Shown: positions 1 to 32,000 of the stretch, in pieces
How positions within the stretch are numbered: position 1 is the stretch's first letter
How the letters are laid out: each line of letters opens with the position of its first letter
Assembly (NCBI RefSeq): GCF_002075285.3
Contig: NZ_CP021983.2
Span: 2,910,001 to 2,942,000 of the forward strand
DNA length: 32,000 nucleotides
Direction of reading: 5' to 3'
From: Halomicronema hongdechloris C2206
GTDB lineage: Bacteria > Cyanobacteriota > Cyanobacteriia > Phormidesmidales > Phormidesmidaceae
Notes under the pieces: model-generated
What the model saw: the letters and a program-made list of their open reading frames with translations, nothing else
Told to the model about the DNA's origin: nothing
The model's database searches: none
Made by a program: the position numbers and the translations under genes

Positions 1-423
1 TTCTAGGGGGGTGCCATCGATGTAGACCGCGCCGTTTTGGACGGTGACGGTTTCCCCCGGCAGCCCAATCACCCGCTTGATGAAGGCGTCGCGACGGTGC
101 CCCGGTGGGGATACTCCCTCCGGTGGCCAAAATACGACGATATCGCCGCGCTCAGGCGCCTCGAAGTAGTAGCTGATTTTCTCCACCACCAGCCGATCAT
201 TGACCTGCAGGGTCGGTTCCATGGACCCTGAGGGAATATAGCGGGCTTCGGCGACGAAGTGGCGAATCCCTAGCGCTAAGACGATGCTTAGGCCAATGGT
301 TTGGAGCCCTTCAACCCACGGATTAGGACGATTGGCTTCAGGAGTAGGATGTTTCCGAGAATGGTCAACAGGAGAAGAATCGAACTTATCAGGCACGGGC
401 AGAACTCCGAAATGCGATCGCAC
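1..423 (-). CDS. lepB: Signal peptidase I (S26 family), C-terminus runs off the window
   Basis: Own translation of the minus strand (frame ending at nt 1): ...SRKHPTPEANRPNPWVEGLQTIGLSIVLALGIRHFVAEARYIPSGSMEPTLQVNDRLVVEKISYYFEAPERGDIVVFWPPEGVSPPGHRRDAFIKRVIGLPGETVTVQNGAVYIDGTPLE. It has the SGSMxPTL catalytic-Ser box and the GDIVVF and KRVIGLPGE boxes of LepB. It is absent from the ORF track because it has no stop in the window. The start at GTG 421-423 is tentative. Confidence 0.85.
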   Translation of the reverse strand, partial: MRSHFGVLPVPDKFDSSPVDHSRKHPTPEANRPNPWVEGLQTIGLSIVLALGIRHFVAEARYIPSGSMEPTLQVNDRLVVEKISYYFEAPERGDIVVFWPPEGVSPPGHRRDAFIKRVIGLPGETVTVQNGAVYIDGTPLE

Positions 424-484
424 ACCAAGTTGAGTGACTCGATCATAGTAAATTTAACCTGAAGACGGGAGTAGGATTTCCGCC

Positions 485-697
485 ATGGGCCTGATGATTC
501 GTAACGCGCGCATACTGCTGGCGTCAGGGGAGATGCAGCCGGGGGATGTGCGCCTGGAGGGAGCCCAGATCGTAGCGGTAGGGCAGCCCTGTCCCCAACC
601 ACTCCAGACTTGCCGGAAATCGAGGCCACCGGCCTCACCCTGCTGCCGGGGGTGATCGATCCCCAGGTGCATTGTCGCGAACCGGGGCTGGAGCATA
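485..697 (+). pseudogene. Dihydroorotase-type amidohydrolase N-terminal fragment, frameshifted and 3'-truncated
   Basis: ATG 485 gives MGLMIRNARILLASGEMQPGDVRLEGAQIVAVGQPCPQPLQT. After a 1-nt frame change near 600-610 it continues PEIEATGLTLLPGVIDPQVHCREPGLEH, the N-terminal 'LPGxIDxHVH.REPG' box of dihydroorotases. Similarity stops at ~697, where an opposite-strand GST fragment begins. Confidence 0.6.
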
Positions 698-839
698 GGT
701 ATTCCACCATCAGGGTGGAATCCCAGAAAATCAGCCCGTTTTCATCCACCAGTACCGGAATTTTGCCGATGGGGTTGAGTTGCAGAAACTCGGGAGACGT
801 CTGCTTGATGTTGGTGTCTAGACTCTGTATGAAGGCCAT
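696..839 (-). pseudogene. Glutathione S-transferase N-terminal-domain fragment
   Basis: The first 48 aa of the 288..839 ORF are MAFIQSLDTNIKQTSPEFLQLNPIGKIPVLVDENGLIFWDSTLMVEYL, the GST_N 'LNP.GKVPVL..dg..l.eS.aI..YL' pattern. The first beta-strand and the whole C-terminal domain are missing. The rest of that ORF is antisense of the dihydroorotase fragment and of lepB. Confidence 0.5.
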
Positions 840-840
840 A

Positions 841-871
841 AGAAAAGCCCATGGGGAATTTCCATGGGCTT
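841..871 (-). terminator. Rho-independent terminator candidate downstream of the 928..1287 gene
   Basis: Perfect 10-bp stem AAGCCCATGG / CCATGGGCTT (845-854 / 862-871) with a 7-nt loop. Read on the minus strand, it is followed by TTTCTTAT. Confidence 0.55.
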
Positions 872-927
872 GGTGATTGATAACCTCAATAACGTCTTCG
901 CTTTTAAGGGGGAAGGGGTAAATAACC

Positions 928-1287
928 CTAAGCGCTGCGGCGGTGGGAACGCTTATATTCCGACTTCTTCTTGTAGCCGATGGCCTGGACTTCGTCGCTG
1001 TTGGGGCCGAACTGCCCCCGCACCGACTCTTTCATGGCCATGACGGCATCGTGGAACTCCACTTCCGCCTGGCGGGCGGCATCGGCGGCGGCCTTGGTCT
1101 TGGCGATCAGCTCGGTTTCTTGGCGCTGCTTAGCCACCATGGCCTCGTAGGCGGCCTTCAGGGCTTCCGGGGTGGCTTCATTGCGGACGGGGATGTAGTC
1201 GGAGATGGTGCCGAGACCGTGGAAGGAATCGATGTCGGCACTGACGGTTTTGGTCGATACCCGGCGGGAAAAGTTAACAGTACTCAT
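928..1287 (-). CDS. Hypothetical helical/coiled-coil protein (119 aa)
   Basis: The internal ATG at 1285-1287 of the 928..1494 ORF gives MSTVNFSRRVSTKTVSADIDSF... The 69 codons upstream are Pro/Arg/Cys-rich and look non-coding. The middle is Ala/Glu/Lys-rich (AYEAMVAKQRQETELIAKTKAAADAARQAEVEFHDAVMAMKE). A hairpin terminator follows. I recognise no family. Confidence 0.65.
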   Translation of the reverse strand: MSTVNFSRRVSTKTVSADIDSFHGLGTISDYIPVRNEATPEALKAAYEAMVAKQRQETELIAKTKAAADAARQAEVEFHDAVMAMKESVRGQFGPNSDEVQAIGYKKKSEYKRSHRRSA

Positions 1288-1650
1288 GGGTCGCAAGTCT
1301 CCAAAAAATGAGTAGATGCGGAAGCGTGACCATCTGCAGGGACTGAATCGCCGTTGGGGATACCGGCTCACCCCATCTAGAGCTGAGGCGTGACCCGAGG
1401 GGAGGCTGTAGCGTCTAGCTAGGATGATGAAAAAGATGCAATCGCTGCAGATAAGACCGAGACACCGGGGAGGGCTGGGCGGCGGTTGTCTCATCTATGG
1501 GTAGATTGCCCACAGCGACAAAAAACGCACAGGGGATCGACACTATGTAGAAACCTATGGATCATTCGCCGTCGCCATGGGCCGCTAGGCGTTGGGTTTC
1601 GTCCCTCAACCGCAACCTACAATGCACTCATTTTATTTGTGGCAACCTCC

Positions 1651-2298
1651 TTAGTCGCCATGGGCCGCTAGCACCCGCCGCGCCGTCGCTGCATAGGCTG
1701 CGACGCGAGGAATCCCTGGAAACTCCTGGGAGATTGCCAGCACTTCTCGGGCCAAGGCCGTGGAGGTCTGCCGCTCCGGCACCGCCTGCAGATAAAAAAT
1801 ACTCAGGTTAAGCAGGGTCATGGCCACATCGGGCAAATAGGCCCGCGGATTCTCCTGGGCTAACTGGCGTCTAATCCCCAAGGCTTCTTCATAGCTGGCC
1901 TGGGCGGCGCTGAGTTGATTTTGATCCGCTTGCAAAATCGCCAAATTGTTCAGGGTCATGGCCACATCGGGCAAATAGGCCCGCGGATTCTCCTGGGCTA
2001 ACTGGCGATGGCTCGTCAGTACCTCTGAATAGAGGACAGTGGCTGGCTCGAAACAGTTGTGGTTCTGTAAGAACACCGCATACTCGAACAGAGCCGTCGG
2101 GGTGCGGGCCGCCTCTAGGGCGGTGTCGAAATACTCACAGGCCTGTTCAAAGCGCTGAGGCTGGTCGTAGAAGGTGGTCCAGAGGCGGGCCTTGACTAGA
2201 TACTCATCGGCGATTTGGTGGCGGCTGCGGGCAATCTCGGCTTTTTCCTGGTCCAGTTGCTGATCTCGTTCCAGCAGGCGGCTCAGGTCCTGGGCCAT
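1651..2298 (-). CDS. TPR-repeat protein; 3' part of a longer reading frame (1651..2631) interrupted by an in-frame TAG
   Basis: It carries two near-identical TPR-type helices (RQLAQENPRAYLPDVAMTLNNLAILQ / RQLAQENPRAYLPDVAMTLLNLSIFY) with 34-aa-like A/L/Y periodicity. My translation shows the same frame is open from ATG 2629-2631 down to 1651, apart from one TAG at 2557-2559. There is no ATG/GTG/TTG between that TAG and 2298. Confidence 0.7.
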   Translation of the reverse strand: MAQDLSRLLERDQQLDQEKAEIARSRHQIADEYLVKARLWTTFYDQPQRFEQACEYFDTALEAARTPTALFEYAVFLQNHNCFEPATVLYSEVLTSHRQLAQENPRAYLPDVAMTLNNLAILQADQNQLSAAQASYEEALGIRRQLAQENPRAYLPDVAMTLLNLSIFYLQAVPERQTSTALAREVLAISQEFPGIPRVAAYAATARRVLAAHGD

Positions 2299-2633
2299 CT
2301 CGGTGGTGTTTAAGATGGCATCGGCTTCGCGAAATTGCCCCTGGTCGAAGTAGGCCTTGGCTTGGGCCAGGCGTTCGGTGTCGATCTCAATGCGAGTAAA
2401 GGTCTCGTATAACCGGAAGACGTTTTCCTTAAAGCTCTCTAGCTGCTGCTCCAGGTCTTGCAGGGCGGCCCCGGCCTTAAGGGCCTGCTCCGGTTTGCCG
2501 GTGGCTTGGTAGTACTCAATCAGCTCCTGCTTTTCGGCAATCCGCCTGACCAGGTCCTAATAGTCCAGGGACTGATAGACGAATTGGGCATTCTCAATGG
2601 TGCCGATATGGTAGGTCTTGGTGTCCCCCATGA

Positions 2634-3284
2634 TCACTCAAACCTTGCACTATCAATCTTGTCGATGTTGTAGGTCTTGGAGCTGTCGTTGATGCTGCTG
2701 CCCTGGATGTCTTGGTAAACCTTGTTGCCGTCGCCGGTGACCGTTGCCGTGGGGCCAGGTCGCGCCTCTGAACCAGCCGTTTCATCCACCGTTGGACTCA
2801 GGTGGATGAACCCGTTAGCGGCCAGCTTCTCTAGCTGATTGCCGAAATGCTCCCGCAGCCCCTCGATGGTGTGATATTCCGTCTTGTAGTGCTGCAGCTC
2901 TTTCAAGGTGTCTTCGAAGGCCCAGAGGCTTTGCAGCTCTTCTCGATTCGTGGTGGTGGGCGGCGTCTTGAAGTAGGTGAAGATAAAGGGCTTCTGGGTG
3001 GCTGAGAACTGACCGAAGGCCTGACGGAACTCCTCTGCCGTGTACTTGCCCACCTTGTTGTAGGCCAGCAGCACGAAGAGGTCGCAGCTGCGGATGGCCC
3101 GGTTATATTCGCTCTGCAGGCCCCCAGGGGCCATGGCGTCTAGGAAGTCTTCCCAGATGTCGAGGTGCAAGAAGATGCCGCGATCGAACCAGGCTTTGCA
3201 CCTGCGATAGATGAAGATCTCAAACTGTTCTCGGTCTGCTTTCAGCTCCGATGAGGAGGCCAAGAATAGGGTGATTTTTTGCAT
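2634..3284 (-). CDS. TIR-like / DUF4062-like (flavodoxin-fold STIR-type) domain protein with low-complexity C-terminal linker
   Basis: MQKITLFLASSSELKADREQFEIFIYRR...GIFLHLDIWEDFLDAMAPGGLQSEYNRAIRSCDLFVLLAYNKVGKYTAEEF...KPFIFTYFK. This is the beta-alpha-beta pattern (hydrophobic strand + SS/T, acidic helix, 'CD-hydrophobic4' strand) of TIR-like N-terminal modules fused to TPR/STAND proteins in cyanobacteria. The assignment is by motif memory, not by search. Confidence 0.6.
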   Translation of the reverse strand: MQKITLFLASSSELKADREQFEIFIYRRCKAWFDRGIFLHLDIWEDFLDAMAPGGLQSEYNRAIRSCDLFVLLAYNKVGKYTAEEFRQAFGQFSATQKPFIFTYFKTPPTTTNREELQSLWAFEDTLKELQHYKTEYHTIEGLREHFGNQLEKLAANGFIHLSPTVDETAGSEARPGPTATVTGDGNKVYQDIQGSSINDSSKTYNIDKIDSARFE

Positions 3285-3337
3285 GGGCCAAGGGGGGGCA
3301 TGGCAATGCCTCCGTTACAACCCATGAGTAGCGTTGA

Positions 3338-3374
3338 GCGTTGCCCGGAATGACGAGATGTGTTTTCGCGGTAG
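3338..3374. repeat. Partial copy of the MITE-like element right arm seen at 7461-7500
   Basis: gcgttgcccggaatgacg...ttcgcggtag compared with gcgcttgcccggaatgacgg...cttgcggtag at 7461-7500. Confidence 0.5.
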
Positions 3375-3599
3375 CCCGGAGCGTAGGTCACTCACGGGCA
3401 CGATATGACAATTTGCAGCGGCGGAAACGATCTGCGCTCCGGGCTCTGAGAGATCAAGTCTTCGGAACGGTGAAGTTGTGCGTCGGCAGAGCACCTTGAA
3501 TAGCAATCAATCACCTTTGTGCCGTCTACACCAACACAGTGTTAGACCTTTCCGCCGTCACTAACTATGATTTGTAGAGACAACTCTAGGAATTGAGGC

Positions 3600-4790
3600 A
3601 TGGATGATCAGGCGCTATCAGCGCTTCTTAGGGATCTTGAATCTGATAGGGTAGAGCGCAAAGCCTCAAATTCAGATGGGAAGAAAATAAGGCAAGCAAT
3701 TTGCGCTTTTGCCAACGACCTGCCGAACCATAAACAACCAGGCGTTCTGTTCATAGGAGTCAATGACGACGGCACCTGCGCTAATCTGCGTATCACAGAT
3801 GACCTTTTACTAAATCTATCCAGCATACGTTCTGAGGGAAAAATTCTCCCCTTTCCTGTCTTGCAGGTAAATAAGCGAGTGATTGATGATTGTGAGATGG
3901 CTGTGATTATCGTAGAGCCCTCAGATGCTCCTCCAGTTAGATTTGATGGGCGTACCTACATACGAGTTGGCCCTAGACGTGCAATAGCTACACCTGAAGA
4001 GGAACGCCGACTAAACGAGAAAAGACGTGCAAGAGACTTACCGTTTGATTTACGCCCTTTTGTTTCTGCCACTATCAAGGATCTAAACTTAGAGGGATTC
4101 CAGCGTGAGTACTTAGCATCCGCACTTGCACCCGATGTGTTAGAGGAAAATCAAAGATCTATAGAGCAAAAGCTTATCTCCCTAAGATTTATGACACCAG
4201 AGCCAAGTGCTTATCCGACCAGCTTAGGGATCTTGGTTGCAGGAAAAGATCCACGACAATTTGTGCCAGGGTTTTATATACAGTTTGTTCGCTTTGATGG
4301 TGTGGACTTGACTGCCCCTATTCGGGATCAGAAGGATATCAGCGGTAGCCTGATGGACCTGTTACGTTACATGGATGAAGTATTACAAGCCAATATTTCA
4401 ACGGCCACTGACATCAAAACGCAGTCTGTTGAAATACAACAGCCAGATTATCCAATTACTGCCTTGCAGCAACTTGTACGTAATGCAGTCATGCATCGCT
4501 CCTATGAAGAAACACATGCTCCGGTGCGAGTCTATTGGTTTCAGGATCGAATAGAGATCCAAAGTCCAGGTGGTTTGTTTGGACAAGTAAATCGACGTAA
4601 TTTTGGTCAAGGTGTTACTGACTACCGTAATCCTCATTTAGCAGAAGCTATGAAGAATCTTGGCTATGTTCAGCGTTTTGGGATTGGCATACCCACAGCC
4701 CAGAAGGAACTGAAAAAGAATGGGAATCCACCCGCAGAATTTATTATTGAAGATTCATATATTTTGGTCATGGTTAGGAGGAAACAGTGA
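3600..4790 (+). CDS. AlbA_2 (Schlafen-like) N-terminal domain + HATPase_c_4-like C-terminal domain protein ('ATP-binding / putative DNA- or RNA-binding protein')
   Basis: The N-terminus LESDRVERKAS...IRQAICAFANDLPNHKQPGVLFIGVNDDGT is the 'E.ktlEfK...i.ktivAFANt.GG.l.iGV.d.G' AlbA_2 signature. The C-terminus has LVRNAVMHRSYEETHAPVRVYWFQDRIEIQSPGGL...YRNPHLAEAMKNLGYVQRFGIGI, the HATPase_c_4-type 'NA..HRdY......i.i....drieI.nPG' box. Sampled lines give lower GC (35-43%) than the flanks. Confidence 0.8.
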   Translation: MDDQALSALLRDLESDRVERKASNSDGKKIRQAICAFANDLPNHKQPGVLFIGVNDDGTCANLRITDDLLLNLSSIRSEGKILPFPVLQVNKRVIDDCEMAVIIVEPSDAPPVRFDGRTYIRVGPRRAIATPEEERRLNEKRRARDLPFDLRPFVSATIKDLNLEGFQREYLASALAPDVLEENQRSIEQKLISLRFMTPEPSAYPTSLGILVAGKDPRQFVPGFYIQFVRFDGVDLTAPIRDQKDISGSLMDLLRYMDEVLQANISTATDIKTQSVEIQQPDYPITALQQLVRNAVMHRSYEETHAPVRVYWFQDRIEIQSPGGLFGQVNRRNFGQGVTDYRNPHLAEAMKNLGYVQRFGIGIPTAQKELKKNGNPPAEFIIEDSYILVMVRRKQ

Positions 4791-5800
4791 GCGCGCCGAT
4801 CATTGCTTTCTTTAACAATAAAGGAGGTGTCGGAAAAACATCTCTTGTTTATCATTTAGCTTGGATGTATTTTGACTTAGGTCTTCGGGTTTTAGCCGCA
4901 GATTTAGATCCTCAGGCGAACTTAACATCGGCTTTTTTAGATGAGGACCGCCTAGAACAGGTTTGGGAAGAGGAACAGGGTTTTAACACTGTTTTTCGGT
5001 GTGTTAGGCCTTTGCTCAGGGGAATCGGTGATCTTGCAAATCCAGAATTAGAATCAATAGATGACGGATTAAATCTTTTGATTGGTGACTTGCAGCTTTC
5101 TGGATTTGAAGATGAGTTATCATCTCAATGGCCAGACTGTCTAGACGGAAAGGAAAGAGCATTCAGAGTAATCTCTGCCTTCTGGAGGCTCCTATCCAAG
5201 GCTTCGGCAAGCAGCAAGGCAGACATTGTTCTGATAGATCTTGGACCCAACTTGGGTGCCATTAACAGAGCCGCTCTGATATCTGCAGATTATGTCGTTG
5301 TTCCGCTTTCACCCGATCTATTCTCATTGCAAGGGCTGAAGAACCTAGGACCTACTTTGAGACGGTGGCGAGAGGAATGGAAGGAGCGGATTCCTAAAAA
5401 TCCTGCTCCAGACCTCATGTTACCTGCAGGAAATATGCAGCCTATTGGATATGTGATTCTGCAGCACGGAGTTCGATTCGATCGACCGGTGAAAGCTTTT
5501 CAGAGATGGGTAGAAAGAATTCCAAATGTCTATCACTCTGATGTTGTTTACACAGAAAATGATAATGTTATTGATTTATCAAAAGACTCCAGCCGTTTGG
5601 CACTAATTAAGCACTATCAGAGCCTCATGCCGATGGCTCAAGCCTCTCGCAAACCAATTTTTCACCTGAAACCTGCGGATGGAGCCATTGGCGCTCATGT
5701 GGCAGCGGTTCAGAATGTATATTGGGATTTTAGAGAGTTAGCTCAGAAAATAGCCATCCGTGTTGGGGTGGACATACCTAGTACCGAAAGGCAGAAGTGA
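4787..5800 (+). CDS. ParA/MinD-superfamily ATPase with extended C-terminal region (337 aa)
   Basis: It has the deviant Walker A FFNNKGGVGKTSLVYHLA, then AADLDPQANLT and IVLIDLGPNL (Walker B-like). Its GTG start at 4787 overlaps the upstream TGA (GTGA), and AGGAGG at 4775-4780 lies 6 nt upstream. Confidence 0.85.
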   Translation: MSAPIIAFFNNKGGVGKTSLVYHLAWMYFDLGLRVLAADLDPQANLTSAFLDEDRLEQVWEEEQGFNTVFRCVRPLLRGIGDLANPELESIDDGLNLLIGDLQLSGFEDELSSQWPDCLDGKERAFRVISAFWRLLSKASASSKADIVLIDLGPNLGAINRAALISADYVVVPLSPDLFSLQGLKNLGPTLRRWREEWKERIPKNPAPDLMLPAGNMQPIGYVILQHGVRFDRPVKAFQRWVERIPNVYHSDVVYTENDNVIDLSKDSSRLALIKHYQSLMPMAQASRKPIFHLKPADGAIGAHVAAVQNVYWDFRELAQKIAIRVGVDIPSTERQK

Positions 5801-5906
5801 GAAGGCAGAAGGCAGAAAGGGAATTCCATGTCACATCAGGGTTTCTGCTTTAGCAAATAGGTGAGTTACTTATACCGCAAAGTACTAAGGCCTTGATCAA
5901 GAGTCT

Positions 5907-6473
5907 TTAACGAATTTGCAGCCAGCCAAAGAGCTTGCCGACGGTGAGGGATAGGGCGGCGGCAAAGGGAGGCACGGGCAGCACATCATCGGAGGACTCT
6001 AGAGAGGTGAGGCGTTTGTCGGGATCGTAGATTTGCACTAACCGTTCGCCAGGGTCGATGAGCCAGCCGAGCTGGCAACCGTGATCCAAACAATGGAGGA
6101 TGTTACTAGCAACGCGGGTGGAAGATTGATCCGGGCTCAGGATTTCGATAGTCCAGTCGGGATGAGCGCTGAAGGTGTTGGCGATGCTGCCGTCTTCATT
6201 AACGGGGAGGCGTGCCCACTGGAATACAGCAATATCGGGAACAATGGAGCGTCCACTAAACGTGCAGCGTAGTTCGGGCAGGGCTAGGGCAATCTGGTCA
6301 TCTTCTGTGGCGGTGTTGATAGCGCTCATTAGCTTCTGCTGTAGGCGACTATGCTGACCCTGGGGCATGGGTTTTTGGATGATCTGTCCATCGATATATT
6401 CGCGGGCAGGTTTGGTCTCTGGCTGTTGCAGAAACTCTTCCAGGGTGATGGATTGAACAGGCGTTTGCACCAT
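5907..6473 (-). CDS. Uma2-family (DUF820) restriction-endonuclease-fold protein
   Basis: ITLEEFLQQPETKPAREYIDGQIIQKPMPQGQHSRLQ...PDIAVF...PDWTIEILSPDQS...KILHCLDHGCQLGWLIDP is the typical Uma2 pattern. The start is taken at the internal ATG (MVQTP). Confidence 0.85.
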   Translation of the reverse strand: MVQTPVQSITLEEFLQQPETKPAREYIDGQIIQKPMPQGQHSRLQQKLMSAINTATEDDQIALALPELRCTFSGRSIVPDIAVFQWARLPVNEDGSIANTFSAHPDWTIEILSPDQSSTRVASNILHCLDHGCQLGWLIDPGERLVQIYDPDKRLTSLESSDDVLPVPPFAAALSLTVGKLFGWLQIR

Positions 6474-6617
6474 CTGCCATTCCCGTCGGCTGGGTACATC
6501 AAATCCTAGATTCAATTTACAGCGTTTTTGAGGCTAGTGGGGTGCACGGATGACCATGAAACCCCTGATATCAGGAGGTAGGCTGTACCTCACCCAGCCA
6601 GGAAATGCTGTAAGAGA

Positions 6618-6872
6618 TCAGGCGGTTGTTTGCTGGGGCAAAGTTTGAGCTAACTTGAGCAGGCCATCAATCGACAGGTCCTCGTCGATGGCAGGCCAGT
6701 GAATGCCATAACCAGAGGGGGAGACTTGATAGAGTTTGCGCTCGGCGTCCGAGGCATTTGCAAGGCGGCTGGAGGTTTGGGCAATGGGCAAACGGACAGT
6801 TTGATCATCGACGGTCAAGATCATCCAATGAGCTTCAAAATCGAGGCTTTGGACATTATGATGCTTATTCAT
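6618..6872 (-). CDS. DUF2442 domain protein
   Basis: HWMILTVDDQTVRLPIAQTSSRLANASDAERKLYQVSPSGYGIHWPAIDEDLSIDGLL is the DUF2442 C-terminal signature (G.GIHWP.lDEDlS..gLL). ATG 6870-6872 overlaps the upstream stop (ATGA). Confidence 0.8.
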   Translation of the reverse strand: MNKHHNVQSLDFEAHWMILTVDDQTVRLPIAQTSSRLANASDAERKLYQVSPSGYGIHWPAIDEDLSIDGLLKLAQTLPQQTTA

Positions 6873-7123
6873 GATTGGCTTCCAAAGTGAGTATTCCAAG
6901 CATCCACAATTTCATCGAAATGTTGCAAGATGATTTTGCGCACTTCACGAGTGTCGCGGCGGGACAATCTGTAGGCATAGGCTTCGCGGATATCGTACGA
7001 CTCCACGTCGAGCCAGTACTTACATTCTGAATCACCTTTTTGAGCATGAATGTGGATGGGTTCATTGCCTTCGTTAGAGTAAAAGTGAAATCGCCACCCT
7101 CTTAGATAAAGAACGGTCGGCAT
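6869..7123 (-). CDS. DUF4160 domain protein
   Basis: MPTVLYLRGWRFHFYSNEGNEPIHIHAQKGDSECKYWL is the DUF4160 N-terminal signature. It overlaps the DUF2442 partner by 4 nt, the usual two-gene arrangement. Confidence 0.8.
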   Translation of the reverse strand: MPTVLYLRGWRFHFYSNEGNEPIHIHAQKGDSECKYWLDVESYDIREAYAYRLSRRDTREVRKIILQHFDEIVDAWNTHFGSQS

Positions 7124-7380
7124 TAGGCTACTGTCTCCGCTACCGTATCTTCTCAAGACGTTCAGGAATTGGCGAGGTAACGATAAACCTCTTCTCGCTC
7201 CTGCTCTGATAATCGCGTAGACCTCGCCCTGAATTCTGGATCGTGCTGCGCTGGGGTTCCCCTCCATCCTCTAGCTCCCTTATGCCCTCCGGGCAGGCAA
7301 AGCCTACGACTCCGCTCAAGGCATGCTTCCTCCCACAAGGGGCGGAAGGAGAACAACGATCTGCTGAGTAGACCTGACTC

Positions 7381-7483
7381 CCGTCATTCCCGCGGCGGCA
7401 GGAATCCAGAGCGTTAACCTTGGCAAGGAAACAGAACGCTCTCTCTGAATTCGGGTGGCGCTGCGCTTGCCCGGAATGACGGG
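7381..7483. mobile_element. MITE-like ~100-bp hairpin element with terminal inverted repeats
   Basis: The ends are CCGTCATTCCCG... and ...CCCGGAATGACGG. Internal arms (ggaatccagag / ctctgaattc) also pair, so the whole unit folds into a long imperfect hairpin. Confidence 0.55.
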
Positions 7484-7527
7484 ACTCTCTCTTGCGGTAG
7501 GTTAGCTGCCTAAGAAAACTGCATTAT

Positions 7528-7610
7528 CGTCATTCCCGTTGCCGCGGGAATCCAGAGCGTCAACCTTGGCAAGGAAACAGAGCCCTCTGCCTGGATTCTG
7601 GGTCGCGTTA
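7528..7610. repeat. Second, right-end-degenerate copy of the MITE-like element
   Basis: cgtcattcccgttgccgcgggaatccagagcgtcaaccttggcaaggaaacaga matches 7382-7435 with a few substitutions. A third right-arm-like fragment (cctgaattctggatcgtgctgcgctgggg) lies at ~7228-7260. Confidence 0.5.
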
Positions 7611-7690
7611 CCCTTCCTCAGCGCTGCCACACCTTAGGTTTACCCTGCCGTCCTGAACCTCACCGTTGATGGCGGGGTCATTCACCGCGT

Positions 7691-7877
7691 CTGACCAAGT
7701 ATTTTATCTATGCAACTAACGATCTGCATTGATGGAATATTGATCTACAGCCTCTAACCAAGATTCCAGTCCATGCGACTAACGATCTGCATTGATGGAG
7801 TATTGGTTCACGGCCTCTAACCAAGTATTGCATCTATGTGATTAACGATCTGCATTGATGGAGTATTGGTTCACGGC
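7691..7877 (+). repeat. Three tandem copies of a 61-63-bp unit
   Basis: The units are 7691-7751, 7752-7814 and 7815-7877. The shared core is ct(c)taaccaag-N-taacgatctgcattgatgga(g/a)tattg(g/a)t(t/c)(c/t)ac(g/a)gc. Confidence 0.85.
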
Positions 7878-8094
7878 GGCGAAGGAAGGTTTCACGAGTG
7901 CAAACAAAGCCTCTACGATGACGGAGAAAGGTTTCATGACTGCGAAGGCCCCTTTCACGGTCGCGCAGGAAGTTTCCAGAGACACAAACAAAGCCGCCAC
8001 GATCGCAAAGAAAGCTTTCAGGGCCGCCGATAAAGCTTCCAGAATTGCCAATAGAGTATTTGCGATCTGCTTGAATTGCATGACAACAGAGTAG
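7855..8094 (+). CDS. Possible small heptad-repeat protein (79 aa); strand ambiguous, since a GTG-started 85-aa ORF covers 7842..8099 on the minus strand
   Basis: Both strands are open across the 21-nt repeats. The plus peptide is amphipathic (AAKEGFTS ANKASTM TEKGFMT AKAPFTV...). The minus peptide is very hydrophobic (LAILEAL SAALKAF FAIVAAL...). There is no clear RBS on either strand. Confidence 0.25.
   Translation: MMEYWFTAAKEGFTSANKASTMTEKGFMTAKAPFTVAQEVSRDTNKAATIAKKAFRAADKASRIANRVFAICLNCMTTE
7879..8067 (+). repeat. Nine tandem 21-nt (7-codon) degenerate repeats, with alternating sub-types (42-nt super-period)
   Basis: gcgaaggaaggtttcacgagt / gcaaacaaagcctctacgatg / acggagaaaggtttcatgact / gcgaaggcccctttcacggtc / gcgcaggaagtttccagagac / acaaacaaagccgccacgatc / gcaaagaaagctttcagggcc / gccgataaagcttccagaatt / gccaatagagtatttgcgatc. 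Confidence 0.8.
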
Positions 8095-8135
8095 GCCACT
8101 GTCTTGTCTAAAGCGTTACCCCATGGCGCATCTGA

Positions 8136-9446
8136 TTAACAGTCCAGGGTTGTCTGCAGTTCCCAGGCGGTAATCTGGCGGGTGTATTCGCGCCAGGCCT
8201 GGTGCTGTAGCTTCAGGTAGGCGGCGGTGAAGTCTGGGCCCATGCGCTCGGGCAGTACGGTGTTCTGTTCCAGATGGCCCAGCGCCTCCAACAAGCTTTT
8301 GGGTAGGGGTTTGACGGTGCCGGGTGGTAGCGGCTCGGTGTACATGTTGTTATCGTGGCGGGGACCGGGATTCCGTTTTTCGGCCATGCCGTCCAGGCCG
8401 GCGGCAATGAGCGCTGCCGGCAGCAGATAGGGATTGGCCGCACCGTCGGCGAGCCGCAGTTCAAAGCGTCCTGGATCGGGGATGCGGATGGTGTGGGTGC
8501 GGTTGTTGCCGCTGTAGCTGAGGGTATTGGGCGACCAGGTGGCGCCGGAGGTGGTCACCGCTGCATTGATGCGGCGGTAGGAATTGACCGTCGGGTTGGA
8601 GAAGGCGCACAGCGCTTCGCCCCCGTGCAACACGCCGCCGATGAACTGATAGGCCAGGGGAGATAAGCCCAGGTCGCCCTCGGCATCGAGAAACAGATTG
8701 ACAGAGCGGTCTGCATTCCACACCGACAGATGCATGTGACAGCCATTGCCCGTGAGGTGAGGGAAGGGCTTGGGCATGAAGGTGGCGCGCAGGCCATGCC
8801 TTTCGGCAATGCTCTTGACCATGTATTTGAAGAAGGCCTGGCGATCGCTGGTCACGAGCGCATGGTCGAAGGTCCAGTTCATCTCGAACTGACCATTGGC
8901 GTCTTCATGGTCATTTTGATACGGTCCCCAACCCAGGAAGGACATGCCGTCGCAGATTTCGCGAATCACGTCATAGCGGCGCATCAGGGCCTGCTGGTCG
9001 TAGCAGGGTTTGGCCTGGCGATCGCGCCCATCGGAGATATCACTACCGTCGGCATTCAACAGAAAGTACTCACACTCCACGCCGGTGCAGACTTGATAGC
9101 CCTGCTCTTTCGCCTGGGCCAGCACCCGTTTCAGGACCAAGCGAGGGGTCTGGGGGATGGGTTGCCCATCCACGTCGTACAGGTCGGCAGGCATCCAGGC
9201 CGCTTCCGGCTGCCAGGGCAGTTGGAACAAGCTGTTGGGGTCGGGAATCGCCAGCACGTCGGGATCGGCGGGCGTCATGTCCAGCCAGGCCGCGAAGCCG
9301 GCAAAGCCGGCCCCATTGGCGGCCATCATGTCGATGCTTTGGGTCGGCACCAACTTGGAGCGCTGCACCCCAAACAGGTCGGTGAAGGAAATGAGGAAAT
9401 AGCGGATGCCTTTGTCGCGGGCAATGTCGGAGAGCGCCTGAGTCAT
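8136..9446 (-). CDS. Glutamine synthetase family protein, ~435-aa GlnT-like (gamma-glutamyl ligase) type
   Basis: The N-terminal beta-grasp is IRYFLISFTDLFGVQRSKLVP. The catalytic-domain motifs are GVECEYFL, NDHEDANGQFEMNW, KPF....GNGCHMHLSVW, NSYRRI and NRT..IRIP. Confidence 0.9.
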   Translation of the reverse strand: MTQALSDIARDKGIRYFLISFTDLFGVQRSKLVPTQSIDMMAANGAGFAGFAAWLDMTPADPDVLAIPDPNSLFQLPWQPEAAWMPADLYDVDGQPIPQTPRLVLKRVLAQAKEQGYQVCTGVECEYFLLNADGSDISDGRDRQAKPCYDQQALMRRYDVIREICDGMSFLGWGPYQNDHEDANGQFEMNWTFDHALVTSDRQAFFKYMVKSIAERHGLRATFMPKPFPHLTGNGCHMHLSVWNADRSVNLFLDAEGDLGLSPLAYQFIGGVLHGGEALCAFSNPTVNSYRRINAAVTTSGATWSPNTLSYSGNNRTHTIRIPDPGRFELRLADGAANPYLLPAALIAAGLDGMAEKRNPGPRHDNNMYTEPLPPGTVKPLPKSLLEALGHLEQNTVLPERMGPDFTAAYLKLQHQAWREYTRQITAWELQTTLDC

Positions 9447-9525
9447 GGTGGATGTGAATAGAAGAGCCGCAGCAGGAGTCCATCCCTAAGCAGCACAATC
9501 TTCCAGTGAGGGCGGCGGCACCGTC

Positions 9526-9539
9526 GTAGCAGACATTAC
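9526..9539. promoter_or_regulatory. NtcA-type box GTA-N8-TAC upstream of the GS-family gene
   Basis: GTAGCAGACATTAC is a perfect GTAN8TAC, ~80 nt upstream of the 9446 start codon. On the minus strand a weak -10-like AAGATT lies ~23 nt downstream. The 6-nt specificity means roughly 8 chance hits are expected per 32 kb. Confidence 0.35.
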
Positions 9540-9640
9540 CAATCTGTCATCGCATCCCTGATTCAGCGGTTGCCATCGGATGTCGAGGCCATCGCCCGAT
9601 AGGCTCCTTTATGGACATAACGTGCACCATTGAGCGCATC

Positions 9641-9856
9641 CTAAATCCAACCGTTGAATGGCATGTCAAGGCGAGTGCGAGGCATGTCAGAGGGATGACA
9701 TAGCTTGTCAGGGCGATTGCCTTGCGATCGCATCTGAAATTCTTCTAGGGGATAGCGCTGCTTGGCAGTGAAGTACTCCTTCACCACCAGGGAAGGGGAG
9801 TAGCAGATATCTCGCGAACCATCGGGCCATTCAATTTGGAAGCGGATTTCAGGCAT
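9641..9856 (-). CDS. MSMEG_0570-family (Nit1C-cluster, nitrogen-starvation associated) small protein; C-terminal third looks aberrant
   Basis: The N-terminus MPEIRFQIEWPDGSRDICYSPSLVVKEYF matches my memory of that family's conserved start (MPE..F.irWPDG....CYSPS.Vv..yf). The tail ...GNRPDKLCHPSDMPRTRLDMPFNGWI does not look like the family. Confidence 0.5.
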   Translation of the reverse strand: MPEIRFQIEWPDGSRDICYSPSLVVKEYFTAKQRYPLEEFQMRSQGNRPDKLCHPSDMPRTRLDMPFNGWI

Positions 9857-9938
9857 CAGCGGGGGCGCAGGTAGATGGATGGGAAAAATTTTAAAATTTG
9901 AACTATGAACTGTGACCTATGAACTGCCAATTTCCCAT

Positions 9939-10223
9939 TCATGTAGACTCCATCAGCAGCTCGTGGTAGTGCTGGACATGCTGCCGGGCAGAGCAGCACC
10001 AACTGTAGTCTACCAGGGCCGCCTGACTACGACTGATGACGCCGATACGATCGCCGTTAACTTTCTGGAGCATGGCTTTGGCGATGGTAGATGGATCGCT
10101 AGGATCGACCCAGAAGGCCTGGTCCCGGTCGAGGAATTCGGTGAAGAGAGCCTAGTCGGAGACGATGACGGGGCGTCCAGATGCGATCGCTTCTAATACC
10201 ACCATACCCCAGCCCTCGGTTAG
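9939..10223 (-). pseudogene. Group-1 glycosyltransferase C-terminal fragment with in-frame TAG
   Basis: My translation is LTEGWGMVVLEAIASGRPVIVSD*ALFTEFLDRDQAFWVDPSDPSTIAKAMLQKVNGDRIGVISRSQAALVDYSWCCSARQHVQHYHELLMEST*. This has the GT1 'EG.G.v.lEA.a.G.PVi.sd' motif. The stop is at 10152-10154 and the N-terminal ~250 aa are absent. Confidence 0.65.
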
Positions 10224-10229
10224 GGTACG

Positions 10230-10396
10230 CTGCCGGGAAACCGGGGTGTTAGAGGAAGGTGCCAGATCGCCCGTTGACGCTTGACGCTTTAGCCATAAGT
10301 CAATCGTGTTACGGCTGATTTGGAAGGCAGTACTGGCCTCACTCTTCGTCATCCCATTGAGTTCAATGGCGTCAATGACCTTCTGGCGTAAGTCTA
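10230..10396 (-). mobile_element. IS630-family transposase N-terminal HTH fragment
   Basis: YSLDLRQKVIDAIELNGMTKSEASTAFQISRNTIDLWLKRQASTGDLAP has the typical IS630/Tc1-type N-terminus (YSLDLRqkV......G.s...a...f.vs..tv..W.kr....G.l.p). No DDE domain follows. Confidence 0.6.
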
Positions 10397-10561
10397 GGCT
10401 GTAGGGCTTCGGCTCTCTTTGGGGTGGCGCTTGTCATGGAACAGAATGTACCGACGGATCCACTGCACATAGGTTTGCTCGGTGCGGTAGGAGTAGTGCT
10501 TCAGACGAATGGTGTCGCGAACTTGATCAAGCAGCTTCTTAGGACGAGATTCCGGGTGCAT
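10394..10561 (-). pseudogene. Integron-integrase-type tyrosine recombinase, N-terminal SAM-like fragment only
   Basis: MHPESRPKKLLDQVRDTIRLKHYSYRTEQTYVQWIRRYILFHDKRHPKE compares with IntI1 [38 protein letters not shown]. It breaks off after ~50 aa into the IS630 stub. Confidence 0.6.
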
Positions 10562-10643
10562 AGGGCCGAATACCAATAGAGATGGTAAACAAACCTTAAA
10601 CACTCAAGGCGGCAAAGCGGAGGGTTGATTATACTGAATCTTT

Positions 10644-10760
10644 CAGCCTAATCACCCATATAGGGCGGTTAGGCTGACGTATTTCCACCCATACACCCAA
10701 ATAGGGCATATGGGCTGATGTATTTCCACCTAATCACCCATATAGGGGAGTTATGCAGAA
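10644..10760 (+). repeat. Three hairpin-type ~41-bp repeats (possible attI-region recombinase-binding repeats)
   Basis: The units are cagCCTAATCACCCATATAGGGCGGTTAGGctg, then acgtatttccac-CCCATACACCCAAATAGGGCATATGGG-ctg, then atgtatttccac-CTAATCACCCATATAGGGGAGTTATGC. The first unit closes on GTTAGGC (10668-10674). Confidence 0.6.
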
Positions 10761-11021
10761 TAGTTCTCTCTAATAACGAGTTAGCCTGCTGAGATATTGG
10801 TTGGACGTAGAAAAAGCTGATCCCCGGATTGCAATATCCCAAAAACACGTGCCCTTGGTTGGGTTGCCATGCTTGGTCAGTATTGGTTCTTGATTAAGAC
10901 GTGTTTTGAACGTTGTCAATAGGGTATGCCCAAGGTTAGATTTGTTCTAGCTCGTAGAATAAAGGGTGTTATCTACTGCATTTGGGCTGATAGGTAGTGC
11001 TATATAACTTTATAGAGAAAC

Positions 11022-11528
11022 ATGGAAATCATTCCGAAATTTGAAATTGGCACCTTTAAAGGCAAGGTCGCTGGATATAACGAATACAGATTTATCTGTC
11101 GATTATTTATTCCTCCCAATCGAGATGAGGCAACAGTAGTATGGCTTCGTGAAAAAGAAGCTTTAGTACTCAGCACCAGTTTCGAGAAGCCATACTCCAA
11201 GATTATTTTTGCCACAAATAACGACAAGATTATAAGAAGCATTCATCATAAGTATGGAATATCTAAGGTAGATTTAAAGCTTTTGTACACAGAGATTGAT
11301 GCTTTCGATGAAAAGTCGGAAGACGATTTCGAAGAGTTTTATTCTTCAACGGAATATCAAGCTTATGATGATGAATACTATCAAGATACCCAGAGGGAAA
11401 TCCTTGATTATATGACGGATTACTCTAATGCCATGGTTGCATCTTCTGAAAATGGCTGGTTTTATGATGAGACGATCCATTCAAAAAATGAAGCCTTAAA
11501 GTTGGCATTAGAAGAAGATCTTTACTGA
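11022..11528 (+). CDS. Hypothetical protein, 168 aa, acidic Tyr/Asp/Glu-rich C-terminal half
   Basis: This is a clean ORF in a 37-38% GC block (23/60 and 22/60 G+C in two sampled lines). The C-terminal part is DAFDEKSEDDFEEFYSSTEYQAYDDEYYQDTQREILDYMTDY. I recognise no domain. Confidence 0.65.
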   Translation: MEIIPKFEIGTFKGKVAGYNEYRFICRLFIPPNRDEATVVWLREKEALVLSTSFEKPYSKIIFATNNDKIIRSIHHKYGISKVDLKLLYTEIDAFDEKSEDDFEEFYSSTEYQAYDDEYYQDTQREILDYMTDYSNAMVASSENGWFYDETIHSKNEALKLALEEDLY

Positions 11529-11596
11529 TTTAAAGTTCCTAAAGACGACATCAGACAAGTAAATAATCTTGCATATAAACGAGGAAAAATAAATTT

Positions 11597-11890
11597 ATGA
11601 GCGATAAATTATATAATGTCAATAAACTTTCTGCTGAGGAAATTCCTTTTCATAATTACTTTGAGTTGTTGGCATCTGAGTTTGGCCATAAGTATGAGAT
11701 TTGGGTGCGAAATGAGGACTTTGGCCGATTTGTAGCAGTTGGTGTTGTGAACCGAAGCTCAGGAATAGCTGCGACTATTTACTTAAAGCGTGGCGGTGTT
11801 GTGATATCTAATCCATTAAACCAAGAAACAATTGTGAAGATAAGAAGTCATTTGAATTCAGGCGCTAAGGAAGACTTGTGCATTAATTAA
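11597..11890 (+). CDS. Hypothetical protein, 97 aa
   Basis: ATG is preceded by GAGGA 14 nt upstream. It lies on the same strand, 68 nt after the previous stop. I recognise no domain. Confidence 0.6.
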   Translation: MSDKLYNVNKLSAEEIPFHNYFELLASEFGHKYEIWVRNEDFGRFVAVGVVNRSSGIAATIYLKRGGVVISNPLNQETIVKIRSHLNSGAKEDLCIN

Positions 11891-11992
11891 ACACTATATC
11901 TATTGCAGGTATAATTTAAAGGATTTGCAAGGAAATTTTAGCCAGAAATATTAGTGATATTAGAGCTAATTTACATAAAGGATTATTTAGAG

Positions 11993-12511
11993 ATGAGTGA
12001 TATTCCAGTTCAGCTACTTCAGCATCTTGGCAAGCATGGTGTGCGCATGAGGCAATTCCTAAGCGATGATTTCAGCAATATAGATGATTCTCAACGTCGA
12101 GAAATGGCTACAGAAGCTCGCCAAATTACGGCTTGGGCAGCGGCGGCTATCGCACCTATGCCTATACCATTCGCCGATATCTGGACGATTACACCAGTGC
12201 AGATGCTTATGGTTCGGGCTATCGGTAATATTTATGGATACAAAATTGATAGTAAAACAGTTAAAGAGATGCTTGCGGTTATTGGCGGCGGAATGCTTGG
12301 TCAACAAATATGTCTTGCGCTGTTCAAAATTGGCTTACCCGGTGCTGGGGGTTTTGGAGGTGCTGCATTCGTATTTTTCTGGACACATGGTATTGGCAAA
12401 GCAGCAGAACTTTACTTTCAGAGCGGCATGACTGCGACTGCAGAGGAACTTGCGGCAGCACGCAAGGAGGGAATGGAACAAGCAAAAAATGAAACACCGC
12501 GCACTGAGTAA
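11993..12511 (+). CDS. DUF697-like membrane-associated protein (172 aa from ATG 11993)
   Basis: AAAAIAPMPIPFADIWTITPVQMLMVRAIGNIYGYKID...LALFKIGLPGAGGFGGAAFVFFWTHGIGKAAELYF is the DUF697 pattern (PiP.aD...ltpiQ..Mv..Ia.iYG; glycine-rich hydrophobic hairpin; T.aiG). AAGGA lies 13 nt upstream of the ATG. Confidence 0.65.
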   Translation: MSDIPVQLLQHLGKHGVRMRQFLSDDFSNIDDSQRREMATEARQITAWAAAAIAPMPIPFADIWTITPVQMLMVRAIGNIYGYKIDSKTVKEMLAVIGGGMLGQQICLALFKIGLPGAGGFGGAAFVFFWTHGIGKAAELYFQSGMTATAEELAAARKEGMEQAKNETPRTE

Positions 12512-12535
12512 CCAATGGCATAAGGTCGCGGCGCA

Positions 12536-12618
12536 AGCTAACACGTCGTTGGAGCCGAACGGCGAGAGGTTATCAGTCTATATTATGATGCTATCTGCGT
12601 CGGCTCAACTATGACGTT
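12536..12618 (+). other. attC-like recombination site, 3' end (AGGT, 13695-13698) separated by the IS insertion
   Basis: AGCTAAC (R''-like) ... imperfect inverted arms with bulged bases ... GTT|AGGT (R' GTTRRRY once the IS and one TSD copy are removed). The reconstructed length is 87 nt. It begins 25 nt after the DUF697-like stop codon. Confidence 0.55.
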
Positions 12619-12630
12619 GGCACTGTCCTG

Positions 12631-13296
12631 TTAAAGAGTGAGAGACTCAAATCCCCTGGCTAATAGGATTTCAGAGAGCTTCAAGGGGCGCTGAATAAAT
12701 CCCATGGCCATGGCTGGTGTTCTGGCTTTGCCCAAACTCCCATGAGGCCGCACCCAATTGTGAATCAAACGCTGTACATCCAAAGCTCGCTGTAATCCCT
12801 CCACCTGCTTGGCATAGTGATTCTGTCGCCTGCGATAGGCCGTTGCCCGTCGCCTCAAAGCACTGTTGAAGGCTTCGAGGTGATTGGCATGAACCTCGCT
12901 GAGGGCACTGAGGGCCGTCCAAGGATGCTCAACGTTGAGCCACTCTACCCTAGGTTTACCTTGAGAGCCTTTGATCTTGATGGCCACCTCTAGACCCTCC
13001 CGCCACACCTTGCGATAGGGATAGGCGTCGCTGCTGAGGTGGCTCGGCAGATAAACGCTGGCCAGTTTCCACAATGCCTTGCCGTAGCGCCGCTCTCCAT
13101 CGGTAAACCAGCGAATCCATGCACTGGGCTCTGCCCACTGCCAAGCCCGCTGAACTCCCTGTTCAAATAACTCAGCCGCCTTGAGGCCCGCGCTGGCTTC
13201 TAGCCAGTAGCGACTCTTGCGTTCAATGAAGCTAATGGTCCAGCCCTCAGAGGCTGCGGGGGGGAAGGTTTTCACCGACACGGGTGTAGAGTTCAT
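12631..13296 (-). CDS. insB: IS1-family InsB (DDE) ORF, presumably expressed as an InsAB' fusion by -1 frameshift
   Basis: GWTISFIERKSRYWLEA...WFTDGERRYGKAL...HANHLEAFNSALRRR is present. It overlaps insA by 50 nt in the -1 frame. The overlap contains GAAAACCTTCCCCCCC (A4 and C7 runs, ~13257-13275). Confidence 0.8.
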   Translation of the reverse strand: MNSTPVSVKTFPPAASEGWTISFIERKSRYWLEASAGLKAAELFEQGVQRAWQWAEPSAWIRWFTDGERRYGKALWKLASVYLPSHLSSDAYPYRKVWREGLEVAIKIKGSQGKPRVEWLNVEHPWTALSALSEVHANHLEAFNSALRRRATAYRRRQNHYAKQVEGLQRALDVQRLIHNWVRPHGSLGKARTPAMAMGFIQRPLKLSEILLARGFESLTL

Positions 13297-13627
13297 CGCC
13301 TTCTATGGTGACATCTCCGCCTGCCCCGGCAGGCGGGGACCAGGCGGGCAGATGAGAGGATGAACGCTCTTCCCAGGTCGTAATACTGCTAGGTGATGTC
13401 CCCACGACTCTGGCGGCGGCTCTGACGCCCAGCCCTTCGTGTCGAGCATTGAGGGCCATCTCGACGGTGGCTACTGGGGCGCGTAGACGGGCCATGGGGG
13501 TGCCGCTGCGTTCATTGAAGCGACGACCGCAGGTGTTACAGAGATATTGCTGGAGCACTTGACCCGTTTTGAGGGTTTTGGTGCCATTCTTGACGATGGC
13601 TTCACTCTGACAATGGATACAAGGCAT
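13247..13627 (-). CDS. insA: IS1-family InsA (zinc-finger/HTH) ORF
   Basis: MPCIHCQSEAIVKNGTKTLKTGQVLQQYLCNTCGRRFNERSGTP is a CxxC...CxxC zinc finger, followed by an HTH. Confidence 0.8.
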   Translation of the reverse strand: MPCIHCQSEAIVKNGTKTLKTGQVLQQYLCNTCGRRFNERSGTPMARLRAPVATVEMALNARHEGLGVRAAARVVGTSPSSITTWEERSSSHLPAWSPPAGAGGDVTIEGDELYTRVGENLPPRSL

Positions 13628-13850
13628 TGGACCGAAAGGCTTGCTGTATCTAAAGTCTAGCTCTCACTCCATAATCTGACAGTGCCATGACGTTAGGTTG
13701 TTTACCCTTTGGTTGTGGGGCATTCGTCCGCTTATCTGTTGGTGTTTAAGAGGCATTCGGAGAAAGGCTAGATAGTCAAGGTGTAATACCAAGTCTCTAA
13801 AGCAAAGTTATAAATAGAGGAGTTGAAACATGTTTACACCTCTGGGTGGG

Positions 13851-14867
13851 TCAATGGTTGAGTAACGCTGCGATCGCATCTCGGATAAAGGCTTCGTCTT
13901 CCGGGTTTTGATAGGGATTTCCGGCTCGATGGCCCCAGATGGAGGGAATCGGGCGATAGGTGGCCTTGGCAATCTGTTCGGCTTCGGCGGCGCAATCGTC
14001 CGGCGTGAAGTACAGGTCGGTGGTGGCGGGCATCACCAGCGTGTGGGCCTGAATGGTACTCAATGCGTTGGCGGTGTCGCCCTGAAAAACCGGCGTATTC
14101 CCCACATCGCAGCGGAGCCAGGTGTCAATCATGGCGATCAGGTTGTGGGGATCGCGGCGGCGATAATTGGCTTCCCAGCCCCGCAACAGATAATCCTCTA
14201 ACGAGTCATAGCCGCACTGCCGGTAGGGCTTTTCCCGATAGTAAGCCTGGGAGGCGGCCCAACTGGCATAAATGCGGGCGTAGGCCCGATAGCCGCGATC
14301 GGGGATGCCTTCAAAGCGATGCCCGTTCCAGGCGGGATCGGCGGTGAGGGCCGATCGCAGACTCCCCAGAAAAACTTTGGTGTGGTCAGTGGTCTTGGCC
14401 GTGCCACAAATCGCCGCAATTCGCTCCACCCGATCGGCATAGTGTGTCCCCCAGTAATAGGCCTGCTGCGCCCCCATCGACCAGCCGTACACCAGCGCCA
14501 GCCGCTCGACGCCGAAGACCTGCCGCAGCAGCTGTTCCTGAGCCCGGAGGTTGTCGTAGTGGGTGAACCAGACGCCATCTTCGGCCAGGCCACAACGGTC
14601 ATCATTGCTGGGAGAGGTGGACAGTCCATTGCCGAACTGGTTGGCGATGACGATGAAATAGCGCCTGGGATCGAGGATGCGATCGCAGCCAATCAGCCAG
14701 TCGATATCGGGATGCTGGGCCCCGTAGGAGGTGGGATAGAGAATCACATTGCTGCGATCGCTGGCCAGCTCTCCATAGGTCTGATACACCAGCGTCGCCT
14801 CCGGCAGCGTCACGCCACACTGGAGGTCAAACTGGTGGAGCGTGAACGCAGGCGCCGCATCGGTCAT
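13851..14867 (-). CDS. Alpha/beta hydrolase of the homoserine O-acetyltransferase (MetX-like) family
   Basis: NVILYPTSYGAQH..., the nucleophile elbow VYGWSMGAQQAY (GxSxG), and the C-terminal IPSIWGHRAG are present. Length is 338 aa. Confidence 0.8.
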   Translation of the reverse strand: MTDAAPAFTLHQFDLQCGVTLPEATLVYQTYGELASDRSNVILYPTSYGAQHPDIDWLIGCDRILDPRRYFIVIANQFGNGLSTSPSNDDRCGLAEDGVWFTHYDNLRAQEQLLRQVFGVERLALVYGWSMGAQQAYYWGTHYADRVERIAAICGTAKTTDHTKVFLGSLRSALTADPAWNGHRFEGIPDRGYRAYARIYASWAASQAYYREKPYRQCGYDSLEDYLLRGWEANYRRRDPHNLIAMIDTWLRCDVGNTPVFQGDTANALSTIQAHTLVMPATTDLYFTPDDCAAEAEQIAKATYRPIPSIWGHRAGNPYQNPEDEAFIRDAIAALLNH

Positions 14868-15835
14868 GACGCCGCTTGGCCAAACCTGGCGATGATCGAG
14901 CGATTCACGGCGACATAGCCCGGTACCACGTTCTGGAAGTGAGGCGCCAACTCAACATGGGCCCGCGGCAGCTGGTGAAACGGAATCGATGGATACAGGT
15001 GATGTTCCGCATGGAAGGGCATATTCCACATCAAGAGTTTAATGGGCCAGATCGTCAGCGTCGTGCGGGTATTGGTGAGGGGGTCCTCGCCATCGGCACA
15101 GCCCGTATGCTCGGCAATTAGAATGAACCGCAAGATTGGCTGCCCCACCGCCAGCGGCAGCACCCAGTACAGCAGAAACCAGGGCTGACGGAAGATGAGA
15201 GACAGGGCAATGGCGCCGCCATACACCCCCAGCTGCAACCAGGTGGATCGCTGCACGTCTCGATACGCCGCTTCGGGAACGTAGGGCATGTCTTCAAACT
15301 GTCCCGTCGCCAATTGCCAATGACCTTGCACCTTGCCAATCCACCAGGGCATGCCGCTCATCACCCAGAGATAGTCAGCCAGGGTAGTGGGAATCAAATC
15401 TTCCAGCTCCGGATCTTTGCCGTGGAGTTTGGTGTAGCGATGATGCCACTTGTGATACCGCCGATAGAAGGTGCTGTTGTACCCCGAGAGCAGGCCAGCC
15501 ACCCAGCCCACCGTCTTGTTCGTCGCCTCGCTGGCAAAGGCGGAGCGATGGACGCACTCATGTACCGCCGCAAACATGGAGGCCAGGCTGAAACCGTAGA
15601 TCACCAGAGCGGGCAGGGCCAGCGGCCAGTGCCCCCACTGAGTGGCCCAGAGTCCACCGCTCACGGCCATGATGCTGAGATGGCTGACCAGTTGCAGCCA
15701 TCCCTTGGCATCGGAGCGCTGGTTCAGTCGCGTCAACTCAGCCGCCGACAAAATTTGTCGAGGATCGCTCACGCTTGCTTTCGCCGTCATACCCACCGGT
15801 TTCCTCTGCGAACTAAGACGAGTGTGCGTGATCAC
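14864..15835 (-). CDS. Membrane fatty-acid desaturase family protein
   Basis: The three His boxes are HECVH, HKWHHRYT and HAEHHLYP. It overlaps the MetX-like gene by 4 nt (ATGA). The start may instead be the internal ATG at 15790 (MTAKAS). Confidence 0.85.
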   Translation of the reverse strand: MITHTRLSSQRKPVGMTAKASVSDPRQILSAAELTRLNQRSDAKGWLQLVSHLSIMAVSGGLWATQWGHWPLALPALVIYGFSLASMFAAVHECVHRSAFASEATNKTVGWVAGLLSGYNSTFYRRYHKWHHRYTKLHGKDPELEDLIPTTLADYLWVMSGMPWWIGKVQGHWQLATGQFEDMPYVPEAAYRDVQRSTWLQLGVYGGAIALSLIFRQPWFLLYWVLPLAVGQPILRFILIAEHTGCADGEDPLTNTRTTLTIWPIKLLMWNMPFHAEHHLYPSIPFHQLPRAHVELAPHFQNVVPGYVAVNRSIIARFGQAAS

Positions 15836-15919
15836 AATTTATGATCTTAAGCGTGAGAGGCAGCGGCAGGTGTAATCACCGTTACGCTGTAGAGTCGTGT
15901 TGCCGAGGAACCCTGACCC

Positions 15920-16555
15920 ATGCTCCACGCTCCCGACCCCCGTGCCGCCCTCAGCTGGGTGATTCGTGACATTCACAGCAAGGGCTGGGCCACGGGCACG
16001 GGCGGTAACTTTAGTGCGGTGTTGCAACCAGAGCCGCTGCGGTTGCTGATGGCCCCCAGTGGGGTGGATAAGGGATTGGTGAACGCCAGCGACTTGATCG
16101 AGGTGGATGCCAAGGGACAGGTGGTGCGGGGGGACGGCAAGGCCTCGGCGGAAACCCAGTTGCATCTGGCTATCGTAGCCGAGACCGGGGCAGGGGCAGT
16201 GTTGCACAGCCATTCGGTGACCAATACCCTGCTGTCGGTGGTGCGGGCGGCTCAGGGGGAGATTGTCTTGAGCGGCTATGAGATGCTGAAGGGCCTGCAG
16301 GGGATTACCACCCACGAAGCGACAGTCAGTCTGCCCATTTTGCCCAACTCCCAGGACATGGCGGCAGTAGCGCAGAAGATGCGATCGCAGCTACGCTCCT
16401 CCCAGCCCCCCTACGGCATCTTGCTAGCCGGTCATGGCCTCTACACCTGGGGCGACAACCTGGTCCAAGCCCGTCGCCACCTGGAGATTCTGGAATTTCT
16501 GTTGGAAGTGTCCTATCGCCAGGCCCTGTTGGGGAGAGTGAAGAGTGAAGAATGA
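15920..16555 (+). CDS. mtnB: Methylthioribulose-1-phosphate dehydratase (class II aldolase/adducin fold)
   Basis: GWATGTGGNFS, LMAPSGVDKG, SAETQLHLAI, VLHSHS, GYEMLKGL and LLAGHGLYTWG are present. Confidence 0.85.
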   Translation: MLHAPDPRAALSWVIRDIHSKGWATGTGGNFSAVLQPEPLRLLMAPSGVDKGLVNASDLIEVDAKGQVVRGDGKASAETQLHLAIVAETGAGAVLHSHSVTNTLLSVVRAAQGEIVLSGYEMLKGLQGITTHEATVSLPILPNSQDMAAVAQKMRSQLRSSQPPYGILLAGHGLYTWGDNLVQARRHLEILEFLLEVSYRQALLGRVKSEE

Positions 16556-16714
16556 AGAGTGAGTAAAGGGTGATGGGGTGGTGGGGTGATGGGGAGTGAG
16601 TAGCGTGGGTCATTTTACCTAGGCGGGGGAAATTATGAGTGGCCAGGGAAGGACCCACGGGGGAAAGAGAGGACGGAGGGCGAAGGAAAGTGATGAATTT
16701 TGAATTTTGAATTT
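16536..16714. repeat. STRR-like heptamer arrays in the mtnB-mtnC spacer
   Basis: gagtgaa/gagtgaa/gaatgaa/gagtgag starts inside the last codons of mtnB. It is followed by gggtgatggggtggtggggtgatggggagtgag, and then by gaatttt x3 at 16694-16714. Confidence 0.7.
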
Positions 16715-16942
16715 TGAGTGAATGGTTTGGCTCCCTGTCAAACGGTGGATGGGCGGGCAAGTAGGCCGATAGCGGATAGAGGGTAAGGGGACAGGGTAGG
16801 GGCGCGGTTGCCGCGCCCAATGCAGAAAAGTAACCGACAGGTCCTTCCACGGGGGTCAGGGCCACGACCCTGGTCATAGGGGGTCGGGGGTAGATGAGAT
16901 AATAGGGAACCGTGAGTTGTATTGCGACGCACCAGGAGTACC

Positions 16943-17674
16943 ATGACCGGTTACGCTGATGCCGCCGAGGCGATTTTGCTAGACATCGAGGGGACCACCA
17001 CCCCAGTGGCCTACGTGGTTGAGGTGTTGTTTTCCTTCGCCCGGGAACGAGCGGCCGAGTTTCTGCGCCAACATGGTCAGGAGCCGGCGGTGCAGGAAGA
17101 CTTGAGCCAACTGCGGCGGGAGTATATCAACGAGCCAGAGACAGTACCGGCCTGGTTCGGCGATGAGCCCACGGCAGCGGTGCCCTATATCCATTATTTG
17201 ATCGAATGCGATGGTTCAGGAACCGGCCGCAAATCCACCGCCCTGAAATCCCTACAGGGCAAACTCTGGAACCAGGGCTATCGGGAAGGGCAGCTGCAGT
17301 CTCAGCTCTTTGCCGACGTGAAACCGGCCCTGGAACGCTGGCACGCCGCCGGCAAACACATCTATATCTTTTCTTCCGGCAGTGTGCAGGCCCAGCAACT
17401 CCTCTTTGGCCACACCGAAGCCGGGGACCTAAGGCCGCTGCTGAGTGGCTATTTCGACACCACCACCGGCTCCAAGAAAGCCCCCGACAGCTATCGAAAA
17501 ATTACCGCCGCCATCGGCCTTCCCCCAGAGCGCATCCTCTTTATCTCCGACGTCACCGCCGAACTCAAGGCTGCCCAAGCCGCTGGCATGCAGACCCTGC
17601 TCTCCTGCCGCCCCGGCAATGCCGCCCCGGCCGACGCGGGCTTCGACAGCATTACCAGCTTCGAGGCGATATAA
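16943..17674 (+). CDS. mtnC: Acireductone synthase (enolase-phosphatase E1, HAD family)
   Basis: ILLDIEGTTTP (HAD motif I), KSTALKSLQGKLW, IYIFSSGSV and LFISDV are present. ATG 16943 is preceded by AGGAG. Confidence 0.85.
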   Translation: MTGYADAAEAILLDIEGTTTPVAYVVEVLFSFARERAAEFLRQHGQEPAVQEDLSQLRREYINEPETVPAWFGDEPTAAVPYIHYLIECDGSGTGRKSTALKSLQGKLWNQGYREGQLQSQLFADVKPALERWHAAGKHIYIFSSGSVQAQQLLFGHTEAGDLRPLLSGYFDTTTGSKKAPDSYRKITAAIGLPPERILFISDVTAELKAAQAAGMQTLLSCRPGNAAPADAGFDSITSFEAI

Positions 17675-18050
17675 GTCAAGCCATCTCCACCCCGGTGCCG
17701 CCCCAATTGCCCCAACATGCCACTGTCTGCAGTTGTTCCCTAGCGACTTGCAGCGATTACGACTGGTTTGCCCTTTGCCATCGTGCTCTTGGTCATGTGC
17801 TACAGCCTCTACCGCGGCTTACATGAAGAGCATCTGCTGCTGACTGAAGAGGGACCAGAGGCCATGGCGGCAGCACCTAGGCGGGAAACTTCCAATCGGT
17901 AATCGGGGGATTGGTTATCTCAAACCATGGGGTGAGCATCGTCTCGTTTATCGCGCTAGCGACTCGATGCCCACCTTGGCGTAGGATTCCAGTGGCTGGT
18001 GGCTGTAGCAGAAGGCAGACATCAGCTTGTCCGAGGGATAGGTTACTTAC

Positions 18051-18740
18051 TTATCGCGTTCGCTTGACATCGTAGTAGCGACAGGCCAAGAAGCCGACGC
18101 CGTAGACAATGGCGGCGTCGGAAGTGATTCCCACGGCCGGGCCGATCAGGGGCAACAGCTCCACAAAACTAAGGCCTGATTTGGCCAGCCCGGAACTGCC
18201 GGTGGACACACTCCAGATGGCCAGCACCTCGCCGCGGCGGCTGGCCGCTGCTGGAGAGAAGCCGTAGATAGTGGCGATGCGGTAAATCATGTCGGCCTGT
18301 AGGGCAGCGATGGCACCGATGTCTAGGGCAAATAACATTAGCGCCAGCGGCGGCACCAGGTTGGTCAGCAGGCCCACTTGGGCGGCGCGGCCAGCGGTGT
18401 CTAGCATCACCCGCTGGGCCAGTTGTTCATCGGTATCGAGGGGATGCTGGCGTCGTAACTGTGCGATCGCACCGCGGACCTCCTCGGCATTCACCTGCCC
18501 TAGGGCTGCCAACAGCCAATTGATGCCAGGTATGCCAGTGGCCGTCTTGATCAGTGGGAAATCGGCAATGGGCGCCACGGTGCGCCCCAAGACCTCCGTC
18601 CCCTGCTCGATCAGGGGATAGGTGAGACGAATGAAGGCGTCACCCGCCTGGGTGGCACCGGTATACAAGGTATCTGAGATGGCCTGCATCATCGATTGGG
18701 CCTGGTTAGGCTCGGTGCCATAGCTGGGTGCAGATGCCAT
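18051..18740 (-). CDS. EcsC-family protein
   Basis: The central LTNLVPPLALMLFALDIGAIAALQADMIYRIATIYGFSP...EVLAIW fits the EcsC pattern (glycine/hydrophobic segment + lq..mv..IA.iYG). Confidence 0.6.
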   Translation of the reverse strand: MASAPSYGTEPNQAQSMMQAISDTLYTGATQAGDAFIRLTYPLIEQGTEVLGRTVAPIADFPLIKTATGIPGINWLLAALGQVNAEEVRGAIAQLRRQHPLDTDEQLAQRVMLDTAGRAAQVGLLTNLVPPLALMLFALDIGAIAALQADMIYRIATIYGFSPAAASRRGEVLAIWSVSTGSSGLAKSGLSFVELLPLIGPAVGITSDAAIVYGVGFLACRYYDVKRTR

Positions 18741-18803
18741 GGGTGTGTCTCCTTGTAAAGATAAATAATACGCAGGGGGTCTCTTCCAGAAGGATAAAGG
18801 CCA

Positions 18804-18857
18804 TTAAAAAATGCTTGCAAACCCCCATGGACTGATATTCCGTGGGCTTACAAGCAT
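18804..18857 (-). terminator. Rho-independent terminator downstream of the CHRD gene
   Basis: A long imperfect hairpin spans 18811-18857 (atgcttgcaaacccccatgg...ccgtgggcttacaagcat). Read on the minus strand, it is followed by TTTTTAATGG. Confidence 0.6.
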
Positions 18858-18899
18858 GGACTGAGGCTAGTAATGCTCTATCTCCCCTAGTTTTACTAA

Positions 18900-19451
18900 C
18901 TAGTGGGCATGATCGATATGGGCTCTGAGTTGTCCCCGAATTGCTCCCCCCGGGAATCGGGGATTGTGCACGTTGATGTAAAAGTCCTGCGGGTTATTGA
19001 GAATGCGCTGCACAATGCCAGCCTCCCCAGTGGGGAATTTACCCTCTTCCCCTTCCGTCAAACAGTCACCGGCGTTGCCATCTTCGGGTCCGGCCAGGGC
19101 CGCTACCACCGGACCATTTTCGTTCGGTCCCCCTTCGTGGATATGGGCGGCCATGCCGTCTCCCACCGGCACGGTCTGAATCCCTGAGACCTCAAGCACG
19201 TAGCACAGAGTGGTGGCATCGCCATCGATACCAAAAACATAGGCCTGCCCCGTGCCAGTGGGGTCGCCGACAATATCATCAAGATCTCCGTCCGAGGCAA
19301 CTTCGGCACTGCCATCTAACTGCGTCGTCAAGATGACATTGGTATGTCCGGCCTTGGCATCTTGGGGCAGCAGACTGCCTGCCACCAGTGCTCCTAGTAC
19401 CATACCAAGACTCCACAGCTGACTTCTCATAGGTCTGATGTCCTTATTCAC
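18900..19451 (-). CDS. Secreted CHRD domain protein
   Basis: The signal peptide is MRSQLWSLGMVLGALVAGSLLPQDAKA. The CHRD hallmarks are AAHIHEGGPNENGPVVAAL and FYINVHNPRFPGGAIRGQL. Confidence 0.75.
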   Translation of the reverse strand: MNKDIRPMRSQLWSLGMVLGALVAGSLLPQDAKAGHTNVILTTQLDGSAEVASDGDLDDIVGDPTGTGQAYVFGIDGDATTLCYVLEVSGIQTVPVGDGMAAHIHEGGPNENGPVVAALAGPEDGNAGDCLTEGEEGKFPTGEAGIVQRILNNPQDFYINVHNPRFPGGAIRGQLRAHIDHAH

Positions 19452-19682
19452 TTAGGTGTTGTTCAAGCATTCAGACAGCATGCTTCGGGGCATTACTGCC
19501 TGATTCCAGGGTTAATACGATTCAGGACGGTTGTCGGATTGGAGACAGCCCCGTCTTGAGGGCAAAGGCCCTTGAGGAAACATCAAGAAACATGAATTCA
19601 GCAGCAGGTGTTCATCCTGAACTCTTCTGAGCCACAGCGAAATGGTAAGTCTCCGGTGATACTTTGTTACCGCAGCCATCCT

Positions 19683-20366
19683 ATGGGACGCTATGTAACC
19701 GCCGAGCCCTATGCCTATCCCTACAATGGCGAGCTGCGCCCCGAAAACACTGCCCTCATCGTCATCGACATGCAGACAGACTTCTGTGGCAAGGGGGGCT
19801 ATGTGGACGCCATGGGCTATGACTTGACCTTGACCCGCACCCCGATTCAGCCGCTGCAGACGCTACTGGCGGTGATGCGGCCCCTGGGCTATACCATCAT
19901 GCACACCCGTGAGGGCCATCGCCCTGATCTCTCCGACTTACCCGAGAACAAGCAATGGCGATCGCGACAGATCGGGGCCGGCATCGGCGACCCCGGTCCC
20001 TGCGGCAAGATCCTGGTGCGGGGGGAACCCGGCTGGGAGATTATTCCGGAGTTAGCGCCTCTCCCCGGAGAAATCGTCATCGACAAGCCCGGCAAAGGGG
20101 CCTTTTACGCCACTGACCTGGATCTGCTGCTGCGCCAACTGGGCATGCAAAACCTGATCCTCACCGGCATCACCACCGATGTCTGTGTCCATACCACCAT
20201 GCGGGAAGCCAACGACCGCGGCTATGAATGCCTGATGCTGTCTGACTGCACCGGGCGCCACCGACTACGGCAACTATTTGGCCGCCCTGAAGATGATCAC
20301 GATGCAAGGGGCGTCTTCGGGGCGGTGGCGACGTCCTCCGATCTGATTGAGGCTATCCAGAGCTAA
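19683..20366 (+). CDS. Isochorismatase-family cysteine hydrolase (amidohydrolase); contains a locally out-of-frame segment near the C-terminus
   Basis: [12 protein letters not shown] (Asp), [14 protein letters not shown] (Lys) and [26 protein letters not shown] (Cys) are present. See the finding on 20255-20311. Confidence 0.8.
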
Positions 20367-20369
20367 CCT

Positions 20370-21917
20370 ATGGATACGGCAACCTTAACCCAACCCATCC
20401 TGACAGAGCAGCCGCCCCGACTCGATGTGGTCGCCATGACCAAGCGCTTCGGCAGCTTCATGGCCCTGGATCAAGTCTCCATGACTCTGAAGCCGGGCAG
20501 CCTCCACGCTCTACTGGGGGAAAACGGGGCCGGCAAGAGTACCCTGGTGAAATGTGTCATGGGCTTCTATCGCCCCACCACCGGGCAGATCCTCATCGAT
20601 CAACAGCCCCAAACCATTGACAGCCCCAAGGATGCCCACGCCTGTGGCATCGGCATGGTCTATCAGCACTTCACCTCGGTGCCGGCCATGACCGTGGCCG
20701 AAAACCTGGTGTTGTCCCGCTATGACCATAAGACCCTGATCGACTGGAAGCGCGAACTGAAGGGTCTGCAAGCCTTTATGGAGGAGGCCCCTTTCCATGT
20801 GGATCTAGGCACCCCGGTGGGGCAGCTGGCCGCCGGGCAGAAGCAGAAGCTGGAAATTCTGAAGCAACTCTATCTCAAGAGTCGCTTGTTGATCCTGGAC
20901 GAACCCACCTCCGTGCTCACCCCGGGCGAGGCGGACGAGGTCTTGGGGCTGTTGCGGCAAGAGGTGGAACAGGGCCGCCTCAGTGTGCTGCTGATTACCC
21001 ATAAGTTCCGCGAGGTGCAGGCCTTTGCCGACGAGGTGACGATTCTGCGGCGGGGTAAACTGGCGGGCCAAGGTCATGTTAAGGATCTGACCATCGAAGC
21101 CATGGCCGAGATGATGCTGGGCCAGGAACGGCAACCCAAGACGGTGGCCAAGGCCGAGCTGGAGACCCAGGTACCGGTGCTGCAGGTGAACGACCTCCAT
21201 GCCAACCGCGACAATGGCTTACCCGCCGTCAAGGGCATCAATTTGCAGGTCCACAGCGGCGAAATCGTCGGCATCGCCGGTGTCTCTGGCAACGGCCAGC
21301 GGGAGCTGGTGGAAGTGCTCTCAGGACAGCGGCTGCCCGCCCAAGGGACGCTGCGGGTAAACGGGGAACCCTACACTGCCACCCGGGCCGAGATGGCCAA
21401 GCACCAAGTCTATGCCCTGCCGGAAGAACCGCTGCGCAATGCCTGTGTGCCCAATATGAGTGTGGCTGAGAACATGGCCCTGCGCACCTTTGACCGCCCG
21501 CCTCAGGCTAAGTGGAATCTATTATTGGTGCTGAAGGCGATTCGCAACGCCGCCCAGGGGCTGGTACAGGCCTTCTCAGTCAAAACTCCGTCCGTCGAAA
21601 CCCCGGTGAGCCATCTCTCCGGGGGTAATATCCAGCGCACGGTGCTGGCTCGGGAATTATCGTCGGAATCGGTGCAGTTGCTGATCGCCGCCAACCCCAG
21701 TTTCGGCCTCGACTTTGCCGCCGTCGATTTCATCCATGACCGCATCGTGGCCGCCCGCAATCGGAGGGTGGCGGTGCTGCTGGTGAGTGAAGACCTAGAT
21801 GAATTGCTGACCCTGGCCGATCGCATCATCGTCATGAGTGAAGGGGAATTTGTCTATGAACATGCGATCGCAGATATCGACCTCAGCGTCATCGGCCAAC
21901 GCATGGCCGGGCATTAA
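20370..21917 (+). CDS. ABC transporter ATP-binding protein with two fused ATPase domains (sugar/nucleoside-uptake type)
   Basis: Domain 1 has GENGAGKST, LAAGQKQKLEILK and LLILDEPT. Domain 2 has GVSGNGQRE, LSGGNIQRTVLAREL and LLVSEDLDE. It starts 3 nt after the hydrolase stop. Confidence 0.85.
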   Translation: MDTATLTQPILTEQPPRLDVVAMTKRFGSFMALDQVSMTLKPGSLHALLGENGAGKSTLVKCVMGFYRPTTGQILIDQQPQTIDSPKDAHACGIGMVYQHFTSVPAMTVAENLVLSRYDHKTLIDWKRELKGLQAFMEEAPFHVDLGTPVGQLAAGQKQKLEILKQLYLKSRLLILDEPTSVLTPGEADEVLGLLRQEVEQGRLSVLLITHKFREVQAFADEVTILRRGKLAGQGHVKDLTIEAMAEMMLGQERQPKTVAKAELETQVPVLQVNDLHANRDNGLPAVKGINLQVHSGEIVGIAGVSGNGQRELVEVLSGQRLPAQGTLRVNGEPYTATRAEMAKHQVYALPEEPLRNACVPNMSVAENMALRTFDRPPQAKWNLLLVLKAIRNAAQGLVQAFSVKTPSVETPVSHLSGGNIQRTVLARELSSESVQLLIAANPSFGLDFAAVDFIHDRIVAARNRRVAVLLVSEDLDELLTLADRIIVMSEGEFVYEHAIADIDLSVIGQRMAGH

Positions 21918-21924
21918 TCCCCTG

Positions 21925-22299
21925 GTGATTCCGGAACTGGGGACCCTGTGCGATCGCAGCGACACCCTACCCTGGCAACCCTTCCGCCCCGGCGTCGACA
22001 TCTGTCGCCTCTACGGCGATGGCAGCGGTCCCGCCGCCGCCCTGCTGCGCTATCACCCTGGTGCCCATGTGCCCCATCATTACCACAGCGGCTACGAACA
22101 TATCCTGGTGCTGTCCGGCTCCCAACGTGATCGGCACCAGACCTATGCCGCCGGCACCCTGGTGATCAATCCTCCCGGCTCCGACCACGCCGTCACCAGC
22201 GACGACGGCTGTCTGGTACTGGTAATCTGGGAAAAGTCAGTGGTGATTCGGGATGATGCCAAGCATCATGACATCTTTAACTCAGCAACAACTGACTAG
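21925..22299 (+). CDS. Cupin-domain protein (ChrR-like cupin)
   Basis: LPWQPFRPGVDICRLY...HPGAHVPHHYHSGYEHILVLSG...PPGSDHAV has cupin motifs 1 and 2. The start is uncertain: GTG 21925 was chosen, and the longest ORF from 21838 would overlap the ABC gene by 80 nt. Confidence 0.65.
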   Translation: MIPELGTLCDRSDTLPWQPFRPGVDICRLYGDGSGPAAALLRYHPGAHVPHHYHSGYEHILVLSGSQRDRHQTYAAGTLVINPPGSDHAVTSDDGCLVLVIWEKSVVIRDDAKHHDIFNSATTD

Positions 22300-23083
22300 C
22301 GCCAGGGGCCTCATCTTCTGCCAGGGGCGGCTGTTGGAACGGCAGCTGTATCGCTATGTCTTCGAAGAGGGAGAGCGCCAGGCCTGCCTGAAGGCGTTGC
22401 TGGCCTACCAAAACCCAGATGGCGGCTTCGGCAATGGCCTGGAGCCGGATTTACTCTGCCCCGGCAGTTCCGCCATCGGGGCGGAAACCGCCCTGTTTAT
22501 TCTGGACCTGCTGGATTACCAGGAACCGCAGATAATTTTGCCGCTGTTGGATTGGCTGGCGGCCAACCAAGATGAGACCGGCGGCATGCGGCATCCCCCC
22601 CAGGGATTTGAGCAGTACCCCCATCAGCCCTGGTGGGAGGGAGACGATGCAGAGCGGGTGTTGGTGCTGGCCACTCAACTCAAGGACTGGCAAGACGCCA
22701 AGCCCTTCTTCTTTGCCAAGGCGCGCCAGTTCTACGACCAGACGCCGGCCCCGGAAGAGCCCAGCTTCTACAGCTATCCCCAGTTTGCTTACTTGACCCG
22801 CTATCAACAGTCCGATGCAGACAGCGCCAGCTTCCGCAATTTACTGGCAAAGCTTCTGGCCGTCTTGGCGGATAATGCCGAGCATTTTCCCCTCTTTAGC
22901 CGCTACTGGTATTACGCCCAAGACTATGTGGAGCCGAATGTTTTGGACCAGGCGGCGGCAGCGGTAACGGCGGCGTTTTTACCCGAGGGCGGCATCCCCA
23001 ATCCCTATCCTGACCTGCCCTGGTGGCAACCGATTTTTACCCTAGACAGTCTAATACTGTTGAAAAAGAGTGGGTATCTGTAA
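22268..23083 (+). CDS. Prenyltransferase/squalene-oxidase-repeat-like (alpha/alpha toroid) protein
   Basis: LLAYQNPDGGFGNGLEPD is the QxxDGGF repeat signature. There is a second degenerate copy, ANQDETGGMRHP. It overlaps the cupin gene by ~30 nt. Confidence 0.5.
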   Translation: MTSLTQQQLTSARGLIFCQGRLLERQLYRYVFEEGERQACLKALLAYQNPDGGFGNGLEPDLLCPGSSAIGAETALFILDLLDYQEPQIILPLLDWLAANQDETGGMRHPPQGFEQYPHQPWWEGDDAERVLVLATQLKDWQDAKPFFFAKARQFYDQTPAPEEPSFYSYPQFAYLTRYQQSDADSASFRNLLAKLLAVLADNAEHFPLFSRYWYYAQDYVEPNVLDQAAAAVTAAFLPEGGIPNPYPDLPWWQPIFTLDSLILLKKSGYL

Positions 23084-23227
23084 AGGGGATGCGATCGCTG
23101 TGTGTTGCTGGACCTATGTCCCCGCGGACAGGCGCAGCAGTAACATAGGGATAGCGTTTCTGGTCATCCCGGCGATCTGCCGAACTCCCTACAATAAAGA
23201 CGGCGAGTCGTTGGTGATAGACGGACT

Positions 23228-23518
23228 GTGGTCGCGGATAAAGCAGGCCCATGTCCCCTGTGTGGACGGGTGGTGACCCTAACCTTTCACCATCTGATTC
23301 CCAAAAAGCTGCATCGCCGCACCCGCTTCAAAAAGACCTACTCCAAAGCCGACCTCAATCGCGGCGTCTATGTCTGTCGCCTCTGCCATAACGGCATTCA
23401 CGACCACTACGACGAAATGACCCTGGCCAAGGAGTTTCCCACCGTCGACAAGCTGCAAGCCGATCCTCAGATTCGACGGCATTCCCAGTGGGTAGCGAAG
23501 CAAAAAATCCGAGCCTAG
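23228..23518 (+). CDS. Small HNH-endonuclease-domain protein
   Basis: CPLCGRVVTLTFHHLIPKK...CRLCHNGIH has Cys pairs flanking H-H/N-H residues. It has a GTG start. Confidence 0.7.
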   Translation: MVADKAGPCPLCGRVVTLTFHHLIPKKLHRRTRFKKTYSKADLNRGVYVCRLCHNGIHDHYDEMTLAKEFPTVDKLQADPQIRRHSQWVAKQKIRA

Positions 23519-23955
23519 GGTTGGGAATTCTCCTGTACCTCTGGAACCCTGGATATCAAGGGCATTAGCGAGACAGATGGCCTGGCAATGGCCCAGATGC
23601 TGGCCATGCTGGGATTAAGTGGTCAGTCATCTGTCCCTCCCATCATCAAGTGATTGGAGCGCCTTTTGGATGATGAAATTGAGCGCTTGCAGCAAACGTC
23701 GGGTTGCAATCTCCTCGGGCCGAGGCCTGGGACACAGTACGCATTCCCGATGTGACGGCGCTGACGCTGGAGCAATGGGAGGCATTGCAGACCCGCTGAA
23801 GGAGAGGGTGACAGTGTGTACCTTGCTATAGGGATAGTATGAGGCAGCCGAATATGCAGTTGAAAGTGAAATCGAATCACTGACATTTTCAAGCTTAAAA
23901 CTCATCGTCAAGGATATTCTTTAAAGGCTAGGATCTCTTTCAATAGGGAGCTTTC

Positions 23956-24273
23956 ATGAACCAGGTAACGGTGCAAGAGGTGCAGCAGCACTTGCTGGAG
24001 TTGCTCAAGACTTTGAATCCCGGAGAAGCCGTCCAAATCGTGGCCGGAGAGCAGGTTGTCGGTTGGTTAGTGGCTGAGGAGGGAGTAGTCGCCCGTGCCC
24101 CCCGACAACCAGGCAGTGCAGTCGGCACCTTGACTATCGTGGCGGATGATGATGAGCATCTGCAAGACTTTGCGAACTACATGCCAAACGAACTGGCGAT
24201 TGGGCGATCGCAAAACTGCTGTAGCTCCGGTGAGAGTGAGAGAGTCATTGCGGCAAGAGAAGAGTCTGCTTAA
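23956..24273 (+). CDS. Phd/YefM-like antitoxin with a foreign 3' end (no cognate toxin follows)
   Basis: MNQVTVQEVQQHLLELLKTLNPGEAVQIVAGEQVVGWLV...RQPGSAVGTLTIVADDDEHLQDFANYM is the typical cyanobacterial prevent-host-death-type antitoxin. The last ~30 codons are antisense of a ParD-gene fragment (see findings). Confidence 0.6.
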   Translation: MNQVTVQEVQQHLLELLKTLNPGEAVQIVAGEQVVGWLVAEEGVVARAPRQPGSAVGTLTIVADDDEHLQDFANYMPNELAIGRSQNCCSSGESERVIAAREESA

Positions 24274-24319
24274 CTGGATAGCATAAGGATGATGCTCCCT
24301 CAATTTAAGTGAGAAGCGA

Positions 24320-24550
24320 ATGACCCTGGATGACATATTTGCATTAGTTAGACAGCTGTCAGTACTCGATCAGGTCAAACTGATCGAGCGCATTGCACCT
24401 GAGATTGAGCGTGCTTTGCAGAATCCGCAGACTTTACCTCGCAAATCTTTGTGGGGAATCTGTGTCGATCTTGGAGACGCGCCGTCTGACACCGATATCA
24501 CTGAAGCCAGAAACGAGGCATGGGCTAATTTTCCACGGGATGCAATGTGA
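24320..24550 (+). CDS. VapB-type antitoxin (small, acidic C-terminus)
   Basis: This is a 76-aa ORF whose stop overlaps the start of the PIN gene. The assignment rests on position plus size; the fold was not recognised. Confidence 0.5.
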   Translation: MTLDDIFALVRQLSVLDQVKLIERIAPEIERALQNPQTLPRKSLWGICVDLGDAPSDTDITEARNEAWANFPRDAM

Positions 24551-24951
24551 TGCTGCGTGCGGTTATCGATACCCATGCACTTATCTGGTATCTCTATGGG
24601 GATTCCCGACTTTCGTTAACGGCCCGCAATTTTATCGAGCAAGTGGCAGAAGCAGGTGATCAACTTGCGGTGTCGGCCATTACGTTAGCCGAGATGGTCT
24701 ATTTGGGTGAACGAGAACGGATCAACCCACAAACGCTGGAAAGGTTGATAGCCGAAATGGCCTCTGAAAGCACACTTCTGGTAGAAATCCCGCTCAATGT
24801 TGCCGCCGTGTTGACTCTCAAAGATGTGCCCCGAGACATCGTCCCAGAATTGCCAGACCGAATCATTACTGCTACGGCTGTTTCTCTCAAACTGCCTATC
24901 ATTACCCGCGATCGCAAAATTCAGGCGTCGGCAATATCTGTCATTTGGTGA
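24547..24951 (+). CDS. vapC: PIN-domain ribonuclease toxin
   Basis: VIDTHALIWYL (Asp1), AITLAEM (Glu), PDRIITATA (Asp) and ITRDRKI (Asp) are present. It overlaps the upstream ORF by 4 nt. Confidence 0.8.
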   Translation: MMLRAVIDTHALIWYLYGDSRLSLTARNFIEQVAEAGDQLAVSAITLAEMVYLGERERINPQTLERLIAEMASESTLLVEIPLNVAAVLTLKDVPRDIVPELPDRIITATAVSLKLPIITRDRKIQASAISVIW

Positions 24952-25181
24952 TAGGTTGCCGTGATTTCGAGTTGACATGGGAGGCATTGCAGGAGCGGAA
25001 AGCGGTCATTCGCCTGAATGAGCCGCCACCATTGCTGATGATAGAGGTAGTGAGCGAGTCTACCAAGAGCACAGACTATCGGGCCAAGCGGGCGGAGTAT
25101 AGCGTGTTGGATATTCCGGAATACTGGATATGTGATCCGCTCAATTCCGGATGGTGTGGTATTAGAAGGAAAAATTCGTAG
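24945..25181 (+). pseudogene. Uma2-family endonuclease internal fragment
   Basis: EPPPLLMIEVVSESTKSTDYRAKRAEYSVLDIPEYWICDPL is the Uma2 catalytic core (E.vS.s....D...K...Y...gi.eYWivD). Both termini are missing, and the frame runs into a DUF4160 fragment. Confidence 0.65.
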
Positions 25182-25296
25182 CTCTAAGCTTAAGCTCGTT
25201 GCAGCCTGGATTGAAATCCACCAGGATGAACTGATGGCTAATTGGGAATTGGCGATCGCGGGTGAGCAAGTTTTCAAGATTGACCCGCTAAGGTAG
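25160..25296 (+). pseudogene. DUF4160 C-terminal fragment
   Basis: My translation in another frame is VLEGKIRSSKLKLVAAWIEIHQDELMANWELAIAGEQVFKIDPLR*. This matches the DUF4160 C-terminus (l...v..WielH..ELl.nWela.....p.kI.PL). The N-terminal half has been replaced by the Uma2 fragment. Confidence 0.6.
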
Positions 25297-25305
25297 GAGG
25301 AAGCA

Positions 25306-25560
25306 ATGTCTCCCAAGGTTGTAACAGTCGAACCGTTAACGAATTACCAACTGCGACTATTTTTTGATAACAGTGAGGTCAGACGATTTGATGTCTCTCC
25401 GTATCTGGGAAAAGGCATCTTTCAGGAATTAAAAAATGGCTATTACTTTAATCAGGTCAAGCCGTTCTTTGGGGGTGTGCAGTGGCCCCATGAACAAGAT
25501 TTTGGCCCGGATACGCTGTTTTTAGAAAGCGTATTCGAGCGGTCTTGGGAAGCTGCGTAG
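25306..25560 (+). CDS. DUF2442 domain protein
   Basis: VVTVEPLTNYQLRLFFDNSEVRRFDVSPYLGKGIFQELKNGYYFNQV...VQWPHEQDFGPDTLF is present. It sits 9 nt after the truncated DUF4160 partner. Confidence 0.75.
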   Translation: MSPKVVTVEPLTNYQLRLFFDNSEVRRFDVSPYLGKGIFQELKNGYYFNQVKPFFGGVQWPHEQDFGPDTLFLESVFERSWEAA

Positions 25561-25607
25561 GACGAAAGTATCCCGACTGACGCGAGGTATGATGTGACAA
25601 ACTCGAC

Positions 25608-25871
25608 TCATGGCTCGGCGTGGCGATGCCGAAGACGCTGACGAATGGTGTCGATTTCTGAGGAGGCTTTTAGCAGTTCGCCGCGCTCAGCTTCACTTGC
25701 ACCCAGCAAGACCTCGCTGCGGAGTTCTGCAAAGCGTCCCTGATAAAGCTGCTCACGTTCCGCTAGCGCTTGCAGTCCTGCCAGCAGGATGTCATCCAGG
25801 GAGGCGTATTTGCCACTGGCAAGCTGGCGATCGCAAAACTGCTGTAACTCCGGTGAGAGTGAGAGAGCCAT
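25608..25871 (-). CDS. ParD/CopG-type antitoxin, orphan (no ParE downstream)
   Basis: MALSLSPELQQFCDRQLASGKYASLDDILLAGLQALAEREQ fits the ParD_antitoxin pattern (sisL.pel..fi..qv.sGrY.s.sevi...L..L). Confidence 0.7.
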   Translation of the reverse strand: MALSLSPELQQFCDRQLASGKYASLDDILLAGLQALAEREQLYQGRFAELRSEVLLGASEAERGELLKASSEIDTIRQRLRHRHAEP

Positions 25872-25919
25872 TGCTGCACTGGAATGGTCGGTTGATATAG
25901 CTATCAGCTTAGCGCGTAG

Positions 25920-28900
25920 TCAAAGGATGGTAGATGAACCCACTTCACCCGCTGCTGAGCTTTCCGAGGAGTGGTCAACCGCCCCCAACGCCAACATTGA
26001 CGCCCGCTGAGCCTCCGTCAGCCCCCTTACTCCAGTAATGTTGGTGCCTTCATAGGGGCGGGGTATTTGCAACACCTTTAAACATTCGCCCGTGCTCACC
26101 TGCCACAGACGAATGGTGGCATCATTACTGCCTGTCGCTAACCATTGCCCATCGGGACTAAACCCAACCGATCTGACCCAGTTGGTATGCCCTGTTAAGG
26201 TCTGGCGGCATGCCCCCGTGCTCACCTGCCACAGACGAATGGTGGCATCAGCGCTGCCTGTCGCTAACCATTGCCCATCGGGACTAAACCCAACCGAACT
26301 GACCCGGTTGGTATGCCCTGTTAAGGTCTGGCGGCATTTCCCCGTGCTCACCTGCCACAGACGAATGGTGGCATCATTACTGCCTGTCGCTAACCATTGC
26401 CCATCGGGACTAAACCCAACCGATCTGACCCAGTTGGTATGCCCTGTTAAGGTCTGGCGGCATGCCCCCGTGCTCACCTGCCACAGACGAATCGTGGCAT
26501 CATCGCTGCCTGTCGCTAGCCATTGCCCATCGGGACTAAACCCAACCGAACTGACCCAGTTGGTATGCCCTGTTAAGGTCTGGCGGCATTTCCCCGTGCT
26601 CACCTGCCACAGACGAATCGTGGCATCATCGCTGCCCGTGGCCAGCCATTGCCCATCGGGACTAAACGCGACAGATCTGACCCAATTGGTGTGTCCGATT
26701 AAGGTTTTGCGGCATTCCCCTGTACTTACCTGCCACAGCCGGATAATGGCATCTCCACTACCCGTGGCTAACCATTGCCCATCGGGACTAAACGCGACAG
26801 AGTTCACCCAATTAGTGTGTCCGATTAAGGTTTTGCGGCATTCCCCTGTACTTACCTGCCACAGCTGGATAATGGCCTCTCCACTACCTGTGGCTAGCCA
26901 TTGCCCATCGGGACTAAACACCATAGATTTGACCGAATTGGTGTGTCCGGTTAAGGTTTGGCAGCATTCCCCTGTACTTACCTGCCATAGGCGAGTAGTA
27001 GCATCATCACTACCTGTGGCTAGCCATTGTCCATCGGGACTAAACACCACTGAGTTCACCCAATTGGTGTGTCCGATTAAGGTTTTGCGGCATTCCCCTG
27101 TACTCACCTGCCACAATTGGATAGCGCCATCATCCCCACCTGTAGCTAACCATTGCCCATCGGGACTAAACACCACAGATTTGACCGAATTAGTGTGTCC
27201 GGTTAAGGTTTGGCAGCATTCCCCTGTACTTACCTGCCATAGACGGATAGTGGCATCATTACCACCTGTGGCTAACCATTGTCCATCCGGACTGAAAGAG
27301 ACAGAAGAGATTCGCCCAAACGGGTAGGTCAACGCAGATCGAATCCATCGGCTATTGACTAGATTCCATCCATGCAGTTCTATTCCACTTAAATAAATTT
27401 GTCTGAGGGTCAATCGAGAGAAATCAAACGGTTGGACGTCTGATCTCACCTGAACTAGCAAATTTAATAGATTGCCAGCAGCATATCCCCTACCCCAATC
27501 AGAGTGTTGACGAATGGTTTGAAGTGATACGCAGACGTGTTGATCTAAATTGGCAATACAAACTGCAATTGGCTCCAGAATAAGGCGCATCTGGGTTTCT
27601 CGCACATAGTCTTTCGCTGTAGCTTGAATCAACGTATGAGTATGAAAAAGGTCAAATTGTTGAGTATTTAGCTCTCCACTAACCTGCTCAACAAACCGAT
27701 CTGTAGCAAACTCCATGATCACGTTTTGCAGGGTGAACTGCTTGTCCACGGTTTCTATCAGGTAACGGTCAGTCAACCCCCTCAACGCACTCCGCACTTC
27801 CCGCTTCGTCACGGGCGGCAGCAGGTCTTCCATCAACTCATCCAGCCCCACGGGTTCGCGGTTGATTGCCAGCCAGAACAGAATGGAACGCTCCAAGGGC
27901 ACAAGGCGGGTAAGGTGCTGGTCGAGTAGGCTGCGCACATCCTCAACCGCGGCCCCTTCCTCTTCCAGAAAATCATCCACATCGCCCAAGAACTCTCGCT
28001 GAATGGCCGTCGCCACCAGATGTAGTGCTTGGGGATTACCGCTATAGCGACAAATCAGCTCTTGGCCTTGGGTATCGGCTTCATCCAGTTCTAAGCCCTT
28101 TGCCTTCAGAATTGCGCGTCCGGCTTCAATATTGATGCCCGTTACCGACCACAGACGCACAGGGAAGCGATCGCCCGCCATTGGAGCCAGTTCGCGGGGA
28201 CATTCCCGACTGGTCAGCAGCAGGCAACTTTGATGCTCGGCCTCGCCAATCCGGTGAATCAGTTCCCCATACCCTTCATATCCGCCTCGAAACTGCCCGG
28301 TTGATTCCGCCTGCAAAACCGATTCCAGGTTATCTAGCACCAGCAAGCAGCGGTGTTCCCGTAAATAGTGGAGCAGACGAATGATGCGTTCGCCCAGGCG
28401 GGTGGGCAGATTGATTTCCGTTTCCTGCTGGTCCGAGAGGAACTGAATCAGCCGCACCAGAATCTCATCCAGCGGTGGGGCTTCCCGCAAACTGCGCCAG
28501 ATCACATAGTCGAACTGGTCATAAATCTGGTCTGCGACCTTGGCGGCCAGAGAAGTCTTGCCGATGCCGCCCATGCCCAGCAGCGTCACCAGGCGGCACG
28601 GCTCTGTCAGTATCCAGCGGTTGAGGATGGCGAGCTCCTCTGTGCGGCCAAAGAAAATGCTGGTGTCCGGTTTTTCGCCCCAGTCAATTTTGGCCGACGA
28701 TCGCGTTTCCTGAGGTGTTGGCTCGGGACCTGCTGCTTGTGGAGGCAATTCAGGCAGGCCATAATCAGTGGTTTCCAGGTCTAACCCAAAGGCTGCGAAA
28801 AAGGTTTGCACCGAAGCTTCATCTACGGGTGCCGTGCGATCGCAAATCTTCTTGATCGTCTTGCGGCTGATACCTGCTCGCTCTTCCAACTCTGCTTGGG

Positions 28901-29006
28901 TGAAACGCTTGCCGTATTTCTCTCGATCTTGGGCCGCTGCGATCGCAGCTTCCAGTCTCTTTTGGCCGGGCTCGGTGAGGACAACACCGCGTTGACGCTG
29001 ACTCAT
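25920..29006 (-). CDS. STAND NTPase: N-terminal HTH + NB-ARC/AAA-type P-loop + helical arm + 10 WD40 repeats (1028 aa from ATG 29006)
   Basis: The HTH is [20 protein letters not shown]. Walker A is [13 protein letters not shown] (~28545-28585), Walker B is CLLVLDNLE, and LLLTSRE follows. The repeats are ten copies of [11 protein letters not shown]....I.LWQVSTG.C..TL.GHTN. The tail [27 protein letters not shown] is common in cyanobacterial WD40 proteins. The 88 codons upstream of ATG 29006 look non-coding. Confidence 0.85.
26091..27330 (-). repeat. Tandem 126-bp WD40-coding repeats (10 units)
   Basis: The period is 126 nt. Units 26091-26216 and 26343-26468 are identical over 126/126 nt by eye, and adjacent units differ at ~8 positions. 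The left block (to ~26640) and the right block use different synonymous codons. Confidence 0.9.
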
Positions 29007-29329
29007 GGCGGGCGGGGGGGGGAGATGACACACAGCCGGCGGGAGCCCTTGGGGCGGCAGTGGCGTTTCACAGCACTCGACAATCGGAATGTTAAGGGAA
29101 AGTTCCCGAGGCTTATGCCGATGGTAGGCGATCTTTCCCAAAAATTCCCCTGCCCGGCAGGGCCGGTTGCAGGGGCGATCTAGGGGTGGCCAGAAAGTTT
29201 CTGGCAACCTTCTCCTAAGCTGCCGAACTTCCTGGGAATAACGCCATTGCCCCGACACACTGAGGGCCATGGATGCAAAACTTACCAGGAGACCCCATGC
29301 ACCTAGCCGACGTCTTTCAAACCCCGAGT

Positions 29330-29540
29330 TATTCCCCTATCGCGGCCGCGGCGTCGTGGCCGCACCATCACCCCGGCAGACCGGGGCCGGGTCCGCTTCC
29401 AGGCCAGCTATTGGCCCGCCCGCCTCTTCAACGGCAGCCGGTGGCCAGCCCTAGCGCCAGGAGAACCGGTGGAAGTGGTGGGCCGTGACGGCATCACCCT
29501 ATTGATCAAACCCCTAGGGCGTAGCCAGGAGACAGGATGA
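29330..29540 (+). pseudogene. NfeD-like C-terminal (OB-fold) fragment, N-terminal membrane part missing
   Basis: My translation is ITPADRGRVRFQASYWPARLFNGSRWPALAPGEPVEVVGRDGITLLIKPLGRSQETG*. This fits the NfeD C-terminus (I.pg..GrV.f.Gs.W.Ar......i.pG..V.Vvgr.G.tL.V.P). Upstream residues ([18 protein letters not shown]) sit in two other frames. Confidence 0.4.
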
Positions 29541-29847
29541 AACGGCGACGCTCTCGACCCTGGCTGTTGACAATCACCCTCAGGGCATTGAAATACTCTG
29601 GCTGGCCCTGGTGGGGCTGACCCTGACCTATCTGGTGGCCCTGGCTCTCGGGTTTGGGGTATGGCCGCTCTGGTGAGCGAGTTGACCCTGTGGCTGCTGC
29701 CGCGAGCCTTGGTCTTGCTGGCTGTCTGGTTGCGATCGCAACCGTAGCGAGTCGATGCAGTCCTGAGACCAGCCCATCACAAGTTCCCCATGCCCGTGAG
29801 CTAAGGTCTAGGAGTAATCCCCTAGGCTCCCGTTCAACACTCTTCCC

Positions 29848-30586
29848 ATGGTCCCTGACCCCGCCGCCACCGCTACCCGCCCCGCCGTCTTCCATATGGA
29901 GCAGGTCAGCAAAGTCTACGGCCATGGGCGAAGTAGAAGTCCATGCCCTCCAGGTCCGTAGATCTAGACCTCTACGAAGGAGAATTCGTGGTATTGCTAG
30001 GTCCCTCGGCAGTGGCAAGTCTACCCTGCTGAAATATTCTGGGTGGCCTAGACGTGCCCAGCGGCGGCCAGGTGTATTTTCGCAACAGGCCCTGACCCCA
30101 AGCCCAATGAGCAGGCTCTGACCCGGTTTCGCCGCCATGCCGTGGGGTTTGTATTCCAGTTCTACAACCTGATTCCCAGCCTCACCGCCAAAAGAAAGTG
30201 GCCCTGGTCACCGACATCGCCCGCCGCCCCCATGGCCCCAGACCAGGCCCTGGACCTGGTGGGCCTGGCCGATCGGCTGGACCATTTTCCGGCCCAGCTG
30301 TCCGGGGGGGAGCAGCAGCGGGTGGCCATCGCCCGGGCCATTGCCAAGCGGCCAGAGGTGCTCCTGTGCGACGAGCCCACCGGCGCCCTAGACTTTGAGA
30401 CCGGCAAGCGGGTGCTGGAAACCCTGGAGCGGGTGAACCAGGAATTTGGCACCACCACGGCGGTGATCACCCACAATGCCGGCATCGCCGCCCATGGCCA
30501 ACCGGGTGGTGCACATGCGCAGCGGTCGTATCACCCAGATCGATCGCAACGCCCAGAAGGCCTCCCCCAGTCAGTTGGAATGGTAA
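29848..30586 (+). pseudogene. ABC transporter ATP-binding protein (MacB/LolD-like single domain) with about nine frame-disrupting indels
   Basis: Conceptual repair gives ...[217 protein letters not shown]... The pieces are scattered over all three plus frames. Confidence 0.75.
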
Positions 30587-30619
30587 GGTGCCGTGTGTTA
30601 GCTATCGGCTATGAACTTA

Positions 30620-30705
30620 GGGGAGATGGGGAGATGGGGAGATGGGGAGATAGGGAGATAGGGAGATGGGGAGATGGGGAGATGGGGAGATGGAGAGTGG
30701 GAAGT
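30620..30705. repeat. Tandem octamer array GGGGAGAT (about 10 units with variants)
   Basis: ggggagat x4, agggagat x2, ggggagat x3, ggagagtg. Confidence 0.85.
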
Positions 30706-30752
30706 CAGAATTATCAACAAGATCATCAAGTCGAAGCGAGTTTTGAGGTCTT

Positions 30753-30818
30753 AGTTTTTAGTTTTCAGTTTTCAATTCACAGCATCAAGCCCTAACTCAA
30801 AATTCAAAATTCAAAACT
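30753..30818. repeat. Heptamer arrays (agttttt/agttttc x3; caaaatt x2-3)
   Basis: agtttttagttttcagttttc is at 30753-30773 and caaaattcaaaattcaaaact at 30798-30818. The latter is the reverse complement of the gaatttt array at 16694-16714. Confidence 0.8.
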
Positions 30819-30866
30819 TCTTCTCCCTACCCCCTACTCCCTAACACTTCTGATGTCTGATTTCCA

Positions 30867-32000
30867 ATGAAAGCTCTCAACCAAAAACTCTTTCGCGATC
30901 TATTGCACATGCGGGGGCAGGTGCTGGCGATCGTGCTGATTGTAGCGTGCGGCATCGCCAGTCTGGTGACGATGATGAGCACCTATGATTCTCTGAAGCT
31001 GACCCAAGACACTTACTATGAGCAGTACCGCTTTGCCGAGGTGTTTATGCAGCTGAAGCGGGCCCCCGAGAGTTTGGTATCGCGCATCGAGACCCTGCCT
31101 GGGGTGGGGGCGGTGCAGACGCGGGTGGTGAAAGATGTGACGCTATCGGTGGCGGGACTGGTGGAGCCGGCCACTGGGCGGCTGATTTCCATTCCAGAGC
31201 GGCCCACCCCGATGCTCAACGACCTGTTTATTCGCACTGGGCGCTACCCGGAGCGGGGGGATGAGGTGCTGGCGAGTGAGGCGTTTGCCAAAGCCAATCA
31301 TCTCGGCCTGAATGATACCGTCGGAGCGATCATCAATGGTCGCTGGCAGACGCTGCGGATTGTGGGAACTGCCTTGTCACCAGAGTATGTCTACGAGATT
31401 CGCGGCACTGAGTTGGTGCCTGACAACGAGCACTTCGGCTTGCTCTGGATGCAGCAGGATGCCCTCGGCACTGCCTTTGATATGAAGGCGAGGGGGCCTT
31501 TAACGATGTCCAGCCTGAGGCTCATGCCAGAGGCCAGCGAAGCCGAGGCCATCTTTCAGCTCGACCAGCACCTGGAAACCTACGGCGGATTGGGGGCCTT
31601 CGGGCGGGAAGACCAGGTTTCTAATAAGTTCATTTCCGAAGAGATCCGCATGCTCTCCGCCCAAGCTGTGCTGGTACCGAGCATTTTTCTGGGGATTGCG
31701 GCCTTTTTGCTCAACCTGGTGCTCAGCCGTCTGGTCAGCACCCAGCGGGACCAGATCGCGGTGATGAAAGCGTTTGGCTACGACAATATGGCTGTGGGGA
31801 TGCACTATCTGAAGCTAGTGATGGTGGTGGTGATCTTGGGGGCCATTCTGGGCAGCGGTTTGGGGTGGCGGCTGGGCTGGGGGATGACGCGCCTTTATGC
31901 GGATTTCTACCACTTCCCTTTGCTGCGTTACGAAATCCGTCCGGCAGTGCTACTGATGGCGCTGTTGGTCAGTGGCGGGGCGGCTATCTTGGGGGCGTTT
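30867..32000 (+). CDS. FtsX-like ABC transporter permease (large, YbbP/MacB-like type), 3' end outside the window
   Basis: My own translation is MKALNQKLFRDLLHMRGQVLAIVLIVACGIASLVTMMSTYDSL...AVMKAFGYDNMAVGMHYLKLVMVVVILGAILGSGLGW... It is open for 378 codons to the window edge, and is not in the ORF track because it lacks a stop. Confidence 0.8.
   Translation, partial: MKALNQKLFRDLLHMRGQVLAIVLIVACGIASLVTMMSTYDSLKLTQDTYYEQYRFAEVFMQLKRAPESLVSRIETLPGVGAVQTRVVKDVTLSVAGLVEPATGRLISIPERPTPMLNDLFIRTGRYPERGDEVLASEAFAKANHLGLNDTVGAIINGRWQTLRIVGTALSPEYVYEIRGTELVPDNEHFGLLWMQQDALGTAFDMKARGPLTMSSLRLMPEASEAEAIFQLDQHLETYGGLGAFGREDQVSNKFISEEIRMLSAQAVLVPSIFLGIAAFLLNLVLSRLVSTQRDQIAVMKAFGYDNMAVGMHYLKLVMVVVILGAILGSGLGWRLGWGMTRLYADFYHFPLLRYEIRPAVLLMALLVSGGAAILGAF

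Follow-up and report, generated by a model that had tools for sequence, protein, structure and literature searches.

A translationally coupled Schlafen–ParA-like gene pair in Halomicronema hongdechloris C2206, a candidate two-part defence or addiction module

The window analysed here, a stretch of 32,000 nt from Halomicronema hongdechloris C2206, contains a pair of overlapping genes on its forward strand. The first, hereafter A (3600..4790), encodes a 396-aa prokaryotic Schlafen protein in which an AlbA_2/Schlafen nuclease domain is joined by a linker to a C-terminal HATPase_c_4 module (“minimal histidine-kinase-like” plus wHTH). The second, hereafter B (4787..5800), opens with a GTG codon and encodes a long ParA/MinD-class deviant-Walker-A ATPase of 337 aa. 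The junction between them (4776..4790, forward strand) can be read directly from the sequence and is as originally predicted: AGGAGG lies within the end of A (4776-4781), and the GTG start of B overlaps the TGA stop of A in the tetranucleotide GTGA (4787-4790). Upstream, a sigma-70-like promoter (3543..3571, forward strand; TAGACC, a 17-nt spacer, TATGAT), whose -35 hexamer overlaps the R'' box of the attC-like site described below, probably drives the module independently. Its hexamers were found by consensus scan and fall in a block conserved across cyanobacterial copies with unrelated flanks. No terminator-like site was found after B, no Rfam family matched positions 3200-6200, and the window holds no tRNA or tmRNA genes.

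The GC content of the module is 0.446 against 0.573 in its flanks and ~57% in the cyanobacterial genome. At a scale of 500 nt it falls to 0.42-0.47 over 3500-6000, compared with 0.55-0.62 in the flanks. The low-GC island first described at this locus (35-43% against ~57%) is therefore real, although the figure of 35% is too low at this scale. Among 76 loci compared, 67 have a module lower in GC than its flanks. The window contains 22 copies of HIP1, none of them between 422 and 8840; the HIP1-free island claimed at the outset is significant for this 8.4-kb accessory stretch as a whole, but not for the 2.2-kb pair alone, where ~1.5 copies are expected. Pfam matches confirm the expected neighbours to the right of the pair, namely Uma2 (5907-6515), DUF2442 (6618-6899) and DUF4160 (6869-7267). 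MITE-like repeats are present at 3341-3374/7467-7500 and 7382-7455/7528-7601, in agreement with the MITE-arm fragment recognised earlier on the left and the MITE copies on the right. A weak TIR-like protein is also encoded near the pair.

Both domains of A are matched by Pfam above the gathering cut-off: SLFN_AlbA_2 over residues 14-126 (4.7e-14; 53.4 bits, cut-off 25.3) and HATPase_c_4 over residues 307-391 (4e-18). More than 120 homologues share 75-88% identity with A, nearly all of them 396 aa long; the family comprises 563 clusters (E <= 1e-30), and matches to A in PADLOC are confined to pAgo-associated N-terminal modules. The Schlafen catalytic motif E-x4-E-x-K, whose definition and tRNase role are given in PMC13056530, occupies codons 14-21 (ESDRVERK, with E14, E19 and K21; 3639..3662, forward strand). 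Among 101 family members, E14 and E19 are kept in at least 98%, K21 in at least 90% and the full motif in 97; judging by these sequences, it is under strong purifying selection. An AlphaFold2 model of A from 30 homologues (75-88% identical) reached a pLDDT of 44.7 and was unusable. The sole Rx4H of the protein, RNAVMH (294-299), together with a HEPN-ParA dyad reported in 2013, had prompted a HEPN reading of A. This was rejected because RNAVMH is the conserved GHKL N-box, aligned also in 3lmm (PDB 3LMM is DIP2311; PMC8780604), and because no HEPN domain was matched in A by Pfam at E <= 0.01. In some sources A is labelled “transcriptional regulator”.

Gene B matches AAA_31 in Pfam (residues 5-200, 1.7e-28), as well as CbiA, and its homologues are 74-84% identical across cyanobacterial orders and 55-66% identical in other phyla and archaea. 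Its length exceeds that of canonical ParA/Soj through extra sequence inserted between the Walker A' and B motifs and some 80-100 further residues at the C-terminus. Over its full length B aligns with PDB 3pg5 only (6-305, 3e-27), Soj/ParA structures reaching ~2-200 only. 3PG5 may be DIP2308, which would put it three loci from DIP2311 (3LMM), and we mention this as a lead only. A conservation profile places Walker A at 4820..4840 (forward strand; KGGVGKT, K12-T18, signature lysine K12), and the protein retains Walker A' (DLDPQAN, 39-45) as well as D151, the aspartate of Walker B; each of the three recurs in 90-98% or more of family members. The pattern KGGxGK[ST] is present in 91 of 101 B sequences, the exceptions including a deleted P-loop (locus L127) and a K17M substitution (L091), and with Walker A altered in ~10% of cases ATP turnover may be dispensable for the core role of B. 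The C-terminal extension carries a family-specific motif (KPIFHLKPADGAIGAH, K289-H304; 5651..5698, forward strand), of which the pattern P.F.L...DG..G is found in 100 of 101 sequences and is kept even where the P-loop has been destroyed. This motif may form an interface with A.

A immediately precedes B in ~130 independent loci, which come from Cyanobacteria, two archaeal lineages and nine further bacterial phyla. Of 100 intact pairs from different phyla, 89 retain the 4-nt overlap, as ATGA or GTGA, and the recurrence of the same adjacency, order and overlap in so many independent loci takes the pairing beyond chance. Searches with B found A directly upstream in ~50 of 52 genome loci, while searches with A found B directly downstream in 62 complete and 7 contig-cut loci among ~73 evaluable metagenome loci. 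Across loci, the identity of A to its window counterpart is correlated with that of B (r = 0.80), and no conserved third gene (ParB, integrase, transposase) was found beside the pair in ~50 loci. In one lineage A and B are naturally fused in frame into a single 731-aa protein (P0340), present on 15 contigs from several samples. Another apparent fusion, P0331 (690 aa), is a frameshift artefact with an arginine-rich out-of-frame stretch on a single contig. The A-B pair is a real unit: the overlap and the fused lineage uphold the proposal that the two genes are co-translated, and the fear that they might prove unlinked in other genomes is answered by near-complete linkage from either gene. At locus L102 an apparently intact A stands without B, which argues against A being constitutively toxic.

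In cyanobacteria the pair is, judged by its ends, a discrete unit of ~2.4 kb which resembles an integron cassette in having attC-like hairpins at its borders. The left site in the window is eroded (3460..3550, reverse strand; R'' box GTCTAAC, the reverse complement of GTTAGAC at 3541-3547), and the conserved left edge of the cassette falls at ~3466-3468. With a covariance model (R2) which was home-made rather than that of IntegronFinder, and which was built from 9 related sites with the window site excluded, it scored 27.3 bits (E ~5e-6); its stem pairing has decayed. Rfam has no attC family. The window site is homologous to well-formed hairpins upstream of A in related loci (L001, L012-L014, L016, L017, L019 and L020), which consist of GTCTAAC, a spacer, a 6+7+3-bp stem with two bulged bases, a loop and then GTT. 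Pairing is found in 81.6% of cells of these stems and drops to 30-35% if the 3' partners are slid; the stems also show covariation, with 11 pairs changed on both sides, a count equalled in none of 500 shuffles. The right end, placed by flank alignment, is likewise eroded (5801..5869, forward strand): intact relatives end ...GGGTTTGGGGTATCGGTCTAA|C, a G|TTAGAC junction on the minus strand, and the exact GTCTAAC found 56 nt past the end of the B protein match in 13 related loci is degenerate in the window (GGTGAGTTAC). Conservation between loci extends leftwards as far as ...AAC and rightwards as far as ...GGTCTAA|C, with the boundary at G|TT, and the left GTTAGACCG and right CGGTCTAAC are mutual reverse complements.

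At L012 three attC-like sites (6662-6753, 9063-9154 and 9897-9987, all on the minus strand) form an array in which a 177-aa ORF cassette lies between the last two, and a second attC-like site abuts the module at L015, L016 and L017; no array of attC sites was seen around the window copy. The window does hold an N-terminal fragment of IntI (10394-10603, reverse strand; NF011946, 2.9e-13; TIGR02249, 2.8e-11), which is truncated, lies 4.6 kb from the module and faces another array; beyond it come ORFs of low GC content and, at 12533-12624 on the forward strand, an attC-like site. A first reading of the upstream hairpin as an IS200/IS605-type subterminal hairpin was dropped in view of the GTTAGAC/GTCTAAC boxes, the G|TT boundaries, the divergent neighbouring sites and the intI fragment. 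With integron gene cassettes (attC anatomy in PMC4889954) the module shares its unit size, the R box (RYYYAAC/GTTRRRY), an unpaired spacer, bulged bases, a variable loop, the G|TT boundary and, in relatives, site arrays; an intI fragment also lies in the window. The module differs from them in that A-B is inverted relative to attC and has its own promoter, and the window copy differs further in its eroded ends and its position outside the array beside the intI remnant. This cassette context was missed by the original prediction. For filamentous cyanobacteria, whose integron biology is barely explored, attC sites of the integron type are here documented along with cassette arrays and an intI remnant.

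Elsewhere, the pair is found within the operons of three known defence systems (~19 loci). It is inserted into BREX type 2 as PglW-PglX-[A-B]-PglY-PglZ in Actinoplanes and Pseudonocardia, into DISARM class 1 as DrmD-[A-B]-DrmMI in Spirulina, and into Hma as HmaA-[A-B]-HmaB, between HmaA and the DUF1156 methylase, in ~15 metagenome loci. The defence-island enrichment which the original prediction had proposed to look for was not seen among the immediate neighbours of the pair in 25 genome loci, where Pfam counts are mostly of housekeeping families and PADLOC matches come from 2 loci only. Most cyanobacterial copies have housekeeping neighbours and few defence genes, which weighs against a role in conflict. 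With neighbouring families so dominated by housekeeping functions, the association with defence is one of embedded copies and not a general island signal. PADLOC-DB v2 has no model for the pair, in keeping with the earlier remark that no named system of this composition was known, and no description of the obligate ParA-like partner of A-type proteins was found in the literature.

Since the pair is often found inside known anti-phage systems, it is most likely an unnamed two-part defence or addiction module and not a partition locus. Insertion into BREX type 2, DISARM class 1 and Hma, carriage on integron-type cassettes and retention of the Schlafen motif all lend weight to the suggestion of such a module made at the outset. 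In our view A-B is probably a mobile, self-promoted conflict module, anti-phage and/or addictive, of which A is the effector and B a nucleotide-dependent regulator. A would be a prokaryotic RNase of the Schlafen type, its intact Ex4ExK site linked to a GHKL-like and wHTH module, and characterised Schlafens suggest that its targets would be tRNA or other RNAs, whose cleavage would halt translation. Through translational coupling B would be produced at a constant ratio to A. It would bind A, probably by its conserved C-terminal extension, and would most likely serve as both brake and sensor, keeping A silent until an infection cue, for example the failure or inhibition of a neighbouring methylation-based defence, releases or activates it. 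In relatives of A at 54% and 43% identity the position of B is filled by a fused SAVED domain, from which we read that B may occupy the position of a sensor; another close relative carries Fic-like_C. A is degraded beside an intact B at 7 of 52 loci, and B is lost beside an intact A at 2 of 58, one of them with E19Q (Fisher p = 0.08 counting both A-only loci, the two sets being differently sampled), an asymmetry which speaks weakly for a brake role of B. In cyanobacteria the pair travels as an integron-type cassette, inverted relative to attC and with a promoter of its own, and in other phyla it forms an additional layer within the operons of BREX type 2, DISARM and Hma.

A more ambitious form of this proposal, which we regard as possible and offer tentatively, is that A-B represents a cross-domain immune system of two components, as yet unnamed, in which an ATPase of the ParA type, ordinarily a motor of DNA segregation, now serves a Schlafen tRNase as infection sensor and safety catch. 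Since dimers of ParA-ATP attach to DNA non-specifically, B could detect foreign DNA, or else the DNA-mimic anti-restriction proteins by which phages disable BREX, DISARM or Hma, and in either case then release A. The pair would then be an “anti-anti-restriction” backup in the manner of PARIS, carried between phyla by insertion into defence operons and, among cyanobacteria, by integron cassettes. If B is indeed a sensor, it would be a rare partition-type ATPase recruited into immunity.

Of the competing explanations, a pure addiction cassette fares best, and we consider it unlikely. Here A would be the toxin and B the antitoxin of a TA-like pair that persists by post-segregational or post-excision killing and stabilises integron arrays and defence islands, with no dedicated anti-phage role. 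The tight overlap, the module's own promoter, its inverted orientation in an integron-type cassette, the more frequent decay of A beside intact B and the TA-like neighbours in the window (Uma2, DUF4160/DUF2442) are all compatible with this. TA systems are, moreover, the commonest recognisable systems in integron cassettes, which are reported to be enriched in TA and defence genes, and they stabilise arrays (bioRxiv 10.1101/2024.07.02.601686), and RNase-ParA/Soj dyads have been predicted as TA systems (PMC3710099). As in type II TA systems, the genes overlap and move together, but at 396 and 337 aa their products are far larger than those of classical pairs (~70-150 aa, with a labile DNA-binding antitoxin). 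Equally awkward for addiction as a sole function are the extra GHKL-like and wHTH domains of A, which are typical of regulated effectors, the exchange of B for a SAVED sensor in relatives, the repeated insertion into BREX, DISARM and Hma operons, and the intact A without B at L102. Addiction and defence are not mutually exclusive, and a conflict module may serve both.

Somewhat more doubtful is a role as a regulatory accessory of methylation-based defence, in which A would bind DNA through its wHTH and, with the ATPase B, control the expression or targeting of BREX, DISARM or Hma without any nuclease effector. The embedding of the pair between helicase or methyltransferase genes of three such systems would suit this role, as would the wHTH-containing HATPase_c_4 at the end of A, the label of transcriptional regulator noted above and the established non-specific DNA binding of ParA-type ATPases. 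It is countered by the strong purifying selection on Ex4ExK, by the many copies, the window copy among them, which have no BREX, DISARM or Hma genes nearby (the majority), and by the movement of the pair as an autonomous cassette.

A non-canonical partition or positioning system, in which the ParA motor B and a DNA-binding adaptor A in place of ParB segregate or position a chromosome region, element or cargo, is very improbable. B does share its deviant-Walker-A superfamily with the ATPases of ParABS and type I plasmid partition systems, and its Walker A, A' and B motifs, signature lysine included, are intact. A has a wHTH, and on one Chlorohelix plasmid a canonical parA-parB pair is preceded by a distantly A-like gene (26% identity). 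However, no ParB-type protein, parS or iteron accompanies the pair, only short chance-level repeats, none of them centromere-like, occur over 3200-6100, and B differs in its insertion, its C-terminal extension and its partner, a nuclease-domain protein encoded upstream. Among 72,556 plasmids no homologue exceeded 36% identity (B) or 26% (A), and neither 50,697 phage records nor IMG/VR contained close homologues of either protein, so that the pair is not, as the original prediction had allowed, found mainly on plasmids or ICEs with ParB; that prediction's own judgement that this is no partition locus stands. Chromosomal positions of the pair are variable and non-syntenic, the NCBIfam partition equivalog models (ParA/RepA/SopA) score B at 62 bits at best against cut-offs of 180-348, A keeps its nuclease active site, and the pair persists where B has lost its P-loop.

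Schlafen nucleases tie human antiviral immunity to bacterial defence, and the architecture of A, taken alone, has already been described (PMC13056530, PMC12839542). The Slfn-HisKinase(-HTH) class is the commonest pSlfn architecture (34% + 19%), and pSlfn genes as a family show enrichment in the vicinity of defence genes (Perez Taboada et al., Nat Microbiol 2026; PMC13056530). Cleavage of tRNA or protection against phage was demonstrated there for two other pSlfn classes; the two protective genes belong to the DUF262 and Ig-like classes, and two pSlfn-HisKinase genes tested in E. coli were not among them. With the Slfn-HisKinase(-HTH) class A shares the N-terminal PF04326 nuclease, Ex4(E/D)xK and a C-terminal HATPase_c_4 of the histidine-kinase clan. 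However, the pSlfn proteins are treated as single-gene systems with fused sensors and no ParA-like partner is mentioned, whereas here the regulator would be a separate, translationally coupled ATPase. One large and very conserved Slfn-HisKinase-wHTH branch is locked to a ParA-like ATPase by the 4-nt overlap, the fusion and co-varying identity. Leaving out this partner may explain why single-gene tests could fail, and work on A-B bears on the commonest bacterial Schlafen architecture.

Schlafen-“minimal histidine kinase”-wHTH proteins have also been described, from no fewer than 1017 taxa, as auxiliary or backup effectors linked to BREX and BREX-related systems (NAR 2026; PMC12839542). They have the architecture of A and the same embedding (PglX/PglY, DrmD/DrmMI, HmaA/DUF1156 methylase), and the insertion of the pair into three methylation-based systems fits this current idea of a backup effector, which may be tested with a defined cassette, the pair being small (2.2 kb), well defined and clonable. 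That survey mentions no ParA/MinD-type partner, and the window copy differs in lying on an integron-type cassette and not in a BREX locus. The HEPN (MAE_18760 family)-ParA/Soj dyads, predicted as TA systems with the ATPase as antitoxin or regulator and termed “less common” (Anantharaman et al. 2013; PMC3710099), offer another parallel: in them too, two genes pair a SIMIBI ATPase resembling ParA/Soj with a predicted RNase, some of the HEPN proteins have a fused Schlafen domain, and the prototype is cyanobacterial. Unlike these, A has no detectable HEPN, RNAVMH being a GHKL N-box and not the HEPN Rx4-6H. Finally, PARIS, in which the ATPase AriA is combined with the nuclease AriB, shares with the proposed module the logic of an ATPase sensor or brake held against an RNA-targeting nuclease, and is often recruited into BREX loci as an anti-anti-restriction backup (summarised in PMC12839542). 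The families are unrelated (OLD/ABC ATPase and Toprim as opposed to ParA/MinD and Schlafen) and PADLOC gives no match.

Gene A (3600-4790, plus strand; an ORF of 396 aa) and gene B (4787-5800, plus strand; an ORF of 337 aa with a GTG start) meet at a junction which reads AGGAGG (4776-4781), five bases, and GTGA, the start of B overlapping the stop of A. Pfam assigned SLFN_AlbA_2 (residues 14-126, E = 4.7e-14) and HATPase_c_4 (307-391, 4e-18) to A, and AAA_31 (5-200, 1.7e-28) as well as CbiA to B; NCBIfam partition-ATPase models matched B far under their cut-offs. GC content was 0.42-0.47 over 3500-6000 versus 0.55-0.62 on both sides (0.446 for the pair itself, 0.573 for its flanks). Of the 22 copies of the cyanobacterial HIP1 octamer in the window, none lay between 422 and 8840, a gap which is significant for the entire 8.4-kb accessory stretch and not for the 2.2-kb pair alone. 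Uma2, DUF2442 and DUF4160 (Pfam), as well as MITE-like repeats, were confirmed as neighbours. The original prediction of an overlapping ORF pair in low-GC, HIP1-free surroundings, beside these same neighbours, was thus borne out by ORF, Pfam, GC, HIP1 and repeat scans.

Well over 100 homologues each of A and B, at 74-88% identity, occur in widely differing cyanobacteria, among them Geitlerinema, Leptolyngbya, Gloeomargarita, Spirulina, and Snowella, and those of A are nearly always exactly 396 aa long. When a single genome of each species was scanned with B, 52 true loci emerged, distributed in the Cyanobacteria, Acidobacteriota, Planctomycetota, Actinomycetota, Chloroflexota, Gammaproteobacteria, Gemmatimonadota, Bacillota, and SAR324, as well as in two lineages of archaea (one MAG each of Methanosarcinales and Nitrososphaera). 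A lay immediately 5' of B in approximately 50 of the 52. A metagenome scan with A yielded 80 loci, about 73 of which had room enough to judge; B was directly 3' of A in 62 of these, while a contig end cut B in seven more. The 4-nt overlap (ATGA or GTGA) was kept in 89/100 intact pairs, and the identities of A and B to the window copies were correlated (r = 0.80). No third gene recurred beside the pair in the loci compared, and the flanks were also non-syntenic. Among 1.84 billion representatives, 563 clusters (50% identity) belong to the A family at E <= 1e-30. The A-B pair is a conserved unit.

Partition can be set aside, as the original prediction held: no ParB or repeat array was found with the pair, 72,556 plasmids contained no close relative (best match 26% identity for A, 36% for B), 50,697 phage records and IMG/VR contained nothing close to A or B, and the pair proved neither mostly plasmid-borne beside ParB nor unlinked elsewhere. 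On a Ca. Chlorohelix plasmid (L144, 3992-7083), a canonical parA-parB directly follows the gene of a 484-aa 'ATP-binding protein' distantly similar to A (26% identity), a single case which may be coincidence.

Near the N-terminus of A, ESDRVERK (residues 14-21) is the Ex4(E/D)xK catalytic motif of Schlafens, as defined for human SLFN11 and for the prokaryotic proteins (PMC13056530). Of 101 family members, 97 have the full motif; at least 98% keep E14 and E19, and at least 90% keep K21. The C-terminal half bears the GHKL-like boxes RNAVMH, SPGG, and RFGIGI, and residues 250-377 match PDB 3lmm, the structural-genomics protein DIP2311 of C. diphtheriae, of unknown function (PMC8780604). In B, the deviant Walker A (KGGVGKT) with its signature lysine is conserved, and so are DLDPQAN and D151, the aspartate of Walker B; the protein also has an insertion ahead of Walker B and a C-terminal extension. 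This extension harbours the most constant feature of the family, the motif KPIFHLKPADGAIGAH (B 289-304), found in 100/101 sequences and kept even in the copies at L127, where the P-loop is deleted, and L091, which has K17M. Walker A was altered or lost in some further copies of B: in addition to L127 (3954-4895) and L091, two copies embedded in Hma systems (L081, L087) read TTGGSGGKT; in all four, the KPxFxLxxxDGxxG motif of the C-terminus persists, and an intact A still overlaps B by 4 nt. In a PDB search, the uncharacterised protein 3pg5 was the sole structural relative to align with B over its full length. PADLOC-DB v2 holds no model for the pair; A matched solely N-terminal modules of pAgo-associated proteins, and B matched a candidate system over 42 residues.

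Fusions suggest that the two proteins act together. In one lineage A and B are fused in frame into a protein of 731 aa (P0340), in which a linker of 11 residues joins AlbA_2 and HATPase_c_4 to a ParA-like domain with its C-terminal motif kept; 15 contigs, from several independent samples, carry it amid stable housekeeping surroundings. Two close relatives of A, P0242 (54% identity) and P0259 (43% identity), have a SAVED domain fused in the place of B, where another relative has a Fic-like_C domain. SAVED is the cyclic-oligonucleotide sensor of CBASS-type effectors. As the domain in this place varies, the A core behaves as an effector cassette with a changing downstream partner, fused or separate, which suggests that B occupies a sensor or regulator position relative to A. 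Swapped sensors on pSlfn proteins are a pattern already described (PMC13056530). The SAVED domains of P0242 and P0259 (L150, 2375-4360) lie at the C-terminus, as in CBASS-type effectors; no annotated cyclase was found nearby at L150, where one of the two upstream genes encodes a protein resembling APS kinase and the other an unknown protein of 146 aa. Gene 31 of Mycobacterium phage Squirty (L145) encodes a distant homologue (27% identity) with AlbA_2-HATPase_c_4, beside the integrase and a RelA/SpoT-like gene, in the part of the prophage where defence genes encoded by mycobacteriophages usually lie.

The direction of such regulation may be gauged by which gene is lost first. In loci found with B, A was intact in 45 and degraded in seven (Gloeomargarita, Dactylococcopsis, and Roseofilum among others), while in loci found with A, B was intact in 56 and one more locus had both genes disrupted by insertion. 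An intact-looking A without B occurred on two short contigs: L084, where B breaks off after codon 13 and E19Q alters the catalytic motif of A, and L102, where A and its catalytic motif are intact. This asymmetry (7/52 versus 2/58; Fisher p = 0.08) leans towards a restraint of A by B and is not decisive. ParA/Soj-like ATPases paired with HEPN RNases, some of them Schlafen-fused, have been predicted to be antitoxins in a comparative study of 2013 (PMC3710099), and MinD/ParA-like domains, predicted inactive in that case, occur in further conflict systems (PMC7159879).

Several copies are embedded in BREX2, DISARM or Hma defence operons. Actinoplanes xinjiangensis has PglW-PglX-[A-B]-PglY(BrxC)-PglZ, all full-length PADLOC matches (E = 0 to 1e-247), and a Pseudonocardia MAG shares this order. 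Spirulina sp. CS-785/01 has DrmD-[A-B]-DrmMI, and the DrmD/DrmMI island of Dactylococcopsis is decaying with B intact. On the Dactylococcopsis salina chromosome (L007, 3600-7900), this DISARM-like locus features a split DrmD, remnants of A, a fragmentary DrmMI, and a full-length B of 335 aa. Approximately 15 metagenome loci place the pair between HmaA, a SNF2 helicase-nuclease, and HmaB, a DUF1156 methylase. The immediate neighbours of stand-alone cyanobacterial copies are mostly housekeeping genes (25 genome loci), so a general defence-island signal is lacking.

In the main cyanobacterial clade, conserved DNA reaches approximately 130-150 nt 5' of A and 45 nt past B, beyond which the flanks are unrelated. 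The 5' block consists of a hairpin followed by GTTAGACCG, and the 3' block ends in the reverse complement, CGGTCTAAC. Read on the minus strand, where it starts with TTAGAC after a G|TT junction, this arrangement has the layout of an integron cassette and terminates in an attC-like site. In that site, R'' (GTCTAAC) and a spacer of 3 nt lead into a stem arm with two bulged bases; a variable loop, the complementary arm and another spacer come next, and then R' (G|TT), beyond which the sequence is specific to each locus. The site agrees with published attC anatomy (PMC4889954), and its structure was recovered by DNA folding. A covariance model from eight sites found more, divergent in sequence with the structure kept, which abut the other end of the module in L012, L015, and L017, where the 3' end CGTTAGACCG forms the module boundary. 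Nine diverse sites had 81.6% paired cells versus 30-35% after sliding the 3' partners by 1-3 columns, and 11 pairs changed on both sides, values reached by 0/500 shuffles; these pair counts carry some circularity, since the extra sites were picked with a model of the same structure. The second model (R2, from nine sites) also detected sites that had no part in its building. One lies past B in L016; another, at 3460-3550 in the window (27 bits, E about 5e-6), is the eroded site belonging to the module itself; the last is a third site in L012, which makes an array of three there, all on the same strand, the second and third of them enclosing a cassette with a 177-aa ORF. In L012 (6662-9987; MAG Cyanobacteriota bins.80) the A-B cassette lies between sites 1 and 2, and the array runs to the edge of the stretch examined; the top NCBIfam match of the 177-aa ORF, under cut-off, is 'DNA topology modulation protein' (P-loop kinase-like). 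The A-B genes are inverted relative to the attC-like site, and a promoter-like sequence of their own (TAGACC-17-TATGAT, 3543-3571) has hexamers conserved among copies. Module GC was below that of the flanks in 67/76 loci, across all phyla, which fits repeated horizontal acquisition.

The window also contains what looks like a degenerate integron. An integron integrase N-terminal fragment of 69 codons (10394-10603, minus strand) matches Phage_int_SAM_4 (1.1e-13), NF011946 (2.9e-13), and TIGR02249 (2.8e-11); it ends after about 50 IntI residues and is followed by fragments of an IS630-like transposase HTH and a glycosyltransferase. To its right, three 41-nt direct repeats (TTTCAGCCTAATCACCCATATAGGGCGGTTAGGCTGA and variants, 10641-10759), with the core-site-like sequence GTTAGGC, may represent an attI region with integrase-binding repeats. 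A second low-GC island (11022-12624, plus strand; GC 0.34-0.47) encodes three ORFs at 11022-12511 (168 aa, 97 aa, and 185 aa with DUF697) and ends in a well-formed attC-like site (12533-12624, plus strand), which scored 24 bits with R1, the earlier model, in which it was not included; its 73 bits with R2 are circular, as it was used to build that model. The island looks like a cassette in canonical orientation beside the integrase remnant. The A-B cassette lies outside the integrase-adjacent array and has eroded ends; it has probably become fixed in this genome as an insertion that is still intact. Integrons are known in cyanobacteria (PMC4889954), and integron cassettes are reportedly enriched in toxin-antitoxin and anti-phage systems (bioRxiv 10.1101/2024.07.02.601686).

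Other features of the window are recorded here. Members of the MITE-like repeat family (CGTCATTCCCGC...GGAATCC and TTGCCCGGAATGACG...) occur at 3341-3374, 7382-7455, 7467-7500, and 7528-7601, the first being one arm just beyond the left edge of the cassette and the others lying beside DUF4160. Immediately left of the cassette, a 216-aa protein (2634-3284, minus strand) with weak matches to TIR_2 (E = 0.006) and PADLOC PDC-S60 (3.7e-4), and a 215-aa TPR protein (1651-2298, minus strand) with an internal 74-nt direct repeat (1796-1869, 1934-2007), may be another conflict-type pair. An 1116-aa ORF (25920-29270, minus strand) contains approximately ten tandem 126-nt (42-aa) repeats at 25957-27390.

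The original prediction, that the pair is possibly a defence or addiction module, concerned a real finding, and its interpretation is supported. Most likely, A would be a Schlafen RNase regulated by the ATPase B and would cause translation arrest, in defence and/or addiction; we infer the RNase activity, the binding of A and B, the trigger, and the phenotype alike. The class to which A belongs, pSlfn-HisKinase-wHTH, has been published as an auxiliary effector of BREX-like systems. Neither PMC12839542 nor PMC13056530 mentions a ParA-type partner. What is new is that this large and highly conserved branch of A is coupled obligately, sometimes by fusion, to a dedicated long ParA-like ATPase, the two forming a discrete mobile unit which enters three kinds of methylation-based defence operon and, in cyanobacteria, travels on integron-type cassettes.

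Follow-up and report, generated by a model that had tools for sequence, protein, structure and literature searches.

Three open reading frames (ORF1, ORF2, and ORF3) lie close together on the forward strand of Halomicronema hongdechloris C2206, within a 32,000-nucleotide stretch of DNA that was analysed as a whole (the window). An earlier note, made from the sequence alone, had described them as a single-strand group with gaps of 68 and 102 nt. They are indeed so arranged, with 68 nt between ORF1 and ORF2 and 102 nt between ORF2 and ORF3 if ORF3 is started at ATG 11993. The features of the region are collected in Table 1; related loci elsewhere are referred to by number (L001 and so on).

Table 1. 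Genes and sequence features in and around the cassette
Feature	Position	Strand	Evidence or remarks
HTH/glycosyltransferase fragment	10152..10352	-	
Remnant of an integron-integrase gene (first ~69 codons)	10394..10603	-	Pfam Phage_int_SAM_4, E 1.1e-13
Three tandem 41-nt hairpin units, putatively attI-like	10641..10759	+	Repeat family and inverted repeat; DNA fold z = -3.9
Left recombination core site GTTAGCC	10780..10786	+	Cassette starts at T10781; homology with L003, L004, and L001 begins
ORF1-ORF2 cassette leader, 241 nt, conserved	10781..11021	+	88-91% identical in L001, L003, and L004
ORF1 (XM38_027740), 168 aa	11022..11528	+	Orphan family: basic alpha/beta N-domain and acidic Tyr-rich tail
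ORF2 (XM38_027750), 97 aa	11597..11890	+	Orphan family, conserved partner of ORF1
ORF3, 172 aa (185 aa from GTG 11954)	11993..12511	+	Small DUF697/YcjF-family membrane protein
attC	12535..12617	+	R'' GCTAAC, spacer ACGTC, L'' GTTGGAGCCGA ... L' TCGGCTCAAC, spacer TATGAC, GT (first two bases of R')
IS1-family insertion sequence inside the attC R' box	12618..13687	-	27-nt terminal inverted repeats, 12618-12644 and 13661-13687
Target-site duplicate and rest of the R' box	13688..13700	+	Read from the sequence; restored R' = GTTAGGT

An Integron Cassette and Its Surroundings

The composition of the three genes sets them apart from the genome around them. The GC content of 37-38% reported in the earlier note fits ORF1 (36.1%) and ORF2 (37.4%) but does not extend to ORF3 (46.8%), and flanking host genes have a GC content of 60.6-61.4% with 73-78% at third codon positions (GC3). 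The window contains 22 copies of the motif HIP1 (GCGATCGC), where chance would give 0.6, and a count over its whole length shows none at positions 10191-13869, as the note had remarked of the genes themselves. Because their GC content is far below the host value of about 60% and the stretch that contains them is free of HIP1, the three ORFs are foreign to the host.

All three lie inside one integron gene cassette of 1836 bp (10781-12616), which bears out the note's description of them as cassette-borne: there is a single cassette, it ends in a canonical attC site, and it stands beside the remnant of an integron-integrase gene (intI). The boundaries are those of the homology with L003, which is 90% identical at 10771-12618 and unrelated beyond both ends. 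Either breakpoint carries a GTTRRRY-type box (GTTAGCC on the left and, once restored, GTTAGGT on the right), and the corresponding boxes in L003 are both GTTAGAC. The attC site folds with a bulge on its bottom strand. It scores 76.5 bits (E 1.8e-18) with R1, a covariance model that we built from five attC sites, one of them this very site, so that the score is that of a training sequence. The R''/R' pairing (CTAAC/GTTAG) is kept in all five sites, and the L''/L' pairing, GAGC(C/G)G/C(C/G)GCTC, is mostly kept, with three compensatory pairs. The same model finds four sites outside its training set, each 3' of a gene, in L014 (51 and 27 bits), L001 (39 bits), and L008 (36 bits). When it was run with filters off over 9500-14000, no attC was found between the genes, the best candidate at 10790-12534 having an E value of 1.2 (6.7 bits). 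The unit is thus one cassette, not three. A weak partial match to R1 at 13673-13700 covers the far piece of the right-hand box, which the IS1-family element inside R' separates from the rest of the attC.

The mobile-element debris noted earlier on both sides of the genes comprises the intI and HTH/glycosyltransferase fragments on the left and the IS1-family element on the right. The best NCBIfam matches of the integrase fragment (NF011946, E 2.9e-13; TIGR02249, E 2.8e-11) cover the first 40-54 positions of these models; the fragment lacks the C-terminal part of the protein and hence the IntI-specific C-terminal region. It is oriented away from the cassette, and in canonical integrons intI reads away from the cassettes. 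A second intI fragment is found on L002. The three 41-nt hairpin units, the first of which carries GCCTAAT...GTTAGGC, together with the GTTAGCC junction occupy the place expected for attI, between intI and the cassette; matching units stand before the ORF1 cassette in L004. On the right, the N-terminus of the IS1-family transposase matches NF033558 (E 1.9e-12), and the element is flanked by a 6-bp target duplication, TGACGT, at 12612-12617 and 13688-13693. The integron is therefore decayed, its integrase gene cut to about 69 codons and its attC split by an insertion sequence, so that the cassette would no longer be excisable by IntI from this position.

The leader upstream of ORF1 contains a promoter-like site (TTGTCA-18-TAGATT, 10913-10942, from a promoter scan), from which the cassette may be transcribed on its own. 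In L005 and L014, whose encoded proteins are only 45-53% identical, a block at -90 to -40 can still be made out. A hairpin that would sequester the ribosome-binding site is weak (-3.9 kcal/mol, with slight covariation), and with so weak a fold we do not claim the leader as an RNA element. A search of 9000-14000 against Rfam matched no family, and no terminator was predicted between the three ORFs.

The Three Genes

Estimates of dN/dS are 0.17-0.49 for ORF1 and 0.09-0.15 for ORF3, and a single pair gives 0.49 for ORF2; full-length homologues extend down to 41-53% identity. On the strength of these comparisons, all three are real genes.

ORF1 combines an N-domain of pI 9.0 with the strongly acidic, Tyr-rich C-terminal half to which the earlier note had drawn attention (pI 4.05, with 22 Asp/Glu and 9 Tyr among 73 residues). 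Its relatives are few: five homologues among 5.8 billion proteins and seven representative clusters among 1.84 billion. All come from about ten loci, most of them on short metagenomic contigs. Both scans of metagenome contigs found nothing, and a genome scan returned only the L002 contig, which was already known. Like ORF2, it belongs to no family in Pfam, NCBIfam, PADLOC, or PHROGs (ORF1 gave sub-threshold noise only, and nothing rose above cut-off for ORF2), in agreement with the note, which had recognised no domain in either protein. An AlphaFold2 model from six sequences is of low confidence (pLDDT 53 overall, 70-80 in the N-domain) and has no match in the PDB at E <= 0.001 by Foldseek. 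Matches to LAGLIDADG proteins were non-significant (E about 0.1, TM 0.2), and these, like matches to EF-G and BMC structures, were set aside as generic alpha/beta similarities. In one relative the tail is replaced by a pentapeptide-repeat domain, and a profile search of PDB sequences found only the pentapeptide repeats of this fusion. Few polar residues are invariant (E8, T65, and K77), and the protein has neither a nuclease motif nor a recognisable DNA-binding motif.

ORF2 homologues share 82% identity in L003, 58% in L014/L015, 50% on a Calothrix plasmid, and 41% on a Dolichospermum plasmid. All four members tested gave a sub-threshold match to PF20133 (HHL1-like; best E 0.002); a weak PUA match was dropped, having appeared in a single member only. 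The AlphaFold2 model, from two sequences, is again of low confidence (pLDDT 58) and had no Foldseek match in the PDB at E <= 0.001, and a profile search of PDB sequences found nothing. Viral contigs and GenBank phages contained no relatives of ORF1 or ORF2, and a phage or anti-defence origin is therefore unsupported.

ORF3 is a DUF697-type protein, as the note had judged from its PIPFAD box: it scores 38.0 bits against Pfam DUF697, above the gathering score of 27.7 (E 1.8e-9, residues 41-178 of the 185-aa form). The start at ATG 11993 agrees with homologues of 172 aa; the mechanically called frame begins at GTG 11954. Source annotations of its 111 homologues read YcjF family or DUF697. Two hydrophobic stretches lie at about residues 45-70 and 92-130, and a simple Kyte-Doolittle scan with 19-residue windows peaks at 1.34 (near residue 54), 1.71 (near 102), and 1.37 (near 117), in keeping with the note's view of ORF3 as a likely membrane protein. 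We know of no established function for YcjF itself. In Escherichia coli, ycjF (PF05128) is paired with the P-loop gene ycjX, and in many species the two are found near psp operons (PMC3041696). ORF3 resembles YcjF in its above-threshold Pfam score, its PIPFAD box, and its Gly-rich hydrophobic segments, but it is short, is borne on a cassette, and has no ycjX-like P-loop NTPase gene in or beside that cassette. Residues 54-113, in the DUF697 core, also align with the PADLOC model PDC-S29 (E 1.1e-6), although only at model positions 69-127, that is, 59 of 220 positions or about a quarter of the model. PDC-S29 is a computational candidate, and PMC11514479, where it is named, only lists it and demonstrates no anti-phage function. 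A DUF697 gene has also been reported beside toxin-antitoxin genes in an amplicon obtained with primers for Treponema mobile elements (PMC9137128).

Linkage and Separability

The arrangement of the genes elsewhere divides the trio into a pair and a single gene. A complete leader-ORF1-ORF2-attC cassette occurs in a distantly related array (L014/L015), where ORF1 and ORF2 are 45% and 58% identical to ours (hhalign probability 99.9) and 86 nt apart, the attC begins at the ORF2 stop codon, and no DUF697 gene is present. The linkage of ORF1 and ORF2 is thus conserved as a two-gene module, and we infer that the two products work together as a single functional module. Each gene also occurs singly, which speaks against an obligate pairing. 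ORF1 stands by itself in L001, L002, L005, and L010 (the view in L002 and L005 extends to only 300-400 nt), and ORF2 is found intact without ORF1 on two cyanobacterial plasmids, both times beside a PLD nuclease. On the plasmid of Calothrix PCC 7716 it follows, by 42 nt, a trio encoding a DISARM-like helicase, an MZB (DUF1998) protein, and a PLD nuclease, and an SNase gene comes after it; in the Dolichospermum case 212 nt separate it from a downstream gene for an NgoFVII-type PLD nuclease. This repeated neighbourhood is the sole functional hint.

ORF3 relatives with 87-93% DNA identity occur without ORF1 or ORF2 in L006, L007, and L009. In L006 and L007 the gene lies beside ychF (on the opposite strand in L006), and in L009 it comes after an unrelated gene. 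Upstream of the L007 copy stand the final ~26 nt of ORF2, and downstream of it is a collapsed attC, GCTAAC-TACGAC-GTTAGC; the copy therefore derives from the fused form, and L006/L007 were dropped as a native housekeeping source of ORF3. The ORF2 remnant also makes the ORF2-ORF3 junction older than this genome, and selection may have favoured the adjacency of the two genes at some stage. From these comparisons ORF3 would be a later addition to the cassette, separate from ORF1-ORF2.

Interpretation

We think it probable that the unit is a composite cassette in a decayed chromosomal integron, made of an ORF1-ORF2 pair and a later-fused DUF697 gene of separate origin. The older unit would have been a two-gene ORF1-ORF2 cassette with its own 241-nt leader, and the second unit a small DUF697/YcjF-family gene for an inner-membrane protein, furnished with a promoter-like site and an attC of its own. 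Loss of the attC of ORF2 would have joined the DUF697 gene to ORF2, after which ORF3 could function or decay independently of the pair; loss of the integrase and insertion of the IS into the attC would then have held the cassette in place. Among known systems the closest are integron gene cassettes, including fused ones that arise when an internal attC is lost, in sedentary chromosomal integrons or in attC clusters that lack an integrase (PMC4889954). The locus shares with integron cassettes the GTTRRRY-type core sites, the 3' attC of R''-L''...L'-R' layout with its bulged bottom strand, the divergent intI, and related arrays full of toxin-antitoxin (TA) cassettes. It differs in packing three ORFs into 1.8 kb and in carrying a leader of its own that includes a promoter-like site, and the integrase stub and IS-split attC make it a fossil rather than an active platform.

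What the pair does is a separate question. Our most likely guess is a small, self-contained accessory module for stress, addiction, or defence, in which ORF1 would be a non-enzymatic binder and ORF2 its partner. A more novel reading, which we consider somewhat unlikely, is that ORF1-ORF2 is an undescribed two-protein module carried on one cassette in cyanobacteria, with a new function in defence, addiction, or nuclease control.

The pair might instead be a classical type II TA pair that stabilises the array, with ORF1 the antitoxin and ORF2, at about 100 aa, the toxin; we regard this as unlikely. A folded N-domain with an acidic flexible tail would suit an antitoxin, the two-gene cassette has a conserved leader with a promoter-like site of its own, and the pair has been kept at 45-58% identity and sits in arrays dominated by TA cassettes (DUF433/DUF5615, UPF0175/DUF3368, and PIN). 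Several loci retain ORF1 by itself, as is seen with orphan antitoxins. However, searches of Pfam, NCBIfam, PADLOC, and PHROGs revealed no resemblance of either protein to known toxins or antitoxins, and the low-confidence models have no significant Foldseek match. ORF2, the supposed toxin, is intact without ORF1 on the two plasmids, the genes do not overlap but are separated by 68-93 nt, and the absence of a recognisable DNA-binding motif from ORF1 is a further difficulty.

The plasmid loci raise another explanation, which seems to us quite unlikely: ORF2 would be an accessory or regulator of nucleases, and the pair a piece, or a variant form, of a defence module directed at nucleic acids. ORF2 homologues (41-50% identical) lie directly beside PLD genes on the Calothrix and Dolichospermum plasmids, but these are two loci only, and both lack ORF1. 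For its part, the cassette contains no nuclease, helicase, or methylase, and there is no PLD or other nuclease in L014 either; ORF1 has few invariant polar residues, non-significant LAGLIDADG matches, and no nuclease motif.

The earlier note had itself proposed that the trio is a three-component defence or TA-like system, with the DUF697 protein as a membrane effector controlled by two small partners, and had suggested a survey of gene neighbourhoods for co-occurrence. The survey found no independent co-occurrence, an outcome that the note had itself listed as one that would refute the proposal. All three genes recur in just one further locus, L003, whose DNA is a copy of this cassette at 90% identity; ORF1 and ORF2 have been retained in that copy, but a 240-bp deletion and a frameshift disrupt ORF3. 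The diverged cassette of L014/L015 does without a DUF697 gene, ORF3 relatives stand alone under strong constraint (the dN/dS values above), and the GC content of ORF3 differs by 10 points. In favour of such a system are the single strand and cassette with no predicted terminator between the genes, the age of the ORF2-ORF3 junction shown by the L007 remnant, and the partial PDC-S29 match, which is to a computational candidate. Cassette arrays are also rich in TA and defence genes, as the neighbours in L001 and L005 show, and integron cassettes are known to encode phage defence systems (bioRxiv 10.1101/2024.07.02.601719). The neighbourhood data nevertheless largely refute the three-component proposal, which we now consider highly improbable. 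Hardly credible at all, and already refuted by the evidence of conservation, is the suggestion that this is AT-rich junk DNA whose ORFs arose by chance or are dead genes: homologues of ORF1 and ORF2 are very few, the integron is decayed, and the L003 copy has frameshifts, but dN/dS is below 0.5 in all three, and full-length homologues preserve the frame down to 41-53% identity in different contexts.

The composite-cassette reading replaces a speculative three-gene membrane-effector system with documented cassette evolution. Integrons are known in cyanobacteria but are little described, and the locus should be of use for their annotation. For cloning, the lead is narrower than the note proposed and comes down to ORF1-ORF2, an orphan pair conserved between two cassette lineages whose proteins are 45-58% identical. 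Every stage of decay can be seen in sister copies from other genomes, among them a DUF697 gene with a collapsed attC beside ychF, and these copies indicate that cassette cargo can turn into ordinary chromosomal genes.

Integron setting and cassette boundaries

The setting of the three genes is a decayed (fossil) integron, and the locus is a fused cassette within it, combining an orphan ORF1-ORF2 module with an unrelated DUF697 gene (ORF3). The window copies of ORF1 and ORF2 are identical in sequence to XM38_027740 and XM38_027750 of the H. hongdechloris C2206 chromosome. The coordinates, strand, and foreign GC content given for the three genes in the earlier note were recovered (see table), as was their position in a stretch lacking HIP1 (10191-13869 in a window scan; 22 copies occur across the whole window). 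Its figure of 37-38% GC stands for ORF1 (36.1%) and ORF2 (37.4%) but not for ORF3 (46.8%), whose GC content lies about 10 points higher; in the flanks, the genes for glutamine synthetase and hydrolase have a GC content of 60.6-61.4% and a GC3 of 73-78%. All three genes are under purifying selection (dN/dS 0.17-0.49 for ORF1, 0.49 for ORF2, and 0.09-0.15 for ORF3).

An HTH/glycosyltransferase fragment truncates the integrase gene. The tandem hairpin units beside it, which match nothing known, also precede the ORF1 cassette in another locus (L004, about 3850-4000) and may represent the attI region. The region 3' of ORF3 has the full anatomy of an attC, GCTAAC-ACGTC-GTTGGAGCCGA ... TCGGCTCAAC-TATGAC-GT, interrupted by an IS1-family element with a 6-bp duplication (TGACGT) on either side; the core site GTTAGGT is regained once the element is taken out of the sequence. 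We take the box sequences to resemble closely those of the aadA7 attC. The insertion point falls exactly inside the R' box.

Sites homologous to this attC lie 3' of genes in L001, L003, and L014. In an alignment of five sites, the CTAAC/GTTAG pairing is present in 5/5 and L''/L' in most, with some compensatory changes. The covariance model built from these five sites, the window's own included (model R1), detects sites outside its training set in L014, L001, and L008, each just 3' of a gene. In the window, the model also finds a second attC-like site (3460-3548, minus strand; 27 bits, E 7.7e-5), which borders another low-GC stretch (3600-5800, 42-46% GC) encoding a Schlafen AlbA_2/HATPase_c_4 protein and a ParA-like AAA_31 ATPase; HIP1 is absent throughout 422-8840.

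L003 matches the window at 90% identity over 10771-12618, bar one 240-bp deletion, and is unrelated beyond either end. Because each breakpoint falls on one of the core sites, and because the attC model, run with filters off, gave nothing between 10790 and 12534 above a candidate of E 1.2 (6.7 bits), the trio sits in a single 1836-bp cassette, 10781-12616. Core sites at both ends, a 3' attC, and the adjacent integron-integrase stub bear out the description of the genes as cassette-borne.

Features of the window and of other loci (L-numbers) carrying relatives of its three genes
Feature	Locus	Coordinates	Strand	Remarks
Tyrosine recombinase stub	window	10394-10603	-	first ~69 codons; best matches integron-integrase models NF011946, TIGR02249
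Three tandem 41-nt hairpin units	window	10641-10759		ends GCCTAAT...GTTAGGC; between integrase stub and first cassette
GTTAGCC box	window	10780-10786		after hairpin units, before cassette genes
ORF1	window	11022-11528	+	ORF scan
ORF2	window	11597-11890	+	ORF scan
ORF3	window	11954/11993-12511	+	ORF scan; two alternative starts
IS1-family element	window	12618-13687		interrupts attC; inverted repeats 12618-12644 and 13661-13687
attC, non-training	L014	4836-4924		51 bits
attC, non-training	L014	2456-2545		27 bits
attC, non-training	L001	12432-12519		39 bits
attC, non-training	L008	1558-1646		36 bits
Repeat copies	L001	10538-10813, 11407-11580, 14724-14918, 15623-15894, 19235-19429

The ORF1-ORF2 pair

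Neither ORF1 nor ORF2 has a family match in Pfam, NCBIfam, PADLOC, or PHROGs, and neither predicted structure has a significant structural match. Relatives of ORF1 are rare: a search of 5.8 billion proteins gave only five others, and one of 1.84 billion gave seven representative clusters. ORF1 has an N-domain that is basic and alpha/beta in type (model pLDDT 70-80), and its tail is acidic and rich in Tyr; in the L010 relative P0124 (1114-2343), encoded downstream of a DUF5677 gene, the N-domain (residues 1-102) is fused to a long pentapeptide-repeat domain that takes the place of the tail. Since its alignment contains few invariant polar residues, ORF1 resembles a binding protein more than an enzyme.

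In L014/L015, an ORF1 homologue (45% identity) is followed after 86 nt by an ORF2 homologue (58%; hhalign probability 99.9) and directly by an attC (69.8 bits) whose R'' box overlaps the ORF2 stop codon; about 245 nt 5' of the ORF1 homologue there is an R'-like sequence. As this pair ends in an attC with no DUF697 gene in either locus, the ancestral unit, judged from sequence comparison, would be a two-gene cassette of leader, ORF1, ORF2, and attC. The leader, 88-91% identical among close copies, contains a promoter-like site (promoter scan), and its block from -90 to -40 is still recognizable in L005 and L014. Within 10925-11024, GTGTTATCTACTG is able to pair with the purine-rich ribosome-binding region CAGAGAAAC, with a few compensatory changes across six loci and a weak consensus energy (-3.9 kcal/mol). 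The trio would have arisen by loss of the attC of ORF2 and the joining on of a DUF697 gene that brought a promoter-like site and an attC of its own.

The proposal that the trio forms one system, a membrane effector with two small partners, is not supported: each gene occurs apart from the others, the L014/L015 pair lacks DUF697, and the L003 trio is the same cassette at 90% identity with a broken ORF3 (frameshifted, first 72 codons lost) beside retained ORF1 and ORF2. ORF1 stands without ORF2 or ORF3 amid DUF433/DUF5615, UPF0175/DUF3368, and PIN cassettes in L001, and is also single in L002, L005, and L010. In L004, ORF2 breaks off after about 35 codons, and neither ORF1 nor a DUF697 gene lies within 6 kb of its plasmid homologues in Calothrix PCC 7716 (50% identity) and Dolichospermum UHCC 0315A (41%). 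As a best guess, ORF1 and ORF2 would work together in a small accessory module. They could possibly be a classical toxin-antitoxin pair, a reading weakened by the survival of each gene singly. A link between ORF2 and PLD nucleases would rest on the two plasmid loci: in Calothrix (L012 1-7267) the homologue lies directly 3' of a DISARM-like helicase/MZB (DUF1998)/PLD set and is followed by an SNase gene, and in Dolichospermum (L013 6001-7186) it lies just 5' of an NgoFVII-type PLD nuclease.

Two ORF1 loci have further features. Gene modules of the L001 array are separated by a repeat family of 170-275 nt, starting GTAATCGTAGGGTGG...CCCACC, which has no attC likeness; the first base of the family lies at the very point where the homology with the window's ORF1 cassette stops. 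The 3.3-kb contig REBQ01000013.1 (L002/L011), binned as a Halomonas MAG, bears an integron-integrase fragment and an ORF1 copy sharing 89% protein and 92% DNA identity with the cyanobacterial one; it is probably mis-binned cyanobacterial DNA.

The DUF697 gene as cassette cargo

ORF3 is a DUF697 protein with hydrophobic segments (Pfam 38 bits; cut-off 27.7), belonging to a large family of cyanobacterial DUF697 proteins of 165-210 aa. DUF697/YcjF proteins are inner-membrane proteins, and ycjF nearly always adjoins ycjX and lies near psp operons in many species (PMC3041696); a DUF697 gene has also been reported from a Treponema mobile-element amplicon (PMC9137128). ORF3 partially matches PADLOC PDC-S29, a candidate entry only (PMC11514479).

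Copies of ORF3 without ORF1 or ORF2 occur at 87-93% DNA identity, in two loci beside ychF (L006 566-660 and L007 730-823; both 93%). These two keep a collapsed attC, GCTAAC-TACGAC-GTTAGC, and the gene looks like a cassette gene settled outside an integron. In L007 the collapsed attC lies downstream and the final ~26 nt of ORF2 persist upstream; because an ORF2 tail and a collapsed attC flank it, this copy appears to descend from the fused form, with ORF1 and ORF2 shed later. A Microcystis aeruginosa BS13-10 contig (L008 165-1646) carries a frameshifted DUF697 gene with ~90% protein identity to ORF3, split into two fragments (92% and 85%). Two small genes without annotation come next, and after them an attC. 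Since this DUF697 gene also precedes an attC, such genes may be recurrent cassette cargo in cyanobacteria.

Follow-up and report, generated by a model that had tools for sequence, protein, structure and literature searches.

Does the imperfect palindrome that is split by an insertion sequence (IS) in the chromosome of the filamentous cyanobacterium Halomicronema hongdechloris C2206 represent a true integron recombination site (attC), and what did the IS do to it? We addressed these questions in a 32,000-nt stretch of contig NZ_CP021983.2 (positions 2,910,001 to 2,942,000; hereafter the window), for which a first-pass annotation had proposed an attC-like site inactivated by a recent and precise IS1-family insertion; all of its coordinates and sequences were correct on re-examination. 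The evidence strongly favors the palindrome being a genuine attC (59-base element) of a degraded chromosomal integron that was later split by an IS1-family element.

Removal of the IS (12619-13686) and of one copy of the 8-bp duplication ATGACGTT restores an 87-nt imperfect palindrome, AGCTAACACGTCGTTGGAGCCGAACGGC...GCGTCGGCTCAACTATGACGTTAGGT, whose left and main part (12536-12618, plus strand) is supported by its sequence, a geometry scan and covariance models. On the plus strand it consists of the R'' box AGCTAAC (12536-12542; one mismatch to RYYYAAC), the 5-nt spacer ACGTC (12543-12547), the L'' box GTTGGAGCCGA (12548-12558; bulged G at 12552), a variable centre (12559-12599), the L' box TCGGCTCAAC (12600-12609), the 6-nt spacer TATGAC (12610-12615) and the GTT of the R' box (12616-12618), while AGGT, the distal four bases of R', has been moved away by the IS to 13695-13698 (plus strand). 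The restored R' box, GTTAGGT, is a perfect GTTRRRY; in the geometry scan it pairs with R'' at six of seven positions, and L'' and L' pair at all nine positions with one bulged base. The opposite orientation of the 87-nt site is a poorer fit, with 7/9 L pairs, and the stop codon of a co-oriented ORF (12511) lies 24 nt ahead of R''. Elsewhere, a scan of both strands of 1.7 Mb of other cyanobacterial sequence returned the 9/9 L-pair geometry at only three sites, one of which adjoins an integron-integrase pseudogene.

Folded as single-stranded DNA, the restored site reaches -14.4 kcal/mol (z = -2.5) on the top strand and -12.8 kcal/mol (z = -2.4) on the bottom strand, with a stem of about 20 bp interrupted by bulges, so that the fold and the geometry scan together reproduce the bulged stem, the 87-nt length, the single mismatch in R'' and the perfect R' described previously. 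Taken by itself, the folding energy is only modestly better than that of shuffled sequences; it is the box architecture, rather than the energy, that gives the site its significance. The spacers are partly able to pair (GTC/GAC) and hence are not fully open. In the best-studied attCs the extrahelical base is most often a G on the bottom strand; here the bulged base of L'' is G on the top strand, corresponding to C on the bottom strand, and this position varies among G, C and A across the cyanobacterial sites described below.

A z-score of merely -2.5, a position 24 nt after a stop codon between the convergent DUF697 and hydrolase genes, and the fact that any palindrome ending in TAAC...GTTA automatically fits the low-information R boxes would all be accommodated if the palindrome were a generic cyanobacterial repeat (REP-like, or the end of a MITE) or a terminator that matches the attC boxes by coincidence. 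This reading is very improbable and already largely refuted. The stem is not followed by a T-run and a terminator scan found nothing; moreover, only when read in the direction of the upstream ORF do the bulge position and the unequal 5/6-nt spacers agree with those of attCs. The abundance of such sites and their recognition by covariance models, presented next, also argue for an attC.

The first-pass annotation had suggested scoring the site with an attC covariance model. In a search of 0.95 Mb of cyanobacterial DNA, model R1, which was built from only nine attCs taken from class-1 integron plasmids and carries an aadA-type bias and a shortened calibration, gave positions 12536-12622 of the window a score of 33.5 bits, with an E-value of 4.7e-5 that fell to 3.7e-6 once the filters were off. 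Four R1 matches in this DNA had E < 1e-4 and the next stood at E = 0.039. The converse model, R2, was trained on nine sites from cyanobacteria, several of which were chosen by a structure-aware scan and lack significance under R1; its score of 69.7 bits for the window attC is that of a member of the training set. When applied to 163 kb of plasmid DNA, R2 returned 12 matches, 11 of them the previously extracted class-1 attCs and the twelfth a further site within the cassette array of locus L090, with none outside cassette arrays. Thus, the class-1 and cyanobacterial models recognize one another's sites. In the alignment of these nine sites, whose members were partly selected by a structure-aware scan, paired cells make up 82%, as compared to 28-38% with a slid partner; compensatory changes occur at 9 of 18 pairs, and the covariation score was reached by none of 500 shuffles.

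With filters off, R2 finds just two sites in the 32-kb window, and therefore the palindrome is not a dispersed repeat; recurrence as a generic element throughout the genome had been named beforehand as a possible refutation. The second site (3464-3547, minus strand; GTCTAACACTGTGTTGGTGTAGACGG...CCGACGCACAACTTCACCGTTCC) belongs to the same family and is partly decayed, with a non-canonical R' (GTTCCGA); it scores 36.6 bits with R2 (E = 4e-6), for which it lies outside the training set, and 9.7 bits with R1, below significance. About ten R2-type sites occur in 0.95 Mb of DNA from some 100 genomes, grouped in arrays or beside integrase (intI) stubs. Scans of the window for Rfam families and tRNAs came back empty, and a BLAST search of the 87-nt site against plasmids gave no meaningful match, the shortness and divergence of attCs putting them beyond the reach of BLAST.

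The surroundings of the site are also those of an integron. About 1.9 kb upstream of the attC and divergent from it lies an integron-integrase pseudogene stub (10394-10603, minus strand), detected by profiles (NCBIfam NF011946 'integron integrase', 2.9e-13; TIGR02249, 2.8e-11; Pfam PF13495, 1.1e-13) and by tblastn with IntI1 as the query (46 aa aligned at 56.5%, E = 1e-11). Since it retains only IntI residues about 9-54 (10418-10555; about 50 residues), the integron is degraded rather than complete, a complete one being defined by an intact integrase that has the IntI-specific insertion and the catalytic RHRY residues. The same tblastn search found neither an intact intI nor further fragments in the window; the nearest intI relatives recovered are, without exception, truncated. 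The stub abuts debris (9930-10390, minus strand) made up of an IS630/IS481-like helix-turn-helix fragment (about 10215-10390) and the C-terminal fragment of a family-1 glycosyltransferase (about 9930-10214), both on the minus strand.

On the other side of the stub, an attI-like region (10604-10786, plus strand) contains the direct repeats TAATCACCCATATAGGG and TGAYGTATTTCCACC, each present twice, and ends in a putative crossover box, GTTAGCC (10780-10786, plus strand). It is 84% identical over 225 nt to the region upstream of an intI stub in Shackletoniella (L081), and this similarity ends exactly at GAGTTAG. A promoter scan gave matches no more common than in shuffled sequences, and hence we propose no Pc promoter. 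The sequence from 10781 to the G at 12616 would constitute a single cassette of 1.84 kb with three ORFs on the plus strand: ORF 1 (11022-11528; 168 aa) and ORF 2 (11597-11890; 97 aa), neither of which has a family match, and ORF 3 (11954-12511), a DUF697/YcjF-like membrane protein (Pfam PF05128, 1.8e-9) with a likely ATG start at 11993 that gives 172 aa. Homologues of ORF 3 of 172 aa and 90-94% identity are found in different genomic contexts. The GC content of the cassette is 33-41% (33-36% locally at ORF 1) as compared to 55-63% for the flanks and 55% for the window. A single attC after three ORFs is atypical of a cassette. The attC identity originally proposed is therefore borne out by reciprocal covariance models, compensatory changes and the combination of intI stub, attI-like region and foreign, low-GC cassette.

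We propose that the locus is a degraded integron situated between alpha/beta-hydrolase and glutamine-synthetase genes, with the canonical layout of a divergent intI (now a stub), an attI-like region with repeats ending in GTTAGCC, a cassette and an attC. The integrase gene was cut to about 50 codons by other mobile-element debris, and an IS1-family element with two overlapping ORFs transposed into the attC later, duplicating ATGACGTT. In the intact state, the bottom strand would fold into the R/L-box hairpin and IntI would recombine at the AAC/GTT triplet.

Comparison with other cyanobacteria supports this reconstruction. In Halomicronema metagenome-assembled genomes, the alpha/beta-hydrolase and glutamine-synthetase genes are separated by only about 300 nt, and an island spanning 9546-13850 of the window is missing in the closest relatives. 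Homologous, uninterrupted attC sites are present in Nodosilinea, Shackletoniella and Microcystis. For example, in Nodosilinea sp. E11 three cassettes, all of them closed by an attC of this family, run divergently from an intI pseudogene; a close relative carries a three-cassette array directly after the orthologous hydrolase gene; and in Microcystis a DUF697 cassette ends in an uninterrupted 86-nt site whose R'' and L'' are identical to those of the window and which scores 31.6 bits with R1 and 47.4 bits with R2, both out of sample. Together, these sites define an attC family of about 86 nt common to Halomicronema, Nodosilinea, Shackletoniella, other Leptolyngbya-like cyanobacteria and Microcystis. 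The IS-free counterpart for which a search in relatives had been suggested did not emerge: none of 80 loci anchored on the hydrolase gene holds an orthologous empty site, the island being absent or different.

The interrupting element (12619-13686, minus strand; 1068 bp) is delimited by its terminal repeats and the duplication. Its imperfect terminal inverted repeats of 26 nt (12619-12644 and 13661-13686; 27 nt with 81% complementarity according to a repeat tool) begin and end as GGCACTG...CAGTGCC, and identical 8-bp copies of ATGACGTT flank it at 12611-12618, where the copy comprises five spacer bases and the GTT of R', and at 13687-13694. ORF1 (13247-13627, minus strand; 126 aa) encodes a CxxC...CxxC zinc finger, a helix-turn-helix and the first catalytic D (GDELYT), and ORF2 (12631-13296, minus strand; 221 aa) is read in the +1 frame with respect to ORF1 and supplies the second D (FTDGERRYG) together with the E motif (NHLEAFNSALRRR). 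ORF1 matched NCBIfam NF033558 (IS1 family, 1.9e-12) and NF050000 (IS1/IS1595 Zn domain, 5e-9). The NF033558 score, 54 bits with model positions 1-167 of 199 covered, is under the curated cut-off (100) and that of NF050000 is over its own; Pfam DDE_Tnp_IS1 gave no match. WP_088430104.1, a RefSeq protein named 'IS1 family transposase [Halomicronema hongdechloris]', has 100% identity to the fused ORF1-ORF2 product of 331 aa, and the homologues of the transposase likewise carry the NCBI name 'IS1 family transposase'. IS1 family traits listed in ISfinder are GGnnnTG ends and a target duplication of 8-9 bp, and the element has both; together with the NCBIfam matches and the named homologues, this supports the family assignment made earlier.

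The two frames meet at a run of seven C residues (13258-13264, minus strand; CTT CCC CCC C on the coding strand), and deletion of one C from this run fuses them. The run is kept in copies of 75-93% identity, and the single-ORF copy in locus L094 has six C residues, suggesting that the C7 run is the probable recoding site of the transposase. In place of a -1 frameshift at an A6C motif, ORF2 of this element lies in the +1 frame and is joined at the conserved C7. We also considered the C7 frameshift as a disabling mutation and rejected it, since the identical layout and C7 run recur in many diverged copies; the 126-aa ORF1 is likewise called in ten other IS copies, and ORF2 homologues of 214/221 aa number in the hundreds.

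Because the duplicated ATGACGTT consists of 3' spacer and the GTT of R', the insertion parts GTT from AGGT, and the precise insertion within R' reported previously is evident from the duplication on both sides. The claim that this inactivated the site fared less well: R' is indeed split, while inactivation is only inferred because just four distal R' bases change (AGGT is replaced by GGCA) and the crossover side, R''-L''-L'-spacer-GTT, remains contiguous; the interrupted site still scores 33.5 bits with R1. The IS, which lies just outside the crossover, would thus weaken the attC instead of physically destroying it. This contiguity leaves room for a true attC that is recombination-competent despite the IS, from which an integrase supplied in trans could excise the cassette with the IS as a passenger. 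The new R', GTTGGCA, forms five Watson-Crick pairs and one G-T pair with R'', and distal R' bases are normally swapped at each integron recombination. Set against this are the two mismatches of GTTGGCA to GTTRRRY, the lack of an intact intI in the window and the truncation of all of the closest intI relatives, and we regard full competence as rather unlikely. In our preferred reading of a weakened attC, the site was probably inert in cis even before the IS arrived since the integrase had already been lost, and the cassette is most likely frozen now, mainly because no integrase is encoded nearby. That the insertion is recent, as previously stated, is plausible in view of its perfect duplication, its intact ends and a two-ORF layout that has been conserved.

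The position of the insertion raised the further question of whether a subgroup of IS1-family elements favors attC hairpins at the point where spacer meets R box, or the junctions of hairpins in general. An element with 83% nucleotide identity (GCA_000332095.2, locus L094) is inserted in an attC-like site, where its 8-bp duplication, CGCGGTTG, covers spacer and the first outer-box base, 2 nt off the position equivalent to that in the window. A third copy with a verified duplication (L117) lies where loop meets stem in a terminator-like hairpin, and attC-like sites occur within 1-2 kb of two further copies (L095 and L105). The other two copies with verified duplications (L116 and L119), however, are in unremarkable sequence, the orientation of the IS relative to the attC differs between the window and L094, and the L094 site has the backing of no model but the family one, in which it is itself included, being absent from the R1 matches with filters off at E <= 10. 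Copies of 75-93% aa identity are also present in metagenomes; most have chimeric or unrelated flanks, the assemblies being chimeric at the IS repeat, with one right flank joined to different left flanks. Since the metagenome flanks are mostly unusable, attC targeting could be assessed on just five insertions whose duplications are verified. In addition, survival bias toward neutral sites such as cassette arrays could produce the same pattern. The near-identical position in L094 hints at a target preference without establishing it, and we consider such a preference doubtful. Slightly more doubtful still is the stronger proposal that a cyanobacterial IS1-family subgroup prefers attC spacer/R-box junctions or the unpaired junctions of long hairpins and thereby forms a third, mechanistically distinct attC-seeking class next to the IS1111-attC elements and the group IIC-attC introns; if true, an attC-seeking IS could add to the widespread decay of integrons in filamentous cyanobacteria.

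An attC is a well-known kind of element and its host here is little studied; the known integron mechanism is unchanged by this locus. What is added is a decayed chromosomal integron in a chlorophyll-f cyanobacterium, and an example of how the platform erodes, through truncation of the integrase by mobile-element debris, entry of an IS into the attC and collapse of the hairpin in the sister copy. The H. hongdechloris genome paper makes no mention of integrons, and integrons have already been recorded in Cyanobacteria (PMC4889954, PMC2426708). The IntegronFinder survey clusters attCs at a default of 4 kb, seeks intI pseudogenes with C-terminal and PF00589 profiles and drops single attC sites without an integrase (PMC4889954). 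Since the two window attCs are 9 kb apart, they would be kept separate, and the 50-residue stub, being N-terminal, would escape such profiles. Surveys using these rules thus seem likely to miss sites such as this one, where the attC is split by an IS and the integrase stub beside it is N-terminal; if so, remnants of cyanobacterial integrons would be undercounted.

The IS was compared with what we take to be the relevant groups, namely IS1 proper, the ISMhu11 group and the related IS1595 family (ISPna2 group). It resembles the IS1 family in its N-terminal zinc finger and helix-turn-helix, its two overlapping ORFs and its 8-bp duplication, and its DDE region contains the N-x2-E-x2-N-x3-R motif of IS1 InsB; it differs from IS1 in length (1068 as compared to 768 bp) and in a +1 join at C7 in place of the -1 A6C slippery site. 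Its size, GGCnnTG ends and 8-bp duplication also fit the ISPna2 group of IS1595. Mobile elements that target attCs are known, namely the IS1111-attC group, which uses DEDD transposases with a guide RNA, and the group IIC-attC introns, which act by retrohoming; both insert at a fixed position and orientation and make no 8-bp duplication. The window IS shares with them its location inside an attC, whereas it is a DDE element of the IS1 family with an 8-bp duplication and its targeting is putative. A group II intron was also observed beside a cassette attC in one of the control plasmid loci (L092).

Like sedentary chromosomal integrons and CALINs with intI pseudogenes, the locus is chromosomal, with non-resistance cassettes and attCs that are similar within the lineage; its integrase has decayed and IS elements lie close by. 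Unlike them, it has just one attC beside the stub, with the second 9 kb away on the other strand. The attCs of class-1 integrons (aadA1, aadA2, aadB, aac(6')-29a and blaVIM-2) have the same box order and 5/6-nt spacers as the window site, and those of aadA1, aadA2, aac(6')-29a and aac(6')-Ib are identical to it in geometry and bulge position. The L'' and L' boxes, GTTGGAGCCGA and TCGGCTCAAC, resemble the aadA-type GTTCAAGCCGA and CGGCTTAAC, and both the 87-nt length and the co-oriented stop codon 24 nt upstream fall within the class-1 pattern. The window site differs from class-1 attCs in its filamentous cyanobacterial host, its three-ORF cassette, its top-strand G bulge, its partly pairing spacers and its IS-split R' box.

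Examination of the IS at 12619-13686 (1068 bp) confirmed the coordinates of the first-pass annotation exactly, together with its claims of imperfect terminal inverted repeats (starting GGCACTG, 12619-12644 and 13661-13686; 27 nt, 81% complementarity) and of an 8-bp duplication, a perfect direct repeat of ATGACGTT at 12611-12618 and 13687-13694. As had also been proposed, deletion of the IS and one repeat copy from 12536-13698 yields an 87-nt imperfect palindrome, which folds as single-stranded DNA into the predicted stem of ~20 bp with bulges (-14.4 kcal/mol for the top strand and -12.8 for the bottom strand). Since the folding z-score relative to shuffled sequences is only about -2.5, the case for an attC site cannot be made on energy alone.

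The box architecture of the restored site, measured with a simple scanner for the R''/L''/L'/R' layout, comprises an R'' with one mismatch to RYYYAAC, a perfect GTTRRRY R', R''/R' pairing at six of seven positions, L''/L' pairing at nine of nine with one bulged base, and spacers of 5 and 6 nt. Four of the nine class-1 attC sites that we took as references from plasmid integron arrays (aadA1, aadA2, aac(6')-29a and aac(6')-Ib, the others being aadB, blaVIM-2, arr-3, dfrA5 and dfrA14) have identical geometry. This geometry is seen solely when the site is read in the direction of the upstream ORF, and a scan of both strands of a further 1.7 Mb of cyanobacterial DNA found just three sites that share it along with all nine L pairs. 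A covariance model built from the nine class-1 sites only (R1) gave four matches at E < 1e-4 in 0.95 Mb made up of the window and 99 cyanobacterial loci (next best E 0.039); one of the four, despite the IS-altered R', is window 12536-12622, which scored 33.5 bits (E 4.7e-5) with this model, which is skewed to the aadA type and was calibrated in shortened form. A second model, R2, built from nine cyanobacterial sites, returned 12 matches in 163 kb of plasmid DNA, namely 11 attC sites already extracted from the arrays and one further site in the L090 array, and none outside cassette arrays. In the nine cyanobacterial sites, 82% of cells conform to the proposed pairing, compared with 28-38% when partners are slid, and 9 of 18 pairs show compensatory changes. 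As judged from these sequence comparisons, the assignment of the IS-split attC of H. hongdechloris to an already known kind of element is well supported. The reading of the palindrome as a dispersed REP-like repeat was excluded because R2 with filters off detected just two sites in the whole 32 kb.

The second of these (3464-3547, minus strand) is one of several family sites that are significant with R2 only (36.6 bits, versus 9.7 bits with R1). Located upstream of ORF 2634-3284, on the opposite strand to the first attC and 9 kb away from it, this site is nearly identical at its two ends to the first Nodosilinea site; two L pairs are broken and R' is non-canonical (GTTCCGA). Beside it, window 3600-5800 (plus strand) encodes a Schlafen/AlbA_2 plus HATPase_c_4 protein, which is similar to pAgo-associated proteins (PADLOC) in their N-terminal parts, followed by a ParA-like ATPase, possibly a defence or plasmid-derived module.

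The duplicated 8 bp consist of five 3'-spacer bases and the GTT of R', placing the IS directly 3' of the integrase strand-exchange triplet. The annotation had described the site as inactivated, a claim that is not established because R'' through GTT is uninterrupted, the IS end GGCA takes the place of AGGT alone, and the altered R' still pairs with R'' (five Watson-Crick pairs and one G-T). The insertion may have weakened the site, and loss of the local integrase is a stronger reason than the IS for regarding the cassette as frozen.

Cyanobacteria are among the groups in which integrons, CALINs and intI pseudogenes have been documented, and IS elements occur in about one quarter of complete integrons (PMC4889954, PMC2426708). 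The published H. hongdechloris genome (54.6% GC) was described without mention of integrons (PMC6416890), and the first-pass annotation also lacked the integron context of the site. The window is cyanobacterial in composition (22 HIP1 octamers, 54.8% GC). In Halomicronema MAGs, the closest available relatives (~83% amino acid identity), the genes for the desaturase, alpha/beta-hydrolase and glutamine synthetase lie side by side, and DNA similarity to the window ends at 13861 and resumes at 9545, indicating that 9546-13850 is an inserted island. An intI N-terminal stub (ORF 10394-10603, minus strand) lies ~1.9 kb upstream of the attC on the opposite strand and corresponds to the N-terminal ~50 residues of integron integrases (NCBIfam NF011946, 2.9e-13; TIGR02249, 2.8e-11; Pfam PF13495, 1.1e-13; 56.5% identity to IntI1 residues 9-54). 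It is directly abutted by an IS630-like HTH fragment and a glycosyltransferase fragment, and no further intI pieces were found in the 32-kb window. The 225 nt outward from the stub start, which hold two direct-repeat pairs, are 84% identical to a region beside an intI stub in Shackletoniella antarctica, and this similarity stops exactly at GAGTTAG (10778-10784), as would be expected for an attI with crossover between G and TT at 10780-10782. From this attI-like box to the attC runs a 1.84-kb cassette with a GC content of 33-41%, compared with 55-63% in the neighbourhood; its three ORFs, all in one orientation, encode proteins of 168 and 97 aa and a DUF697/YcjF-like protein. The order intI'-attI-cassette-attC is the canonical integron layout.

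The DUF697 protein (11954-12511) weakly matches the PADLOC candidate defence family PDC-S29 (1.1e-6). Elsewhere on the island, beside the glutamine-synthetase gene, 9641-10214 (minus strand) holds an MSMEG_0570-family "nitrogen starvation response" gene and the glycosyltransferase fragment, which is C-terminal and of MSMEG_0565 type. The 120 closest matches listed for the intI stub (P0002-P0120) are all short N-terminal fragments (45-121 aa) from filamentous cyanobacteria, with differing truncation points and no full-length close relative among them; integrase decay seems very common in these organisms.

Related arrays occur in other genomes. Nodosilinea sp. E11 carries a longer intI pseudogene (IntI1 residues 1-200) from which three cassettes run divergently, all of them ending in a family attC, and in a close relative (L006, 1386-5264) a three-cassette array, again with a family attC per cassette, sits just downstream of the hydrolase orthologue. 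Of the L006 cassettes, one encodes a methyltransferase, another a LysR regulator alongside two small ORFs, and the remaining one a small two-gene pair; with the hydrolase gene as reference, their attC sites are oriented opposite to that of the window. The DUF697 gene recurs at 87-93% nucleotide identity in another genomic context in two metagenome contigs (L128, 93%; L129, 87%), where the attC is shrunk to AGCTAAC-TACGAC-GTTAGCC (~590-612 and ~755-777, respectively), as if the entire L''-loop-L' hairpin had been deleted between two AAC triplets. The nearest counterpart of an empty site in the sequence collections ends a DUF697 cassette on a Microcystis aeruginosa contig: this 86-nt site is uninterrupted, shares R'' and L'' with the window and has out-of-sample scores of 31.6 bits (R1) and 47.4 bits (R2). 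In the M. aeruginosa contig L130 the DUF697 homologue is split at ~488-574 by an insert of ~88 nt with inverted ends (GCTAAACGGC...GCCGTTTAGC) that looks like a small MITE.

The transposase is encoded by ORF1 (126 aa; IS1/IS1595 zinc finger, HTH and first catalytic D) and, in the +1 frame, ORF2 (221 aa; second D and an IS1-like N-x2-E-x2-N-x3-R motif). With one C deleted from the C7 run (13258-13264), the two ORFs join into a 331-aa protein identical (100%) to the H. hongdechloris RefSeq "IS1 family transposase" WP_088430104.1. The frameshift looks programmed rather than a defect, because the two-ORF layout and C7 run recur in IS copies at 75-93% identity whereas the single-ORF copy, L094, has C6. 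The CTT-CCC-CCC-C junction, conserved in L095, L096, L100, L102 and L105-L107, probably mediates +1 recoding or transcriptional slippage, in contrast to the -1 A6C site of IS1. The IS is probably a distant IS1-family member, scoring 54 bits with the NCBIfam IS1 model (below the cut-off of 100); its size, ends and duplication would also fit the related IS1595/ISPna2 group.

A related IS (83% nucleotide identity) also lies inside an attC-like site, at L094 3881-5037 (GCA_000332095.2, KI913949.1), in the opposite orientation and with a duplication (CGCGGTTG) that covers spacer and outer-box edge, 2 nt off the window-equivalent position. Three further copies have verified duplications, the other metagenome flanks being chimeric; two of these copies lie in unremarkable sequence and one (L117, ~215-1345; 8-bp duplication TGAGTCGC) where the loop meets the 3' arm of a terminator-like hairpin (CTGCGACT-11 nt-AGTCGCAG, then TTTTTT). 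A preference for attC or hairpin targets is suggested by these copies but is far from proven. The known attC-targeting elements are the IS1111-attC group and the group IIC-attC introns, of which the latter are exemplified in our control class-1 integron L092 (Raoultella plasmid pWLK-NDM) by a group II intron reverse transcriptase gene (~4198-5547) between a yjjG cassette and an aadA-type attC remnant. Neither class is related in mechanism to the DDE IS of the window with its 8-bp duplication.

Follow-up and report, generated by a model that had tools for sequence, protein, structure and literature searches.

The minus-strand gene described here, which lies in a window of 32,000 nt (the whole stretch of DNA analysed), is chromosomal and codes for a cyanobacterial Apaf-1-like STAND NTPase with a WD40 sensor array. 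STAND proteins with highly repetitive WD40 arrays are a known kind with a good literature, and what chiefly sets this one apart is its ten WD40 units, where its relatives have fourteen. We consider it probable that the protein is an HTH-NB-ARC-WD40 regulator, that its array has been homogenised by unequal exchange and has lost four units, and that the neighbouring ParD gene is no part of the system. The features on which this reading is based are collected in Table 1.

Table 1. Features of the STAND gene and its immediate neighbours (positions in the window).
Feature	Position	Strand	Basis
STAND protein CDS, 1028 aa + stop	25920..29006	-	ORF list; ATG at 29006
Putative Xre/Cro-C1-type HTH module, aa 1-85	28752..29006	-	Sub-cutoff Pfam, family profile, AF2 helices
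NB-ARC/AP-ATPase nucleotide-binding oligomerisation module with winged helix, aa 105-450	27657..28694	-	Pfam and motifs
Walker A / P-loop codons, GMGGIGKT, aa 144-151	28554..28577	-	Motif
HD2-like helical linker, then short beta segments leading to the propeller, aa 451-560	27327..27656	-	AF2 helices 466-520
Ten 126-nt WD40 units, aa 561-980	26067..27326	-	In phase; 10 HMM domains, 42-aa spacing
Units 1-5: boundary unit 1 and older sub-block, third positions A/T-richer	26697..27326	-	GC 0.50
Units 6-10: younger sub-block, third-position G+C higher, A-B-A'-B' end	26067..26696	-	GC 0.57
Conserved C-terminal tail (opening 30 residues not shown)	25923..26066	-	In all intact homologues
Orphan ParD-family (RHH) antitoxin gene	25608..25871	-	TIGR02606 E 2e-10, 40.6 bits, cutoff 46.2; Pfam ParD E 2e-3
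Remnant of cognate ParE toxin, first 14 codons	25570..25611	-	tblastn with the L008 ParE-like ORF: 71% over 14 aa, E 0.007
Divergent small NfeD-like gene, frameshifted; syntenic locus marker	29273..29530	+	Pfam NfeD E 2e-8, third-frame segment

Two NCBI annotations of the protein exist, of 1028 and 1116 aa. The shorter form is consistent with the N-termini of homologues, which start with an 11-residue sequence (letters not shown). A longer frame from 29270 is also open in the ORF list, and this start was rejected: the 88-codon extension, which matched no Pfam family, is absent from homologues and contains a terminator-like hairpin (29148-29162). A 411-aa antisense ORF (26092-27327) was taken as a by-product of the repeats, its stop-free frame recurring in every unit. 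Neither Rfam nor a tRNA search matched anywhere in the window, and a promoter scan of 25400-29700 found no sigma-70-like, promoter-like or operator-like site.

From the N-terminus, a weak Xre-type HTH is followed by an NB-ARC NTPase and a helical linker, after which come ten 42-aa WD40 units and a conserved tail. The first-pass annotation had proposed an HTH-NB-ARC-WD40 STAND architecture, and this was borne out by the NB-ARC match (PF00931, E 2.1e-12; score 47.3 bits, cutoff 23.5), by intact NTPase motifs and by the predicted structure; when the full-length AF2 model was compared by Foldseek with the Apaf-1 structures 3sfz, 3j2t and 5juy, alignments of about 1100 columns were obtained with E values of 1e-37 to 1e-39. 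NACHT also matched the same module (E 4e-9, 36.8 bits, cutoff 26.7). The motifs follow one another in the order GMGGIGKT (144), CLLVLDN (220, Walker B), LLLTSR (262, sensor-1) and GNPQAL (323); their key residues are kept in 50-58 of 58 homologues, mostly in 54-58, and G144, G146, G147, G149 and K150 are invariant in the homologue alignment. The candidate position for the MHD-type histidine, its equivalence set by pattern alone, lies in FTLQNV and is a Gln in 57 of the 58. The NOD module is 95-100% identical to that of homologues, and recent horizontal exchange as the cause is ruled out by the synonymous differences there (pS 0.3-0.8, against pN 0.01-0.04). Identity to the L008-type homologues is lost from about aa 480. 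The C-terminal tail matched no Pfam family and appears in the AF2 model as a short helix of low confidence.

The N-terminal module, for which a profile search of residues 1-90 had been suggested, gave weak yet consistently Xre-like signals. Pfam HTH_31, HTH_3 and HTH_26 matched it, all below their curated cutoffs, and over aa 33-81 a family profile picked up 3pxp, an HTH protein (E 1e-3), as well as HipB (E 7e-3). Pfam HTH families were found in up to 10 of 26 N-termini of the family, and AF2 predicts helices at 12-30, 37-44, 48-56 and 63-71 (pLDDT 84-92). NCBIfam returned only far sub-threshold matches on this part of the protein (FxSxx_TPR and AfsR), that to AfsR, with E 0.004 and 15 bits where the cutoff is 1430, being negligible. 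Fusion of an HTH to a NOD and repeats is the known design of STAND regulators such as GutR and AfsR (cited in PMC13581612), and an HTH at the output end suggests that the response is one of transcription and not of cell killing.

The ten tandem 42-aa WD units of the first-pass annotation are all present and in phase. TRF reported a repeat of period 126 at 26083-27293 (9.6 copies, 88% matches) and PF00400 matched ten stretches (E 6e-137); no residue of the WD40 tetrad H2, T20, D24 and W30 is changed in more than one unit, and the 'WD' dipeptide reads WQ. With a mean pairwise amino-acid identity of 0.80 the array counts as a highly repetitive propeller, defined as at least two consecutive blades with a median blade-to-blade identity above 60% (PMC9218822). 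Two units, 26091-26216 and 26343-26468, had been described as identical at 126/126 nt; they are, and they lie inside a longer exact repeat of 152 nt (26089-26240 and 26341-26492, offset 252 nt). The 3' end of the array bears the trace of a recent duplication of a two-unit block. The description of the repeats as near-identical and variable at a handful of codons, however, overstated their likeness: mean nucleotide identity over the ten units is 0.79, pS among internal units is 0.44 with synonymous differences widespread, only 6 of 42 codons (12, 14, 16, 17, 30 and 31) are identical in all ten units, and only units 7-10 are young. A very recent amplification of the entire array was rejected on this pS. 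Differences of about 8 nt between neighbours are confined to the four terminal units, 7-10 (4-7 nt, in the phase used earlier); other neighbours differ by 14-24 nt. Pairwise, units differ by 11-23 nt within units 2-5 and by 4-18 nt within units 6-9; boundary unit 1 differs from the others by 32-52 nt (by 32-47 nt in the comparison of the older half), and boundary unit 10 from units 6-9 by 13-26 nt. Of the blocks described as invariant, an 11-residue block and LWQVSTG recur in 10/10 units, but GHTN is found only in units 2-10, unit 1 reading YPFG.

Entropy peaks at unit positions 4, 7, 23 and 5. The list of variable positions given earlier agrees with ours after a phase shift (its position 1 is position 5 here), with 28 and 42 varying too. 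In the AF2 model, which has a pLDDT of 83.7 and four strands per WD unit (a 6-11, b 17-22, c 27-31 and d 37-41 by DSSP), positions 42/1-5 form the d-a loop, 7 is the top-face start of strand a, and 23-26 form the b-c turn; by our sum this top-face set holds about 50% of the total entropy in 11 of the 42 positions. The proposal that variability lies on the top face thus stands for the d-a loop and the b-c turn, but a second cluster (36, 38 and 39) falls on the outer strand d and the c-d loop, and position 10 on strand a. Within the window array dN/dS is 0.03 at non-hot and 0.39 at hot sites. Per-site counts, made by crude parsimony over 48 distinct units with recombination ignored, gave 1.16, 1.23 and 0.80 times the global dS for sites 4, 7 and 23 (best p 0.14), and most scaffold sites as significantly purifying. 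The blade scaffold is thus under strong purifying selection and at three to four top-face loop positions per blade (4, 5, 7 and 23) the rate of change is close to neutral, so that each blade presents a different contact set. These values, 0.8-1.2 times the global synonymous rate at the hot codons, do not establish the label 'diversifying', and relaxed constraint explains them equally well.

The relatives of the gene number 1091 matches, those named being all cyanobacterial, and the family is distributed among Nodosilinea/Leptolyngbya-type cyanobacteria; a collection of 15 billion proteins held no other family member within 90% identity. Each of the 13 intact genomic homologues (1177-1297 aa) carries 14 units, no more and no fewer, spaced at 42 aa; two seven-bladed propellers could be built from that number, and measured against this canon the window copy is four units short. 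Arrays with highly similar units have 3, 7, 10, 14, 14 and 19 units, the 19-unit one being frameshifted. The suspicion that ten blades is an odd and possibly unstable count was therefore well placed. The concerted evolution of the repeats, also proposed in the first-pass annotation, was recovered in three arrays (the window, L010 and L017), in each of which the nearest unit to any internal unit is always in its own array; it takes place by unequal exchange within the array. Boundary units keep positional orthology in part, clearly between L010 and L017, whose first units are mutually closest and whose last units match across arrays (25 nt), and weakly for window unit 1, which is 33 nt from unit 1 of L017 and 32 nt from the nearest unit of its own array. 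Window unit 10 is nearest to its own unit 8. Orthologues with ordinary divergent WD units, which had been named as evidence against a receptor, do exist, both as the positional orthologue (L008/L009) and as most family members; they fit the known cycle of blade amplification and differentiation, and the sensor role is not refuted by them. In one sub-lineage, which includes the window gene, repeated unequal exchange within arrays keeps the units highly similar and also makes their number unstable, and the ten units seen here most simply represent a net in-frame loss of four.

The ParD-like gene reported 48 nt downstream is indeed there, on the same strand and 48 nt past the stop codon, and it is an orphan as stated, a complete ParDE module being absent from the locus, where only the 14-codon ParE remnant adjoins it. 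This ParD is 85% identical to the one downstream of the homologous gene in L008/L009, and in L008 a ParE-like ORF lies immediately behind it; ParD is also downstream in L001, L015 and L029. A functional STAND-ParD operon was rejected, with Uma2 genes or a fragment intervening in L008/L009 and L029 and ParD pairing with ParE in L008. The gap between the STAND gene and ParD exceeds 1 kb in L001 and L015. What survives of a syntenic ParDE pair in the window is thus this ParD, which does not act as a partner of the STAND protein. In L008 and L029, too, the STAND gene has an NfeD-like homologue upstream, and the neighbours here comprise ParD, toxin-antitoxin fragments, the NfeD-like gene and ABC ATPase pseudogenes. 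The frameshifted genes clustered directly upstream cast some doubt on the local sequence quality.

This doubt bears on whether the four missing units are real. An assembler may have dropped four near-identical units from a true array of 14, for instance extra copies of the terminal A-B block: ten units and twice two make the canonical fourteen, the 152-nt exact repeat with its 252-nt offset exceeds usual short-read k-mers, metagenome contigs of relatives with 3 and 7 units look collapsed (one has about 3.8x coverage), and several adjacent genes are frameshifted. The source contig of 5,577,845 bp nonetheless points to long reads, which would span the 1.26-kb array, so that collapse is less likely; the reading frame, boundary units and tail are all intact, A and A' differ at 4 nt and so do not form a perfect loop, and a relative with 19 units on a 3.8-Mb contig suggests real length variation. 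Such an artefact is quite unlikely. Slightly less improbable, though still unlikely, is that the loss is real and has inactivated the sensor, leaving a young, still-open pseudogene in a family of fast turnover. The constancy of 14 units among the intact homologues speaks for decay, as do the positional orthologue of Leptolyngbya sp. KIOST-1, broken by an 11-nt frameshift within a 19-unit array, the reported frequency of disrupted highly repetitive propellers in this class (PMC9218822), and flanks rich in gene fragments (the ParE remnant, a split Uma2, and frameshifted NfeD-like and ABC ATPase genes). Two seven-bladed propellers cannot be made from ten units, and the mode of action may therefore differ from that of the 14-unit relatives. 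The 1028-codon frame, however, is wholly open with every NTPase motif intact, and both AF2 models fold the array confidently (pLDDT >90 in units 2-8, pTM 0.74). Neither model shows a canonical closed seven- or eight-bladed propeller, as judged indirectly from Foldseek TM-scores, from which ring size was derived (best score normalised to the target 0.79, rmsd 4-5 A; 0.65-0.70 for the seven-blade-ring comparison). WD40 rings of 8 or 9 blades can close (PMC6805158), and wild isolates carry fungal NWD arrays of 10 to 12 units (PMC1805685). The ten-unit array could be a functional natural intermediate, folding as one large ring or as seven blades plus three completed in trans on oligomerisation, with blade gain and loss retuning recognition; one locus would on this account be caught in three genomes with 14 divergent units, with 10 homogenised units, and with 19 homogenised units and a frameshift. 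We regard this as very unlikely.

A different question is what the sensor serves. An NLR-type receptor for anti-phage defence or self/non-self recognition, with the HTH as adaptor or nucleic-acid-targeting effector, is a tentative possibility and on the whole doubtful. The Apaf-1-like architecture, with the nearest bacterial homologues of Apaf-1 reported from cyanobacteria (PMC13581612), and a variable, concertedly evolving sensor surface like that of fungal HET-E/NWD proteins (PMC1805685) are in its favour. Family members also occur near toxin-antitoxin modules, Uma2 nucleases, Cas6/RAMP genes and a CHAT protease with a C-terminal helical segment that we read as EAD-like, and one relative carries an insert, EAD-like in our reading, between HTH and NB-ARC. 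Conversely, a PADLOC scan of the full protein, its N-terminal 560 aa and ParD, which covers anti-phage STAND systems such as Avs and bNACHT, gave no meaningful defence-family match (only HEAT-ARM_XIII, on the WD repeats, and IetA at the P-loop level, E 0.002-0.008), the N-terminus has no enzymatic effector domain, the remainder of the window holds ordinary housekeeping genes, and HTH, NOD and repeats together are the architecture of the regulators GutR and AfsR.

Among the closest known systems are the WRAP-type proteins (Npun_R6612, PDB 2YMU; Dunin-Horkawicz 2014, Afanasieva 2019, Pereira and Lupas 2022), likewise cyanobacterial STAND NTPases that end in a run of closely similar WD units of 42 aa; Foldseek gave 44% identity to the propeller 2ymu, the canon of 14 units is that of the present family, and here too relatives have arrays disrupted by frameshifts. 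The window gene differs from them in having ten units instead of 14 blades arranged as two seven-bladed propellers, and an Xre-type HTH at the N-terminus. Npun_R6612 is coupled in operon-like fashion to a TIR-STAND gene, whereas no TIR domain was found among the ORFs scanned with Pfam (13.8-25.9 kb and the upstream extension). Npun_R6612 is the product of a single very recent amplification, its blades lacking synonymous differences (PMC9218822), while the window units carry many (pS 0.44). With the fungal HET-E/HET-D/NWD proteins the gene shares concerted evolution within the array, an unstable unit number, and the placing of its hypervariable residues, which border conserved scaffold residues in the b-c turn and in the d-a loop with the start of strand a; the selected codon pairs of HET-E lie in these same two structural elements (PMC1805685). 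It departs from them in a NOD that scores better as NB-ARC than as NACHT, in an HTH instead of the HET cell-death domain, and in hot codons at which positive selection is not significant. Apaf-1 (CARD, NB-ARC and WD40 of 7+8 blades) is built up in the same sequence, from NOD through winged helix and helical domain to the WD40 sensor, but identity is about 20%, an HTH replaces CARD, and ten near-uniform blades stand against 15 differentiated ones. GutR, AfsR and MalT likewise fuse a DNA-binding domain (here putative) to a STAND NOD and a repeat sensor, and for them as here ligand-triggered, ATP-dependent oligomerisation controlling DNA binding is proposed; their sensors are TPR/SUPR instead of WD40, and their DNA-binding domains SARP or LuxR instead of an Xre-type HTH.

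By analogy with Apaf-1, MalT, AfsR and GutR, a ligand bound on the top face of the propeller would release autoinhibition, the NB-ARC module would then exchange ADP for ATP and oligomerise, and the clustered N-terminal HTH domains would bind DNA and alter transcription. No new kind of system is revealed, and the locus is of use to researchers of repeat evolution and of bacterial NLRs. It offers a clear comparative case, in which blade number is fixed at 14 where blades are divergent and unstable (3 to 19) where they are homogenised, with three array states at one locus, as synteny indicates. The NLR receptors of animals, plants and fungi may have their bacterial counterparts in STAND proteins whose repeats are highly similar but vary at the surface, and the locus bears on how such sensors acquire new specificities.

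The open reading frame of the STAND gene can be extended up to 29270 in the ORF list, and NCBI annotations hold both a 1028-aa and a 1116-aa version of the protein; the N-termini of homologues support the ATG at 29006 as the probable start. In the 88 codons upstream of this ATG no family match was found with Pfam, and the stretch contains a terminator-like hairpin. Pfam identified NB-ARC in the N-terminal 560 residues (E 2e-12, 47 bits vs a cutoff of 23.5; NACHT ranked second) and ten WD40 repeats (E 6e-137). Judged by conservation, the NB-ARC switch was shown to be intact and under strong constraint: Walker A GMGGIGKT, Walker B CLLVLDN, sensor 1 LLLTSR and the GLPLA-like GNPQAL are almost invariant among 58 homologues. 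The HTH matches of residues 1-85 were all below threshold, yet agreed with one another. Over residues 33-81, a profile built from 26 N-termini of the family matched 3pxp, an HTH protein (E 1e-3), and HipB (E 7e-3); Pfam assigned HTH_26 to 10, HTH_3 to 6 and HTH_31 to 5 of these 26. The N-terminal module is a probable Xre-type HTH. A full-length AlphaFold2 model built on 58 sequences (mean pLDDT 83.7) gave each WD unit four strands and folded residues 12-71 confidently into a helical bundle. Its top Foldseek matches were full-length Apaf-1 structures (3j2t, 3sfz, 5juy; E 1e-37 to 1e-39, ~1100 columns), followed by the WRAP propeller 2ymu (44% identity).

Coordinates of the STAND gene, its array, neighbouring features and compared loci
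Feature	Source	Coordinates	Strand	Remarks
STAND ORF	window	25920-29006	minus	ATG at 29006, 1028 aa
Ten-unit WD40 array	window	26067-27326	minus	units phased from GH
Antisense ORF	window	26092-27327	plus	411 aa, across entire WD array
ParD	window	25608-25871	minus	TIGR02606 E 2e-10, under cutoff
DUF4160/DUF2442 pair	window	25132-25560		occupies the place expected for ParE after ParD
Uma2-family gene pieces	window	23642-23921 and 24978-25145		split by inserted PIN/VapC pair, 24320-24951
63-nt tandem repeat	window	7681-7877		intergenic, 3.1 copies, 83% matches
8-nt repeat GGGGAGAT	window	30620-30701		10.4 copies, 3' end of ABC ATPase pseudogene
L008, L009	JBCCNE010000001.1	52560-70215 and 9556-27211		second reversed
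L010	Nodosilinea nodulosa PCC 7104			14 units, mean aa identity 0.78
L017	Nodosilinea sp. P-1105			14 units, mean aa identity 0.79
L029	Leptolyngbya sp. KIOST-1, JQFA01000002.1	5744-8150		19 WD units; positional orthologue
P0008, P0006	metagenome proteins			7 and 3 units by contig

The STAND protein contains ten copies of the conserved WD motif at exact 42-residue spacing, and Tandem Repeats Finder independently reported 26083-27293 (period 126, 9.6 copies, 88% matches). The first-pass annotation had described ten near-identical repeats; the number stood, while "near-identical" overstates the similarity of the whole array, in which units differ by up to 47 nt. GHTN, described as invariant, is so in units 2-10 but not in unit 1; LWQVSTG and an 11-residue motif do not vary in any of the ten. 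Frames 26091-26216 and 26343-26468, reported as identical, indeed agree at 126/126 nt. Both belong to an exact repeat of 152 nt whose copies are offset by 252 nt, and the last four units therefore read A-B-A'-B', a duplicated two-unit block. Pairwise differences in GH phase were 4-18 nt among units 6-9, 13-26 nt between these and boundary unit 10, 11-23 nt among units 2-5, 22-37 nt between units 2-5 and the younger block, and 32-47 nt for unit 1. Across the ten units, six of the 42 codons are fully identical and another 15 show synonymous differences only; third-position composition differs between the two unit blocks. The antisense ORF is open only because a stop-free antisense frame recurs in each unit, and is unlikely to be a gene.

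When the protein minus its repeats served as query, 1091 proteins were found at E <1e-10; the organism-named members are all cyanobacterial, and the closest relatives (75-81% identical) belong to Nodosilinea, Leptolyngbya and related lineages. Scanning one genome per species gave 28 loci, the best 82% identical, the source genome not being among them. An HMM built from the window array's own units counted 14 units, no more and no fewer, spaced 42 residues apart in each of the 13 intact homologues with a regular array (1177-1297 aa) and 10 in the window protein, which at 1028 aa is about four units short of the family's number; boundary unit and C-terminal tail are conserved in the family. Highly similar units were seen in only some relatives, namely L010, L017, L029, P0008 and P0006, which share nearly the same consensus blade with the window; the remaining homologues carry ordinary divergent units (identity 0.30-0.57). 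In the L029 array, eight units come first, an 11-nt offset then disrupts the reading frame, and eleven units that are almost identical follow, with a normal tail; the array is annotated as split 917-aa and 512-aa products. The 7- and 3-unit metagenome arrays could be assembly collapses, one of the contigs having ~3.8x coverage. Divergent arrays always have 14 units and homogenised ones 3, 7, 10, 14, 14 and 19; across these sequences, unit number was shown to be unstable in homogenised arrays.

The ten units of the window might likewise be an assembly collapse of a longer array, as the exact repeat extends over 152 nt, 10 + 2x2 equals the family count of 14, and the three genes just upstream have several frameshifts in 1.5 kb. 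We consider this improbable: the exact protein lies on an NCBI contig of 5,577,845 bp, which is complete-chromosome grade and for which long reads, able to span the 1.26-kb array, were likely used; moreover, reading frame, boundary units and tail are undamaged, and four sites distinguish unit A from A'. All ten units folded confidently in both the full-length and a WD-only AlphaFold2 model (pLDDT 83.9, pTM 0.74 for the latter). Both models fitted closed seven-bladed propellers poorly (target-normalised TM-score 0.65-0.70, rmsd 6-7 A) and eight-bladed ones only moderately (0.76-0.79, rmsd 4-5 A), and the two-propeller WRAP structure gave an rmsd of 15 A; these fits suggest that the ten units may fold into one wider ring. 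In experiments, identical WRAP and PkwA blades formed 8- and 9-bladed rings, and a 5-blade dimer did not yield a 10-bladed ring (PMC6805158).

Concerted evolution of the repeats, as earlier proposed, was borne out by nearest-unit comparison across the window, L010 and L017: by nucleotides, every internal unit is nearest to one in its own array. For window units 2-10 the nearest own-array unit lies 4-18 nt away, as against 15-29 nt for other arrays; unit 10 has unit 8 of its own array as closest neighbour. When L010 is set against L017, the two first units pair with each other (26 nt), as do the two units 14 (25 nt), and window unit 1 lies 33 nt from L017 unit 1 vs 32 nt from its nearest own unit. 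The pattern broadly resembles classical homogenisation by unequal exchange, from which edge units appear in part exempt. A single recent amplification, as in Npun_R6612, whose units lack synonymous differences (PMC9218822), was rejected, pS among the window's internal units being 0.44.

Entropy per unit position, calculated for 43 internal units pooled from six homogenised arrays, was highest at positions 4 (2.47 bits), 7 (2.37) and 23 (1.91), followed by 38, 36, 39, 5, 10 and 42; in the window array alone the most variable positions were 7, 23, 10, 36, 5 and 26. DSSP placed strands a-d of the model at 6-11, 17-22, 27-31 and 37-41, so that 42/1-5 form the d-a loop, 7 starts strand a and 23-26 form the b-c turn. 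In WD40 topology, the d-a loop and b-c turn both lie on the top face. The expected concentration of variability there was observed, about half of total entropy falling within this quarter of positions; a second cluster (36, 38, 39) lies in the c-d loop and outer strand d. The d-a loop and b-c turn are also the structural elements of the selected codon pairs (7,9) and (25,27) in Podospora HET-E/NWD (PMC1805685), and a like pattern was described for highly repetitive WD40 proteins generally (PMC5587647). Within the window array, Nei-Gojobori dN/dS rose from 0.03 at non-hot codons to 0.39 at hot ones. A parsimony-based counting test over 48 distinct units gave a global dN/dS of 0.22, with most scaffold codons significantly purifying; relative to the global synonymous rate, codons 4, 7 and 23 evolve 1.16-, 1.23- and 0.80-fold as fast, none significantly above 1 (best p 0.14). 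These rates therefore show a sensor array with a constrained, rigid scaffold and free top-face positions. Diversifying selection on surface codons, implied by the earlier description of a diversifying receptor domain, is not proven, the hot codons being about neutral.

The STAND gene looks mosaic, its two parts joining near aa 450-480 (about 27570-27660). The NB-ARC half most resembles L008, L003 and L005, loci of relatives (pN 0.01-0.08); L010/L017 are the nearest matches for the linker plus first WD unit (aa 481-560; pN about 0.2 vs 0.36-0.52) and, by amino-acid identity, for the entire WD half. In 40-aa windows, the L008 protein is 88-100% identical to the window's over residues 161-440 and 20-48% beyond 480, a trend opposite to that of L010 and L017. 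Recent transfer as the cause of the NOD identity was ruled out, since pS against homologues is high throughout the gene (0.3-0.8); the L008 pattern instead reflects strong NOD constraint plus an old sensor-half difference or exchange. Near-saturated synonymous sites in both halves mean that any exchange must be old.

Synteny connects the window with L008/L009 (uncultured cyanobacterium) and L029: all have a divergent NfeD-like gene upstream of the STAND gene and, downstream, ParD preceded by Uma2 nuclease genes or fragments. The L008 ParD is 85% identical to that of the window and is followed by a ParE-like ORF; only the first 14 codons of ParE persist in the window (25611-25570). From this comparison, the window ParD is the remnant of an adjoining toxin-antitoxin pair. 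The surrounding 23642-25611 is a patchwork of toxin-antitoxin and nuclease fragments. Upstream, at 29273-30800 (+), genes for an NfeD-like protein (domain confirmed by Pfam), a small membrane protein and a MacB/LolD-like ABC ATPase are each frame-shifted at least once within ~1.5 kb; roughly eight shifts were counted by eye, the segments remain similar to homologues, and GC is 61-65%. The shifts mark either true pseudogenes or a stretch of poor local sequence. The remainder of the window holds ordinary metabolic and transport genes, and Rfam and tRNA scans of the whole window gave zero matches. L008 and L009 are one 17.6-kb region (STAND gene, ParDE) present twice, inverted, on a 79.8-kb metagenome contig. 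Their ParE-like gene appears frameshifted, and upstream lie genes labelled by eye as a small trypco2-like protein and a CHAT protease, whose C-terminal helical segment resembles an effector-associated domain.

This kind of protein is already known; the particular interest of this one lies in its being four units short and in the three array states at one locus. GutR, AfsR and MalT are STAND regulators (cited in PMC7159879 and PMC13581612). By analogy with these and Apaf-1, ligand binding to the propeller face would release autoinhibition, ATP-dependent oligomerisation would gather the HTH domains, and these would then alter transcription. The protein may instead be an immune or cell-death sensor; such a role was proposed for this protein class in multicellular bacteria (PMC9218822, PMC7159879, PMC8195603). 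PADLOC returned zero family matches for the protein. The metagenome protein P0010 (849 aa, JGI), a close relative, has an extra helical insert at ~105-190, between HTH and NB-ARC. The insert resembles the C-terminal helical segment of the L008 CHAT protein, which hints at coupling to protease effectors in some family members.
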